A stretch of 55,292 bases of DNA, taken from positions 1 to 55,292 of the forward strand of contig JBHHUB010000002.1 in the NCBI GenBank assembly GCA_046753625.1, written 5' to 3'. Below, in pieces: positions 1-55,292 of the stretch; the stretch's first letter is position 1; every line of letters begins with the position of its first letter. Under the pieces are notes generated by a model that did no database searches, was not told the DNA's origin, and was given only the letters and a program-made list of their open reading frames with translations. Origin of the DNA: Phycisphaerae bacterium. GTDB lineage: Bacteria > Planctomycetota > Phycisphaerae > UBA1845. A program made the position numbers and the translations under genes.

Positions 1-15
1 CTGTTTCCTCTTCTT

Positions 16-807
16 CTATCGCGGGCAGGTGAATCGTACCCAGAATTCGAGATCGTCCACGGAAGGCTGATCGGGATCGTAATCGGGACCACTGGTTACG
101 AGAAAGTCTCCGCTGACCGTGTAGAAAAACCCGACGGGATTGCCAATCGTGACCGAAGCCTGCGCGGTTCCGACTTCGTGCAGGCTGAGCGAGCCGTCGT
201 CGTTGATGCCCGCGGCTTGGGCATTGTTCACGGTCATGTGGATTTCCGTCTCGCTTAGTTGCGTGACTGAATTCGTGGCGCTTTGCAGCACGGGGCGGTT
301 GTCGGTGGTGCAGGGCATGCCACCGAGCCCCTCTAAGCTGTGTACGGTGATGGTCTGAAACTCCGGAGCCAGCAGGTCGCCGTTGCTATCAAATGCCTCG
401 ACGCGCCATGCTTCCGCGACCCTCAGGTCGATCGGCTCAACTCCATGGGCCGGGTCGCCGAAGCGGGACTCGGCGGCGATGCGACCCCAGCATCCGTTGA
501 GAAACGCCGCCGCATCGGCGTCGGCCAGCGTGCCCGGAAGTTCGTCGTGAAGCGGGTGGTCTTGGGTTGTGGTGAAGCGCGTTTCGTCCTCCAAGACGAT
601 CAACAGTTCGACGGGAATCTCCGAAAGCACCAACGTCTGAATATCTTCTTGGGACAGTTGCTGCTCGGCCACGATTTGATTGAATGCCTCGCGCAGGGAT
701 TGTTCGGCCGCGCGACTCTGAGCACACGCATCCGGGATTGCGGGCGTGCAGGCGGTGGCCGTTGCTGTAAGGCAGATCAGCATGATCCAACGCGACGCAC
801 GGCGCAT
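16..807 (-). CDS. hypothetical exported/lipoprotein-like protein
   Basis: ORF 16..882. The internal ATG at 807 gives MRRASRWIMLICLTATATAC, with a basic n-region, hydrophobic core and Cys. No recognisable family. Confidence 0.45.
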   Translation of the reverse strand: MRRASRWIMLICLTATATACTPAIPDACAQSRAAEQSLREAFNQIVAEQQLSQEDIQTLVLSEIPVELLIVLEDETRFTTTQDHPLHDELPGTLADADAAAFLNGCWGRIAAESRFGDPAHGVEPIDLRVAEAWRVEAFDSNGDLLAPEFQTITVHSLEGLGGMPCTTDNRPVLQSATNSVTQLSETEIHMTVNNAQAAGINDDGSLSLHEVGTAQASVTIGNPVGFFYTVSGDFLVTSGPDYDPDQPSVDDLEFWVRFTCPR

Positions 808-1434
808 GAGCTTCCCAGCGCTGTCCCCGGCCGGATAGGCTCGGCGCAGTTCGATCAGGTTGTCGGCGTGGCTGCGGTTCATCGCGTTCCGTTTTTGATG
901 TCGGCGGTCTTGGACCGGCCGTGGCTACCCTGCCAGCGCGCCACAACGGCGGAGGTCGGCTCTGTGGCATCATGGCCGAGGGCGGCCGTGCTACATCGTT
1001 TGTCGCCCACCGCGAAGCGGGTGCGAGGAAGGTAGTCGAGGGCTCGTCGGGGTCAAGGGGGGCTTTTCGGGTCACCCGCCTTCGCTGAGCCGCGGGCTTG
1101 AAGCCCGCGCGGCCATCGGAGTCGTGTGGCGTGCTGACACGCAGCGCCGGGCAAGCCCTGGTTTGCGGCCTGCAATCGGTAGGGCGGTGACCGTGTGGCC
1201 GGCGTAAAGGACGTACATTAAGGCGGCGTCCGGTATTTTGGGGCGCCCAGCGGCTGGCAGTACCGGGTTGTGCCCGATAGGCGGGATTGCGTAATCGGTC
1301 TTTTCGACCGCAGAAACCGGGGTTGAATGGGGAGCGGGTCCGCGCATACAATTGGGTGGTTCGGAGGCGAGGAAGTTCCGTGGCGATTGTCGTTGGTGGG
1401 AACTCGCCATGTCCCTGATGGGGGGTATGAGACA

Positions 1435-1701
1435 ATGACTGATACACTCGAGTCCCTAAGACAGCACCAGCTGGTGATATTGCGCCGGCTGCGTCGCGGC
1501 CCGCTGACCGAATTCGAATTGGCCGGCGAGGTTGCGGACGTTTCGGGATACACGACCAGCGACGCTTCCGATCGTATGGAAGATTGGCTCGAAGAACTCT
1601 GCAATGCGGGTTTGATCTGGTACGGGCAGCTTCGCAATTCAGATTGTCAGACGCTTCTCGCGGCCGCACTGACGTCGCGCGGCAAGGAACTTGTCGGGTG
1701 A
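1435..1701 (+). CDS. small winged-helix-like protein (hypothetical)
   Basis: ATG at 1435 inside ORF 1327..1701. LVILRRLRRGPLTEFELAGEV resembles a wHTH unit. Lies about 240 nt upstream of the ABC pair. Confidence 0.35.
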   Translation: MTDTLESLRQHQLVILRRLRRGPLTEFELAGEVADVSGYTTSDASDRMEDWLEELCNAGLIWYGQLRNSDCQTLLAAALTSRGKELVG

Positions 1702-1938
1702 TCGCTATCGGCTGTCATCAATCATGCGCCAGCCGGCGATCATTGACTCTTGGCCTTCAACTTTCGACCTTTGACCGTCGACCTTAGACTTCCTCCGACA
1801 AATCCGTACACGCGGTTGCGTTGAGCGCTACACGCTGAGGGGATACGATGCGCGCCGATCAGTGACACGTCCGCTCCTTCCGCATCGCGCGAGTTGGGCT
1901 GACGGGTACGGTTGGGTGGCCTTAGTCGTGCATCGAAT

Positions 1939-2907
1939 ATGAACATTGTAGAAATCGACAACGTCACGAAGACGTTCGGTGAGCATGTCGCGGTGGACGG
2001 TCTTTCGTTGGCCGTCCCCGAGGGGTCGATTTACGGCTTCATCGGCCCCAACGGGTCGGGAAAAACGACAACATTGCGCATGATCATGCGCATCTACCAT
2101 CCGGATCCGATTTCGGATGCGTCGGCGACCTCGTCCGCATCGGGGCGGATTCGCGTTTTTGGGGCGGAGACATTTCAAGCGACCAACGATCGCATCGGCT
2201 ACCTTCCTGAAGAACGCGGGCTGTACAAGAGAATGAAGGTGGGCGACGTCTTGCGCTTCTACGCCGAGCTCAAGGGTCGGCGTGACTTTCGGCACGGTGT
2301 GGATTCGTGGCTGGAGCGCCTCGGGCTTTCCGAATGGAAGGACAAGAAGGTCGAGACGCTCTCCAAAGGGATGGCACAGAAGGTGCAATTCATCGCGGCG
2401 GTCATCGCCGATCCGGACCTAGTTATTCTCGACGAGCCCTTCAGCGGGCTTGACCCCGTCAACCTCGATCTACTTCGCGACGTCGTCTTGGAGCTGCGTA
2501 AGGGCGGCGCGACCATCATCTTTTCCACACACGACATGGCTCAGGCGGAAATGATGTGCGACTTCGTGTTCATGATCTATAAGGGCAAGAAAGTTCTCGA
2601 TGGCACGATGGATGCCATTCAGGCGAACTATGGGCGCGATACGATCCGCGTTCGCGTCGATGACGGTAGCGGCGCAGGCCGTGGCGTGGATTATCAGCGG
2701 ATTGCCGGGGTTGAACGCGTGATTGATTTTGGCCGATGGAGCGAGCTCAAAGTCAGCGCCGACGCTAATTCGCAGGCGATTCTTGCTGATCTGATGAGGC
2801 AGGGGCGGGTCGATCATTTTGAGCTCACCAGGCCTTCTTTGCATGACATTTTCGTCAGAATCGCCGGGTCGGATGCCCAAGCGTCGAAGGAGGCCGGTCA
2901 TGCGTAA
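1939..2907 (+). CDS. ABC transporter ATP-binding protein (ABC-2/NatA-like)
   Basis: Walker A GPNGSGKTT, signature LSKGMAQK, Walker B LVILDEPFSGLD, H-loop STHDM. ATG 1939 (MNIVEIDNVTK) chosen inside ORF 1912..2907. Confidence 0.9.
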   Translation: MNIVEIDNVTKTFGEHVAVDGLSLAVPEGSIYGFIGPNGSGKTTTLRMIMRIYHPDPISDASATSSASGRIRVFGAETFQATNDRIGYLPEERGLYKRMKVGDVLRFYAELKGRRDFRHGVDSWLERLGLSEWKDKKVETLSKGMAQKVQFIAAVIADPDLVILDEPFSGLDPVNLDLLRDVVLELRKGGATIIFSTHDMAQAEMMCDFVFMIYKGKKVLDGTMDAIQANYGRDTIRVRVDDGSGAGRGVDYQRIAGVERVIDFGRWSELKVSADANSQAILADLMRQGRVDHFELTRPSLHDIFVRIAGSDAQASKEAGHA

Positions 2908-4255
2908 GATGCTGGTTGTCGCCGTGCGAGAGTATCAATCGGCCGTCAAGACCAAGGCGTTTCTCATTACGTTGCTGGCGATGCCGGTGATGATGGGGGG
3001 GAGCATCGCCGTTCAAGTGCTGCTGCGCGATAAGGTAGATACGGCCGACAAACGCGTGGCCGTCTTGGATTACTCCGGAGTCATCTACAGCGCCATTGCC
3101 GCCGCAGCGCAAGAACGCAACACCAACGGCATCTATGAGGAAACCGCGGGGCAACGCAAGCAGGTCAAGCCGGGGTTCTTGGTGGAACCTGTAGCGCCGG
3201 ATACCGATGATGCCGCGCACGTCATTCTTGGCCTGTCGAATCGGGTTCGTCAGGGGGAGCTATTCGCTTTTGTGGTGATCGGTCCGGACGTGGTGGATGC
3301 CTCGGCCGGTTCCGCAAGCCTGTCCGGGGAGCGGAATGGGGCTGAGGCCGACCGGGCCGCCGTTCGCTATCATTCCAACAGTCCTACCTACGATGATTTG
3401 CCCAGATGGTTGAGCATGCCGATCAACGAGCGGATTCAGCAGCTCCGCCTTACCGCTGCGCACCTGGATCCGAAAGTGGTTGGCGAGGCCATGAAGCGGA
3501 CACGTGTGGCGAATCTGGGTCTGGTATCGCTGGACGAAGCGGGCAACGTCACCGAGGCGGAAGAAACGAATCGGATCGCTAACCTAGTTGTTCCGATGGG
3601 TTTGATGATGCTCATGTTCATGGTGGTTATGGTCGGTGGACCGCCGCTGATGCAGAGCGTGCTCGAAGAGAAAATGCAACGGATTGCCGAGGTCTTGCTG
3701 GCTTCAATTTCGCCGTTTCCTTTGATGATGGGCAAGTTGCTTGGCATGGTGGGTGTCTCGCTGACCATTTCGACGGTCTATCTGGTGGGGGGCTTCATGG
3801 CCATAGAGCGCGCCGGGTACGGAGCCCTTTTTCCGTCGCATGTGGTGTGGTGGTTTGTGTTGTACGTGGCGCTGGCCGTGCTGATGTATGGGTCGCTGTT
3901 TATCGCGGTGGGAGCGGCGGTAAGTGACCTGAAAGAATCGCAGAGCATGGTCATGCCGGTCATGATGGTAGCGGTCTCACCGATGTTTGTGTGGTTGCAG
4001 GTGGTCAAGGAACCCACCTCGACGTTTTCAACCGTGCTTTCCCTGATTCCACCGTTGACGCCAACGTTGATGGTACTGCGGCAGGCCGTTCCGCCGGGCG
4101 TTCCCATTTGGCAACCGATCTTGGGCGCGCTCCTGGTGATGCTGACCACCGTCGGATGTGTTTTCGTGTCGGGCCGGGTCTTTCGTGTGGGCATTCTAAT
4201 GCAGGGGAAGGGAGCTAAGGTCTCGGAGATGGTGCGGTGGATTTTTCGGGGGTAA
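2900..4255 (+). CDS. ABC-2 family permease (NatB-like, large extracytoplasmic loop)
   Basis: ATG 2900 is preceded by GAAGGAGG and overlaps the upstream stop by 8 nt. One N-terminal TM, a hydrophilic loop of about 200 aa, then a cluster of C-terminal TM helices. Confidence 0.85.
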   Translation: MRKMLVVAVREYQSAVKTKAFLITLLAMPVMMGGSIAVQVLLRDKVDTADKRVAVLDYSGVIYSAIAAAAQERNTNGIYEETAGQRKQVKPGFLVEPVAPDTDDAAHVILGLSNRVRQGELFAFVVIGPDVVDASAGSASLSGERNGAEADRAAVRYHSNSPTYDDLPRWLSMPINERIQQLRLTAAHLDPKVVGEAMKRTRVANLGLVSLDEAGNVTEAEETNRIANLVVPMGLMMLMFMVVMVGGPPLMQSVLEEKMQRIAEVLLASISPFPLMMGKLLGMVGVSLTISTVYLVGGFMAIERAGYGALFPSHVVWWFVLYVALAVLMYGSLFIAVGAAVSDLKESQSMVMPVMMVAVSPMFVWLQVVKEPTSTFSTVLSLIPPLTPTLMVLRQAVPPGVPIWQPILGALLVMLTTVGCVFVSGRVFRVGILMQGKGAKVSEMVRWIFRG

Positions 4256-4256
4256 A

Positions 4257-4277
4257 CGTCTGGGGGTGTCCCAGACG
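4257..4277 (+). terminator. hairpin immediately after the permease stop
   Basis: CGTCTGGG-GGTGT-CCCAGACG, a perfect 8-bp stem 2 nt after TAA. No clear T-tract. Confidence 0.4.
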
Positions 4278-4585
4278 CACTCTACGGGCTGTTATGCCGT
4301 CTGGTTTACCTCCCCTGCAACGGCCAACACGGGCCTTCGATTCAGAAGTGGCCTGAACCACGAGCGTAAAGCCCGTACGGCTTCGTAGGCCTCATCCTCC
4401 GACCGCTGCGCGGCACATGCAACCGCGCCCCGCGCCGATTTTGCGCGACTGACTGGCCGCAAATGGTTGGCGGTTTGAGGCTCCAGCAGACGATCACTAC
4501 CATATCTTGGGATTCCCGCTTCTGCTGCGCTAGTCGTAGTGGCTCGCGGCAGAAAAAGAAAATCCATAATAATCCTAAGGATTTC

Positions 4586-4614
4586 TTGACGTTCGTGAAT
4601 TGTTAGGGTATTCT
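4586..4614 (+). promoter_or_regulatory. sigma70-like promoter candidate in an AT-richer island
   Basis: TTGACG-N17-TATTCT. GTTC-N7-GTTA lies between the -35 and -10 elements. The palindrome AATCCT-A-AGGATT (4571-4583) is just upstream. Confidence 0.3.
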
Positions 4615-5113
4615 TGAACCGAACAAAAGCATAACACCCGCTCGCCGGGACGGGCCGTCGAGTGGAACCTGGGACTGGCTGCGTGGGCGCGCAAGGAAGG
4701 GCTGGCGATGACAGCAGGAACTCGCACGAAGGTCAAGGCCGTGGGTGACGAGCGGTTTGCGGAGGCGCCGGCAGGCCATGAAACCGAGACCCCACTCTGT
4801 ATGTTTGGTCCCGGCGGGGATTTTCGTCGGGCTCTTTATGCCCCGACGCAGGATGAGGCGTCCGCTCGGACGCAGCATGTGGCGGTCGGCATGGCCGCGC
4901 CAAGTGAGGATCGAGCCGCCTCGGTGCTGTGGCGCCGGTTGTTGTGCGGATTCGATCGAGCGGCCCAGGCGGCGGCCAAGCAGGCGGCTGGGGAGGCCGT
5001 TGGTGTTCTGCGGGCGTTGACTTTGCTGAAGGCAGGCACCTTACCCCTTGTAGTGCATGGGTCCCTCGTGGCGGCCGGTCTGCGGAGGGTTGACCCGATG
5101 TTGGAGCGAACCG

Positions 5114-5749
5114 ATGGCAAGAAAGAAGACGGCACGAGGCGCCGAGTCGCTTTGTCTCAAACCGCGGCAACTCGAGATCCTGGCCATGGTCCGGGATACG
5201 CGGGCGACTTACGGCTATTCCCCGACCTTGCAGGAGATGGCCGACGAGCTCGGCATAAGCAAAATCACCGTGTTCGAGCACGTTGGAAACCTGCTCGCCG
5301 AAAAGTTACTTACCCGGCAATCGAACAAGGCTCGCTCTTTGAGATTGGCCTCGTCGGTCCGGTTGCCGGATGATCGGCCAACGCGGCTTCCGCTCGTAGG
5401 GCGCATTGCGGCCGGTCGGCCCATTGAGGCCATCGAGGTGCAGGATACCGTCGATCTTGAAGAAATCTTCACGAGTCGGTATCCGGTGCGCGCGCTGACG
5501 GTTGATGGCGACAGCATGATCGATGAGCACATTTCCGATGGCGACCTGGTGATCTACGAGGAGCGGTCCAATGCTCGAAATGGGGATACGGTGGTGGCTT
5601 TGGTGGGCGGTGAGGAAGCGACGCTGAAGAAGTTCTATAAGGAGAAGGATCGCGTTCGCCTCCAGCCGGCCAATCGCCGATTCAAGCCGATTTACTCGCG
5701 TGATGTGAAAATCCAGGGCGTGGTGATCGGGGTGCTGCGTCGACTGTGA
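5114..5749 (+). CDS. lexA: LexA repressor (S24 peptidase)
   Basis: wHTH SPTLQEMADELGISKITVFEHV, Ala-Gly cleavage site in RIAAGRP, catalytic Ser in VDGDSM and Lys in ATLKKF. ATG 5114 inside ORF 5057..5749. Confidence 0.92.
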   Translation: MARKKTARGAESLCLKPRQLEILAMVRDTRATYGYSPTLQEMADELGISKITVFEHVGNLLAEKLLTRQSNKARSLRLASSVRLPDDRPTRLPLVGRIAAGRPIEAIEVQDTVDLEEIFTSRYPVRALTVDGDSMIDEHISDGDLVIYEERSNARNGDTVVALVGGEEATLKKFYKEKDRVRLQPANRRFKPIYSRDVKIQGVVIGVLRRL

Positions 5750-5963
5750 CGGCACGGCAGTACCGGCGGCTGTGATTGCAGGCCTGCGTTGAAGTAGCCC
5801 GGGGCCATCGCAGCGCATCGCTTCAGGCTGTCGGAAAGCGCGGCGCCCGAGCTGTCGGAAGTGTCACTATCCTGATCTGCGTGTGGGTAGTGCGGTGGGT
5901 TGCCTTTAGCGTGATGAGCAACTAGGCTTGGCCTTCCGAGTTTCGATGGGAGGCATGGTGTAG

Positions 5964-7346
5964 TTGCATCGCACATCCGGACGCCCGTTACCATTTCTTT
6001 CACGCCGAAATTACCACTATGAACTCCGGCAAATAGTGGCGTGGAGTGTGTTGGCCGGTCTGGTCGAGGGCAACTTCGGCAGCGTCGTGGTCGCCAAGAG
6101 TTTCCACGGCGGTGATTGGCTGATTGCGCTGGCCACGGCTACGCCCGTTGCGGCGTTCCTGAGTAGCCTTGTTTGGGGCATGCTTTGCGTCGGCCGACCC
6201 AAGCTTCGATTGCTTACGCTCTTTTCGGCGGGTACGGCCCTGTGCGCCGGGGCGGTGGGGGCGATTCCCAACAGCGAGCTTGGGGCGATCTGGTTTATCG
6301 TGCAGATGGCGGCCGCCCAGGTGCTGATGGCCGGCGTACTGACTGTTCGGTCGGCGTTGTGGAAGTCGAATTACCCGGCAAGCGTGCGTGGGCAGGTGGC
6401 CGCCCGGTTGCAGCGTGCGCGGTTCGTGGTGAGTGTTTTGACATCGCTGACGGCCGCGGCGGTTTGCGATCGGAACCCCAACGCGTATCAGACGATGTAT
6501 CCCGTCGCGGCGGGGCTGGGGATCGTTGCGGTGTGGATGATCCGGCGGCTGCACGTGCGTGGCGAACGCAGCGAGCTTCGCGTTGCCGGGCGGAGGCCCT
6601 CGGGCAACGGAGATTTGCGGCGCGAGCTCGTTGAACCGTTCAGTTTGACGGCTTTGCTCTCGCCGGGGCACGTGTTGGGGGCGATGTGGCGCGTGCTGCG
6701 CGAGGATCGGCGGTATCGCTTCTATTGCCTCGCGCAGTTTTTGATGGGCATGGCCAACTTGATGACGATCTCCATCGTCGCATCGCTGATCACGCGTGAA
6801 TTGGATTTCGGATCGGCCTGGGGTTTTTGGGTCAGCACGGCCTTGCTCGTTGCGATTCCTCAACTGGCGCTTCTTGGCAGCATAGGGCGATGGGGGCGGC
6901 TGTTCGATCGGGTCGGCGTGTTGGCGTTTCGCGTCATCAATGTGAGCGTTTGGACGGGCTCGCTGGTTCTGGCCATGCTGGCGACGCTGATGATCGTGAA
7001 GTCTGAGGTGTCGGGGTCATGGCAGCTTCCGTGTGCCGTGGTATTGTTTGCAGGGCGAGGTTTGTTGGCGGGGATCGGTCGTGGCGGCGGTGCCCTGGCG
7101 TGGCACCTCGGCCATTTGCATTTTGCGCGGCCCGCGGAGGCGGAAATCTACATGGGATTGCATGTCTCGCTTACCGGGTTTCGGGGGATCGTCGCGCCGC
7201 TGGGGGGGATGTGGCTGTGGCGAATGATGGGTTGGCCGGTCTGGTTGATCGCCATTGGGCTTTCGGTGGCAAGTTTGGCACTGTACTCGGCCATGGCGAA
7301 ACAAGAGCGACTCGCTCAACCGTCGGGCGAATCGTCGCAAGGCTGA
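5964..7346 (+). CDS. MFS-like polytopic membrane transporter
   Basis: 460-aa ORF starting with TTG at 5964 (start uncertain). About 12 hydrophobic helices. The GRWGRLFDRVG loop resembles MFS motif A. Confidence 0.6.
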   Translation: MHRTSGRPLPFLSRRNYHYELRQIVAWSVLAGLVEGNFGSVVVAKSFHGGDWLIALATATPVAAFLSSLVWGMLCVGRPKLRLLTLFSAGTALCAGAVGAIPNSELGAIWFIVQMAAAQVLMAGVLTVRSALWKSNYPASVRGQVAARLQRARFVVSVLTSLTAAAVCDRNPNAYQTMYPVAAGLGIVAVWMIRRLHVRGERSELRVAGRRPSGNGDLRRELVEPFSLTALLSPGHVLGAMWRVLREDRRYRFYCLAQFLMGMANLMTISIVASLITRELDFGSAWGFWVSTALLVAIPQLALLGSIGRWGRLFDRVGVLAFRVINVSVWTGSLVLAMLATLMIVKSEVSGSWQLPCAVVLFAGRGLLAGIGRGGGALAWHLGHLHFARPAEAEIYMGLHVSLTGFRGIVAPLGGMWLWRMMGWPVWLIAIGLSVASLALYSAMAKQERLAQPSGESSQG

Positions 7347-8548
7347 AGCTCGCCGGCAAGGTACACGGCCGCGGGTCGGGCCGGCGTTTCAAAAATGGCT
7401 TCCCAAGTTTTTGGGGAACCGCCGGCTGGCAGGGCGATTACGGCACAATCGGCCGCCTTGGCCGGCACGAGCGTTCCGATGACCCGCTCCAAACCAAGAG
7501 CGCGGGCGCCGTTGAGGGTGCCCATGGCCAGCAGGGCTGAGGCGGGAAGATGGGGATGCTGGTCATGGAGGAATCGAAGCTCATCGAGTACGGAGAGCGA
7601 GGGGTTCGACGCCAGGCTGTCCGTGGCGATGCAGACATTGATTCCGGCGCTTTGCATGTCGAGGAAGCGATGCGGGGCATGCTGAAAGGCTGCGTGGGTT
7701 CGCGGACAGTAGGCGATCGCTGCGCCGCTTTGGGCCAGCGCTGCGATGTCGTTGTCGGAGACGTAATTGGCATGAGCCACGACGGTGCGGGGCGTCAGGA
7801 GACCCGTGGCTGCCGCCAACTCAATCGGGGTCATGCCTGCCACCGGTATGGCATCGTCCCAAACGCCGAGGCCCTTCAAGTAGGCCACGAATGGTCCGGA
7901 ACGGTCCTGCGTGAAGCATTCTTCCTCTGGGGTTTCCGCCAGATGCACGGCCAGAGGTATGTCCGCGACTGCGGCTTGTGCGGCGCACGCCCTCATCGCG
8001 TCGGGTTCGACGGTATAGGGCGCATGGGGCGAGATGCCGATGATGCAGCGATCGGTGGCCGACTTGCGGTCGATGGCGCAGCCGATTCGTTCCTCCAGCG
8101 CGTCGCGTTGGATTCCGATCGTGATCACTTCACCAAAGGAAACGGTGCGAATCGGCGAAGCCGCCAGCAAGGGGCGTGTTCGATCGGGCTCGCGCGTGAT
8201 GTCGCCGAGGGTGGTGACGCCTGCGGCGATGCTCTCGCGGATCCCCCGGGCGATGACGGTCGGGATTTCGTCGGGCCACGACTTGTTGGCGCGGATGACG
8301 GCTACGAGCTGCTCGAGCCAGTCCACGAAGCCGGCGCGCGGGATGATTTCCCCGCAGAGCCCGGACAGTTCGAGATGGGTGTGGGCGTTGACGAATCCGG
8401 GGATCAGAACGGCGTCACCGTAGTCGACATCGGCCCGGTGGGGGCGGTTGTGGCCGATTTCGTGAATCAGGCCGTTGGTCATGCGGATAAAACCGTTGTC
8501 GATCACGTCGCCGGCGCCGCTGACGATGAATCGAGCGCGCACAATCAC
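7316..8548 (-). CDS. amidohydrolase-superfamily deaminase/chlorohydrolase-like protein (MtaD/SsnA/aminofutalosine-deaminase type, subfamily unresolved)
   Basis: Canonical N-terminus VIVRARFIVSGAGDVIDNG..I and metal-binding HxH in GFVNAHTHLE. GTG at 8548 overlaps the upstream TGA (GTGA coupling). Confidence 0.85.
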   Translation of the reverse strand: MIVRARFIVSGAGDVIDNGFIRMTNGLIHEIGHNRPHRADVDYGDAVLIPGFVNAHTHLELSGLCGEIIPRAGFVDWLEQLVAVIRANKSWPDEIPTVIARGIRESIAAGVTTLGDITREPDRTRPLLAASPIRTVSFGEVITIGIQRDALEERIGCAIDRKSATDRCIIGISPHAPYTVEPDAMRACAAQAAVADIPLAVHLAETPEEECFTQDRSGPFVAYLKGLGVWDDAIPVAGMTPIELAAATGLLTPRTVVAHANYVSDNDIAALAQSGAAIAYCPRTHAAFQHAPHRFLDMQSAGINVCIATDSLASNPSLSVLDELRFLHDQHPHLPASALLAMGTLNGARALGLERVIGTLVPAKAADCAVIALPAGGSPKTWEAIFETPARPAAVYLAGELQPCDDSPDG

Positions 8549-9345
8549 GGCTTGCCCGTTCCCGGATCGGGTTTCGATGGAAGCTCCATTTCGACGTACG
8601 CCCCGTCGTCGATGAATCCGAAACGGGTCAGCAGGGCATGCATCCCGGTGTCTTCGCTGTCTATGCAGGCGCAAATGGAGTGCATCATCAGCCGCCGCGC
8701 CAGCGCGAGCACGTTGCCCAACAGGGCCTCGCCGGTTGCGGAGTCCGAGAATGCGGGGAGCACCTCAAACTCCATGACGCGGGCGATATCGCCGACCTGA
8801 TAAAGCGCGCATCGCCCCGCCGGGACTCCGGCCGCGATGGCTACGAATACATCGAACGCCGCGTCGTCGAGGCGTTCGTTGAGAATCTCGGCGCGTTGGT
8901 CTTGCTGCGGGCGGCAGTCGGAAACGCCGGTATGGACGACAGTCTGGTGCAGGGCCTCGCGCATGGCGCGGGCGGGCAATACGCGGATGCTGGGATCGGG
9001 CGCTACTTTGGGCCACGTCGTCAGCCTCATGGCGGTGAACCGTCGGGTCGCGAATCCGAGCGAAGCTAAGAACGCAGTCCAGGGCGCCGCCGGTTGATCG
9101 TAGGCGGCCGCCCATCGGCCGCAGACGATGTTGTGGCTATTGAAGTGAGCGCGCGCCTGTTCGAACGCCGTTTGGCAGGTGGCCTCGTCGGGCAGCACGA
9201 CTTCGCGAAACTGGTTGAGTTCGGTGGCGGTGGGGTAGCGTGGGCAATAATACGCGATGCCGTGGTCCAGCGTTTCTTTCTCGCAGAGCTGATTGCAAAA
9301 GGCTTGAGACGTGCGATTCAGTTGGGCGATGGTGGTAGTCGTCAT
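8545..9345 (-). CDS. GNAT-like N-acetyltransferase (tentative)
   Basis: The C-terminal half resembles an acetyltransferase fold (VGDIARVMEFEVLP...GEALLGNVLALARR...TRFGF). ATG 9345 overlaps the gatA stop (ATGA). Confidence 0.5.
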   Translation of the reverse strand: MTTTTIAQLNRTSQAFCNQLCEKETLDHGIAYYCPRYPTATELNQFREVVLPDEATCQTAFEQARAHFNSHNIVCGRWAAAYDQPAAPWTAFLASLGFATRRFTAMRLTTWPKVAPDPSIRVLPARAMREALHQTVVHTGVSDCRPQQDQRAEILNERLDDAAFDVFVAIAAGVPAGRCALYQVGDIARVMEFEVLPAFSDSATGEALLGNVLALARRLMMHSICACIDSEDTGMHALLTRFGFIDDGAYVEMELPSKPDPGTGKP

Positions 9346-10814
9346 GACGGTGGGTCCATGCTGTTCAGGCAAGGTGGGTTTTGTTGGTGGAAGTTCGTTT
9401 GTAATTGGTACGCATGTGCGGCGGCAAGGATGGTGGCATCGCCCAGGGGCGGCCCGACGAGTTGCAGGCCGATGGGCAGGCCGGCGTCGTCGAATCCGCA
9501 GGGCAGGCTGATGGCGGGCAGGCCCGCTAAGTTGGGGCCGATCGTGTAAATGTCGCTCAGGTACATGGCCAGGGGATCGTCGGTCTTTTCGCCGATGGGA
9601 AAGGCCGTCGTCGGGCAGGCCGGCGATGCAATGAGATCGACCCGATCGAAGGCCGCGTCGAAATCCCGCGTGATTAGGGTCCGCACGCGCAAGGCCTTGT
9701 CGTAAAAGGCGTCATAATATCCGCTTGAGAGCACATAGGTTCCGAGCATGATGCGCCGTTGCACTTCATCGCCGAGTCCCTGTCCGCGAGATTGAGTGTA
9801 AAGTGCCTTCATGCTTGCACTTCCCTCGGCGCGAAACCCGTAATGAACGCCGTCGAAACGTGCCAAGTTGCTGGACGCTTCAGCCGTGGCGATGATGTAG
9901 TAGCAAGCCGTAGCATGATCGATGTGCGGGAGCTGCACGGGGACGAACTCGGCACCGAGGCGTTGCAGTTCGTCGATCGCGCCGCGTACGGCTTGTTCGA
10001 CCTGCGCGTCGAGGCCATCGCCAAACGCCTCCTCGCTGATCCCGATGCGCAGCTTGTCGACAGGACGCTGAAGAGCGGCGATATAGTCGGGCACCGGTCG
10101 ATCCAGGCTCGTGGCGTCGCGCGGATCGTGCCCGACGATCGCCTGAAGAAGAAGGGCCACGTCCACGGCATCCTGAGCGATGGGGCCGATCTGGTCGAGG
10201 CTGCTTCCGAAAGCGACCAGACCGTAGCGCGAGGCCAGGCCGTAGGTCGGCTTGAATCCGGTGACGCCGCAAAACGACGCCGGTTGGCGGATTGAGCCGC
10301 CCGTGTCACTGCCCAGCGCGGCTGGCACCATGTTGGCCGCGACCGCCGCGGCAGAGCCTCCGGACGAGCCGCCGGCGACCTTGCCGGCGTCCCAGGGATT
10401 GCGGGTGGGGCCGAAGGCGCTGTTTTCGGTGCTCGAACCCATGGCGAATTCGTCGAGGTTGGTTTTCCCGACGATGACGACACCGGCCGATTCGAGTCGA
10501 TCCACGACGTGGGCGTTGTACCGGGATTCGAAGGACGCGAGCATCTTGGATCCACACGTGGTCTTGCCGTTGGCTGTGCAAATGTTGTCTTTAACGGCGA
10601 TGGGCACGCCCGCGAGAAGGCCGACCGCATCGCCGCGAGCCAGGCGGTCGTCGATCTCGCGTGCGCGCGCTCGAGCCGCCTCGTCTTGGATCTGCAGGAA
10701 GGCGTGAACCTGCCGGTCCACCGCTTCGATGCGGGATAGGACGCGCTCGACGGCCTGCGCGCAGGATTGCCTTTGGGTACGGATGGACTCGGCGAGGTCT
10801 TGGAGGGCACCCAT
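9342..10814 (-). CDS. gatA: Glu-tRNA(Gln)/Asp-tRNA(Asn) amidotransferase subunit A
   Basis: Amidase signature GGSSGGSAAAVAA, KDNI motif, GSDTGGSIRQPA. 490 aa. Confidence 0.95.
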   Translation of the reverse strand: MGALQDLAESIRTQRQSCAQAVERVLSRIEAVDRQVHAFLQIQDEAARARAREIDDRLARGDAVGLLAGVPIAVKDNICTANGKTTCGSKMLASFESRYNAHVVDRLESAGVVIVGKTNLDEFAMGSSTENSAFGPTRNPWDAGKVAGGSSGGSAAAVAANMVPAALGSDTGGSIRQPASFCGVTGFKPTYGLASRYGLVAFGSSLDQIGPIAQDAVDVALLLQAIVGHDPRDATSLDRPVPDYIAALQRPVDKLRIGISEEAFGDGLDAQVEQAVRGAIDELQRLGAEFVPVQLPHIDHATACYYIIATAEASSNLARFDGVHYGFRAEGSASMKALYTQSRGQGLGDEVQRRIMLGTYVLSSGYYDAFYDKALRVRTLITRDFDAAFDRVDLIASPACPTTAFPIGEKTDDPLAMYLSDIYTIGPNLAGLPAISLPCGFDDAGLPIGLQLVGPPLGDATILAAAHAYQLQTNFHQQNPPCLNSMDPPS

Positions 10815-10826
10815 GGCTGCGGCTTG

Positions 10827-11132
10827 CTACGCGTCTTCCTGATCGAGTACCTTGGGGACTTTGAAAAAAGATTCCTGCGTTTGAGGTGCGTTGTGCAGTG
10901 CGGCCTCGGTGGGCAGGCTTGCGTGCACGGTATCTTCACGGAGCTTGGCAGAGCCCGCCGCAGGATGCGTCGTGGGCGGCACGCCGTCGGTGTCCAGGGC
11001 GCTGAGTTGCTCAACGTAGGCGAGGATTTTGGAAAGTTGCGCCGCATACCGCGCGGCCCGTCCGTCATCGATCTCCAGCCGCGCGAGCCGGGCGACGTGC
11101 CTTACTTCGTCCAAGTCGAGTGTGTGGGTCAT
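10827..11132 (-). CDS. gatC: Glu-tRNA(Gln)/Asp-tRNA(Asn) amidotransferase subunit C
   Basis: 101 aa. VRHVARLARLEIDD...ILAYVEQLSALDTDGV is typical of GatC. Lies 12 nt upstream of gatA. Confidence 0.9.
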   Translation of the reverse strand: MTHTLDLDEVRHVARLARLEIDDGRAARYAAQLSKILAYVEQLSALDTDGVPPTTHPAAGSAKLREDTVHASLPTEAALHNAPQTQESFFKVPKVLDQEDA

Positions 11133-11240
11133 GTCGGAACGCTCCGGCCGTTATCGTCGGCGCAAACCCCCGGCGGGTCAAGCTTTTGGCGCGAGCGTGC
11201 CTGACGCAATCGGTGCCGGGTGGTCTTGGCGGCGCCAATC

Positions 11241-11313
11241 TCAGAGCACCCGGCGCAAGCCGGGTGACATTGGGACGCAGGTGGTCCGATGGCTGGCGCC
11301 AGCGGTTCTGAAT
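11241..11313. repeat. REP-like hairpin pair (inverted units)
   Basis: TCAGAGC-ACCCGGCGCAAGCCGGGT-GAC at 11241-11268 and the inverted unit GGTCCGATGGCTGGCGCCAGCGGTTCTGAAT at 11283-11313. The same unit types occur at 12347-12532, 24205-24262 and 33907-33966. Confidence 0.6.
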
Positions 11314-11332
11314 CTGCGCCAAGCCCGGTGGG

Positions 11333-11719
11333 TCAAGCGTCGGGGGTGGCGCGTTGGGTGAATGACGCCGCGGCAAGCAGCGCCCAGCCCGAAAGAAAGG
11401 CGAGTCCGCCCAGGGGCGTCACCGGCCCCAGCCATCGCCACTCGAACAAGGACAGGCCGTAGAGGCTTCCCGAAAAGAGCATAATCCCTACAAGAAAGCA
11501 GCAGGCCGAGGCGCGGGCGGCTCGGGAGGGTTGCCGGGCGATCATCCATGCCGCAGCCATGATGGCCAGCGCATGAACCATCTGGTAGCGGACCCCGGTT
11601 TCGAATGTCGCGAGGGCTTCAGCCGCCAACCTGGATTTCAGAAAATGCGCCCCGAACGCGCCGGCGGCTACGGATACCAGGCCGTTGAGTGCGGCAATGC
11701 CGGTCCACATTGAATTCAT
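11333..11719 (-). CDS. DUF423 (YgdD/TMEM256-like) membrane protein
   Basis: ATG 11719 (MNSMWTGIAALNG). GAFGAH motif and four hydrophobic helices. Confidence 0.8.
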   Translation of the reverse strand: MNSMWTGIAALNGLVSVAAGAFGAHFLKSRLAAEALATFETGVRYQMVHALAIMAAAWMIARQPSRAARASACCFLVGIMLFSGSLYGLSLFEWRWLGPVTPLGGLAFLSGWALLAAASFTQRATPDA

Positions 11720-11726
11720 CAGTGCG

Positions 11727-12227
11727 TCACTCTTCGGTTGAGGCATCGATTTGATGCCGGTCGGACGTATGGGACGACGGCTGCGTATCGTCGTTCGGTT
11801 CGACTTCGTAGGACGTGGCGGCCACATCTACGAATGGCGCCGGACCGCTCCCGTCGATGTGCACGACGCGGGCACGCAGCGCGTCGGCGAGCCGCTTCTT
11901 TATCGTACCGCGAATCGGTGGGACAAGCAGCGCGAAGCCGGCCAAGTCCGTGAGCATGCCCGGCGTAACCAGCACAACGCCGGCCAAAACGATGAGCGCC
12001 CCATCGAGCATGGCGTCGGTGGGCATCGCTCCGGCACGGAGCTCGGATTGAATGCGCGTCAGCGCTTTGACGCCCTCACGCCGGGCAAGCCATGCACCGA
12101 GGAAGCCGGTGACCAGCACCAGCGTAAACGTCGCAGCAACGCTCGTTCGTTGGGCCAACTCTACGAGCAGTGCCAGCTCCACGAGCGGAACGACGGTAAA
12201 AATGAGCAGCAGTCGAAACAACATCAC
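11727..12227 (-). CDS. fxsA: FxsA family membrane protein
   Basis: MMLFRLLLIFTVVPLVELALLV...VLVTPGMLTDLAGFALLVPPIR is characteristic of FxsA/UPF0716. Confidence 0.85.
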   Translation of the reverse strand: MMLFRLLLIFTVVPLVELALLVELAQRTSVAATFTLVLVTGFLGAWLARREGVKALTRIQSELRAGAMPTDAMLDGALIVLAGVVLVTPGMLTDLAGFALLVPPIRGTIKKRLADALRARVVHIDGSGPAPFVDVAATSYEVEPNDDTQPSSHTSDRHQIDASTEE

Positions 12228-12301
12228 ACCCGTAGCATAACGCCGACCCGGCGTGCGTCACGTCCGAGCGGATGGGGTGGGGACGGGATTGGGTCGGTGG
12301 T

Positions 12302-12314
12302 CCCCCCCCCCCCC
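12302..12314. repeat. C13 homopolymer followed by GGGG
   Basis: 13 consecutive C counted at 12302-12314, 75-87 nt upstream of the fxsA start (read as G13 on the coding strand). Confidence 0.9.
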
Positions 12315-12346
12315 GGGGAATGCGCACGCCGACTCAGCGCCGCTGA

Positions 12347-12532
12347 ATCAGAGCCGCGGGCGCCAGCCTGCGGACCTTGGAACCGCCAATCTCCCGATTG
12401 GCCCCGTGTACTTCCGAAGCGTCCGTGCCGATCAGGAGATCGGCGATCCGAGAACCATTCGCGGTAGGATGTCGCCAGGCTTGCGCCGCGGTGCTCGGAA
12501 GGGGTCACCGGGCTTGCGCCCGGTGCTCTGAA
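12347..12532. repeat. REP-like hairpin units
   Basis: ATCAGAGCCGCGGGCGCCAGCCTGCGGACC at 12347-12376. Tandem GGCTTGCGCC(G)CGGTGCTC(G/T)GAA units at 12474-12532. Confidence 0.55.
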
Positions 12533-14358
12533 AGGTGGCCGGCACCGGTTTGGAGCCGATCTGCTTGCCGGGCTTTGATCCATCCAGGTACGCAGTAGAA
12601 GGCCCCAAGCACGGCCGCCGCAAACGGCACGGCCGCAAGAATCTGCAGAATCGGGTGAAGGGGCACGACGTATCTGGGCTGCACGCCGCCCATGAACGCG
12701 GACCCGGCGGCATGGTAGGACACGACGAACCCGAGAAGGAGGAATCCGAACCGGCGCCGCGAACAGGCGGCCATGACGAGCCCCAACGCGCTGATGGCCA
12801 TGAATTCCTCGTAGGGCGAATCCAGCAATCCGAGGATCGGGTCACCTTTTTCGATGCGCGTGTGGTACCAACCCGTCCATCGGGCCCAGGCTCGCGTGGT
12901 AGATCGTGGTTGGCTGGAGAAGGGGAGGTAGCGAGTGAGCTTTTCGGCGCTGATTTTTCCCTGAAGTGCGGAGAGATACGTGTTGTTCGCGTAGATGGTG
13001 GCCCCGGTTGCGAGGCGACCGTCGCGGAACTGTCCGCCAGGCTGCATCCGGTAGCCTTCATCGGGCATCAGCAGGATGCGGTAGGTATACAGGATCGAGT
13101 TCTTGACGATCTCGACGGGATGCTCGAGCATGATGTCGATGCCGGCCTTTTTCATGACCTGTGCGATTTCGAGAAGATGGCCCGATTCAAACATGGACCC
13201 GCGATGACCGTACAGTCGTTCGCAGGCGTGAAGCGTGGGGAGGTAGTCGTGGTGGGTTGAGCCGGGTGGAATCCAGCCACGGGCGCGGGCTATGGCCACG
13301 GTGTTCTTCAGGGTTGCCACCGATGCGCTCGTCGGTGAATCGAGTTTATCGCGGCACGCGGCCCGGTCGTAGAACTGAAGTGACCCGGTGACGTTGACCA
13401 TCGGGCGGCCAAAGGTGATGTAGTTGTGGATCATCATGGGCGCCATCACGAGCAGCGCGGGGGCGATGGCCAGAGTCGCGCGCATCGCCAACATCCGAGG
13501 TGACACCCGGCTAACAGCCTGCTCAAAAAATTCGGTGCCGGCATCTTGTCGGTGATTCTGCCGGCTCTGGCCCACTTGGACAAGCGATGCCGCGCGTTTT
13601 CCCCGGCTGGAGGCCGGCGTCACACGCGAGAACCGGTTTTTCAACAGGCTGCTGAGGCGGCGTTGTTTCGACGGTTGTTGGGTCGCGTCGTCGTGGCACT
13701 CGGGAAAGCGGCGCCAAGCGGTCACCAGGGCGACCGCGATGCACACGATGATCGTGTACTGGCCCACGTCTTTGATGACGGCCGACAGTCCGGTGACCGC
13801 CGAAGCCGCGATGAGCCAGCGGACCCGGTCGGTTGAGTAATGTCGTAGGATCAAGAACAACCATGCCGTCAGCGTGAACGCGTAGGGCACTTCAGTGAGG
13901 ATCGCGTTGGCGTAGCCGCTCAGATGTAAACTGACACCGGTTAGCAAGCCTACCGTCGCCGCGAAAAATCGAGATGGCCAGAGCATCCAACCGATCAACA
14001 CGCTCAATGCCGCGCAACCCACCACCATCGCGTGTTGAATCGCCATGATGGCTAAGGGCGAAGCGTCGCCGAACAGAGCGAACGTCGCCGCGAGCAGCGC
14101 CGGATACCCGGGTAGACGCAACTGATAGAGTTCGTGGGAGAAATCAAAGTCTTCGACGATGCGCAGGGCCAGGGTGACATAACCTGACGAGTCCGGCGTA
14201 ACCCAGATGCGTGAAGCAGACATCGCCAACGCTTCAAACGCGATCGCCAGCAACACGGTGGCGATCAGGACCGGGCGGACCGCGCGCCACGTCGAACCGT
14301 CGCGCGCGTCGGTACGGTCCGTAGTCAAGCGAGCGCGGGAGGTGGTTTGATGCTTCAT
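12505..14358 (-). CDS. GT-C fold membrane glycosyltransferase (GT39/ArnT/PMT_2-like)
   Basis: ATG 14358 (MKHQTT) inside ORF 12505..14556. Multi-TM N-terminal half with DSSGYVTLA...RLPGYPALLA and a large C-terminal soluble part. Carries an in-frame repeat insertion. Confidence 0.7.
   Translation of the reverse strand: MKHQTTSRARLTTDRTDARDGSTWRAVRPVLIATVLLAIAFEALAMSASRIWVTPDSSGYVTLALRIVEDFDFSHELYQLRLPGYPALLAATFALFGDASPLAIMAIQHAMVVGCAALSVLIGWMLWPSRFFAATVGLLTGVSLHLSGYANAILTEVPYAFTLTAWLFLILRHYSTDRVRWLIAASAVTGLSAVIKDVGQYTIIVCIAVALVTAWRRFPECHDDATQQPSKQRRLSSLLKNRFSRVTPASSRGKRAASLVQVGQSRQNHRQDAGTEFFEQAVSRVSPRMLAMRATLAIAPALLVMAPMMIHNYITFGRPMVNVTGSLQFYDRAACRDKLDSPTSASVATLKNTVAIARARGWIPPGSTHHDYLPTLHACERLYGHRGSMFESGHLLEIAQVMKKAGIDIMLEHPVEIVKNSILYTYRILLMPDEGYRMQPGGQFRDGRLATGATIYANNTYLSALQGKISAEKLTRYLPFSSQPRSTTRAWARWTGWYHTRIEKGDPILGLLDSPYEEFMAISALGLVMAACSRRRFGFLLLGFVVSYHAAGSAFMGGVQPRYVVPLHPILQILAAVPFAAAVLGAFYCVPGWIKARQADRLQTGAGHLSEHRAQAR
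13531..13645 (+). mobile_element. MITE-like ~115-nt repeat, copy 1 (inside the GT-C coding region, in frame)
   Basis: Homologous to the reverse complement of 14838-14955 (long identical blocks GGTGATTCTGCCGG, CGATGCCGC, CGTTTTC, GAGAACC). Ends form imperfect inverted repeats (CAAAAAATTCGG / CCGGTTTTTCAA). Confidence 0.55.
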
Positions 14359-14837
14359 CGTGTCAGCCACACTTGCACAAGGTTTTGTCCGGCGAACCCG
14401 GCGCCCGCCCTCGCCACGAATGGGGTTCGCCGGCCGGAGAATCCGCGCAGACCGGGGTCGCACACGATGCTTTATCGGTCTGTGGCGCGGCGGACTTTGC
14501 CGGTCCGACCGGCGCGGCTTAAAGCAACCGTGGCGGCTCGGGTGCCGATAACTCATTCAAGAGGTGCGCGATGTCTCCAGGTTTCGATCCTTGTCTTGGT
14601 GGATTCCGCGCATAGACGGCCCGCCGTCTCGGCGCGGCGATCGTAGGCCGCCAGGGTTGAAGCGGTGAGTTTGGTTTGGAGATTCGCGGTAGCGGGCGTT
14701 TTCATCAGGGGGTCTTGGGCGTGGCCGTGACGGAATCGGCTTCTGTGCTTGCAGGCCTTCAGGCTGCCGGAAAGGATGGCGTTCAAGCCGCCGGAATGGT
14801 CATGAACCCCCTTGGGCGTGGGCCGTGGTTGGCGGAC

Positions 14838-14955
14838 CGTTGAAAGAGTCGGTTCTCTGGCGTGGTGCAGGATTCCGGCCGGCGAAAACGGGCGGCATCG
14901 CAGGTCCCGGTGGGCCAGCGCCGGCAGAATCACCGGCAGGATGTCGGTGCCACAA
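14838..14955 (-). mobile_element. MITE-like ~115-nt repeat, copy 2 (intergenic, between the divergent GT-C and GT2 genes)
   Basis: Reverse-complement homologue of 13531-13645. Terminal inverted repeats GTTGAAGGATTGTGG / CCGACTCTTTCAAC. Confidence 0.55.
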
Positions 14956-15000
14956 TCCTTCAACCGGCGCTTAAGGCGTTCGTCGGAGAGATACGGGCAG

Positions 15001-15912
15001 ATGAGTAACGAATCCTACCGCAGCCGGGTGAATCGCTTGGGGGGCGCCGGCGGTGGTGCGCGTTCGGATGGCGTTTCATCGGCGCTGGTAGACGCGGCCG
15101 GCTCGGCCATTCGAGTGCAGCCCATGGAAGCGCCGGCGACGAACGCGTCGCCTACGACATGTGTGGGGCCTGGTGTGTTCGAAAGCCTCTCCGTCGTCAT
15201 TCCCGCCTACAACGCGGAACGGGAGGTGGCCGCCACGCTCGACTCGGTGCACGCGTATCTTCAAGAGCATGGATTGGTGTTTGAAATCATCGTGGTAGAT
15301 GATGGCAGTGGCGATCGAACCGCGTCATGCGTGAGCGCCTGTCCGCATGAAATCAAGTTGCTGCAGAACAAGTGCAATCGCGGCAAAGGGTACAGCGTTC
15401 GGCGCGGGATGCTCGCAGCGAAACATGCCTGGGTTTTGTTCATGGACGTGGACAATTCCACGAGCATCGATCATTTGGATCGCTTTGCACCGTATGCCGC
15501 GGAATCGGACGTTCTGATCGCATCGCGCCGCCTCTCGGCATCCAACATCCTGCGCCGCCAACCTCGCCTCAGGCAGATTCTCGGGAAGTCCTTCCCGTAC
15601 CTCGTGCGTACGCTCGCGCTGGGCGACATCCAGGACACGCAGTGCGGCTTCAAGGTTTTCCGGCATGACGCGGCCAAGGACATCTTCGCGCGGCAGGTGT
15701 CAGCGGGCTTCTGCTTTGACGTCGAAATCCTTTTGGTGGCCCGTCGATTGGGGTATCGTATTGAAGAGATCGCAGTCAATTGGAGCAATCCACCCGGCTC
15801 GACCGTCCGTGTCGGCATCGATCCGGTCCTGATGTTCCTTGACCTGCTGCGCATCACGTGGCGGCATCGCAAAGAGAAATACCGCGCGTCGCAACGCGCC
15901 GTCTACGCCTGA
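15001..15912 (+). CDS. GT2 polyprenyl-phosphate glycosyltransferase (DPM1/ArnC/GtrB type)
   Basis: VVIPAYNAE, IIVVDDGSGDRT, NRGKGYSVRRG, FMDVDNS (DxD). ATG 15001 chosen because the upstream part of ORF 14812.. is repeat DNA. Confidence 0.85.
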   Translation: MSNESYRSRVNRLGGAGGGARSDGVSSALVDAAGSAIRVQPMEAPATNASPTTCVGPGVFESLSVVIPAYNAEREVAATLDSVHAYLQEHGLVFEIIVVDDGSGDRTASCVSACPHEIKLLQNKCNRGKGYSVRRGMLAAKHAWVLFMDVDNSTSIDHLDRFAPYAAESDVLIASRRLSASNILRRQPRLRQILGKSFPYLVRTLALGDIQDTQCGFKVFRHDAAKDIFARQVSAGFCFDVEILLVARRLGYRIEEIAVNWSNPPGSTVRVGIDPVLMFLDLLRITWRHRKEKYRASQRAVYA

Positions 15913-16172
15913 GCCGTGTGGACGACGCCACGAGGGGGGGGAGCGGGCTGCAACACCCTCATCACCAGGATCCGCTCCTCTGCGCAATCACGTTCGACGG
16001 CGCATGGCATTGCAGACCGGCCGTTCAGGTGCTTCCCGGATTCTCTTCCCAACGACGCCAGGCAAGAGCACGCTTGGAGCCAAACGATTTTCCGGTGATC
16101 GAAGGGATGTGCCCTATCGGCCGTTCGACCTCTTGCGATCGACCAACCAGGTGAGGTTGCTCGGGGCGCCCG

Positions 16173-17588
16173 CTAAAACTGAAAGTAAATGAATGGCGTC
16201 GCATTGCCGGTGACGACGGCAAACATCGCAAGCAGCGCGCAATTCACGCACGATTGCAGCAGGATGGGCGCGCGCAGGTAGGCATGCTGTACCCTCTCGG
16301 GAAGGGATCGCGGGCACCACTCCATGGTTGCCGCGGCGACCAGTACCCAAAGCCCCGCTCCAGGTACGTCCACGGACCATGTGCCGTCTGATAACAGGTG
16401 ACCCAGAAACGCGCCGGCGCTCGCAAGACGCTCAGCGCGAAACACGACGAAGCAACATGCCACGAGATGGAACGTCACCGCGATGCGCGCCAGCCGCGCC
16501 ACGGTGGATTGATCCGGGTCGTCCGCGTCGATTCCGGTGAAGTGGTGAAACAACCGGCCCAGCCCCAACAGCATGCCGTGCGCGGCCCCCCAGACGACGA
16601 ATCCCCAGGCCGCGCCGTGCCAGAGGCCGCCGAGCAGCATGACGATCGTCAGATTCCGGGAGGTTTTCCAGACGCTCGATTTCCCGCCGCCCAGTGGAAC
16701 GTAGAGGTAGTCGCGGAGCCAGGTGGACAGGGAGATGTGCCACCTTCTCCAGAAGTTGCGCAGGCTCGTGGCCAGGTAGGGTCGATCGAAGTTGATCGGC
16801 AGATCGAAGCCGAGCATCCGCGCGGCGCCAATCGCCACGTCGCTGTAGCCCGAGAAGTCGTAGTAGATCTGAAACGCATAGGCATAAGCGGCGATCAACA
16901 GTGTGCCGGAAGTGTGGGCGGACGGATTCGCGAAGACCGGGTCCACGACGGCATGACCGAGCAGATCGGCGATGCAGAGTTTCTTGAAGAGGCCTGTCAA
17001 AATCTGGAAAAGGCCTCGTTGCGCGCTCGAGTCGTCAAAGCGGGGTTGGTTTTCCAACTGCGGCAGAAAATGAGCGGCACGGACAATCGGACCGGCGACC
17101 AGTTGCGGGAAGAACGAGACGAAGAGCGCGAACTTCACGAAGTTGCCGGTCGGTTCGATTTTTCGCCGGTATACGTCGATCGTGTAGCTCAACGTTTGAA
17201 AGGTGTAGAAACTAATCCCGACGGGTAGCAGCAGGGTAAGGGTACCGAATCCTTCGCCGGCGACGCCCGCAAGTGACTGAAACGACTCCATAAAGAAGTT
17301 GTAGTACTTGAAGACGAAGAGCACGCCGAGATTGCCGCATAAGCTAAAGATGAGCAGGGCTTTTCTGGCCCGGCGATCTGGGGTAGCGCCCATTTTTCGG
17401 GCGATGAAGAAATCCAGAATCGTGGAACCCAGGATCAGCCCGGCGTACATCACGTTCCACGACATGTAAAAGTAGTAGCTTGCGATCAACAGACACAACA
17501 GGCGGGCCGATGCGGATCGGCGCAAGGACCAGTAGAGGACCAGCACGGCCGGAAAGAACAAGAGGAAATGAGCGCTGGCGAACGACAT
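16173..17588 (-). CDS. MBOAT family O-acyltransferase (AlgI/PatA/DltB-like)
   Basis: Polytopic. FWRRWHISLSTWLRDYLYVPLGG contains the MBOAT catalytic-His motif. Confidence 0.92.
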   Translation of the reverse strand: MSFASAHFLLFFPAVLVLYWSLRRSASARLLCLLIASYYFYMSWNVMYAGLILGSTILDFFIARKMGATPDRRARKALLIFSLCGNLGVLFVFKYYNFFMESFQSLAGVAGEGFGTLTLLLPVGISFYTFQTLSYTIDVYRRKIEPTGNFVKFALFVSFFPQLVAGPIVRAAHFLPQLENQPRFDDSSAQRGLFQILTGLFKKLCIADLLGHAVVDPVFANPSAHTSGTLLIAAYAYAFQIYYDFSGYSDVAIGAARMLGFDLPINFDRPYLATSLRNFWRRWHISLSTWLRDYLYVPLGGGKSSVWKTSRNLTIVMLLGGLWHGAAWGFVVWGAAHGMLLGLGRLFHHFTGIDADDPDQSTVARLARIAVTFHLVACCFVVFRAERLASAGAFLGHLLSDGTWSVDVPGAGLWVLVAAATMEWCPRSLPERVQHAYLRAPILLQSCVNCALLAMFAVVTGNATPFIYFQF

Positions 17589-17590
17589 CG

Positions 17591-18664
17591 CTAGCGGTCC
17601 CCCCGCGCCATTTTTCCGCCGGGTAGCGCCGGATTCAGGGTCCGCGCGATTACTTGCGCCACGAGTTGGTGGCCCGAATCGCTGAAATGAATCGCATCGT
17701 GAAAGTAGGTCTTGCGGCGAGGGATGAGCCGGTCGAGGTCGACCAGCGTCACCGTGTGCCGCGCCGCGACGGTGCGGATGGCCTCGTTGTAGCGGTCGTA
17801 CGCATCATTGAGCCCGGCTAACGTCAGCGCCGGATTGTTGGCCAGGGCGGATTGCCCCAGCGTCGCCTGCGGGGTCGGCGCGGTCGGATCGCCGAATGAA
17901 CGTGGATACGTGCAGAGCACGACGTGGATGCCGCGCCGGCTCGCGAAGCGAACCATCTGATCCAGCGTTTCGGCGAAGTGGTCCACGCCGCGTTGCTCAA
18001 GGCGCCGGTCACGGTGTTGCGGCGTCAGCTCGGAGCGCACGCCCGCCGTATTGACGCGCAGCAGATTGTACAGCAGAGAATGATCGTGAAACAGGCGGGA
18101 AGGCCAAGCGGCGGATTCCCCGTGCGTTGTCGAACGGGCAAACTGTTTGCGGCATTGGGCGGTGATGTCTGCGGTTGCGGCAAGAATCGTAATGATGTCC
18201 GGTTTGAAATCCGTAACGCGGTCGTACAAAACGCGCGCGCACCGGTCGATGGTGTATCCCGGGACCGCGGCGTTGATGAAATCAAACCGAAGGGACGGTC
18301 GATTGCGGGCAAGCTGTTGCCAGAGCCTTGCCGGCCACACGGACTCGTTGTCCCGGGCTTCGAGCCCAAACGTCGTCGACTCGCCGAGGGTGGCGATCCG
18401 AATGGTTCCGGGGGGTTTTTCAAGCGGAATATCGGGTCCGCGAAACCCCCATCGATTCACGGAAAGGTTGCGCCGGTGCCCGGCAAGCACGGCTCCGGCG
18501 CGGATGCGTCGCCCCAATACGGGGTCCTCTTCGTAAATGTTCGCAACCGGCCCGGCGGCGCCATGGCGATACCACGCCCTGGCGCGTACGGACAACTCCG
18601 CTCCTCCCAGCAGCAAAGCGGTCACCAGCAGTGTCTTCAGCGTTTTGAGCCGTCGGAAAGGCAT
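17591..18664 (-). CDS. SGNH/GDSL hydrolase-acyltransferase partner (AlgJ/AlgX/PatB-like)
   Basis: Block I IATLGESTTFG and block V DAIHFSDSGH. Stop lies 2 nt before the MBOAT start. ATG 18664 gives MPFRRLKTLKTLLVTALLL; the ORF extends to 18793. Confidence 0.7.
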   Translation of the reverse strand: MPFRRLKTLKTLLVTALLLGGAELSVRARAWYRHGAAGPVANIYEEDPVLGRRIRAGAVLAGHRRNLSVNRWGFRGPDIPLEKPPGTIRIATLGESTTFGLEARDNESVWPARLWQQLARNRPSLRFDFINAAVPGYTIDRCARVLYDRVTDFKPDIITILAATADITAQCRKQFARSTTHGESAAWPSRLFHDHSLLYNLLRVNTAGVRSELTPQHRDRRLEQRGVDHFAETLDQMVRFASRRGIHVVLCTYPRSFGDPTAPTPQATLGQSALANNPALTLAGLNDAYDRYNEAIRTVAARHTVTLVDLDRLIPRRKTYFHDAIHFSDSGHQLVAQVIARTLNPALPGGKMARGDR

Positions 18665-18985
18665 GCGGTTCGTAGATGGTGCGCAGGTTGCGTCGGCGTC
18701 CGCGTGGTATCCGGCCATATTGTTTCTCGGATCCATGGGCTGCCAGATGGGAGACCCGTGAGTCTCCGGTAAGGTCATCTCGATGTCGTCCACGGCATGG
18801 GCGGCACGTTTCTATCGGACGAAACCGGCGGGCGCATGAGCCGTTCCCCTGCCCGCGCGTGCCCTGCCGGCGTGCACGGGGGTCGGGTCCGGCGGCGCGG
18901 GTCTACGCTTATCGGACTAAGTGCGGCCAACGCGAAACAAGGAACGGCTTGGTTCGTTGGGCTTCGGTCTCTCCGGCGCACCGTG

Positions 18986-19006
18986 AGATTGCCTTTAAGA
19001 TTGCCT
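18986..19006. promoter_or_regulatory. direct repeat AGATTGCCT x2 (12-nt period) in a divergent promoter region
   Basis: AGATTGCCT at 18986-18994 and 18998-19006, between the SGNH (-) and Wzy_C-like (+) genes. Confidence 0.25.
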
Positions 19007-19144
19007 CCGATAACGTCGAAAGACTAGCCGAGAAGCGCCTTTGGCGCTGTTGCGGCTTTGGCGTGGGCGTCGTCGGATGATTGCCATTGCCGCGAGGCCG
19101 CACGGGTGTCACACCCGCGCCTCGCGAATTCGATTGAGCGGACT

Positions 19145-20512
19145 ATGTGGCCACTTCGAACCATTTTCTACTTCGGGATGTTTTGGTTCGCGTGCGTGCT
19201 GGCGCTATTCAACCCGATCTGGGGCGTGCTCAATTACCTGCTGGTCTACCAGATGAATCCGGTCGACACGTGGTGGGGGATTCCGATTGCCGATTTCGGC
19301 GTTCGGTACTCGCTTTTTGCGATCGCGTTCACCCTGGCGGGGCTGTTGATCGGGCGGCGGCGCATTCCGGCCGTCTACCCGACCATCGCGCTTTGGGAAG
19401 TCGGCGTGCTGCTGCTGCTGGCCATCGCTGCGGTCAACACGGTGATCGGGATTGAATACGGCGCGGCTGCGCAGTTCGCCTTTGAAAAGTTCTGGAAGAT
19501 GTTCGTATTCGTTCTGATCCTCGCGCGCATGGTGACGACGCGTCGCAATCTGCGGTTGGTGTTGTGGGCGTTGGTTTGCGGGAGTTTCTATCTTGGTTAT
19601 GACGCGTACACGGCACCGGAATCTTCTTTTGTGACCGGGCGACTGGAGCAGATCGGCGGGGCGGACTTTTCGACCACGTCGGGTTTCTCCGCCCACATGA
19701 GCGCCATGTTGCCCATCATCGGCGTCGTGTTTCTGACCGCCACGAGCAAGCGTGCCAAGGTGGTCGTGGCGATTGTCGGAGCCTTTGCGGTCAACGCCAT
19801 CATCATGTGCCGGACCCGATCCGCGTTTATCGGTTTGGGGTTGGGCTCGTTGGTGGCGTTCTTTTGGGCACCGCGCGTGCGCCGGTTTCGTATTCACGCA
19901 CTTCTGGTTGCCGGCGCGCTGTCGGCGTATGCGTTGACCGATGGTCCATTCTGGCAACGCATGGCGACGTTGACCAGTCGTGAGGCTTTGGAGGCGGACC
20001 CCGCCGCGGAAACGCGCATCGAGATATGGTGGGTGGCGGCCCGGATTCTTGCCGACCATCCGGAGGGGATCGGGCTCGGCAACTTCCCCGTGATCATCGG
20101 GCACTACAACTGGGACTTGTACAAGCGATCTTCGCACAACACGGTGCTCGTGGCGTTTGTGGAATTGGGGGTTCACGGTGGTTTGCTGTTTCTCGTGCTG
20201 ACGATGGGTTCGCTCTCCTACGCGTATCGCTGCTCGCGTATGGCCGATCAATGCGTTTTCCCAATGGAGACCAAGATGACCGCGTACGGCATGATGGTGG
20301 CGTGCGTGACGTTCTTCGTGTCGGGGTTGGGCACGGAGCGTTTCTTTTGCGAATCGTACTGGTGGGTGCTGGTGCTGCCGCTGTGTCTGTATCGAATTGT
20401 GACGCGGGAGGTCCGCGAGCGGAGCACCGCTCCGGCGCCGATCGAAGCTGCGTCGAACGGATTCGCATTCGCACCGGGAGGCGGTTCATGTCGCGTGCTG
20501 CCCAACCTGTAA
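19145..20512 (+). CDS. O-antigen ligase/polymerase-like (Wzy_C) membrane protein
   Basis: Polytopic. RIEIWWVAARILADHPEGIGLGNF...SSHNTVLVAFVELGVHGG is the Wzy_C signature region. ATG 19145. Confidence 0.8.
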   Translation: MWPLRTIFYFGMFWFACVLALFNPIWGVLNYLLVYQMNPVDTWWGIPIADFGVRYSLFAIAFTLAGLLIGRRRIPAVYPTIALWEVGVLLLLAIAAVNTVIGIEYGAAAQFAFEKFWKMFVFVLILARMVTTRRNLRLVLWALVCGSFYLGYDAYTAPESSFVTGRLEQIGGADFSTTSGFSAHMSAMLPIIGVVFLTATSKRAKVVVAIVGAFAVNAIIMCRTRSAFIGLGLGSLVAFFWAPRVRRFRIHALLVAGALSAYALTDGPFWQRMATLTSREALEADPAAETRIEIWWVAARILADHPEGIGLGNFPVIIGHYNWDLYKRSSHNTVLVAFVELGVHGGLLFLVLTMGSLSYAYRCSRMADQCVFPMETKMTAYGMMVACVTFFVSGLGTERFFCESYWWVLVLPLCLYRIVTREVRERSTAPAPIEAASNGFAFAPGGGSCRVLPNL

Positions 20513-21723
20513 TCGTTCACGTCGTCAACACGCTTGAGGGCGGCGGCACGGAACGATCGCTGCTGTCGCTGTTGCACCGCTTCGATCCAAACCGGTTTCG
20601 ACACGTGCTCATCACCCTGCGCGAACCCGGCGCTCTGGCGAAGGACCTTCCCGATCACGTTGCCTGTTGTCCTCTCGGATGTGTAGGCCGCTCGCGGCGA
20701 GCGTGGCTTCGGCTTGCCGGGTTGATGCATCGTTTCTGCGTCGATGTGGTTCATGCCCGGAACACCGGATGTTGGATGGATACAGCTTTGGCCGCGTTCC
20801 TCCGGCCGCGTTGTCGCAGTGTGTTGGGGTTTCACGGCCTCGATTCGGGAAGCTGCTTCGGTCGACGTCATCGTCTTGTCGCCCGGGTCACGCGTTGCCT
20901 CGGTGCCCGTTTTTCAAGCGTTGCCTACTCGGGCGCATTGGCGCTGCAGACGCAGTTGGGCGTGCCGAAACGGCGGATCGACGTTCTGGTCAACGGTGTG
21001 GATCGCTGTCGTTTCCGACCGGCCACAAATGCTACGCGAATGGCGCTAAAGAGGTCGTTGGGATGCGCGCATGGGGATTTTGTGTTGGGAATGGTCGGCG
21101 CGTTGGTGCCCGTGAAAGGGCACGAACTCGTGCTGCGTGCGGTGAAGCGGTTGGTGGACGCGGGCCGGTGTGTGCGGTTGGTTCTCGTTGGTGACGGGCC
21201 GTTACGCGACACCCTGACGCGCGCGATCTGCCGCGCCGGACTCGAACGACGTGTCTTCCTGGTCGGCCGGCGAAGCGATGTTGCGGATTGGCTCGCGGGG
21301 TTGGACGGATACGTCTGCGCCAGCGTGTCGGAGGGCATGAGCAACGCGCTGTTGGAAGCCATGGCGGCGCGATTGCCGATCGTGGCGACCGACGTAGGCG
21401 ACAATCGCTTTCTGCTGCAGGGTGAGGCCGGCCTGGTTATCCCGCCGGGCAACGAGGCGGCGATGGTCGCCGCGTTGGCGCGGTTGATGGACGACTCCAA
21501 CGGACGCGCGCGGATGGCGCGCCGAGCGGGCGAGCGATGCGTCGATTTCGATTTGCGGCGGGCCGCGGCGGGTTACGAGAACTTCTATGCGCGTTTGCTG
21601 GATCATCCCATCGTTCCGGTCTCCGAGTCCGCGCGTACGATCGACGGAGCGGGTCGTGATCGTGGCACCGGTTTGCCTGCGGGCAGCCACCAGAAGATTC
21701 TGGTGGGAGGCTGTCGGTGTTGA
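20488..21723 (+). CDS. GT4 (group 1) glycosyltransferase
   Basis: ATG 20488 (MSRAAQPVIVHVVNTLEGGGTE) and EX7E region SEGMSNALLEAMAARLPIVATDVG. Overlaps the upstream gene by 25 nt. Confidence 0.9.
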   Translation: MSRAAQPVIVHVVNTLEGGGTERSLLSLLHRFDPNRFRHVLITLREPGALAKDLPDHVACCPLGCVGRSRRAWLRLAGLMHRFCVDVVHARNTGCWMDTALAAFLRPRCRSVLGFHGLDSGSCFGRRHRLVARVTRCLGARFSSVAYSGALALQTQLGVPKRRIDVLVNGVDRCRFRPATNATRMALKRSLGCAHGDFVLGMVGALVPVKGHELVLRAVKRLVDAGRCVRLVLVGDGPLRDTLTRAICRAGLERRVFLVGRRSDVADWLAGLDGYVCASVSEGMSNALLEAMAARLPIVATDVGDNRFLLQGEAGLVIPPGNEAAMVAALARLMDDSNGRARMARRAGERCVDFDLRRAAAGYENFYARLLDHPIVPVSESARTIDGAGRDRGTGLPAGSHQKILVGGCRC

Positions 21724-22104
21724 TGAAGCGCGCGCCGGTCGACGCGTTCCAACGATCTTAAGCGACTTGACCAAAAAAAAGGGTCCATGCGCGTCCGGTA
21801 ATGTCGGTGGGATGGGACCGGCCGACAGAGGGAAGGGAAAGCCCGGCTCCACCTTCGAATGGTCTCAAGAGCACTTCGAACCCGTCCGAAAGATTACCGT
21901 GCACTGAAATGTAGACGTCTGGAGACGCGTGGTGTGTCGCAGTCGCATGCGGGTTGATCGGCGGGCGAGCCGGCACACTCGGAAGCGGGTGCGCCGGGAC
22001 GAGAGTTCGACAATAAAGGCAACACGCTGGTGAATCGAGCCGACTGGAGCAACTCGGGAGCCTCTAGAGCGAACCCGACCCCAACGGGCGGGCCGCGCGC
22101 CGAC

Positions 22105-24141
22105 ATGCCACTTTGGGACGATGAGCGATCCTTCGCGGAAATCCGAAAAGTCCTCCAGGATGTTCTGCGGATCCTGGCGCTGCACCCGTGGGCGTTCTTC
22201 GTGCCGTTTTGCCTGGCGACCAGCGCCGCGTTCGTGGTCAGTCTTTACTCGCCTCGGACCTACTCGGCGTCGACCACCTTTGAGCGTCGCGACGATCCCG
22301 TGGCGTTGAGCCTGGACATTTCCACCGGCGCTGCTTCCTTTAAGTTCTTCCGCAAGACGATGGTGGAGGATCTGACATCCGTAAGGTACATGGATGAGGT
22401 TGTGGACAACCTGGGCCTTACGAAGGACTTCGAGCGCGACGCCGAGGGCAACCTGACGCCCGAATCGATCAAACGCCGGAACGGCCTCGCCCGCTCGTTG
22501 GCGAGCCGGTTAAGCATCTCCAGCCGGTCGCCGGGGGAATTCGTGGACCAGGTGACGATTCGGTATCAGGGTTCCGATCCGCACATCGGCAGCCGCCTCG
22601 TCGAAGAGGTCAAGAACACTTACATCCGTCGCAGCCGCGAATGGATCCGCAATCATCTGGTCGGCCAGCGCGATTACTTCCAGCAGCAAGTAAGCGCGGC
22701 GAACCGAGAGCTGGTCGACGCCCGGCGCGCGTCGACGAAGTTTCGAATCGAACACCCCTTGCTCGACCCGTCCGATCCGGGATCCGTCAATGTTCGGCTG
22801 GCGCAATTGGAAAACGAGCGGAAGCGTCTACTGCTGCGTCAAAAGGAGCATGAGGCCGATCTGCTGGCTCAAAAGCAACTGCTGATGGCGTTGGATCCGA
22901 AGCTCATCGCTCCCGTTGAATCCGATTCCGAAGAGCCGGTCGGTCGTGCGCCGGTGAGCGCCGAATCGCTGCACCTGGCCGAGGAAATACGCAAGACCGA
23001 ACAGGCGATCGTCGAGCTTCGCGCGACCCGAGGGATGACCTGGCAACATCCCCAGGTTGCCGATCTGGTTGCCAAGAAAGAGCAGCTTACAACCCAGCTC
23101 GCCGAGCAACGCAAGTGGGATCGGGAGCACCTGGAGCCGGACACGGTCGGCGGCATGCTGAGCGGGTCGGGTGTCTTGCGGCAGGTGGCCACGTTGCCGG
23201 TGCAAATCGATCGAGCGATTGCGGCGGGGAAGGTGGCGACGATCGAAAGCAAGCTTGCGGATATTTCCGAGCAGTTGGCCGTCAACAAGCAAACCAGTGA
23301 GAGGCTCCTGGCGGCCAAGCAGAACATCTTTGAAAACCAAGAGGAATTGGCGCAGGTTCGCGATCGCGTCAACCGGGCGCGGGCCGAAGCCACCAAACTT
23401 CAGAACACGTTGGCCAAGATCAATCCCGCGATCGAGGCGACCGATCATGATCGACTGGTCAATTTTACGTCCGGACCACGCGCCCAGGCCAGCGTACTGC
23501 CCATCGCTCCCAAGGCCAACAACATCGTTTTTCTTTCGCTGGTGATTGGGGTTGCGGCGGGCGTGTTGTTTGTGATCCTGGCGGAGATTTTGGATCACGT
23601 TTACCGCAGTGCGTCTCAGGTTGCGAGCAGCCTGGGGGTGCCGATTTTGGACAACATCGACGAAATCGTGACCACGCAAGATCGCCGCCGGCTATTGGTT
23701 CAGCGGATGGTCGTGGCGCCCATGGTGCTTGGCGGAGGGTTGGTGCTCACGACGCTCTCGGGCGCGATGGCCTACCTGAGCCTCGGGCAACCGGCCGCGT
23801 ACGCGAAGCTGCGGCGGATTCCGCAGGCGGCGATCGAGCTTTTCGCCGGCGACATCGGCCAGTCGCCGCGTCCCAAGTTGGTACCCTTCCTCATGGAGGC
23901 GCCTGAGTCGGCTGAGCCCGGTCCGGTCGCGCCCTCTCCCGAGCCGATCGAACTGCCTGAGTCCGTCAACTCGGAAAGGGACTTGGAGCCCGCGGACGAG
24001 GATCGGGCTGCGAATCAAGGCGAGCCGGCCACTGCCAATACTGAAAAGACGGTTGCCAGCGCCGAAGAGATCCTCACTGAGGCGGAACAAACGGTCGCCA
24101 ACGCCTCACTGCGCTTGTCCGGGGCATCCACCGGAGGCTAG
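22105..24141 (+). CDS. polysaccharide co-polymerase (Wzz/GumC-like), no kinase domain
   Basis: N-terminal TM + Wzz region (FVVSLYSPRTYSASTTFE), a long coiled-coil, a second TM (IVFLSLVIGVAAGVLFVILAEILD) and an acidic tail. No Walker A/B. Confidence 0.8.
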   Translation: MPLWDDERSFAEIRKVLQDVLRILALHPWAFFVPFCLATSAAFVVSLYSPRTYSASTTFERRDDPVALSLDISTGAASFKFFRKTMVEDLTSVRYMDEVVDNLGLTKDFERDAEGNLTPESIKRRNGLARSLASRLSISSRSPGEFVDQVTIRYQGSDPHIGSRLVEEVKNTYIRRSREWIRNHLVGQRDYFQQQVSAANRELVDARRASTKFRIEHPLLDPSDPGSVNVRLAQLENERKRLLLRQKEHEADLLAQKQLLMALDPKLIAPVESDSEEPVGRAPVSAESLHLAEEIRKTEQAIVELRATRGMTWQHPQVADLVAKKEQLTTQLAEQRKWDREHLEPDTVGGMLSGSGVLRQVATLPVQIDRAIAAGKVATIESKLADISEQLAVNKQTSERLLAAKQNIFENQEELAQVRDRVNRARAEATKLQNTLAKINPAIEATDHDRLVNFTSGPRAQASVLPIAPKANNIVFLSLVIGVAAGVLFVILAEILDHVYRSASQVASSLGVPILDNIDEIVTTQDRRRLLVQRMVVAPMVLGGGLVLTTLSGAMAYLSLGQPAAYAKLRRIPQAAIELFAGDIGQSPRPKLVPFLMEAPESAEPGPVAPSPEPIELPESVNSERDLEPADEDRAANQGEPATANTEKTVASAEEILTEAEQTVANASLRLSGASTGG

Positions 24142-24300
24142 TGCTGCGTTACACCCTAATCTATGGGTTGTCGCTGCCCGAGCCACCGGAATCGGGCGCG
24201 CGAATCAGAGCCCACCGCGCTAGCGGTGGGACCGGTCCGAGGGCTGGTGCCAGCCGTTCTGATCCGTAACGAACCCGAAAGTTTAGGTGTGTCAAAGCAC
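24141..24300 (+). mobile_element. 160-nt MITE-like element, copy 1
   Basis: Reverse complement of 33870-34029 (12 mismatches, 0 gaps by manual alignment). Imperfect terminal inverted repeats. Internal hairpins CCCACCGC-GCTA-GCGGTGGG and GGCTGG-TG-CCAGCC. Confidence 0.7.
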
Positions 24301-24565
24301 GAGCGAGGCGTTTCCAGTCTCGCCCGATAATCACCTCGAAAGAGACCTCCTTTCGCCTGCCGTGGGTGGTCCGCCGGCCGGCGCCTGCGGCCGTGAAACG
24401 GCGCGAGCGTTCCGCCCGAAATGCCGGCGAAATGCCCAGACCGCCCTGTCTGATTTGCTCCGCCCTCCGCATTGCGGTACACTTGAGGTGATCACTTGCT
24501 CGCACGGATGTGAGCGCAGGCCAAGGATCGGCGGTCCGCTAAGGGCACAAGGAGGTTGCCAGCCG

Positions 24566-27500
24566 ATGTTCCTTAAGAGAATCACCCTATCTGGATTTAA
24601 GAGCTTTGCCGACCGCGTCGACCTGGACTTTGGCCGCGGGGTCACCGGTATCGTTGGGCCCAATGGATGCGGCAAGAGCAACGTGCTCGATTCGCTGAAG
24701 TGGGTACTCGGCGAGCAATCCGCCCGATCCCTGCGCGGCAGCCAGATGGTTGACATGATCTTCAGCGGCTCCGCCACGCGCCGAGCCAGCGGCGTGGCTC
24801 AAGTGAACATCGTGTTTGGAAACGACGATCGCTCGTTGGCCATGGACCATGATGAGGTCGTCGTCACCCGCAAGCTCTACCGATCCGGTGAAAGTGAATA
24901 CCTGCTCAACAACGAGTCGGCCCGGCTGAAAGACATCCGGGAGCTGTTCATGGACACCGGCGTCGGCGTGAATGCGTATTCGGTTATCGAACAGGGGCGC
25001 GTCGATGCGCTCCTGCAAAGCAGTGCCTCCGAGCGGCGCACGATTTTTGAAGAGGCCGCCGGCATCAGCAAGTACAAATCGCGTAAGAAAGAGGCGCTGC
25101 GCAAGCTGGATCGGACCGAGCAGAATCTGCTACGCGCCGAGGACATCATTGAAGAACTTCAGCGCCGACTTCGAAGCGTCAAACTGCAAGCGGGTAAGGC
25201 ACGCAACTATAAGGAGTATGAGGCCAGGCTGAACGAATTGCGATCGACGTTCGTGATGGCGGAATACCATCGGTTTGCTCAGGACGCCGCGCGGCGTCAG
25301 GAGCAATCGCAGGAACTGTCCGATCAAGTGACGCAATTGGAAACGCAAATCGCGCGGATCGAGGCCGAGGACGCTCGCGGTCTGGTTCAGCTCGATGAGC
25401 TGTCCGAGCAGGTTGCCTCGACCGCCAACGCTTCCGTGTCGAAGCGGTCGCTTCTGGCGGCGTTGGAGGAACGCGTCGAGGCGGCGCAGCACCGCATCGG
25501 GGAGCAGGAAGCCCTGTTGGAGCGGTCCCGCCAAAGGCAGAAGGCCGATCAAGATCGTGTGCAGCGGAACCAGGAGGACTTGGAGGCTGTTTCCGTAGCC
25601 GCCGAGCAGTTCGTCGAGCAGATCGAGCGCAATCGTGCGGATATCGACGGCATGAACGAACGTGACGCCGATCTGGCACGGAATCTGGCGGAGTTGCACG
25701 CCGAGCTTGAAGAGGACAAGTCGGCCATCCTCGACGTGTTGCGAAAAAGCGGGCAGGTTCACAACGAAATCGCACGGCTCAACTCCCACCGTGAATCGGC
25801 TATAGCCCAGAAAGGGCGGCTGTGTGAACGGGATGCGAAGATCACCAGCGAACTGCAGATGCAACTGGAGACTCAGGCCGAATTGCGGCGTGAGGCATGC
25901 AGCCATGAGGTCGCGCTGGGCGCGCAGGAGCAATCGCTCGAGGAACTCAAGGGTCGGGCGTCGCGGGTTAATGCGGATCGCCAGGAACTCGTGGATCGGG
26001 CGGCCGGGCTCAAGGAGGATCGCAGCGCGTTGACCTCGCGTCGGGATGTACTCCTGCAACTTCAGCGAAAGCGGGATGGTGTTGGTGAAGGCGTACGGCA
26101 GTGGCTGGCGGCGATCCATGCGGATGAATCCACGGGGGACGAAGGGCTCGGTCTGCTCGTGGCGGATGTGTTCGATGCGGACGTGCCTCATGCCCACCTG
26201 ATCGAAGCCGTGTTGGGCGAGCGGGATCAGTATTTGGTGGCGGAAAAAGCCGATGCGTTCTTGGAGCGGGCTCGCTCGCTCGGGCTTCTGGACGGCCGGA
26301 TCAACGCGATCTGCCTCGACCGCATCGGGCCCGTGGTCAACGAGCGGGATTTCTCCGCCGAACCCGGCTTCGTTACGCGGGCGCTCGATCTCGTCCGCGT
26401 GCCTCCTGCGTACGCGTTTCTCGCACGGCATCTGCTGGGCAAGACCGTGGTCGTGGAGGACATGCCATCGGCCATGGCGATGGCGGCGCACGATGTGGCG
26501 GGGCATTGCTTCGTTACGCTGCAAGGTGAGCTGATCAAGGCCGACGGCAGTATCGCCCTGGGGCCGCATCGGGGTGGGACCGGGTTGATTTCTCGTAAGA
26601 GTGAGCTGCGGGAAATCGAAATGCAACTGGCGTTGGTGGACCGTGAGTTGGAGGAACTGACCGGGCGGCTCACCCGGAATCAATCCCAAGCCAACGAGTT
26701 GGAACAGGCGCAGCGGACGCTGCGATCAGCGATTCATGAGTTGAACACCAAGCAGGCGGACGTCGGCGCTCGGCTGGCGAAGGCGGCCGAGGCGATCGAC
26801 CGGCTCAGCGGCGAGAAGCCGTTGATCGATCGGGAAGTTGCTCTTATCGACCAGCAGGTCGAGGAAGTGCTGGCCAAAAACGAGGCGCGATCGCGCCAGT
26901 TGGAAGCCCTCGAACGCGAAAGTGAATCGCTCGAGGCCAAGGTCGCGGCGCGGCAGGCTCGGATCGAGGAAGTGGAAGGCCGCCGATCCAGCATGCAGCA
27001 GGCGCTGACCGAGTTGAAGGTGGCCCAGGGCCAACTCTCAGAAAAGCGCGCGACGGCCACGGAGCGGGTGAACGCGCTCAAGCAGTTGGCCTTGGAGCTT
27101 CAAGAATCGGTGGAGGCCGCGCAGCACGACATGGAGCAGGCGGGCTCGCGTATCGAGGAGGCACGCCGCACGGTTCAAACCGGATCGCAACAGCGCACGG
27201 CGCTGGCCGCCGAAATCGCAACGTTGGACGCCCGGGCGGACGAGCTTCAGGAAGCCCAGGCGCAACTGCGGTTGGAAACGGAAGAACGCCAGGCTCAACT
27301 TAAGGAGGCACGCGGGCGGCTGCATGTCAGCGAAGAATCGCTGCATGAGTGTCAGATGGCGTTGGCGGAAACCAACGTGCGCAAGGAGGAGCTTGTTGCG
27401 CGGGTGGCCGACGAACTGAATATCGACCTGGTAAGCCGGTACGAATCGTATCAATACGAGGAGCAGGATTGGGAGTCGATCGAGCAGGAGATCGGCCAGT

Positions 27501-28129
27501 TGCGGCAGAAGATGGCTCGGCTGGGGAACGTCAACCTAGCGGCCATTGACGAACTGGCGGAACTGGAAGAGCGGCACGGTTTTCTGACCGGCCAGCGGGA
27601 CGATCTGACGACTTCGCGGCGCCAGTTGGAACAGCTTATTGAGAAGCTGGATCAGGAATCGCGCGTGCGTTTTCAGGAGGCGTTCACGCTGATCCGCGAC
27701 CATTTTCGCGCGTTGTTCCGCAAGCTCTTCGGCGGAGGCAAGGCCGATATCGTACTGGAGGATGCCGACGACCCGCTCGATTCGGGCATCGAAATCGTCG
27801 CTCAACCCCCCGGCAAGGAGTTGCAGATCATATCTCTGATGTCCGGTGGCGAGAAATCCATGACGGCCATCGCGTTGCTGATGAGTATCTTCAAATGTCG
27901 GCCTGCACCCTTTGTCGTGCTCGACGAGGTGGATGCCGCGTTGGACGAAGCCAACAACGAACGATTCAATCTGCTGATTCAGGAATTCATCACCGAATCG
28001 CAATTCATCGTAATCACGCACTCCAAGCGCACGATGAGCATCGCAGAGCAACTGTATGGGATCACCATGCAGGAGCCGGGCGTCTCCACGCTCGTGAGCG
28101 TGCAGCTTTCCGATGCCAACGTCGCGTGA
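24566..28129 (+). CDS. smc: chromosome partition protein Smc
   Basis: ATG 24566 after AAGGAGG. Walker A GPNGCGKSN, long coiled-coils with a central hinge, signature LSGGEKS, Walker B FVVLDEVDAALD. Confidence 0.95.
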   Translation: MFLKRITLSGFKSFADRVDLDFGRGVTGIVGPNGCGKSNVLDSLKWVLGEQSARSLRGSQMVDMIFSGSATRRASGVAQVNIVFGNDDRSLAMDHDEVVVTRKLYRSGESEYLLNNESARLKDIRELFMDTGVGVNAYSVIEQGRVDALLQSSASERRTIFEEAAGISKYKSRKKEALRKLDRTEQNLLRAEDIIEELQRRLRSVKLQAGKARNYKEYEARLNELRSTFVMAEYHRFAQDAARRQEQSQELSDQVTQLETQIARIEAEDARGLVQLDELSEQVASTANASVSKRSLLAALEERVEAAQHRIGEQEALLERSRQRQKADQDRVQRNQEDLEAVSVAAEQFVEQIERNRADIDGMNERDADLARNLAELHAELEEDKSAILDVLRKSGQVHNEIARLNSHRESAIAQKGRLCERDAKITSELQMQLETQAELRREACSHEVALGAQEQSLEELKGRASRVNADRQELVDRAAGLKEDRSALTSRRDVLLQLQRKRDGVGEGVRQWLAAIHADESTGDEGLGLLVADVFDADVPHAHLIEAVLGERDQYLVAEKADAFLERARSLGLLDGRINAICLDRIGPVVNERDFSAEPGFVTRALDLVRVPPAYAFLARHLLGKTVVVEDMPSAMAMAAHDVAGHCFVTLQGELIKADGSIALGPHRGGTGLISRKSELREIEMQLALVDRELEELTGRLTRNQSQANELEQAQRTLRSAIHELNTKQADVGARLAKAAEAIDRLSGEKPLIDREVALIDQQVEEVLAKNEARSRQLEALERESESLEAKVAARQARIEEVEGRRSSMQQALTELKVAQGQLSEKRATATERVNALKQLALELQESVEAAQHDMEQAGSRIEEARRTVQTGSQQRTALAAEIATLDARADELQEAQAQLRLETEERQAQLKEARGRLHVSEESLHECQMALAETNVRKEELVARVADELNIDLVSRYESYQYEEQDWESIEQEIGQLRQKMARLGNVNLAAIDELAELEERHGFLTGQRDDLTTSRRQLEQLIEKLDQESRVRFQEAFTLIRDHFRALFRKLFGGGKADIVLEDADDPLDSGIEIVAQPPGKELQIISLMSGGEKSMTAIALLMSIFKCRPAPFVVLDEVDAALDEANNERFNLLIQEFITESQFIVITHSKRTMSIAEQLYGITMQEPGVSTLVSVQLSDANVA

Positions 28130-28263
28130 TGGCCTTGCCGTCGCGTGGGCACCATTTCTGAAATGTTGATTCTTGTCGCCGGATGCCGGGCGTCGGCGCG
28201 TCTTTGCTATCTTGCCCCCTTCTCATGGAACAGCGATTTTACTGCAAACCGAAGGAGGTATCC

Positions 28264-30093
28264 GTGCCAGGAATTCTCAACCCCTATCGACGAGGACTGA
28301 CTCATGCGGTCTTGACCATCTTGGCGGGCGTTGCGGGCTGCGCGACGGGTCGCGGTGTGGACCGGTTCGACGTGCCCGTGGAGCGGTACCGTGCCCACAT
28401 CGCCCTGCTGGCCAGCGACGAACTCAAGGGGCGCGGCACGGGCAGCGAGGGGGTGGACTTGGCTGGTGGATACATCGCAGGGCAATTCGCCGCGGCAGGG
28501 TTGAACCCGGGCGCGGCCAACGGCACCTATTTCCAGTCGTTCTCGGTTCCTCGCAAGGGCAAGCTGCTCGACGATACCGCCTTGTCGGAGGAGGGTATGG
28601 ATGCGCCCCTGGCATTGCACGAAGGCTTTGCCCCGTTTGGTTTTTCGGCGAGTGGGCCGATTGCCGGCGATGTGGCGTTCGTTGGATACGGCATCACCAA
28701 CCCCGAGGAATCGTTTGACGATTATGCGGGTATCGACGTGGAGGGCAAGATTGTGCTCATGCTCCGCCGTGAGCCGCCCGCGTGGGATGAGTCCGGACGC
28801 AACACTCGCCATGCCTTCTTCTCCACCAAGATCAAGCTCGCCAAGGCGCATGGCGCCGCGGCCGTGTTGATTGTCAATCAGGTGCCCGAATCGGGTGACG
28901 CCGACTCGGATGATGCGGATGAATTGATCAGGTTTCGTCCCCGCGGAGGTGATCATGAGTTGCCGGCGGTGCATCTGAAGCGGCGCGTTGCTGACGAGTG
29001 GCTCTCCAGAGCCGGTTTGGTGTCGTTGATCGAACTGCAGGCCCAACTTGATACGGACGGGCGAAACGTATCGGCTCCGCTACCGGGTATCCGGCTGCGC
29101 GGACGGGTGTCGTACGAACAGGAGGACATGGCGATCCGCAACATCATCGGAATCCTACCGGGGATGGGGCATCACGCCGAGGAATATGTCGTCGTGGGCG
29201 CGCACTACGATCACCTGGGGGTTCGCGGCGGCAAAATCCACAACGGAGCCGACGACAACGCGTCCGGCACGGCGGGCATGATGGAAACCGCGTTCGCCCT
29301 TGCGGCTCAAGCGTATCGCGATCGCAGTGTTATGTTCATCGCATTCGGCGGCGAGGAGCTCGGGCTCCTGGGCAGCAAGCACTTCGTTGAGGATGCGCCC
29401 ATCTCCTTGAGCGCGATCGTGGCCATGATCAACCTCGACATGATCGGTCGTATGGACCCGGCCTCCGAGGCCAACATGCTGGGCATTCAGGGGATCGGCA
29501 CTGCGGCCGGTTTCGTGTCGTTGGTCGGCACCCGCGCCAAGCAGGCCGGGGTTCCGTTTCTGCCCGAACCCAGCGCGCGCGGCCCCAGCGATCATGCTTC
29601 GTTCTACCGTGCAGGGATTCCCGCCCTGTTTTTCTTTACCGGTCTTCATGAGGATTACCACGCGCCGGGCGACGACACGGAGAAGATTCACTTTCAAGAC
29701 GCCGTGCAGGTGACGAAGTTGGTCTGCCGCGTCGTTTTCGACCTGGTCAATGCCGAGTCGCGTCCGGTCTTCCAGGAGGTTGCCCAGCGAGCGCGCATCA
29801 TGCGCGGAGATCGGCCGGGGCGGCTGCACGTGGTTCTCGGTATCGTGCCGGACAGAGAGGACGCATCGGCGTTGCCCGGTTGGCCTATCGGGGCGGTCGT
29901 TCCCGGCGGGGCTGCCGGCAAGGCCGGAATGAAAGCCGGCGATCGGATCACCGCAGTCGATGGGAAGCCGGTCAGCGGCCAGGCGGATTATCGCAAGGCC
30001 GTGGCGGATAAGCATCCCGGCGACGTCGTGTCGATCGTCTTCCTGAGGAAAGACCGGGAAATGAGCGTCGACGTGACGCTACAAGGCCCGTAG
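28264..30093 (+). CDS. M28 family metallopeptidase with PA domain and C-terminal PDZ domain (lipoprotein-like)
   Basis: GTG 28264, 8 nt after GGAGG. LAGVAGCA lipobox-like sequence, HYDHLG, GADDNASGTAGMME, GGEELGLLGS. C-terminal GAAGKAGMKAGDRITAVDG is PDZ-like. Confidence 0.85.
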   Translation: MPGILNPYRRGLTHAVLTILAGVAGCATGRGVDRFDVPVERYRAHIALLASDELKGRGTGSEGVDLAGGYIAGQFAAAGLNPGAANGTYFQSFSVPRKGKLLDDTALSEEGMDAPLALHEGFAPFGFSASGPIAGDVAFVGYGITNPEESFDDYAGIDVEGKIVLMLRREPPAWDESGRNTRHAFFSTKIKLAKAHGAAAVLIVNQVPESGDADSDDADELIRFRPRGGDHELPAVHLKRRVADEWLSRAGLVSLIELQAQLDTDGRNVSAPLPGIRLRGRVSYEQEDMAIRNIIGILPGMGHHAEEYVVVGAHYDHLGVRGGKIHNGADDNASGTAGMMETAFALAAQAYRDRSVMFIAFGGEELGLLGSKHFVEDAPISLSAIVAMINLDMIGRMDPASEANMLGIQGIGTAAGFVSLVGTRAKQAGVPFLPEPSARGPSDHASFYRAGIPALFFFTGLHEDYHAPGDDTEKIHFQDAVQVTKLVCRVVFDLVNAESRPVFQEVAQRARIMRGDRPGRLHVVLGIVPDREDASALPGWPIGAVVPGGAAGKAGMKAGDRITAVDGKPVSGQADYRKAVADKHPGDVVSIVFLRKDREMSVDVTLQGP

Positions 30094-30147
30094 CTTCCGA
30101 GTTGCACGCGGTTGGCGTTTCTTGGGGTCAACCCAACCCAACAAAAA

Positions 30148-30183
30148 CCCCCGCAAGCGCGTTTGGAACAGCGCCTGCGGGGG
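30148..30183. terminator. bidirectional terminator hairpin between convergent genes
   Basis: AAAAA-CCCCCGCAAGCGC...GCGCCTGCGGGGG, a 13-nt stem with one mismatch. Confidence 0.5.
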
Positions 30184-30259
30184 CTTGGTCTTTCAGGCTG
30201 TCAACCGATTGGGATGAACGGACGGCCTACGGGTCGTCCGCGTGTCCGATCCCGGCTTT

Positions 30260-32902
30260 CTAACCCTTGTTCTTCTTGATCAGCCCATCGAGTTGGCTCG
30301 CGAGAATCTTGTCGATGTCCTTCTTCGCGCCGATATTGACGTGGGCGATCTTGCCGTCCTTGCCGATGACCATCATCGTCGGATAGCTCGTCGCCTTGAA
30401 TTGCCGCCCGATGGCGTTGTCATCGTCCATCGCGATCTCGAAGCGTGACCCGACACCTTTGAACACATCGGACGCCTCTTCAGGCGTATACTTCTTGCGC
30501 ATCGTCTGGCTCATGTTGACGAAGCGAATCCCCTTGGCGGCGTAGGCTTCGCGAATCTTCTCGACGTTGGGCAACTGACGCTTGCAGAAGCCGCAGTTGG
30601 GCGCCACAAAATTCAACACGGTAGCGGGATGGCTCTTGAAGTCCGAGTTGGAAATGGGTTTTCCGCCGAGCGTCGTGAGTGAAAACGACGGGGCGGGTTT
30701 GCCCACCATGCCCTCGGCCGGTCGCTTGCGGGTCGGTGGCGTCTTGGCCGCGTAGCTCGGCACCGCCTTGCCGGCAAGTAGGGCGTCCAATTGACCCTTC
30801 AAGCGGGTTTCAAGATCGCCGATGTTTCCGACGTTGACCGCTTCGACTTTCCCGCTCTTGCCGACGACGACCATCGTCGGAAAGCCGGTGGCCTTGTAGA
30901 GCGGTCCGACCGCGTTGTCCTGATCCATGAGCACCTCGCCGCGGAAACCGAGCGTCTTGATCTTGTCCATAACCTCTTCGTTCGTGTATTTCTTGTTGTG
31001 CATGGTCTCTGCGGCTGCGACGAATCGAACGCCCTTGGCCTCGTACTCCTTGCGGATGGCCTCAAGGCGAGGAATCTGTTTGGCGCAGAATCCACAGTTG
31101 ACGGCGAAGAAGTCCAAGACGGTGATTTCCTTCGAGAAGGTATCGGTTCCCAGGTCTTTTTCTGCCGTGGTCTTGGCGGCGAACTTGGGCGCCGGCTTGC
31201 CCACGAGTTGATCGACGGGGCGCTGCCGCGGAGTGGGCGGCTTCTTGGCCTGATAGGAGGGGAGGGGCTTGCCCGAGAGCAAGGCGTTCAACTGGCCGAC
31301 CAGACGCGTTTCAAGGTCGGAAATGTTTCCGATATTGACGGCCTCCACTTTGCCACTCTTGCCGAGAACGACCATCGTGGGGAAGCTGGTAGCCTTGTAG
31401 AGCGGGCCGATTTCGTTGTCGGGATCCAGCAAGACTTCGCCGCCGAAGCCGAGTGTCTTGAGCTTGTCCATGACCTGCTGCTCACTGAACCGCTTGCCAC
31501 GCATGGTTTCCGCCGCCGCGACAAAACGCACGCCCCTGCTCTCGAATTTCTTTCGAATCGTTTCCAAGCGAGGAATCTGCTTGGCGCAGTACCCGCAGTT
31601 GACCGCGAAAAAGTCGATGACCGTGATCGCGCTGGCCAGCGTGTTCGTGCCGATGTCCTTGCCGGCGAGTGTCTTGGCCGCGAAATGCGGGGCTTTTTTG
31701 CCCACCAGTTCCTCCGCCGGACGCCTGGCCGTCCGTCGCGCGTTGCGCGCCGCCTGCGTGCGAATGGGAACCTTGATCGTCTTGAATTCCGAGTCGTCGG
31801 TGTTGATCGTCAGCGTGCGCCCGGTGGGCGGTGCTTCCCAGCCCACGGGGAAGTCGAGCCGGACGTCATAATTCTTGCCGACGCTCTTTTCGCTAAGCGT
31901 GGCGGTGATCGTGGGGTCGTCCACAGGGATGCCGAGCACCTTCATCGGGGTTGAGCCGTAGTTGGTGACCCGAACGATGCGCGATGTGCCCCTCGTCTGC
32001 GAACGGGTGGCGGCCGCCGAAGCCAGACTGATCGTTGCCGGTACAATGTCGATGCGCTTGGGCACCGTCGCCGTCGCCGTCAGCCTGATCTGCTTTTGCG
32101 CTTCGACATTCGTTTTCAACGTGGCCGTGGACCGCGCCGAACCGATCGGCATTTTGGTGTCCAGCAACGCTACGCGAACCTCATACCGGCTGCCCTTTTC
32201 GATCTCGACGAGCTTGTAAGAGAACTTGGAATCGCTGGGCACGTCGAGCTCGAGTTCGATGGGCTCGTCGGTGTTGTTGGTAACCTTCAGGATGCGCTCT
32301 TGCGCACTGTCCCCATAGACACGGCCGAAGTTGGCAGCCGCGGGAATGACGTCGATGTATCGCTTGCATTCACCGGTCAAGGTCAGGCGCAGGTCCGAGT
32401 TGACCGGATCATTGCACGAAATCGAGATGCTCTTCGAATACCGGCCGCGCACCTTGTTGCTGTTGATCGAGAACGGGAAATCGCCGGTTTCTCCGGGCTC
32501 CAGCTTGCGCGGGTAGTTCCCGGCCACGGTGCAGCCGCAACTCGGCCGAACCTTGGTGATTTCCAGTGTCTTGGTGCCCTTGTTGGTGACCTTGAAGGTA
32601 TGCTCAAGCTTGGGGCCGACCCACGTCGTGCCAAAGTTGTGGGTGAGTGAATCGATCGAAAAGATCGGCTGATCGGCATTGGGATCAACTTCCTTCAACG
32701 TACGCGAACCGGTCTGGCCACCACGCGGCAGTTGTTGGATCTGATCCAACTGTATCGGCTTGGGGCCCTTACCCGGCTCCACGCTGAACTTTTTCAGCTT
32801 CTTGGTTTCCTGGGCGAGCAAGCCGCTGGTGGCAAGCAGCAGCACCGCCGCCGCGCCGCCGAGCATGCTCCCGGTCACGAAATGTTTTCTTCGTTGGTTC
32901 AT
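30260..32902 (-). CDS. secreted DUF1573-repeat protein fused to three tandem TlpA/ResA-like thioredoxin domains
   Basis: Signal peptide. The DUF1573 signature VRPSCGCT is followed by further beta-sandwich-like segments. Three Cxx C active sites: NCGYCAKQ, NCGFCAKQ, NCGFCKRQ. Confidence 0.85.
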   Translation of the reverse strand: MNQRRKHFVTGSMLGGAAAVLLLATSGLLAQETKKLKKFSVEPGKGPKPIQLDQIQQLPRGGQTGSRTLKEVDPNADQPIFSIDSLTHNFGTTWVGPKLEHTFKVTNKGTKTLEITKVRPSCGCTVAGNYPRKLEPGETGDFPFSINSNKVRGRYSKSISISCNDPVNSDLRLTLTGECKRYIDVIPAAANFGRVYGDSAQERILKVTNNTDEPIELELDVPSDSKFSYKLVEIEKGSRYEVRVALLDTKMPIGSARSTATLKTNVEAQKQIRLTATATVPKRIDIVPATISLASAAATRSQTRGTSRIVRVTNYGSTPMKVLGIPVDDPTITATLSEKSVGKNYDVRLDFPVGWEAPPTGRTLTINTDDSEFKTIKVPIRTQAARNARRTARRPAEELVGKKAPHFAAKTLAGKDIGTNTLASAITVIDFFAVNCGYCAKQIPRLETIRKKFESRGVRFVAAAETMRGKRFSEQQVMDKLKTLGFGGEVLLDPDNEIGPLYKATSFPTMVVLGKSGKVEAVNIGNISDLETRLVGQLNALLSGKPLPSYQAKKPPTPRQRPVDQLVGKPAPKFAAKTTAEKDLGTDTFSKEITVLDFFAVNCGFCAKQIPRLEAIRKEYEAKGVRFVAAAETMHNKKYTNEEVMDKIKTLGFRGEVLMDQDNAVGPLYKATGFPTMVVVGKSGKVEAVNVGNIGDLETRLKGQLDALLAGKAVPSYAAKTPPTRKRPAEGMVGKPAPSFSLTTLGGKPISNSDFKSHPATVLNFVAPNCGFCKRQLPNVEKIREAYAAKGIRFVNMSQTMRKKYTPEEASDVFKGVGSRFEIAMDDDNAIGRQFKATSYPTMMVIGKDGKIAHVNIGAKKDIDKILASQLDGLIKKNKG

Positions 32903-33375
32903 GTTTCTGATCTCTCTTCAAAAGGAATCTGTCGTTTCGACGACTACGAATTATCAATCGACCGATGGTGGCCAAGTGAACCGCGGACCCGTCGCTTCAG
33001 CGTGTCGTACGCTCGCCACGCAAGGATACCGAATTCAGATCCATCGAGACGGTAAACGGTTTCCTTCGCCATACGGTATATAAACCATATCGACGGGTAT
33101 ATTCAACAAGGTAACCCGTTTGTTACGGCTACGTTACGGATGGTTGCGGCCGATCGCTGCTTGGAAAATCACACGTGCGTGCGTGCGGCGAGGCCACACG
33201 TTACGCGGCTGAAACACTGGCGCCGGGCGCGCCGATGGACGCTGAGCGCTTGGCCGGGCTGCCGCCCCCAATGGCGAACCACCATCGCGGTGCCCCAATA
33301 TTGCGGGGCGGGCTTGGGGGGGGTGATGCAGGCCACGGTTTGCACGCGCCCGCCCGGCATGGCAGGATGCACGCG

Positions 33376-33870
33376 ATGAGCCGGGTATTCAATCAGCCTA
33401 CGCGATGGATCGTGCGGATCGGAGCGATCGGTCCGCTTGGTTATCTGCCCGCGTCGGGGACGGCGACGGTCGCGCTGGTGGGCATACCGGTATTCGCGCT
33501 GACTCGGGATTGTCCCGTTTCGGTTTACCTGGTCGGTCTGGCGATCTTCACGGCCGGCTCGATTTGGATTCACGACGTCGGGGACCGAATCCTGGGGGAG
33601 AAGGACAGCCGGAAGTTGGTCTGGGATGAATTGGCCGGATTTTTTCTGGCCGTCCTGCTGGTCCCCTTTACCTGGCAACTGGCCCTCCTGGCCCTCCTGC
33701 TGGAACGTACGCTCGACATCAGCAAGGTTCCGCCGGCCAATTGGGTGGAAAACCGCGTGCCGGGCGGCTGGGGCGTGGTTGGGGATGATCTGATCGCGGG
33801 GCTGTACACATGCCTCCTGCTGCACGCGGCCTGTCACTATTTTCCGGGCGTCTTGGGACTTACCGGCTAG
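33376..33870 (+). CDS. pgpA: phosphatidylglycerophosphatase A
   Basis: ATG 33376. GPLGYLPASGTATVALVGIP and VWDELAGFF...GGWGVVGDDLIAGLY are typical of PgpA. Confidence 0.85.
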   Translation: MSRVFNQPTRWIVRIGAIGPLGYLPASGTATVALVGIPVFALTRDCPVSVYLVGLAIFTAGSIWIHDVGDRILGEKDSRKLVWDELAGFFLAVLLVPFTWQLALLALLLERTLDISKVPPANWVENRVPGGWGVVGDDLIAGLYTCLLLHAACHYFPGVLGLTG

Positions 33871-34029
33871 TGCTTTGACACACCTAAACTTTCGGGTTCT
33901 CTACGGATCAGAGCCGAGGGCGCTAGCCCTCGGACTGGTCCCACCGCTAGCGCGGTGGGCTCTGATTCGCGCGCCCGATTCCGGTGGCTCGGGCAGCGAC
34001 AACCCATAGATTAGAGTGTCACGTAGCAC
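33870..34029 (-). mobile_element. 160-nt MITE-like element, copy 2 (inverted relative to copy 1)
   Basis: See 24141-24300. Flanked by CTAG on both sides (GGCTAG|TGCT ... AGCAC|TAG). Confidence 0.7.
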
Positions 34030-34343
34030 TAGATCATGCTTCCGTCCGAATAGAGGGCGGACGCGCTTCCGGTCCAAACCACGGGGTTTGAGCCCGCGCG
34101 GCTCGTGAATTCGGTTGCTGTGCCCTCCGGAGAGAAGCCCGCGGGCGCGTGTTCGACCCAACCCTGCATCCCTCAGAACCGGACCCCGTAAGAGACTCTT
34201 GGGCCGGGACGCCGAAACGGAAGTGATGTCCTGGCTCGAGACCTTGGCTTGGTTTCTTGCAGATCGCGACTAAACGAACGATGACGCCGGCGCAACCTAT
34301 TGGCGTGTGACGTGATGTGGCGATCAGCCGAACGGAAGGGCCC

Positions 34344-34919
34344 ATGAAGACCCGCGAATCCGACAGACGGGCGGCTGATTCCCGAGGTGGGCGCTGCGAC
34401 CTGTTGAAAAAGCCATCGCCGCCGGATGTCGCGTCGGACCCTTTGATTCGCTTGCGGATGGTTCGCCTGGCGTATCGCTATCTCTGGAATCGCGAGGAAG
34501 CCGAGGACGTGGCGCAGGAAGCGCTGTCGGTGGCGATTGAGCGCTTAGACCTCTTGCGGGATCGAAAGAAATGGTGGGCGTGGGTATGTCGCATCATGGT
34601 GAACACATGTCATGCGAGGCATCGCGGGGCAACGCGGCGACAGGCCCATTCGGAGCGGTATGCCCGGCATCGCGCGATCGGAATGGCGGAGCCGCAGAGT
34701 CCGGCGGCGGGCGAGCGTACCGAGATGCTGCGGGCGGCGCTGGGCAAGCTGCCCCGGCGCCAGCAGGATGTCGTCGTGCTGCGGCATTTGCAAGGGATGA
34801 GTTTCGACGAGATCGGACGCATTCTGGAGATTTCACCGGCCACGGCGCGGGTTCACGCCATGGCCGGGCGAGAATCGCTTCGGAAGCTGATGCTGGAATC
34901 TCATGCGGAACTGTTTTAG
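34344..34919 (+). CDS. ECF (group IV) sigma-70 factor
   Basis: Region 2 (EEAEDVAQEAL...WWAWVCRIMVN) and region 4 HTH (MSFDEIGRILEISPATARVHAMAGRESL). ATG 34344. Confidence 0.9.
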   Translation: MKTRESDRRAADSRGGRCDLLKKPSPPDVASDPLIRLRMVRLAYRYLWNREEAEDVAQEALSVAIERLDLLRDRKKWWAWVCRIMVNTCHARHRGATRRQAHSERYARHRAIGMAEPQSPAAGERTEMLRAALGKLPRRQQDVVVLRHLQGMSFDEIGRILEISPATARVHAMAGRESLRKLMLESHAELF

Positions 34920-34962
34920 GTGGGTGTTTGGAATGTCTTGAGGGGTTGGCTCAGTCTTTGTA

Positions 34963-35015
34963 GCTCAGCCGCCCTCGGCTGAGCGGTTGCCCGGACGCAG
35001 CGGAGAGCCGCTGCG
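34963..35015 (+). other. two perfect hairpins between the sigma and anti-sigma genes
   Basis: GCTCAGCCG-CCCT-CGGCTGAGC (34963-34984) and CGCAGCGG-AGAG-CCGCTGCG (34996-35015). Confidence 0.6.
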
Positions 35016-35085
35016 CCACATGGGATACGCAGGAAACAGCCGAAAGGTTACTTGTAGCCAAGGCCATTGCTCAAAGGTCCGTTTG

Positions 35086-35679
35086 ATGAACTGTAACGAG
35101 GCGAAACGGCGTTGGCATAACCAACTGGATGAGGGCAGGCAAGACGGCCAACTCGCCGAGCACGTCACCGAATGCGCTTCGTGTGCCCGATACGCGGCGC
35201 AGATGGAGACGATCGTTGGCGGTCTCGACGAGCTTCGTATCGAAAGCGAGTTGGGTACGGAGTTGGGCTCTTGGAATGGCGGTGCGGCAAGGTATGGGCG
35301 GCCTTTACGGTGGCTCAGACCGTCGGCGATCGGGCGGGCTGCTGCGGTGATCGTGTTGTGTGTCGGGGCGTATTGCTGGTTGGACTCCGGCACTCCGCGG
35401 CTGTCGATCGATTCCGGTGTGCGGCAATCTGGTCGTATCCAATCGGGACCGGTTCAATCAGAAATCGGGACGACCCATGGTGCACCGCGCGTGCATGCGC
35501 CAACGGCTGCCCGCGATGCCTTGCAGGAAGCCGCAACCCTGGGCCTGACGCTTCGCGGCGCAAGTGCGCAGCGATTCCTGGCGGTTGCGCGACCAACTAC
35601 CTCGCCGGACATCTTGATGGTCCGACTTTATGAGACGCGCGCGGCCGGCCATCCTGGGTTCAAGCCGACGCCGCATTGA
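35086..35679 (+). CDS. ZAS-type anti-sigma factor (single TM)
   Basis: ATG 35086. HxxxCxxC in EHVTECASC. TM segment IGRAAAVIVLCVGAYCWL. Confidence 0.65.
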   Translation: MNCNEAKRRWHNQLDEGRQDGQLAEHVTECASCARYAAQMETIVGGLDELRIESELGTELGSWNGGAARYGRPLRWLRPSAIGRAAAVIVLCVGAYCWLDSGTPRLSIDSGVRQSGRIQSGPVQSEIGTTHGAPRVHAPTAARDALQEAATLGLTLRGASAQRFLAVARPTTSPDILMVRLYETRAAGHPGFKPTPH

Positions 35680-35712
35680 TACCGGAATAATCCAGCCAAA
35701 GGAGAAATCGCA

Positions 35713-36681
35713 ATGATGCTGATCCAAGGAATGATGTTGAGTGCTCTTGTAATGGCAGTGATGGGTCAAGTGGCGCCGAACCCTGAAGTCACCCCCGAAG
35801 TTGTGGACGATGCGTCATATGATCAGTTCGATCGTGTCGTGAAGGTCATCAATACATCGCGTGCCCTTGCGTCTGGGCTTTGTCTGAAGCTAAAGGCGCT
35901 CAGTCCCCGCGTGCAGTGTGAACCGCTCGGCCACAATCGAATGGTCGTTAGCGGTCTTCGAGGGGATGTTGATTACGCCCTGAACGAGGTTCTTCCGAAA
36001 CTGGAGGCGCCGGAGGACACGGACGTGAAAGTAAGGTCGATAAGACTATCCAAGTACCCGCCTGGGGAAATGCTGGAACTCGTGCGGAATCTGGCGACCT
36101 TCACGACCTTACGGGTCGCTGTCGATGAGATCAATCGAAACCTGATCGTGCGGGGCAACGACGAAGACTTCGCACAGATCCAACAATTGGTCGAGTGGGT
36201 GGATCAGCCGACCGAAGCGCTGACGCTGCATTTCTACTTCATCCGCGCAACCGTGGGCGGTGGGGTCGGCGGGGCCACGGGTGATCTTCCCGACAATCTG
36301 CAACCCATTATCGGTACGATGTCGGCCAATGGATTCAGCGAGATGAGCATGCTGGCGACGGTGATGATCCATGCGGATGAGGGTTCGCACTTTCAGCAAA
36401 CGTCGACGTTGCGTTCGGGAAGTGGCGAAGGAGCGGACGAGTTGGAAATCCGGGTCGGTGGGGCGGCCCGGCTTGATGCGAATGGGTCCGCCGTGCAATT
36501 GGAAGTTAGGGCGACCCTGGTTGGGGAGGGCTTCACCGGCGTAAACGAACGGAATACACAGTTTGAGTTGGAAACCGAGGTGGCGTTGAAACTCAATGGG
36601 TATGCGATTCTCGCCGCCGGTCCCGGATCGACGGCCGACGGCAACGCTTTGGCCATCGTTGTGCACGTCACGAAAAATTAG
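35713..36681 (+). CDS. secreted secretin-N-domain-like protein (mini-secretin homologue)
   Basis: AAGGAG + ATG 35713 and a signal peptide. Two GspD N-domain-like units (NRMVVSGLRGDVDYALNEVLPKLE; NRNLIVRGNDEDFAQIQQLVEWVDQP). Short beta-rich C-terminus. Confidence 0.6.
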   Translation: MMLIQGMMLSALVMAVMGQVAPNPEVTPEVVDDASYDQFDRVVKVINTSRALASGLCLKLKALSPRVQCEPLGHNRMVVSGLRGDVDYALNEVLPKLEAPEDTDVKVRSIRLSKYPPGEMLELVRNLATFTTLRVAVDEINRNLIVRGNDEDFAQIQQLVEWVDQPTEALTLHFYFIRATVGGGVGGATGDLPDNLQPIIGTMSANGFSEMSMLATVMIHADEGSHFQQTSTLRSGSGEGADELEIRVGGAARLDANGSAVQLEVRATLVGEGFTGVNERNTQFELETEVALKLNGYAILAAGPGSTADGNALAIVVHVTKN

Positions 36682-36716
36682 TACCCTGTGTCTTGAATCC
36701 TGCGACGATCGTCTGA

Positions 36717-36778
36717 TCCCCAGCTGCGGGCGAGCGCCCGCGGCTGGGATGGGTGGCCCACCTCCTTTTGGAGGTGGG
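36717..36778. terminator. convergent-gene terminator hairpins
   Basis: CCCCAGCTGCGGGCG-AG-CGCCCGCGGCTGGG (one mismatch) and the perfect CCCACCTCC-TTTT-GGAGGTGGG (36757-36778). A further hairpin CCCATGTCC-AGTA-GGACATGGG lies at 36896-36917, after glbN. Confidence 0.6.
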
Positions 36779-36951
36779 GGAGCGGATGATGGTGACCGAC
36801 CGGCGCCTGCACTCGCCGCCGATTCAAGCCTGCGTGCTCAGGCGTCCGTGCCGGATGGCCTTCAAACCCTGGTGGGCAGCGAGATCATCGTCTCCCCCAT
36901 GTCCAGTAGGACATGGGCCACCCGCCACCCCACGCGGGCGATGGCTCGCTC

Positions 36952-37320
36952 CTACGCGTTCACGATCACGTCCTTAAGCGGTCCCACGCGAGCGAGAACT
37001 TCGCCAACGAGCGCGTCGGAAACACCGGCGTGCTTCAGGGCATCGGCCAGGTGCCCGGCAACCTGATCGAAGTGAAACCCGGTGATCCCCATGCCTTCGT
37101 GCGCTTCCTTCATGGGGCGGCCGTTGTAGTCATTCGGGCCGTCCAGCGCCATTGTGACGAAGGCGATCTGCTGCTCCCGCTGGCGGTCCATGTCGGTATT
37201 CTTGAAGAACCCCTTCAGGTTGTCGTCCGCCAACACGCGCGTGTAGAAGTCCGTTACAACCGCGCGTATGGCCGGCGCGCCGCCAAGTGTTTCGAACAGG
37301 GTGGTGACTGCTTGCTTCAT
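36952..37320 (-). CDS. glbN: group I truncated (2-on-2) haemoglobin
   Basis: 122 aa. LFETLGG...AVVTDFYTRVLADD..LKGFF...Q..F...ALDGP..Y.G..M..AH is the trHbN pattern, including B10 Tyr. Confidence 0.9.
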   Translation of the reverse strand: MKQAVTTLFETLGGAPAIRAVVTDFYTRVLADDNLKGFFKNTDMDRQREQQIAFVTMALDGPNDYNGRPMKEAHEGMGITGFHFDQVAGHLADALKHAGVSDALVGEVLARVGPLKDVIVNA

Positions 37321-37364
37321 GATTCCACTACTTCCAGATGTCTTTCTTGTGCACGATGGCCGGA

Positions 37365-37385
37365 TTTCGGAACCGATTTCCGAAA
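37365..37385. promoter_or_regulatory. perfect 8-5-8 inverted repeat upstream of glbN
   Basis: TTTCGGAA-CCGAT-TTCCGAAA, 45-65 nt upstream of the glbN ATG, in the glbN/hutH divergent region. Confidence 0.3.
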
Positions 37386-37734
37386 GATGGAGTTGGATCG
37401 CCCGACTCGTACTGCCAAAAGCCTACAATTCAGGAGCGCCGCCGATCTGATGCGGCCGATTCCGCGCCGGTGGGTTCCATGCATTCTCGAGGGAGATCAG
37501 CCACGCACACGCCGCCAGCTCGCTTCAATACGTGATAGCATCGGGGCAAGGACTGAAGATGGGCATTTTCGGACCGCCTATTGGCAAGCGGGCTGGTTTG
37601 CGGTACTTACCGCTGGCGGAACCGCGACCGTTTGGAAGCGGCCATGCTGCGCGCCGGCCTAGTCTCTTTTCCCAAAGGGCAGAGCCGGCAAGTCCGAGAA
37701 CCCGTATTCGAATGAGGGAGGTCACATCCAACGG

Positions 37735-39276
37735 ATGAACGGAGCGCCTGAAACCCTGGGCGTCGTTTTGGACGGCAAACCACTTACCCTCTCGGGCATC
37801 GGCCAGATGCTTGGGAAGCGGCTCGACGTTCGAATCGGCGACGGCGTCTGGAAGCGGATCGACGCGAGCGCCGAGCGGGTGGCCGCCTTGTGTGATGGGG
37901 ACCGGGCTGCGTACGGGATCAATACCGGGTTTGGCAAGCTTTGCCGCAAACGCATTGCCCCGGCCGAGCTTTCAAAACTACAGGAAAACCTCATCCTTTC
38001 GCACGCGGTCGGCGTTGGATCGCGGGCCGGCGACGACGTCGTCCGCCTGATGCTGTTGCTGAAGATGCACGCGCTGACGCACGGGGTCAGCGGGATTTCG
38101 CGGAGCCCCATCGAGTTGATGGCCGCATTGCTGCGGGCGGATCTGCTTCCGGTGGTTCCCTTGCAGGGTTCGCTGGGCGCCAGTGGCGATCTGGCCCCGC
38201 TGGCGCACATGGTGCTTCCGCTTCTAGGTCGGGGCTGCGTTATAGAGCAAGGGCGCGTTGTTCCGGCCGGTGACGCGCTCGCCCGCGCTGGGCTGGTGCC
38301 GATTGAGCTCGGTCCCAAGGAGGGGCTGGCGTTGATAAACGGGACGCAGTTCATGGCCGCCCACGCCGCCATCGCGATCGCCAAAGCGCGGCGGCTGGTT
38401 CATCATGCCGACGTTTTGGCGGGCATGTCCCTCGATGCGATCAAAGGCAGCCTCGCTCCGTTTGAGGATCGGCTGCATCGGCTCCGCCCCCATCCCGGGG
38501 CGATCGCATCCGCGGGAAATGTTCGCGCGCTGCTGGTCGATAGTGAAATCCACGCATCGCACGCCGGCTGCGATCGGGTTCAGGATCCCTATTCGATTCG
38601 ATGTGTCCCGCAGGTGCATGGCGCATCGCGGGATGCCCTGGCGCATGCTTCCGACGTGATCGAGCGGGAGATCAACTCGGTAACGGACAATCCGATTATC
38701 TTTGAGGACGGCGACGTGATCAGCGGCGGGCTGTTTCACGGCCAGCCCATCGCGCTCGTGATGGACTACCTGGCCATCGCCGTAAGCGAGTTGGCGTCCA
38801 TCAGCGAGCGACGCACCTACCTGCTGCTCAGCGGCATCGACGGGTTGCCGGAATGGCTGATGGAAGAGACGGGCATCAACAGCGGTTTCATGATCCCCCA
38901 ATACACCGCCGCGGCGCTCGTGAGCGAAAACAAGGGGCTGTGCGGCCCGGCATCGGTGGACACGATACCGAGCTCGCAGGGGCAGGAGGACCACGTCAGC
39001 ATGGGGGCGCGGGCGGCGGTAAAGTGTCTTACCGTGCTCGACAACGCCGAGACGGTTCTGGCGATCGAGCAGCTTTGCGCCGCGCAAGGCCTGGACCTGC
39101 GCCGGCCGTTGAAACCGGGAACGGGCGTGCGGGCGGCGCATGAGGCCGTGCGCGAGAAGATTTCATTCGCCGCCGAGGACCGCTTGCTGGGCGATGACAT
39201 ATCCATGTCGCTGTCGCTGCTGCGATCCGGTGGCGTGCTTGAGGCCGTTGAAGCGGCGATCGGCGAGTTGCAGTGA
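37735..39276 (+). CDS. hutH: histidine ammonia-lyase
   Basis: MIO-forming GSLGASGDLAPLAH, Ser-His selectivity pair in NLILSHAVGVG (HAL-type), QEDHVSMG. Confidence 0.93.
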   Translation: MNGAPETLGVVLDGKPLTLSGIGQMLGKRLDVRIGDGVWKRIDASAERVAALCDGDRAAYGINTGFGKLCRKRIAPAELSKLQENLILSHAVGVGSRAGDDVVRLMLLLKMHALTHGVSGISRSPIELMAALLRADLLPVVPLQGSLGASGDLAPLAHMVLPLLGRGCVIEQGRVVPAGDALARAGLVPIELGPKEGLALINGTQFMAAHAAIAIAKARRLVHHADVLAGMSLDAIKGSLAPFEDRLHRLRPHPGAIASAGNVRALLVDSEIHASHAGCDRVQDPYSIRCVPQVHGASRDALAHASDVIEREINSVTDNPIIFEDGDVISGGLFHGQPIALVMDYLAIAVSELASISERRTYLLLSGIDGLPEWLMEETGINSGFMIPQYTAAALVSENKGLCGPASVDTIPSSQGQEDHVSMGARAAVKCLTVLDNAETVLAIEQLCAAQGLDLRRPLKPGTGVRAAHEAVREKISFAAEDRLLGDDISMSLSLLRSGGVLEAVEAAIGELQ

Positions 39277-39356
39277 TCGGCTCGGCCGATGGGCCGGCGC
39301 CGTTTCTCTCTTGCCGCCGGGGTTCGGGCAGGAGGCGGTTGTTCTGCATCGTTGCC

Positions 39357-40850
39357 CTACCCGATGGAATACCGCGCAAGAATCTTCTGCACGGCTTCAA
39401 CCAACTCGCCGCGATCGACGGAAACCTGCGCGGGCTGTTCTTCCAGCCAGCGTTTTCGGTCGTCCCCGATGCCCTTGGACAGCTCTCGTCCGAGCCGCAG
39501 GTCCTTGAGCGAAACCTGCCCGGCGTGCATCTCGTCGGAGCCCATCACTACGGCGACGGTCTTGCCGCAATCGTCGGCGTACTTGAATTGTTTGCCGATC
39601 GACTGTTTCCCCACGTACAGCTCGGTGTTGATGCCTGCGGAGCGCAGGTCGATGGCGAGTCGCTGGTATTCGGCCGTCAGGTCTTTGTCGATTCGCGTTA
39701 CCAGCACGCCGGCCGCGGTGGATTGGGCCTCCGTCTTGCCCAGGGTCTTCAGCGCCGCCAGCAATCGATCCACGCCGATTGAAGCGCCGGTTGCGGGCAT
39801 GGGCTGACCCGTGAAGCGTTCCACCAAACTGTCGTAGCGACCGCCGCCGAATACGCTGCCGAATTGCCGTTTGGCGCCCTTCGCATCGACGATTTCAAAC
39901 GTCAGGACGCCCTCGAAAACGGGGCCGGTGTAGTATTCCAAGCCGCGCACAACCGTGGGGTCAAAGATCACCCGGTCCTCGGTGTACCCCGCATCGTTCA
40001 GCGCGCGATCGATTTGCCGCAGTTCGTCGACCCCTTCTCGCCCCACGTTGCTGTCGGCCACCAGGGATGCCAAAGCGTCGCACACCGACGCGCGCGTGCC
40101 GGCGACTATGCTGAGGTAGTCGGCAATGATGTCGATCTGGTTCGCCGGCAGGGCGACTCCCTTGATGAACGCGCCGGACTCGTCCTTTCGGCCCGCCCCG
40201 AGCAGTTGCCGCACGCCGTCGGGGCCCACCTTGTCGAGCTTGTCGATCGATCGGAGCACGTGCAGCGAGACGGTCGGATCAAGCTCGGCGCCAGCCGACA
40301 TGACTTCGAGCACGCCGTTGAGCACCTTCCGATCGTTGACGCGGATGATGTACTCGCCCGGTTTGATGCCCAGGGCCTCGAGCGTGTCGCACATGATCAT
40401 GGCGCACTCGGCGTCCGCGAGCATCGAGCCCGTGCCCACGCTGTCGAAATCGAACTGGTAGAACTCTCGAAAGCGATCGGGGCCGGGTTTTTCCACACGG
40501 TAGACCGGACCCACTTGATAGCGACGGAACGGGCGCGGTAGATCACGGTGGGCCGCAACATAGCGCGAAAGCGGGGCGGTCAGGTCGTAGCGCAGCGCCA
40601 CCCACTCATCGTCGTCGTCGCGAAGGGCGAAAATGCCCGCGTCGGGCTGATCGGCCTCGGGGAGAAACTTGCCGAGGCAATCGACGTATTCGAGCGCGGG
40701 TGTTTCCAGCGGCATGAAGCCGTACCGCTCGTAGACCTCGCGGATGCGGCGGATCATCCGATCGCGAGCGAACACGTCGGACCCCGCAATGTCGCGGAAT
40801 CCGCGCGGAATCCGCGGTCGGGTTCTTTTCGGTTTTCCTGGTTTCGCCAC
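39357..40850 (-). CDS. hisS: histidine--tRNA ligase (long ~500-aa form)
   Basis: Class II motif 2 FRRYQVGPVYRVEKPGPDRFREFYQFDFD and motif 3 GSVFGGGRYDSL. C-terminal anticodon-binding domain plus an extension. Confidence 0.95.
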   Translation of the reverse strand: MAKPGKPKRTRPRIPRGFRDIAGSDVFARDRMIRRIREVYERYGFMPLETPALEYVDCLGKFLPEADQPDAGIFALRDDDDEWVALRYDLTAPLSRYVAAHRDLPRPFRRYQVGPVYRVEKPGPDRFREFYQFDFDSVGTGSMLADAECAMIMCDTLEALGIKPGEYIIRVNDRKVLNGVLEVMSAGAELDPTVSLHVLRSIDKLDKVGPDGVRQLLGAGRKDESGAFIKGVALPANQIDIIADYLSIVAGTRASVCDALASLVADSNVGREGVDELRQIDRALNDAGYTEDRVIFDPTVVRGLEYYTGPVFEGVLTFEIVDAKGAKRQFGSVFGGGRYDSLVERFTGQPMPATGASIGVDRLLAALKTLGKTEAQSTAAGVLVTRIDKDLTAEYQRLAIDLRSAGINTELYVGKQSIGKQFKYADDCGKTVAVVMGSDEMHAGQVSLKDLRLGRELSKGIGDDRKRWLEEQPAQVSVDRGELVEAVQKILARYSIG

Positions 40851-41156
40851 CCGCCATGCTCCGCCGTGCGTTCACCCGGGCCATTGGTCGACGACGGAAA
40901 GTCTAATGGCGTGCCCTGGAATGTCCAACGATTCGAGCGTGCGGATCGATGGGGGAGCCGACCGGTCTGGGGCGCCTGTCGGGCCGCTCTTCAGCCGGGG
41001 CGGCGTTGTGCGGTCGCCGCGGCGACCGGAGGATTTGACACGTACCACGGGGAGCCATAAAAACAACCATGCGGCCGTGTGGCGGCGCCGTTGCGTGGTG
41101 GGCCGCTACGCCGTAATACAATGACCTGATCATGATTCCTACTGGGGAGCGCCTTG

Positions 41157-41708
41157 ATGAGAAACGTTCGAGCCAGCCATATCGGGGTCGTCGCCGTCTT
41201 GCTAACGCTTGGCATTGCGGGGCGCCTATTGCCACACCCGCCCGGCGTGACGCCGGTGGCCGCCTGCGCCCTGTTTGCGGGATTCTTTTTTGCCAGAGCC
41301 CTCTGGGCTGTACTGATCCCGCTGACCGCGTTGTTCGTTTCGGATTTGGTTCTTGGGGGGTACGCCTTGCCGACCATGCTGGTGGTTTACGCTGCACTGA
41401 GTCTGCCGGTATGGCTGCGTATGTTCTTGAAGAACCGGCCCACCGCCGTTCGCGTTGGGCTCTGCTCGTTGGCGATGTCTGCGTTTTTCTTCCTGTCGAC
41501 CAATCTGGCGGTTTGGGCGTTTTCCGGGATGTACGTTAAGACCCTGGGCGGTCTGGGTCAGTGTTTCGCGGCCGCGGTGCCTTTCTTCCGGTATACCGTG
41601 ATCGGCGATCTCTGCTGGTCGGGTGCCATCTTCGGAGCCTACGCGATTGTGATGGCGGCGCGGCGCAAGCCGATTGGGCTCTTGGTTCGTCCGAATACCG
41701 TGGCCTGA
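41157..41708 (+). CDS. small polytopic membrane protein (DUF6580-like; function unknown)
   Basis: ATG 41157 after GGGGAG. Five to six hydrophobic helices. The family assignment is from memory only. Confidence 0.6.
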   Translation: MRNVRASHIGVVAVLLTLGIAGRLLPHPPGVTPVAACALFAGFFFARALWAVLIPLTALFVSDLVLGGYALPTMLVVYAALSLPVWLRMFLKNRPTAVRVGLCSLAMSAFFFLSTNLAVWAFSGMYVKTLGGLGQCFAAAVPFFRYTVIGDLCWSGAIFGAYAIVMAARRKPIGLLVRPNTVA

Positions 41709-41824
41709 TTCGCGAACAAGGTGCCGGCTGAGTACGCGGCATGCTTGCTGCGTGCAGCGGGAACCGGTGCGCCGCACGGCCTGAAGCCTATGGCTCGGGT
41801 TCAGCTCAACCAGAGGGATGCCCA

Positions 41825-44800
41825 TTACGGGCAGCCGTCGACCGCGTCGCTGACCAGGAAAAAGTTGACCAGGATGGCGGTAAAGTCGGCCGTCTCCTGC
41901 ACGCCGTTGCCCGTGGCATCGGCCGCATCCCCCGGCGTCATGAAGTTGGACGCCAGGACCGACAGATCCTCGATGTCACAGAGGCCGTCACCAGAGAAAT
42001 CTCCGGCAATGAGGCGATCGGCGCCCGCAAAGGCGACGCTGGTCGGTAGCGGAGCCCCGAGCGATAGCAGTGTGCGAAGCGTGTGACCCTCGTCGGCGCT
42101 GATCCATGTGGCGCCCGGCGTGCTGAGCGTCAGCGTGGTGCTGCCTTGACCGCCTCTGACCATCGGAATGCCGGCATCGAAGTTGATGGCGGTGGTGAAG
42201 GTTTCCGTAACCGGGCCCGTGCAGTCGGTGACGACGAACGTCACCGTACGCGTGATGGCCGTATCGACCGCCTCCAACTCGACGGTGACGTCGAGGCAGT
42301 CGCCGGGAATCGTGGCGGTGTCGGTGACGGTGACGTTGATGCCGCCGAGGCCGTCGTTCGCGTCGACGTAGGTTGCCGTAATCAGGTCGCCGCTGCCGAT
42401 TTGCACGATGCCGACGCCGTCCGTCGTGCTCAGCGGGATACTGCCTTCGAAGACGGCGGAGTCGATCGCGGTCTCGGTCAGGGTGACGGTTTCGCCGGCC
42501 GGCTCGGTCGTGGATGCAAGCGTTACGTCCACGGTATCGACGGCAATCATGCTGAGGTTCAGATCGCAGTCGATAACCTGCATTGCGGCCGTATCGCTGC
42601 ACGTATAGGTGGCGGCGTCCAGCACAAACGTTCCAGCGGATGAACAAGTGACACTCAGCGGACAACCCGTTGCGTCCACGGGGCTTCCCGGGAACGTGCC
42701 GGCGCAAAGGTCACAGGCATCGGGAACGGTATCCCCGTCGGCGTCGGGCTCGCAGTCGTCGGGGATGGCGTTGGCATTGCAGTCCAGACTGACAAACGTG
42801 ACGTTGCCGGCAAGCAGCGAGACATCGCCGGTCGCCAGGTTATGAGCGAGGGCAATGTCCGCGTCGCCATCCAGGTTGAAGTCTGCCGCGGCAATCGCAA
42901 TGGGGTTGTTCGTGCCCGTATCGACGGTCGGTTGGATGGCAAAAACGCCGTTGCTCCTGTTGATCAGCACGGTAAACGTGGTTTCCGTGGTAAAGGCGTC
43001 TCCAGCATTCGAAACGACCAGGTCAAGATCGCCGTCGTTGTCCAGGTCTTTCGCGACAGAAGTCGTCGGGCCGACTCCTGTCGTGAAGTTATTATTCCCC
43101 GAAAGCGTTCCGCCTCCGTCATTGAGCATAATGTGGATGGTGTTGTCACCGAGCGAAAACGCGGCATCAAGATCGGTGTCCCCGTCGTAATCACCCAGGG
43201 TGACCCAGACTGGACCGTTTCCGGCGAAGGGGGCCGACGTCAGCGGTGGCGAGAACCCCGCGCTACCATCGTTGAGCAGCACCTTGACAAACTCGAGCGT
43301 CTTACCAGCCGTGACGATGTCCGGTCCGTTAATGCCGTCCATGTCCCCGATGGCAACCCCTTGGGGGAAGTCAAAAACGATCTCTTCCGTGGTTGTTGGA
43401 AACCCGCCGGACCCGTTGTTGAGCATCACGGTTAGCACAAAGTCGCCATTTGCATTGGCCTTCTTATTGCCCACAACCAAATCAGGACCATTGATGCCGT
43501 CCAGGTCGCCGGTGGCGATGGCGGTCGGCGTGTCTCCGTTGGTGGGATAGACAACCTCGGCGGCAAACGTGCCGTCGCCATTATTCATGAGGATCGAGAC
43601 CGTGTCGCGTCCCGTGGCCGTCGCCAGATCCTGATCGCCGTCGCCGTCGAAATCCGCCATGACGATGCCGGATGCGCCTCCGTCGATCGGGTAGTTCACG
43701 GCTGCGGCGAATGTGCCGTCGCCGTTGTTGAGCAGGACCGAGGTCGTACTGGCCAAGTTGTTACCGATGGCTATATCCAGCCCCGGCATGCCGTTGAGTT
43801 CGCCAGTGACAATTGTCGCCGGGTTGGCGTCCGCCGTCAGCGCAACCGTCGGTCCGAAGTTAGTCACCGGCGCCAGATCGCAAAGATCAGCGGCGCCGTT
43901 GGCGTTGCAATCCTGGTCCCATCCGATTTCGCATTCATCCGGCGTGGCGTTGAGATTGCAATCCAAGGCGCTGAGTGACCAGGTCATGGTTGCCGTGTTC
44001 GATAGCTGCGTGGCGGATCCGTCGATGAATGAGGCCTGAATCGTGTCGGTTCCGGGTCCGCCGTCGCCGGGATAGGTAAAGGTGGCCATGCCGCCGGCGT
44101 CCGTGACACCGGTGCCGCTGAGGCTGACATTAGGTCCGGAGATGACGTCAAACGTCACCGTGACGCCCGACATCGGCGCAAACGGCGACGCCCCCTGCAC
44201 GACGTCGGCGGTAAGGGTGTGGCCGGTGCATTCGGTGCCGGTCGCACTGGTCGGCGAGAGCGTGATGGTCCCAACGACCCAGGTGTGCGTTACGGTGTTT
44301 GAGAATCTCGTGGCGCCGGCATCGAAGAACGACGCCCGGAGCGAGTCCGTCCCGGCCAGGTCGGCACTGGTGTAGGTAAGCGAAGCCACACCGCTGCCAT
44401 TCGTCGTGGCCGTCCCCAATACGCCCGCGTTGGGTCCCGAGATCGCTTCAAAGGTCACCAACGCTCCGGCAATCGGATTCGAAGGCGGTGCGCCTTGCAA
44501 GGCGGTCACGGTCAAGGTGAGGTCATCTCGAACGTTTCCGGTTCCGCCGTCGGGTGAGAGCGAGAGTTGCCCCGGCGCCCAGGTAGCGGTGGCGGTGTTT
44601 GAAAAACGGATCGTGCCCGCATCATCGAAGCTGGCGCGAATCTGATCGATTCCGTCTACATTGGCGCCGGTGTAGGTGATGGTGGCTTCGCCGTTGATGT
44701 CCGTCAGGTCGGTTCCCAGAATCCCGACATTAGGGCCGGAAAGCACCTCAAAGGTGACCGTGGTGTTGGGAACGGGATCAAACGGCGCTACGCCCTCACG

Positions 44801-46924
44801 GAAGGTGGCCGTGAGCGTGTGCTGCGTCGCGGTGGGTATGTTGGCCGATAGGGGTGCGAGCGTTCCGGAGTTGGGCAACAACAGTTGCGGCGTGCCGGCC
44901 AACGAGAACGTCTGCGGACCTTGCGGCACGTTGAAGCCCAGCACCTCAACGCGGTAGACGCCCGCCGCCGGGGCATTGATCACGATTTGCTCTATGTTGT
45001 TTAGATGGTCCGCTTGAGTTTGCACCGCCGGCAGCGCGGGATTGGCCGGGTCCAAAGTCCATGGAAAGAACTGCACGTTCCCCGGATCAAAAACGCGCAG
45101 GTCCAGGTCGTTGACCAGCGCCGGGGTGACCAAAGGCGTACCGGCGACATCGTCCCAGGCAAGGGTCACCTTCAACTGCGGATCGCCGGGGTCAACAACC
45201 ACCAGAATCGAAAAGGTCTCCCCTTGGCTGACCTGATCTTCCAGGAAAGAGCCCGAGCGCATGAAGTCGATTGTGGGTACAATGCGCACGGAACCGTACC
45301 CGCTCTGATAGTCCGGCCCGGTGTTGCCGATGTCCACCGCGTTGTGCGCGAGCAGCGCTTTCAGCGTGGCATTGGTGAAATCGGTTTTGGTCGGGAAATT
45401 CGCTCGGAAATCCTGTAGGAGCAGGGCCGACAGGCCGGTCACGGTAGGTGTGGCCATGGACGTGCCGCACTTGACACTGTATCCGAAGAGGTTCAGGGCT
45501 GTATTACATGAGGTGACACCGTTGTCGCCGCCGATCTGACATCCCGGCGCGGAAATGTCGGGCTTGAGTCGCCCATCATCACATGGTCCCCAACTGCTGA
45601 AGGTGGTCATCGAGTCATCGTTCGCGTTGATCGCTCCGACGGTGATGTGGTTCTTGGCACAGGAAGGCGGCGCCGTCGAGTGGTATCCGTTGATGTGTTC
45701 CGTCTGGCATGTGAGCGTGCACTGGCGTTCGTTGCCGTTGGCCCAAAGGACTCGAAACGGTACTCCCAAGCTCCAGTTTCCGCTGACGATATTGTCAATC
45801 AGCGCCGACGTTACGCCGTAGTCCCCCGTGATGCCGCACGGAAAGCCGTTGCTACACGTGTTGGTGCCGATCGAGTTGTTGGCCAGGTCGGCGCCGTGCA
45901 CCGTAATGGCCTGCGTGTAATCCGCCTCGAGGTCTCCAGGGTTCGTATAGAGGAAGATTTGCGTTCCATCATATTGGAACCCGTAGGACACGAGGTCCAC
46001 GCCCGGCGCCATGCCGCGGTACACCCCGTTGAGGCTTTGCGAACCATCTCCACCTATGGTGCATGCTACGTGGGACGAGTGGTCCGAAGCCGGTGCATTG
46101 TCGCCGAGGGTGATGCGGCCGGCAACGTCGGGATGGGTGAGCCCGTCGTCTCTCATGGCCCTACCCGCGTCGTAGACCAGAACCGTAACCCCCGATCCGT
46201 CGAGATTGTAAGGCGATGTATGAGCGATATCCGCGCCGGTGAGCGCGCGGTTTTCCGCGTTGAGTGCGTCCATTTTGGGCAGCGCGGGTTCGATGTATTC
46301 GACAATGTCTTCGGCCGCCAGCGCGGCCGCTTGCGACAGTGGAATCTCAATGACCAAGCCGTTGACCGATTGGATCGCGTCCTGGACCTTGGCACCATAT
46401 GCCTCGGCAACACCGACTCCCTTCGGCCGCAGCGCCACATCCGGATGAAACAGGACGTAGGCTCCGATAATCGGATCCCCCGGCGAATTCTCGCCCACGA
46501 TCACCCAGGCCGGCGCCGATCCAGGGAGCAAGGAGGCATGCAGCTTCCACGGCGTCTCCACGGCCGCTACGCCGGCGAGCGACGTCACCTCGGCCAGCTC
46601 GGACGCCGCCACGCCCTCTGACGAAACCGTGGCGAAAAAGGCATTGTCGCCGAGGTAATGGAGCAGCGTGACCCCGGCGGCGGCGAGTTTCTCGCGCTGG
46701 GCCGTGCCGATCGGATCCGCGAACTGGACCACGATGTGCCGCGTGCCACGATTCGGCACGAGCTCAGTGATCTTGCTCGCATTTTGCGCGGCTTCGGATG
46801 CGATCGTTTGTGCGGCCCCCGACCGCCATCGGATCTGCAACGGCCGAGCCGTCGCCACGGCCGATCCGCACAACGCAGGCACGATCAGCAGCGCCCATCG
46901 CATGCGACTGAAGAAGTTCATCAT
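41825..46924 (-). CDS. giant secreted S8 subtilase fused to P-domain, 3 Big-like repeats, 7-blade FG-GAP propeller, beta-sandwich and dockerin-like C-terminus
   Basis: Signal peptide MMNFFSRMRWALLIVPALCGSAVA. Catalytic D (VLVYDAG), H (HSSHVACTIGG) and S (GTSMATPTVTGLSA). Three ~95-aa Ig-like repeats. Seven DxDGDGDxD-type loops. Ends GDFSGDGLCDIEDLSVLASNF...DATGNGVQETADFTAILVNF. Confidence 0.9.
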   Translation of the reverse strand: MMNFFSRMRWALLIVPALCGSAVATARPLQIRWRSGAAQTIASEAAQNASKITELVPNRGTRHIVVQFADPIGTAQREKLAAAGVTLLHYLGDNAFFATVSSEGVAASELAEVTSLAGVAAVETPWKLHASLLPGSAPAWVIVGENSPGDPIIGAYVLFHPDVALRPKGVGVAEAYGAKVQDAIQSVNGLVIEIPLSQAAALAAEDIVEYIEPALPKMDALNAENRALTGADIAHTSPYNLDGSGVTVLVYDAGRAMRDDGLTHPDVAGRITLGDNAPASDHSSHVACTIGGDGSQSLNGVYRGMAPGVDLVSYGFQYDGTQIFLYTNPGDLEADYTQAITVHGADLANNSIGTNTCSNGFPCGITGDYGVTSALIDNIVSGNWSLGVPFRVLWANGNERQCTLTCQTEHINGYHSTAPPSCAKNHITVGAINANDDSMTTFSSWGPCDDGRLKPDISAPGCQIGGDNGVTSCNTALNLFGYSVKCGTSMATPTVTGLSALLLQDFRANFPTKTDFTNATLKALLAHNAVDIGNTGPDYQSGYGSVRIVPTIDFMRSGSFLEDQVSQGETFSILVVVDPGDPQLKVTLAWDDVAGTPLVTPALVNDLDLRVFDPGNVQFFPWTLDPANPALPAVQTQADHLNNIEQIVINAPAAGVYRVEVLGFNVPQGPQTFSLAGTPQLLLPNSGTLAPLSANIPTATQHTLTATFREGVAPFDPVPNTTVTFEVLSGPNVGILGTDLTDINGEATITYTGANVDGIDQIRASFDDAGTIRFSNTATATWAPGQLSLSPDGGTGNVRDDLTLTVTALQGAPPSNPIAGALVTFEAISGPNAGVLGTATTNGSGVASLTYTSADLAGTDSLRASFFDAGATRFSNTVTHTWVVGTITLSPTSATGTECTGHTLTADVVQGASPFAPMSGVTVTFDVISGPNVSLSGTGVTDAGGMATFTYPGDGGPGTDTIQASFIDGSATQLSNTATMTWSLSALDCNLNATPDECEIGWDQDCNANGAADLCDLAPVTNFGPTVALTADANPATIVTGELNGMPGLDIAIGNNLASTTSVLLNNGDGTFAAAVNYPIDGGASGIVMADFDGDGDQDLATATGRDTVSILMNNGDGTFAAEVVYPTNGDTPTAIATGDLDGINGPDLVVGNKKANANGDFVLTVMLNNGSGGFPTTTEEIVFDFPQGVAIGDMDGINGPDIVTAGKTLEFVKVLLNDGSAGFSPPLTSAPFAGNGPVWVTLGDYDGDTDLDAAFSLGDNTIHIMLNDGGGTLSGNNNFTTGVGPTTSVAKDLDNDGDLDLVVSNAGDAFTTETTFTVLINRSNGVFAIQPTVDTGTNNPIAIAAADFNLDGDADIALAHNLATGDVSLLAGNVTFVSLDCNANAIPDDCEPDADGDTVPDACDLCAGTFPGSPVDATGCPLSVTCSSAGTFVLDAATYTCSDTAAMQVIDCDLNLSMIAVDTVDVTLASTTEPAGETVTLTETAIDSAVFEGSIPLSTTDGVGIVQIGSGDLITATYVDANDGLGGINVTVTDTATIPGDCLDVTVELEAVDTAITRTVTFVVTDCTGPVTETFTTAINFDAGIPMVRGGQGSTTLTLSTPGATWISADEGHTLRTLLSLGAPLPTSVAFAGADRLIAGDFSGDGLCDIEDLSVLASNFMTPGDAADATGNGVQETADFTAILVNFFLVSDAVDGCP

Positions 46925-47452
46925 GTACTTACCTGACCCCGCTCCCCCGACATCTCCTTATCGCGGCCTCTTGCCCTATCAACAGTGTATCGTACCATGC
47001 CGCAGTCCGATAAATCGCAGACATCGGGGGCTCTGTCGGGCGAACCCGTAACGGTTATCGCCGGTTTGCCGTGTGTAGATCAAACGAGGCAGGTTGCAGG
47101 CGGTCTTGGATGCGCCAAGCATCATGTCCCTCCCTGGCAACCGCTGTCGATCCATCATCGATATCTCCCCAATGCCGGTCCACAACGCCGAAGCGATTGC
47201 GTAGGGGACGCCAGCCCCTCCAGGATCCGACCGCAAGCTCGGGGCAGCCGCCCCGATCCTCTTTCCTCGATTCGCCGATAACGATGCTCACGAAGCCGGC
47301 GATCGGCCAGACGTCCGCATGGCATCGCCTTCCGCGTCGCCGTCTCGCTCGAGCCGTACGCCCCGTGACATCCGTCCCTCGGCGTAGCACCGGCACCCCA
47401 CCCGGTACCTGCGCGCGCTTTAATGCCGCGCTACGTTGCTCGAAATCGTTTC

Positions 47453-47950
47453 TTACCCGCCGGCCAGAAACGCGGCCAGTGCCGCGAAGTCCTCCGCGGT
47501 GAGTTCCGGAAACTTCACTTCCGGTACGCGCCCGACCCGTCCGCCCGCCAGCGCCAGATGCTGCCCGTCGCCTTGGGCGAGGGATTGCAGCGTGTCCGCA
47601 TCGGCGCCGCGAACGCTCGGCGCTCTTCCGCCGGAACCGTCATCCCCGTGGCACTGAGCGCAGGATGCGTCAGGCTGGAAATCGCTGCTGATCGCTTGCG
47701 GATCGCGGAAGAGCCTCGCGCCGATCGCCGCCGCGTCGGTCATCTCGGAAACCCCGGAAAGTTCGGGCACGTCGGCCCCGGCCTCTTGATTCGTCGATGG
47801 TGGGCCGCCGCGGTCTTCCACCATCGTGGCGCATGCCAGCCCCAACAGCAGCGAGCAAGCGCCAACCGCCCCAACACGGGCGATCTTTGTACAGTCCCTA
47901 TTTCGTCGGTCCACGGGCTTGGTCCTTTCTGTTTCAAAACTCCAATTCAA
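47453..47950 (-). CDS. small mono-haem c-type cytochrome, lipoprotein-like
   Basis: CAQCH haem-binding motif. SLLLGLAC lipobox-like signal. TTG start at 47950 is uncertain. Confidence 0.65.
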   Translation of the reverse strand: MNWSFETERTKPVDRRNRDCTKIARVGAVGACSLLLGLACATMVEDRGGPPSTNQEAGADVPELSGVSEMTDAAAIGARLFRDPQAISSDFQPDASCAQCHGDDGSGGRAPSVRGADADTLQSLAQGDGQHLALAGGRVGRVPEVKFPELTAEDFAALAAFLAGG

Positions 47951-48326
47951 CTCGGAGTGGAGAACAAATCTCGAGACAACGGAGCCGCCCTGCTAACCGG
48001 GTGGCCATCGCGGGCTCAACAGCCCGGGCCACGGTGATTGTACCAGTTCCTTGAGCCTCCCTTTGCATAGGCGGGGCGATGCGTGCAGCACGCACGCGCT
48101 GATCCGGGCGCGAAAACGCAGCCGCATCGCATCACTCCGCCGTCTGGTCTATCCGGCCGCCGCATCGGCCGCCGGGTTCATGGCTTTGAGCCGCGGGCTT
48201 GGCGCCCGTTCGGTCATGCGGGGAAGCATCGGATGCGATGGGCACGCCTCCGCTCACCCGCTCGCGTCCCGGTGTGCATGGGCAACCTTGGTTGGCCCAC
48301 GCCCTCCGCCGCGACCTACTCCTTCA

Positions 48327-51300
48327 CTACCGCTTTCTGAGACCGCGGCGACGAAGTGACTTCACCGGAGCCACCGGATCATCGTCCACGGGCACATCGC
48401 CGGCGGCGAAGGCTTCAACATCCAACATATCCACCCAACCGTCGCCGTTGATATCGGCGCCCGTGAGTTCACCGAGCCCCATGAATTCCAACTCCCAAAC
48501 GGCGATCTGCATGACCGGTCCGTCGCCGGCAAAGCCCGCGGTGATCACACAGCAGTCGATGGCGTCGAACTCACCGAAGTTAAAGTTCAAGACTGAAAAA
48601 TCAGCGCTACCGACGAAACCGTCTCCATTGAGATCGGCATTCCAATCCGCGGTCGTCACCGGCACGGAGGGCAGCCCCAGACAGTTGGTGTTCGCGGGGA
48701 CCGGCGTGTTGAACTGCGCGTTCATGATGGCAAAATCAATGATGTCCTTGAATCCGTCATCATTGAAATCGCCCCCGCGAAGCGCCGTGCCGCCCGTGGT
48801 GGAATCGAAGCTGGCGGTGTACGTCGCGCCGATGTCTGTAATGGTCTCCGTGCTAAGCAGCGTATGCAGCCGGTCCCGAGCGGTAATGCATGTATAAACG
48901 CCGGCGGGAATCTCCACCGAGACGCCTGATGCCCTCGAAGTAGCCACGCTCGGTGCTGTACCGTTAAAGAGCATCTGCGCTTCGACGGTTACCACCGGTT
49001 GGGCGGGATCACTGCAGTTGGAGAGTTCGAATGTAATGCATCGCAGCATGTCGCCGTCGGCGCCGGCGAGCTCCACATCGACCAACATGATGTTGGTCGA
49101 TGTGACCTCAACATTGAATACGCAGGGTTCGCCGGCGTCCGTTCCGTTGCCGCAGGCATCCGTAGCCGTGCAGGTCACCCGGCTCTTGCCGATCGCGAAA
49201 GTGTCTCCGTTCACGCCAATCGGCAGCGGTGCGCCCAGGACGTCACACGTTTGGCCTGCCGGGCAATCAGCGGCCGTGTAGCACACGGCACCGGAGCCAC
49301 TGCACAGAAACGCTTCCTTAACGCAACTGACCGCCCTGGTGCCGTCGCAAGCATCCACCGCGATCGGCTGACTCCACGCGATTGCAGCAGAGGATTCACC
49401 CGCGTCGGCATGCACGCTGATGTCGGCCGGGCAAGTGATTCCAAAGTCCGGGGCTATCCCGTCGATGCGGACCGGAGCCATGTTGTCGGTAATCAATCCG
49501 GAAACGCTGAAGCCGGCCGTATCCACGACATTGTTGGGTGGCGTGTGCGTACGGAAGTTCACGGTTGCGTCCGGGTCGCAGGCGGCAATCGCCTTGAAGG
49601 TAATGGCGGCCATGACGCTGCCGTCCGTCGAGGTTCCTGCGTCTCCAAGGTTGATGCTCACGCTGTAGTCGATCGTCCCGTTGACCGCGTCGTGACTGAA
49701 CAGAAGCGGGAACGGGAACAGCGGTCCGGGGGCAATGGATTGATATTCAAGCTTGGTCTGGTCGTAATCCAGATAGAACTGCCCGCCGACGATTTTGTTG
49801 CACCGCACGTGGCAGGCTGCGTCGTTCGCACACGCTTGTCCGGCGTTTACACCGCTGCTGCAGGTGCCACCTACGCATGTCCCGGTTGCGGCGCCACAGT
49901 CGTTGTCGACCGTACAGGCTACACCGTTGTTGACTCCGCCGAGGCAAGTATTGATGGTCGCGTCGCCGGCCATGCCGGTCATGACGACGTTAACAACCAC
50001 TTGATTGGTATTGGGGTCGAGTGCCCCCGGGTCACAGGTTCCGCCGGGGCAATCCAAGCCGTCCGTACAGGGGAGACCGGCGTTGGTGCCGCCGGTGCAC
50101 GTCAGGACCGGATCGTAACAAGTCGTGGGCCCGGCAACGGATTGAAGCGTTAGCGTGGGGCACGTTCCGTTTGAGGGGAACTCACAGACGCCGACGTTGC
50201 ACACGGCGCTTTGGCAAGTCGGGTTCGGGTTCGATGCGGTGCAGTCAGCATCGGCCGCACAGGTCAGGCAGCCCGATATGGCTGTGCCTGCACATGCGCC
50301 GGCAGTGCACTGATCGTTCTCCGTGCAAATCACTCCGTCATCACAGGCCGTGCCGTCGCTGACCGCTTGCGTGCTGCACGCCAGGTCGCATGTGCCTCCG
50401 GGACAGTCGGCGCCAAAACGACACCCACTGCCTGGGTTGGCGCCGCCGGTGCAAATGCCAACGGTACACGAGCCTCCGCCTGAACAGGGTGTGTCGTCCG
50501 AGCAAGGGACACCATCGTTGGTTCCCCCCGCGCAGACGCCGGCGGTCGCATTACAGGTCAGACTTTGGCATACGGGCGCTGTCCCCGTGCACGCGGGCGA
50601 CGAGGAAGTGCATATGCCGTTCGTGCACACATCCGGCAACGTACACGGGTCCCCGTCCGTGCAGGCCGTGCCGTCCGTCTGGTTCGGGTTGGTGCAAGTG
50701 CCGCTTGGTTCCTGGCAGACGCCGATAACGTGGCACTGGTCCAGCGCCGTACAGACGACGTCGTTGCCTCCCGTACACACGCCGGCCACGCACGTGTCGG
50801 TCTGCGTGCAGGCGAATGTGTCGTCGCAGCCGGTGCCATCCGTCGCGTTGGGATTATCGCAGACGCCGACGCACGTACCACCACCCGTGCAGGCCGTGTC
50901 GTCGACACAAGCCGTCCCGTCGTTGGTTCCGCCGGTGCATACGGCGTTGGCGGCGATGCACGTGCCCGCAACATGGCATTGATCCAACGCCAGGCACACG
51001 ACGGGGCTTCCGGCACACGCTCCGCCGGAGCAGACGTCGGCGGTCGTGCAGAGATCGCCGTCGTCGCACACGTTGCTGTTGTTCGGATTGCTGCAGACAC
51101 CGCCGGAGCAGACGTTGTCGGTGCAGAGGTTGTCGATGCAGGTACCGCCAACACCACAGACGGCATCGCTTGAGCACGACAGTCCGGGGTTCGGGCTGCC
51201 GGCGCTGCAGGTTCCATCTACGCAGTCGGAGGCGTTGTTGCAGAACGGCTCAACGACGGTGATGGTGCCCTCGACGTGCAAGGTGATGATCTGGTTCGAA

Positions 51301-51821
51301 GGCGTCCACTGGCTCGGGGCTGCCGTAGTGGAAAAGGTGAGCCGCACATCCCACGTGCCAATACCCGAAACGCCGGCGAGTACGGGGAAGCGCACCAGGG
51401 GGCCGTCGTATTCGAGCGGGACGGATCCGCTCGGGCTCGTCTTGGCCGCATCGTTCAAGAGCGGACTGCCGGTAATGTTGCTGTCTTCTGTCGTGAAGAT
51501 GCCGCCGCCGAATGGATCGGCAAGCTCCGTAATGTCGTTCGCTCCCGATGTGAATTGCAGCGTGCCGGTCGGCGCACCTTGCGGACTGAGCTCAACGTTG
51601 ATGTCGTACCCGGCTGCGTTGGCGTCTCCGGTGGTGCTGCTGATCAGCCCGTAGACATCCAGGTTCAACACCTGGCCCTGAATCACCTGGAGGGCCAGCG
51701 GTCCGTTGGCGACGCTGGTGTCGCCGACGGTAATCTCGGCCGCTCCCGCCGCGCCGGCCCAGGCCAGCAACGCGCCTGCGACGATCAATCGCCGCATCCG
51801 AAAAGTCATTGATGTACACAT
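48327..51821 (-). CDS. giant secreted Cys-rich protein with cohesin-like modules, an HYR-like domain and three dockerin-like repeats
   Basis: ATG 51821 lies 8 nt after AAGGAG and gives the signal peptide MCTSMTFRMRRLIVAGALLAWAGAAGA; the ORF extends to 51929. Many CxDGxxCTxxDxCxxGxC and CxGGxNxGxxCxxDxxCxGGxC repeats. HYR-like ITCPADISVHADAGESSAAIAW...VTCTATDACGN. C-terminal DFNDDGFKDIIDF, DLNGDGFVGSADF, DINGDGWVDMLDV. Confidence 0.85.
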   Translation of the reverse strand: MCTSMTFRMRRLIVAGALLAWAGAAGAAEITVGDTSVANGPLALQVIQGQVLNLDVYGLISSTTGDANAAGYDINVELSPQGAPTGTLQFTSGANDITELADPFGGGIFTTEDSNITGSPLLNDAAKTSPSGSVPLEYDGPLVRFPVLAGVSGIGTWDVRLTFSTTAAPSQWTPSNQIITLHVEGTITVVEPFCNNASDCVDGTCSAGSPNPGLSCSSDAVCGVGGTCIDNLCTDNVCSGGVCSNPNNSNVCDDGDLCTTADVCSGGACAGSPVVCLALDQCHVAGTCIAANAVCTGGTNDGTACVDDTACTGGGTCVGVCDNPNATDGTGCDDTFACTQTDTCVAGVCTGGNDVVCTALDQCHVIGVCQEPSGTCTNPNQTDGTACTDGDPCTLPDVCTNGICTSSSPACTGTAPVCQSLTCNATAGVCAGGTNDGVPCSDDTPCSGGGSCTVGICTGGANPGSGCRFGADCPGGTCDLACSTQAVSDGTACDDGVICTENDQCTAGACAGTAISGCLTCAADADCTASNPNPTCQSAVCNVGVCEFPSNGTCPTLTLQSVAGPTTCYDPVLTCTGGTNAGLPCTDGLDCPGGTCDPGALDPNTNQVVVNVVMTGMAGDATINTCLGGVNNGVACTVDNDCGAATGTCVGGTCSSGVNAGQACANDAACHVRCNKIVGGQFYLDYDQTKLEYQSIAPGPLFPFPLLFSHDAVNGTIDYSVSINLGDAGTSTDGSVMAAITFKAIAACDPDATVNFRTHTPPNNVVDTAGFSVSGLITDNMAPVRIDGIAPDFGITCPADISVHADAGESSAAIAWSQPIAVDACDGTRAVSCVKEAFLCSGSGAVCYTAADCPAGQTCDVLGAPLPIGVNGDTFAIGKSRVTCTATDACGNGTDAGEPCVFNVEVTSTNIMLVDVELAGADGDMLRCITFELSNCSDPAQPVVTVEAQMLFNGTAPSVATSRASGVSVEIPAGVYTCITARDRLHTLLSTETITDIGATYTASFDSTTGGTALRGGDFNDDGFKDIIDFAIMNAQFNTPVPANTNCLGLPSVPVTTADWNADLNGDGFVGSADFSVLNFNFGEFDAIDCCVITAGFAGDGPVMQIAVWELEFMGLGELTGADINGDGWVDMLDVEAFAAGDVPVDDDPVAPVKSLRRRGLRKR

Positions 51822-51958
51822 CGTTCCTGCTCCTTGATGGCCCGGGCCACGAGGCCGGGCTGGGTGTTGCTCCGAGGTTGCACGCGTTCGTGCATTCGTT
51901 TCGTTGAGTTGGTTGTTGGCCAATGACATTCTTGTATCCTTTGTGTTCTGGGTTCCTG

Positions 51959-53347
51959 TTACGGAGTTATGAGCCCCAGCTTGAAAGACGTACTCACGCT
52001 AAAGCGCGCTTCGATGAAATCGTCCGTGGTGACCAGTCGCGTCTTGTTCACGTCAAACGGACTATCGATGCCCACGAATTGAGAAGTACTCACCGCGAGC
52101 CGGACGGCGATGGCGTCGTCTGTCGTGGTCAGGCGGTTGTCATCCGTGTCCGCGGGCATGCTGGCGACGTAGAAGATACAGTTGCCGCCTGGTATGGCGT
52201 TACCGCTGGGCAGGGCCACCGGATTGCCGGTTACTTCCCCATCCAGCGCGACGCCGCCGGCGGAAATCTGCGTGGCGTCCAACGTGATCTTCAGCCACCG
52301 ACGCACCACCGAATCGTCGGCCAGAACGAGGTTGACGACGGTCACACCGCTCGCGGTGCTTACCGTGGCCGACGCGCCGGCCACTACCGCGGCGTCAACC
52401 GGGGTGAACGTGGTTCCGAGGCTTCCCGTGGTCCATTCAAAGGAGAACGCCGCCTCCGGCGTGGTCGCGAAGGTCACAATGCTGTCGAAGGTTATGCGCA
52501 CTCCGGTGATCCCGCGCATGTAGTTGGTGATGTTGCTGCTCAAGGCGGAGGCGCACGTCCCGAATCCGGGGCAGTCCGCGTCGGTTGAACAGGGCAACCC
52601 ATCGTTGCCGCCTCCGGTGCACAGCAACGGTGCTCCGGTCGCCAGGCACGTTTTGCTGGGGTCGATCTGTTGAAACTCCGGCGTTTGAAAACACGTGCCG
52701 CCCGGACATTGGGTCGCAAACGAACACAGCAGGCCGTCGTTGGCACCGCCGCTGCACGTGCCGAACGCGCTGCCCGCGTAGAACAACTCCAACCCAGTCA
52801 CGTGCGGACCGGCAAGCGTACCCACCGTGATGGCGCCCGAGTCGGCTTTGGTCGGCAGGAGCGTCGTGTTATCGGCTGCGACGGTCAGTTTCGTCAGCAC
52901 CGGCGCGGCATCCGCCCGAAAGCTGATCGCGGTTGTGCCCGCAGCCAGGGCGGTAAACGTCAGCGTGGCGACGGCGTGGTCGGCCTGCGTGGCGGCCCCG
53001 GCGGAGTTCATCACCACGACATAGTCAATGTCGCCGGCAACATCCACATCCACGGCCTCGGTCCAACCGATGCCGCCGATCGTCGAATTCGGAATGATGG
53101 AGTTCAGTTGCAGTATCGTCGTGTCGAAGTGCATGAACGCCTGAACTCCATTGATGGGGGCCGAAAGGTTGGCCACGTCCAAGGTTACCGTGACCGTGTC
53201 GCCGACGGCGACGGATTGGGATCCGGCCGCTACGTTCAGCGTAAGATCATTCACGATGAGATTGGTCGTCGCCATTGATTGTCTAACCTCGGATCCCATT
53301 ATCGTTGCGGCCAGCACGATGGCCGTTATCGTCTTGTACCATTTCAT
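51959..53347 (-). CDS. secreted cohesin-like / Cys-module / dockerin-like protein
   Basis: Signal peptide MKWYKTITAIVLAATIMG. Cohesin-like VTVTLDVANLSAPINGVQAFMHFDTTILQL. Two CxGGxNDGxxC modules. C-terminal pair DTDDNRLTTTDD / DVNKTRLVTTDD. Confidence 0.8.
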   Translation of the reverse strand: MKWYKTITAIVLAATIMGSEVRQSMATTNLIVNDLTLNVAAGSQSVAVGDTVTVTLDVANLSAPINGVQAFMHFDTTILQLNSIIPNSTIGGIGWTEAVDVDVAGDIDYVVVMNSAGAATQADHAVATLTFTALAAGTTAISFRADAAPVLTKLTVAADNTTLLPTKADSGAITVGTLAGPHVTGLELFYAGSAFGTCSGGANDGLLCSFATQCPGGTCFQTPEFQQIDPSKTCLATGAPLLCTGGGNDGLPCSTDADCPGFGTCASALSSNITNYMRGITGVRITFDSIVTFATTPEAAFSFEWTTGSLGTTFTPVDAAVVAGASATVSTASGVTVVNLVLADDSVVRRWLKITLDATQISAGGVALDGEVTGNPVALPSGNAIPGGNCIFYVASMPADTDDNRLTTTDDAIAVRLAVSTSQFVGIDSPFDVNKTRLVTTDDFIEARFSVSTSFKLGLITP

Positions 53348-53545
53348 TTCTCAAACATCCTCGTCGAGTGCCCAGACCCATACTCGATTCGGTGTACGCG
53401 ATGACACCCCTGCAGTGGCTTTGTGTCACGATGCGCGACGCCAAGTCGTATTGTAAGATTGCGTCCTGTCCTCCTTGTGTTCGCCGGATGGGGGCGGCAC
53501 CACTATGGCGCCGCACGCCCTGCTATGTGCGACTTCGGTCGGCCG

Positions 53546-54319
53546 TCACGATCCCGGTCCGGTCATCACGCCGCCGTAGAACGCTGCATCAGCCAGGTCG
53601 ATGTCACCGTCGTCGTCGTAGTCGAACCCGGCGCAACAAAGCTCCGGACTCGTCGGATAAGCCGGCGTCTCGCTGGGGCTCATCGCCCCGGTGAAACAGG
53701 CTTGCAACCGGGCGAACTCGGTGAGATCCAGGTCTCCATCGCCGTCGCAATCGGCGGGCGGGATCACGCTCACCGCGGCGCTGAAGAGAAGGCCGGTCAC
53801 GTTCTGGTTCGGGGCGTCCGCTCCAAACACGCGCGTCACCGAAAAGTTTCCCAGCGCCGGCTCGATGACAATGTGGCTCAGGTCCGTCTGGGTCAACGCC
53901 ACAAACTGAAACGTGGTCACATGAAGACCCGCTCCCGTAGCCAGCGCCGAACTTCCAAACGAGGACAACGCCGTATACTTCGCGTTGCCGTCGAGAAACG
54001 AATCGTTAAGCCCGTCCAAGGCCGGGTCCGGAGGGAATCCGGATTGCAGCCAGTTGTAGGGGCCGTCGTTGATCACGCCGAGCAATTGAACCCGTGCCGC
54101 GTCCCAACTTACGATCACATCCATGGCGGAAATCGTCTGAAACCCGCCGTCGGCGGTCGTGGCCCAAAGGCCGATTTCAAACGTTACGCCCGCCGCTACC
54201 GTTCGCGGTTGCGGCGCCCAATCCAAATCCACGTTACTGCCCAAGGCCGGTGTCACAAACGCTGCACCAATGGCAACCGCGACACTCAGGCCGATCGCTT
54301 TCGATATCCCTGCATTCAT
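53546..54319 (-). CDS. secreted cohesin-like + dockerin-like protein
   Basis: Signal peptide MNAGISKAIGLSVAVAIGAAFVTPALG. Cohesin-like VTFEIGLWATTADGGFQTISAMDVIVSWDAARVQLL. C-terminal DCDGDGDLDLTEF / DYDDDGDIDLADA. Confidence 0.8.
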   Translation of the reverse strand: MNAGISKAIGLSVAVAIGAAFVTPALGSNVDLDWAPQPRTVAAGVTFEIGLWATTADGGFQTISAMDVIVSWDAARVQLLGVINDGPYNWLQSGFPPDPALDGLNDSFLDGNAKYTALSSFGSSALATGAGLHVTTFQFVALTQTDLSHIVIEPALGNFSVTRVFGADAPNQNVTGLLFSAAVSVIPPADCDGDGDLDLTEFARLQACFTGAMSPSETPAYPTSPELCCAGFDYDDDGDIDLADAAFYGGVMTGPGS

Positions 54320-54398
54320 CGATTCTTTCCTTTCGTCCTGTACCTATTCCTTGCCACAGCGCAGTGCCGAGAGCCCATCGGCGTGCATCGACGTGCGC

Positions 54399-54416
54399 GC
54401 CGGCGATTGCGCCGGC
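54399..54416 (-). terminator. perfect hairpin after the frameshifted gene
   Basis: GCCGGCG-ATTG-CGCCGGC, about 20 nt downstream of the 54435 stop on the minus strand. Confidence 0.35.
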
Positions 54417-54434
54417 TCGCACGGAAAGGTACGG

Positions 54435-55292
54435 TTAGCGTCGTACCGACCGGGTACGTTTGATGTTCTGCTGTGCGATCTCCTCCTCCGCCTCGATGGA
54501 ATCGAGCTTATCGCTGAACTCAGGCAGCAGCGGCAGGTTGTACTCCCACGCAAACTCACGAATGTCCTTCACGTCCACGAAGCCGTCTTCGTTCAGGTCC
54601 GCCGCGCGGGCCGTCGAGAACGAAAGGCTGCGGGCCGGAATACGGTAGGTCGGCTGACGCCGCGTGATGCCGCCTCCAAACGGATCGCCGCTGAACGCGA
54701 TCGGGCACAGGTCGGTTGCTGACCTGCAGGAAGCCCTGCTGGATCGCCACAAAATCGGCCGTCGCTTGCATGCCGTCGCCCGTCGCGTCCGCACCCACGT
54801 TGTGGTTGGCCGGAGCCGGCGTGTTGTAGACGCTCGCCAGGATCGAGAAGTCGGTGATGTCCACCAGGCCGTCCTGCAAGGCCGTGCCCGCTGCGTTCTG
54901 GAAGTCACCGGAGATCAACTCGCTGCCGGCCAACGTGAGATCCACGAACTCGTCGCCGCAGCCGTCAAAGAGAATCGGCGGCGCCAAACGGCTGAGCGTG
55001 TGGCCCGTGCGAACGCTCAAATAGCCGGCGGTCGATGGTACGCCCGTCAGAACGGTGGTTCCGAAGCCCGTATTGTCGAAGGACACGGCTTGCGTGATGA
55101 CGGTTGTCGGGTTGCTCAGGGGGATGTTGCACTCGGTGATCACAAACGTGACATCACGCGTCTCGGATACAGCCGGAGCCATGTGCGGAATGCTGATGTC
55201 CACGGTGATCGTGTTGGCCGGGTCCGTACCGGCACACACGCCGAACGCATCGCACACGTCCGTCAACGTGCAGGCGTTGCCATCGACACAAC
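54435..55292 (-). pseudogene. 3' part of a further Cys-rich/dockerin paralogue, running off the window, with an apparent frameshift near 54720
   Basis: The frame of ORF 54556..55266 stays open to 55292 (CVDGNACTLTDVCDAFGVCAG). Homology to the protease C-terminus (FLVSDAVDGCP vs FLQVS/ATDLCP) continues in the frame of ORF 54435..54908, which ends with a dockerin-like ADLNEDGFVDVKDIREFA. Confidence 0.55.

Follow-up and report, generated by a model that had tools for sequence, protein, structure and literature searches.

The reading that we favor, with slightly better than even confidence, is that genes 1 to 4 of a minus-strand cluster (48327-55292 of the 55-kb window, the whole stretch of 55,292 nucleotides that was analyzed) form a conserved Phycisphaerae cassette with an operon-like layout and that their products pair by cohesin-dockerin contacts into an ordered, noncellulolytic surface complex of the "planctosome" type, which recruits clients carrying a G-type dockerin. 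Cohesin-dockerin pairing is among the strongest protein-protein interactions known. To our knowledge, nearly all characterized pairs come from Gram-positive bacteria that degrade cellulose or from C. perfringens toxins.

The whole cluster spans 41825-55292 on the minus strand. All six open reading frames (ORFs) listed there by an earlier, sequence-only reading are real, with two caveats, the start of the 1200-aa ORF and a frameshift in the partial gene. The first ATG of the 1200-aa ORF is at 51929, and the ATG assigned earlier as the start, at 51821, lies inside the ORF at residue 37, directly before the signal peptide. Gaps measure 29 to 198 nt within the cassette and 376 and 528 nt on either side of a cytochrome gene. 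When we scanned all six frames of the window with a loose regular expression for a Ca loop plus helix, all 6 of the matches fell inside cluster genes. All five of the relevant C termini could be read as a pair of 12-residue EF-hand-like Ca loops in which positions 1, 3, 5, and 12 are acidic or polar, with a helix after each loop. At the Pfam gathering thresholds (24.1 bits for Cohesin PF00963 and 22.9 bits for Dockerin_1 PF00404), the native ORFs gave three cohesin or dockerin matches, and frameshift repair added a fourth. The claim that single polypeptides combine cohesin-fold with dockerin-type modules was borne out by Pfam as well as by the fold matches described below. Peptidase_S8, FG-GAP, HYR, and cytochrome c matches all passed the Pfam cutoffs, in agreement with the proposed cargo of an S8 protease, a propeller, and HYR arrays. 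The absence of carbohydrate-active enzymes was also confirmed, in that Pfam found no GH, CE, PL, or CBM family in the six cluster proteins.

Searches with module profiles showed that genes 1 to 4 keep their order in 14 related loci, or 15 when the window is counted, all of them from Phycisphaerae/Planctomycetota MAGs or metagenomic contigs, with 36 to 83% identity to gene 3, on a single strand, and with gaps that are short or overlapping. Position 1 carries an A-cohesin and, further along, a G-dockerin; position 2, a B-cohesin (with or without a C module, described below) and a Ca-loop pair; position 3, an A-cohesin and an Ig/Ca-loop pair; and position 4, one to three C modules plus either D-cohesin, HYR, and G-dockerin or a B-cohesin. 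Co-location in relatives, by which the sequence-only reading had proposed to judge the whole cluster, holds for four genes. Two variants of the cassette are found within single MAGs (L011 with L017 and L012 with L021). In a neighbor-joining tree of 57 cohesin modules, three clades tracked gene position: A (genes 1 and 3), B (gene 2), and D (gene 4). By reading, we distinguished four dockerin-type classes, namely, two G types, one in gene 1 and one in gene 4, a gene 2 type, and the type of gene 3, in which an Ig-like domain precedes the loops. Across ~600 kb of related loci, G-type dockerins were found almost only in cassette genes, and in complete cassette genes they carry an extension of 69 to 101 aa. 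The two exceptions, which end right at the G-type dockerin, are the S8 protein of the window and a 473-aa protein of locus L012.

Gene 1 (54435..55292, minus strand), recognized by Dockerin_1 and by its homologues, is cut by the end of the window, so that only its 3' part is present. This part encodes, in order, a Cys-rich stretch, a beta-sandwich, a G-type dockerin with an insertion in its first Ca loop, a linker, a single third Ca loop and helix (ADLNEDGFVDVKD), and a basic tail (KRTRSVRR). Full-length orthologues begin with an A-type cohesin. The gene is not one open frame: the frame switches near 54716-54727, at a site a net 5 nt shorter than in 83%-identical relative L009, and the homologues in L001 and L009 are each in one frame. 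After repair of the frameshift, the gene product scored 24.8 bits against Dockerin_1 (cutoff, 22.9) and 24.4 bits (E = 2.8e-5) against the NCBIfam model NF041540 (dockerin_GC), for which the curated cutoff is 29 bits.

Gene 2 (53546..54319, minus strand) encodes a 257-aa protein with a signal peptide. Its N-terminal module (residues 27 to 186; 53762-54241) gave no match to Pfam Cohesin. The profile of its family aligned in hhalign with the Pfam-positive cohesin family of the 462-aa protein at 95.8% (E = 8e-9). With an AlphaFold2 model of gene 2 (pLDDT 81), Foldseek returned 67 PDB matches at E <= 0.001, the best 50 of which were almost all cohesins, with a top match at E = 4.8e-7 and a TM score on the target of 0.76 to 0.79. 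By profile alignment and by model, this module is a cohesin, which we class as B type. The rest of the protein (residues 187 to 257; 53549-53761) is a Cys-stapled double Ca-loop/helix module, read by DSSP from the same model as loop-helix, short helix, loop-helix. Its sequence matches to EF-hand and dockerin-like families were all subthreshold (Dockerin_1, 13.9 bits, one repeat only), and its best PDB sequence matches were EF-hand pairs (CIB1, E = 0.002), leaving a gene 2 dockerin supported at the level of the motif only.

Gene 3 (51959..53347, minus strand) encodes 462 aa, with a signal peptide, an A-type cohesin (residues 38 to 146; 52910-53236; Pfam Cohesin, 36.4 bits), and a Cys-rich linker after it. 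A close homologue bears the NCBI name "cohesin domain-containing protein." Residues 263 to 462 (51962-52561) comprise an Ig-like domain and two Ca-loop/helix segments, the loops of which begin at 52150 and 52054 and have the family consensus sequences DVDGDRKTxLxD and DVDKDGKVxLxD. An AlphaFold2 model of this half (pLDDT 78) contained a beta-sandwich and two helices, forming two loop-helix units. The C terminus matched no dockerin HMM, and no PDB fold match of the modeled half was significant: the best were Ig-like folds (E = 6e-3), and a chain taken from a type II cohesin/X-module-dockerin complex came 29th (E = 0.075). In distant relatives, the Ig-like domain is followed by near-canonical dockerin repeats, which are also subthreshold (Dockerin_1, 17.1 bits). 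The gene 3 dockerin, too, is a motif-level assignment only.

Gene 4 (48327..51929, minus strand), annotated with Pfam and hhalign, encodes the 1200-aa protein, which has a signal peptide, Cys-rich repeats, and a basic tail. The mid-chain cohesin that had been proposed for this protein was upheld: this D-type module (approximately residues 656 to 835; 49425-49964) scored 26.7 bits, above the Pfam Cohesin threshold, and its family aligned with the A-type family at 99.4% in hhalign. Also present are an HYR domain (49095-49424; 30.7 bits), a beta-sandwich with a G-type dockerin (48546-49139; Pfam dockerin, 48585-48773), and a third Ca loop and helix (48396-48455). The Dockerin_1 score was 36.7 bits for the full-length protein and rose to 45 bits when the C-terminal piece was searched by itself. 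The same sequence-only reading had placed N-terminal cohesins on three proteins, two of which hold, that of the 462-aa protein by Pfam and that of the 257-aa protein by hhalign and AlphaFold2, whereas the third, at the N terminus of the 1200-aa protein and here termed the C module (residues 60 to 235; 51225-51752), was not supported as a cohesin, with hhalign probabilities of 0.3 to 3.9% against the A, B, and D families. The C module matched no Pfam family (its FlaF_Ig-like match was subthreshold, at E = 0.095 and 13.6 bits), and a profile of 32 sequences found nothing significant among PDB sequences. Judged by its profiles, it is a separate family of 70 representative clusters that has no Pfam model and is not detectably cohesin.

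The remaining two genes of the cluster lie outside the cassette. The larger (41825..46924, minus strand) encodes a 1699-aa protein in which an S8 protease (residues 263 to 544; 45293-46138; Peptidase_S8, 121.5 bits), with readable VYDAG, HSSHVA, and GTSMATP motifs (Asp/His/Ser), is followed by Ig-like repeats, an FG-GAP propeller of five repeats (~42725-43834; FG-GAP_3, 99.4 bits), and a beta-sandwich with a terminal G-type dockerin (41828-42343; dockerin, 41828-42022). The protein terminates in DGCP, with no extension past the dockerin. Its C-terminal module is the one common to genes 1 and 4, and its last 190 aa are homologous to the module of gene 1 (BLAST E = 9e-21). On Dockerin_1 (13.9 bits, E = 0.06) and dockerin_GC (19.7 bits, E = 8e-4), it stayed below the 22.9- and 29-bit cutoffs, and we infer this dockerin by homology. 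The nearest analogue, the 473-aa protein of L012 (10147-11568), exceeded the Dockerin_1 threshold, at 25.8 bits. The S8 protein looks like a dockerin-tagged client of the cassette. Five C-terminal dockerins had been claimed for the cluster; those of the 1200-aa protein and the repaired partial gene stand on Pfam and that of the S8 protein stands on homology, while those of the 257- and 462-aa proteins go no further than the motif. S8 and FG-GAP profiles matched none of the related loci searched, and because the S8 protein is the sole visible client, a proteolytic role depends on one nonconserved neighbor. Between gene 4 and the S8 gene lies a c-type cytochrome ORF (47453..47950, minus strand; CAQCH; Cytochrom_C, 29.2 bits). 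No homologue of it was found by tblastn in L001 to L008 or by profile in the 17 loci searched, and L001, the closest relative, has an FGE-sulfatase-like lipoprotein gene at this place after gene 4. We judged the cytochrome gene to be an incidental neighbor and no part of the cassette.

Conserved gene order, together with cohesin-fold and dockerin-type modules on each protein, implies that the cassette probably specifies a planctosome-like surface complex. Every product is read as a Sec-secreted, multimodule protein that combines a single cohesin-fold module with a dockerin-type module at its C terminus, and assembly would take place outside the cytoplasm via specific Ca-dependent cohesin-dockerin pairs, giving an ordered heterocomplex on the cell surface. 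This complex would display Cys-rich/HYR arrays and C-module heads and would recruit proteins in which nothing follows a terminal G-type dockerin, as in the neighboring S8 protease/FG-GAP protein. The extension of genes 1 and 4, with its third Ca loop, helix, and very basic tail, may tether the complex to the envelope, although the tail as an anchor is a guess; no SLH domain, sortase signal, lipobox, or T9SS C-terminal domain was recognized in the cluster proteins. If this reading is correct, the cassette lists concrete, testable components of the planctosome that has been proposed to degrade protein, shows a way for a diderm bacterium to build an ordered extracellular scaffold, and may give protein engineers new orthogonal binding pairs stapled by disulfides. 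Sinking particles in lakes and oceans carry abundant Phycisphaerae, and a surface protease scaffold would therefore bear on particulate protein turnover.

A more far-reaching version, which we put forward tentatively and regard as possible rather than probable, takes the four cassette proteins as a genetically fixed core for a nanostructure that assembles itself on a diderm cell. Their joining order would be set by three or four orthogonal cohesin-dockerin specificities, the small gene 2 subunit (a B-cohesin with its own Ca-loop pair) might polymerize head to tail on a base formed by a B-cohesin, the extension of genes 1 and 4, with its third Ca loop and basic tail, would anchor the complex to the envelope in a new way, and variable enzymes with a bare G-type dockerin (here, S8 plus an FG-GAP propeller) would plug in. 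An operon-encoded scaffold would then stand behind what has been a purely hypothetical planctosome.

The cassette could instead encode independent surface adhesins or matrix proteins whose cohesin-fold modules bind glycans or host or particle surfaces, whose Ca-loop pairs are Ca-dependent structural or envelope-binding elements (EF-hand-like or thrombospondin-like), and whose genes cluster because paralogous surface proteins are coproduced, without mutual binding. We consider this somewhat unlikely, even though the C-terminal modules of genes 2 and 3 fall below the Dockerin_1 threshold and the gene 2 module finds EF-hand pairs first among PDB sequences. Anchoring by the Ca-loop pair would also fit the C-module proteins, which bear either such a pair or an IPTL-CTERM-like sorting signal, and is implied by the name of the nearest NCBIfam model, NF041540 ("GC-type dockerin domain-anchored protein"), against which the dockerins of gene 1 and the S8 protein were significant yet below the cutoff; a literature search found this term in no paper. 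Were the modules not to bind each other, the cluster would be a family of Ca-binding surface proteins. Against this, the cohesin clades are strictly position bound across the related loci, the numbers of cohesin-fold and dockerin-type modules match in every cassette, and two dockerins exceed the curated Pfam threshold. Cohesin-fold modules are, moreover, the only documented partners of the Dockerin family that we know of (in cellulosomes and the C. perfringens toxin complex).

The original proposal, that all six genes, including those for cytochrome c and the S8 protein, are one self-contained operon whose products daisy-chain into a surface lattice, now seems very unlikely. All six are adjacent on one strand, cohesin-fold and dockerin-type modules do share chains, and the S8 protein has its C-terminal module in common with genes 1 and 4, but the six-gene unit did not survive comparison with the related loci searched, none of which matched the cytochrome c, S8, or FG-GAP profiles. 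The closest relative has a different gene after gene 4, and the gaps around the cytochrome gene exceed those within the cassette. As for the lattice, cohesins in three clades set by gene position and dockerins in distinct classes point to ordered heteroassembly and away from an indiscriminate self-lattice, and in cellulosomes the cohesin and dockerin of one chain are not known to bind each other. That the modules are a chance or compositional artifact arising from secreted proteins rich in Asp, Gly, and beta structure in a genome of high GC content is scarcely credible and already refuted: although some matches are weak (the S8 protein against Dockerin_1) or lacking (the gene 3 C terminus), the curated Pfam matches, a cohesin fold match at E = 5e-7, and hhalign values of 95.8 to 99.4% between cohesin families all speak against it, as do the confinement of the Ca-loop motif to the cluster and the conserved synteny.

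The statement that no such system had been characterized holds for experimental work, but "nothing comparable described" is too strong, because a planctosome has been proposed in Phycisphaerae. Andrei et al. (2019, ISME J, PMC6461901) modeled in silico a noncellulosomal cohesin/dockerin complex of Nemodlikiaceae (Phycisphaerae) from domain co-occurrence in one MAG. It consists of three proteins: a cohesin anchoring protein with lamin-tail domain and P-domains, an adaptor with dockerin, HYR, and cohesin, and M12B/M14 dockerin peptidases. Both it and the cassette reported here belong to the same bacterial class and consist of secreted cohesin/dockerin proteins with no link to cellulose; the adaptor has the module set of gene 4, where all three modules exceed Pfam cutoffs; and both have dockerin-bearing peptidases as cargo, M12B/M14 there and S8 in the window. 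The lamin-tail anchor, P-domains, and M12B/M14 peptidases are absent from the cluster and its flanks in the window, and the four-gene cassette, position-specific cohesin clades, C module, and basic-tailed extension do not appear in the searched sections of that paper (PMC6461901). The conserved cassette is a variant of the planctosome kind and not a new category. Dockerin-bearing S8 peptidases have also been inferred in Cloacimonadota (PMC8542988).

With the cellulosome (types I to III), the cluster shares the cohesin beta-sandwich, dockerins of duplicated 12-residue Ca loops and helices (two of them above Pfam thresholds), and, as in CipA, scaffold chains on which the cohesin belongs to one class and the dockerin to another. 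The Ig-like domain ahead of the gene 3 loops recalls an X-module-dockerin. The cluster differs in having no glycoside hydrolases or carbohydrate-binding modules (its only enzyme is the S8 protease), a single cohesin on each protein where cellulosomes have tandem arrays, neither an SLH nor a sortase anchor, conserved Cys residues in its dockerins, and a third Ca loop and basic tail in its scaffold genes. The planctomycete host is also diderm, which sets it apart from the clostridial cellulosome. A general precedent for cohesin and dockerin modules scattered through bacteria that are not cellulolytic is the catalogue of Peer et al. (2009, FEMS Microbiol Lett; cited in PMC6461901 and PMC8542988), which reportedly treats single proteins, among them some with both modules. 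The toxin-complex modules of C. perfringens (GH84C and relatives) are likewise a noncellulosomal use of the pair; they link the glycoside-hydrolase toxins of a Gram-positive pathogen, and their genes are not known to form a conserved cassette of this type. Their cohesins (PDB 2jh2, 2w1n, and 2o4e) match the gene 2 model at ranks 2, 5, 6, 23, and 44.

Six consecutive ORFs occupy 41825-55292 of the window on the minus strand, as the sequence-only reading had described, although the reading of two of them needed revision. Gene 1 (54435-55292), which is truncated by the window end, occupies more than one frame: the coding sequence can be followed in one frame as far as ...FLQVSN, after which it resumes in another with DLCPIAFSGDPFGG... 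The switch lies at about 54716-54727 (minus strand), where the window lacks a net 5 nt relative to L009, a related locus with 83% identity. The homologues of gene 1 in L009 and in L001, the closest relative, are single frames. Either the gene is a true pseudogene in the window or the frame change is an error of sequencing or assembly. There follow gene 2 (53546-54319, 257 aa), gene 3 (51959-53347, 462 aa) and gene 4 (48327-51929, 1200 aa); the start of gene 4 had been placed at 51821, an ATG at residue 37 directly before the signal peptide, whereas the ORF begins at 51929. Signal peptides were read by eye in the proteins of genes 2 to 4. Beyond gene 4 lie a cytochrome c ORF (47453-47950, 165 aa, TTG start), which has CAQCH with no Met downstream and is flanked by non-coding gaps of 376 and 528 nt, and the ORF for an S8 protease (41825-46924, 1699 aa).

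Homologues of the 462-aa and 257-aa proteins were found only in Phycisphaerae/Planctomycetota MAGs and metagenomic contigs, and one of them carries the NCBI name "cohesin domain-containing protein". We made one HMM per module and ran these on all ORFs of 17 related loci. In 14 of the 17, as in the window, genes 1 to 4 stood in the same order, all on one strand, and adjacent genes overlapped or were a short distance apart. Gene 1 encodes a cohesin of clade A and, further along, a beta-sandwich with a dockerin of the class that we call G type; gene 2 a B-cohesin, with or without a beta-rich module termed C, and a Cys-stapled Ca-loop pair; and gene 3 an A-cohesin, a Cys-rich linker, an Ig-like domain and a Ca-loop pair. 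Gene 4 comes in two variants, each with one to three C modules, which are followed in variant I (the window, L001 and L010-L012) by a D-cohesin, HYR and a G-type dockerin and in variant II by a B-cohesin. L009 probably belongs to variant I, its gene 4 being truncated by the contig end. Variant II contigs that extend far enough upstream of gene 1 all encode a D-cohesin/G-dockerin protein there, and several variant II loci have a second B-cohesin protein after gene 4. The variants are paralogous cassettes that coexist in single MAGs (L011 and L017 in OFTM174; L012 and L021 in CBDUXT01), and the genome from which the window comes may therefore hold a second cassette elsewhere.

The remaining two genes fared differently. 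By Pfam, the 1699-aa protein contains Peptidase_S8 (121.5 bits) and five FG-GAP_3 repeats (99.4 bits), and the 165-aa ORF matches Cytochrom_C (29.2 bits), all above threshold. These profiles matched only the window and none of the 17 related loci, and in the closest relative an FGE-sulfatase-like lipoprotein comes after gene 4 instead; the unit that is conserved thus comprises four of the six genes proposed earlier. The S8 protease is thus excluded from the conserved cassette, having no homologue in the related loci. The same holds for the cytochrome c, which had been thought to be embedded in the system and is an incidental neighbor.

Cohesin-like modules had been proposed at three N termini, and two of these stood. 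With Pfam calls judged by each model's own threshold, the 462-aa protein matched Cohesin outright (36.4 bits). The 257-aa protein had no Pfam match, but the profile of its N-terminal module aligned with that of the 462-aa cohesin family (hhalign probability, 95.8%; E, 8e-9). An AlphaFold2 model of this protein, built on 14 homologues (pLDDT 81), matched 67 PDB chains at E<=0.001; nearly all of the top 50 listed were cohesins, the best match being 6kgf_C (E, 4.8e-7; TM on target, 0.76). The third module, the C module of the 1200-aa protein (51225-51752, minus strand; residues 60-235), is ruled out as a cohesin at the sequence level, with hhalign probabilities of <=3.9% against each of three cohesin families in a comparison that included a 79-segment alignment. 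The cohesin proposed mid-chain in the same protein was borne out, with Cohesin at 26.7 bits and HYR at 30.7 bits, both above threshold. In a neighbor-joining tree, 57 cohesin modules formed three clades that track gene position.

The C module has no Pfam model, its sole match being a sub-threshold one to FlaF_Ig-like, and its profile found nothing significant among PDB sequences. A word-indexed search returned no homologues; a full HMMER scan of representatives returned 70 clusters at 50% identity. Judged by sequence, the C module is an unclassified family of its own. It often occurs in tandem within giant proteins (up to three copies) or as the sole globular part of small secreted proteins. 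The latter have one of two endings, a gene-2-type Ca-loop pair or a sorting signal that is IPTL-CTERM-like, which suggests that pair and signal are alternative means of fixing a protein at the surface.

The five terminal dockerins that had been called from duplicated Ca loops proved to be of unequal standing. In the 1699-aa, 1200-aa and partial proteins, the last 170 to 200 aa are mutually homologous (BLAST E, 9e-21 and 8e-12) and share a beta-sandwich followed by a dockerin. Dockerin_1 was passed by the 1200-aa protein (36.7 bits; 45 on the isolated C terminus) and by gene 1 with its frame repaired (24.8 bits). The S8 protein, whose tail is a dockerin by homology, falls below that threshold (13.9 bits; E, 0.06), and its match to the NCBIfam model dockerin_GC (E, 8e-4) lies under that model's cutoff; its nearest counterpart, from a related locus, scores above the Dockerin_1 threshold (25.8 bits). 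We found the term "GC-type dockerin" in no paper. The other two tails are dockerins at the motif level only. In the AlphaFold2 model, the 257-aa C terminus has the topology of a dockerin, with a short helix between two Ca loop-helix units; at the sequence level it is EF-hand-like only (CIB1, E 0.002; dockerin chain, E 0.74). The C-terminal half of the 462-aa protein was modeled at pLDDT 78 as an Ig-like sandwich with two loop-helix units, whose loops DTDDNRLTTTDD and DVNKTRLVTTDD fit EF-hand positions 1, 3, 5 and 12; the fit is plainer in the family consensus (DVDGDRKTxLxD and DVDKDGKVxLxD). This half matched no known fold or Pfam family above threshold: Foldseek gave only weak Ig-like matches with no significant PDB match, and Pfam was sub-threshold both there and on the tails of distant relatives. 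Many giant Planctomycetota proteins carry this Ig-like domain, with the motif GGNAVFYVG, at the C terminus. In every inspected tail complete on its contig, duplicated loop-helix segments, which vary in type, came after the domain; those in two loci, L043 (10001-10360) and L045 (10001-10195), are almost canonical yet sub-threshold. Among loci L024-L050, the domain also occurred on two contigs binned as Woesearchaeota. When the six frames of the window were scanned with a loose Ca-loop-plus-helix pattern, it matched six times, always inside these genes.

The sequence-only reading missed a C-terminal extension. Every complete cassette gene with a G-type dockerin continues for 69 to 101 aa beyond it, through a linker, a single third Ca loop/helix (ADLNGDGVVDxRDIRAFA) and a very basic tail (e.g., GRKVRSKRRR), with an LLPEF-like stretch between loop and tail in the gene-1 type. 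The extensions lie at 48330-48545 and 54438-54700 in the window and occur also in L005, L010-L018 and L022; we saw neither a TM helix nor a known sorting motif in them. In about 600 kb of related loci, only two G-type dockerins lack the extension and terminate at ...D.C(P), namely, those of the window's S8 protein and of a 473-aa protein adjoining the cassette in L012. Dockerins can thus be divided into a "scaffold type" with the extension and a "client type" without it. The S8 protein is likely to be a client of the cassette because it ends in a G-type dockerin, which is closer to the gene-1 type than to the gene-4 type (36% versus 25% identity).

We infer that specific Ca-dependent cohesin-dockerin pairs would join the cassette proteins into an ordered surface complex, which the extensions on genes 1 and 4 would help to anchor and to which bare-dockerin proteins such as the S8 protease would be recruited. 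The main rival is a set of independent Ca-binding surface proteins, and the motif-level status of two of the five "dockerins" counts against assembly. The earlier proposal that the proteins chain into a lattice is possible for gene 2, which pairs a B-cohesin with its own loop pair; the class structure of the modules argues for ordered hetero-assembly over a lattice.

This kind of system has already been hypothesized. For Nemodlikiaceae (Phycisphaerae), Andrei et al. (2019; PMC6461901) used the co-occurrence of domains in a single MAG to propose a "planctosome". Its parts are an anchoring protein with lamin-tail, P-domain and cohesin modules, an adaptor that combines dockerin, HYR and cohesin, and M12B and M14 peptidases that bear dockerins. 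Gene 4 has the module set of the adaptor; the anchoring protein and the M12B/M14 peptidases are absent from the window. In the sections of their paper that were consulted, we found no mention of a conserved gene cassette. For Cloacimonadota, S8 peptidases with dockerins were inferred as part of a structure resembling a cellulosome (Williams et al., 2021; PMC8542988), and a 2024 survey listed Limihaloglobus, of the PVC superphylum, among "scaffoldin-containing" microbes (PMC11557425). The cluster is not a cellulosome, as it lacks CAZymes, a CBM and tandem cohesins. The earlier observation was largely right and its interpretation partly so, the unit being smaller, one cohesin call wrong, the cytochrome incidental and the idea not without precedent. 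What appears to be new lies in the detail: a conserved cassette of four genes, the division of dockerins into scaffold and client types, and the C module as an unclassified family.

A promoter and terminator scan of 41-55 kb gave counts at shuffle level, so that operon boundaries could not be inferred from it, and Rfam, tRNA and tandem-repeat scans gave nothing relevant. A putative gene of 199 aa (41226-41825, minus strand), with no Pfam or NCBIfam match, has a start that overlaps the S8 gene stop by one base. The flanks of the cluster are ordinary chromosome, encoding histidyl-tRNA synthetase, histidine ammonia-lyase, SMC, an M28 peptidase and a DUF1573/thioredoxin protein, and GC content is even (0.58 to 0.65). 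Polysaccharide-synthesis genes lie at 14812-24141 (GT2, MBOAT O-acyltransferase, GDSL hydrolase, GT4 and a weak GNVR chain-length-determinant-like protein), and an 880-aa protein at 30260-32902 (minus strand) has an N-terminal DUF1573/HYDIN-like Ig domain followed by three thioredoxin/AhpC-like domains.
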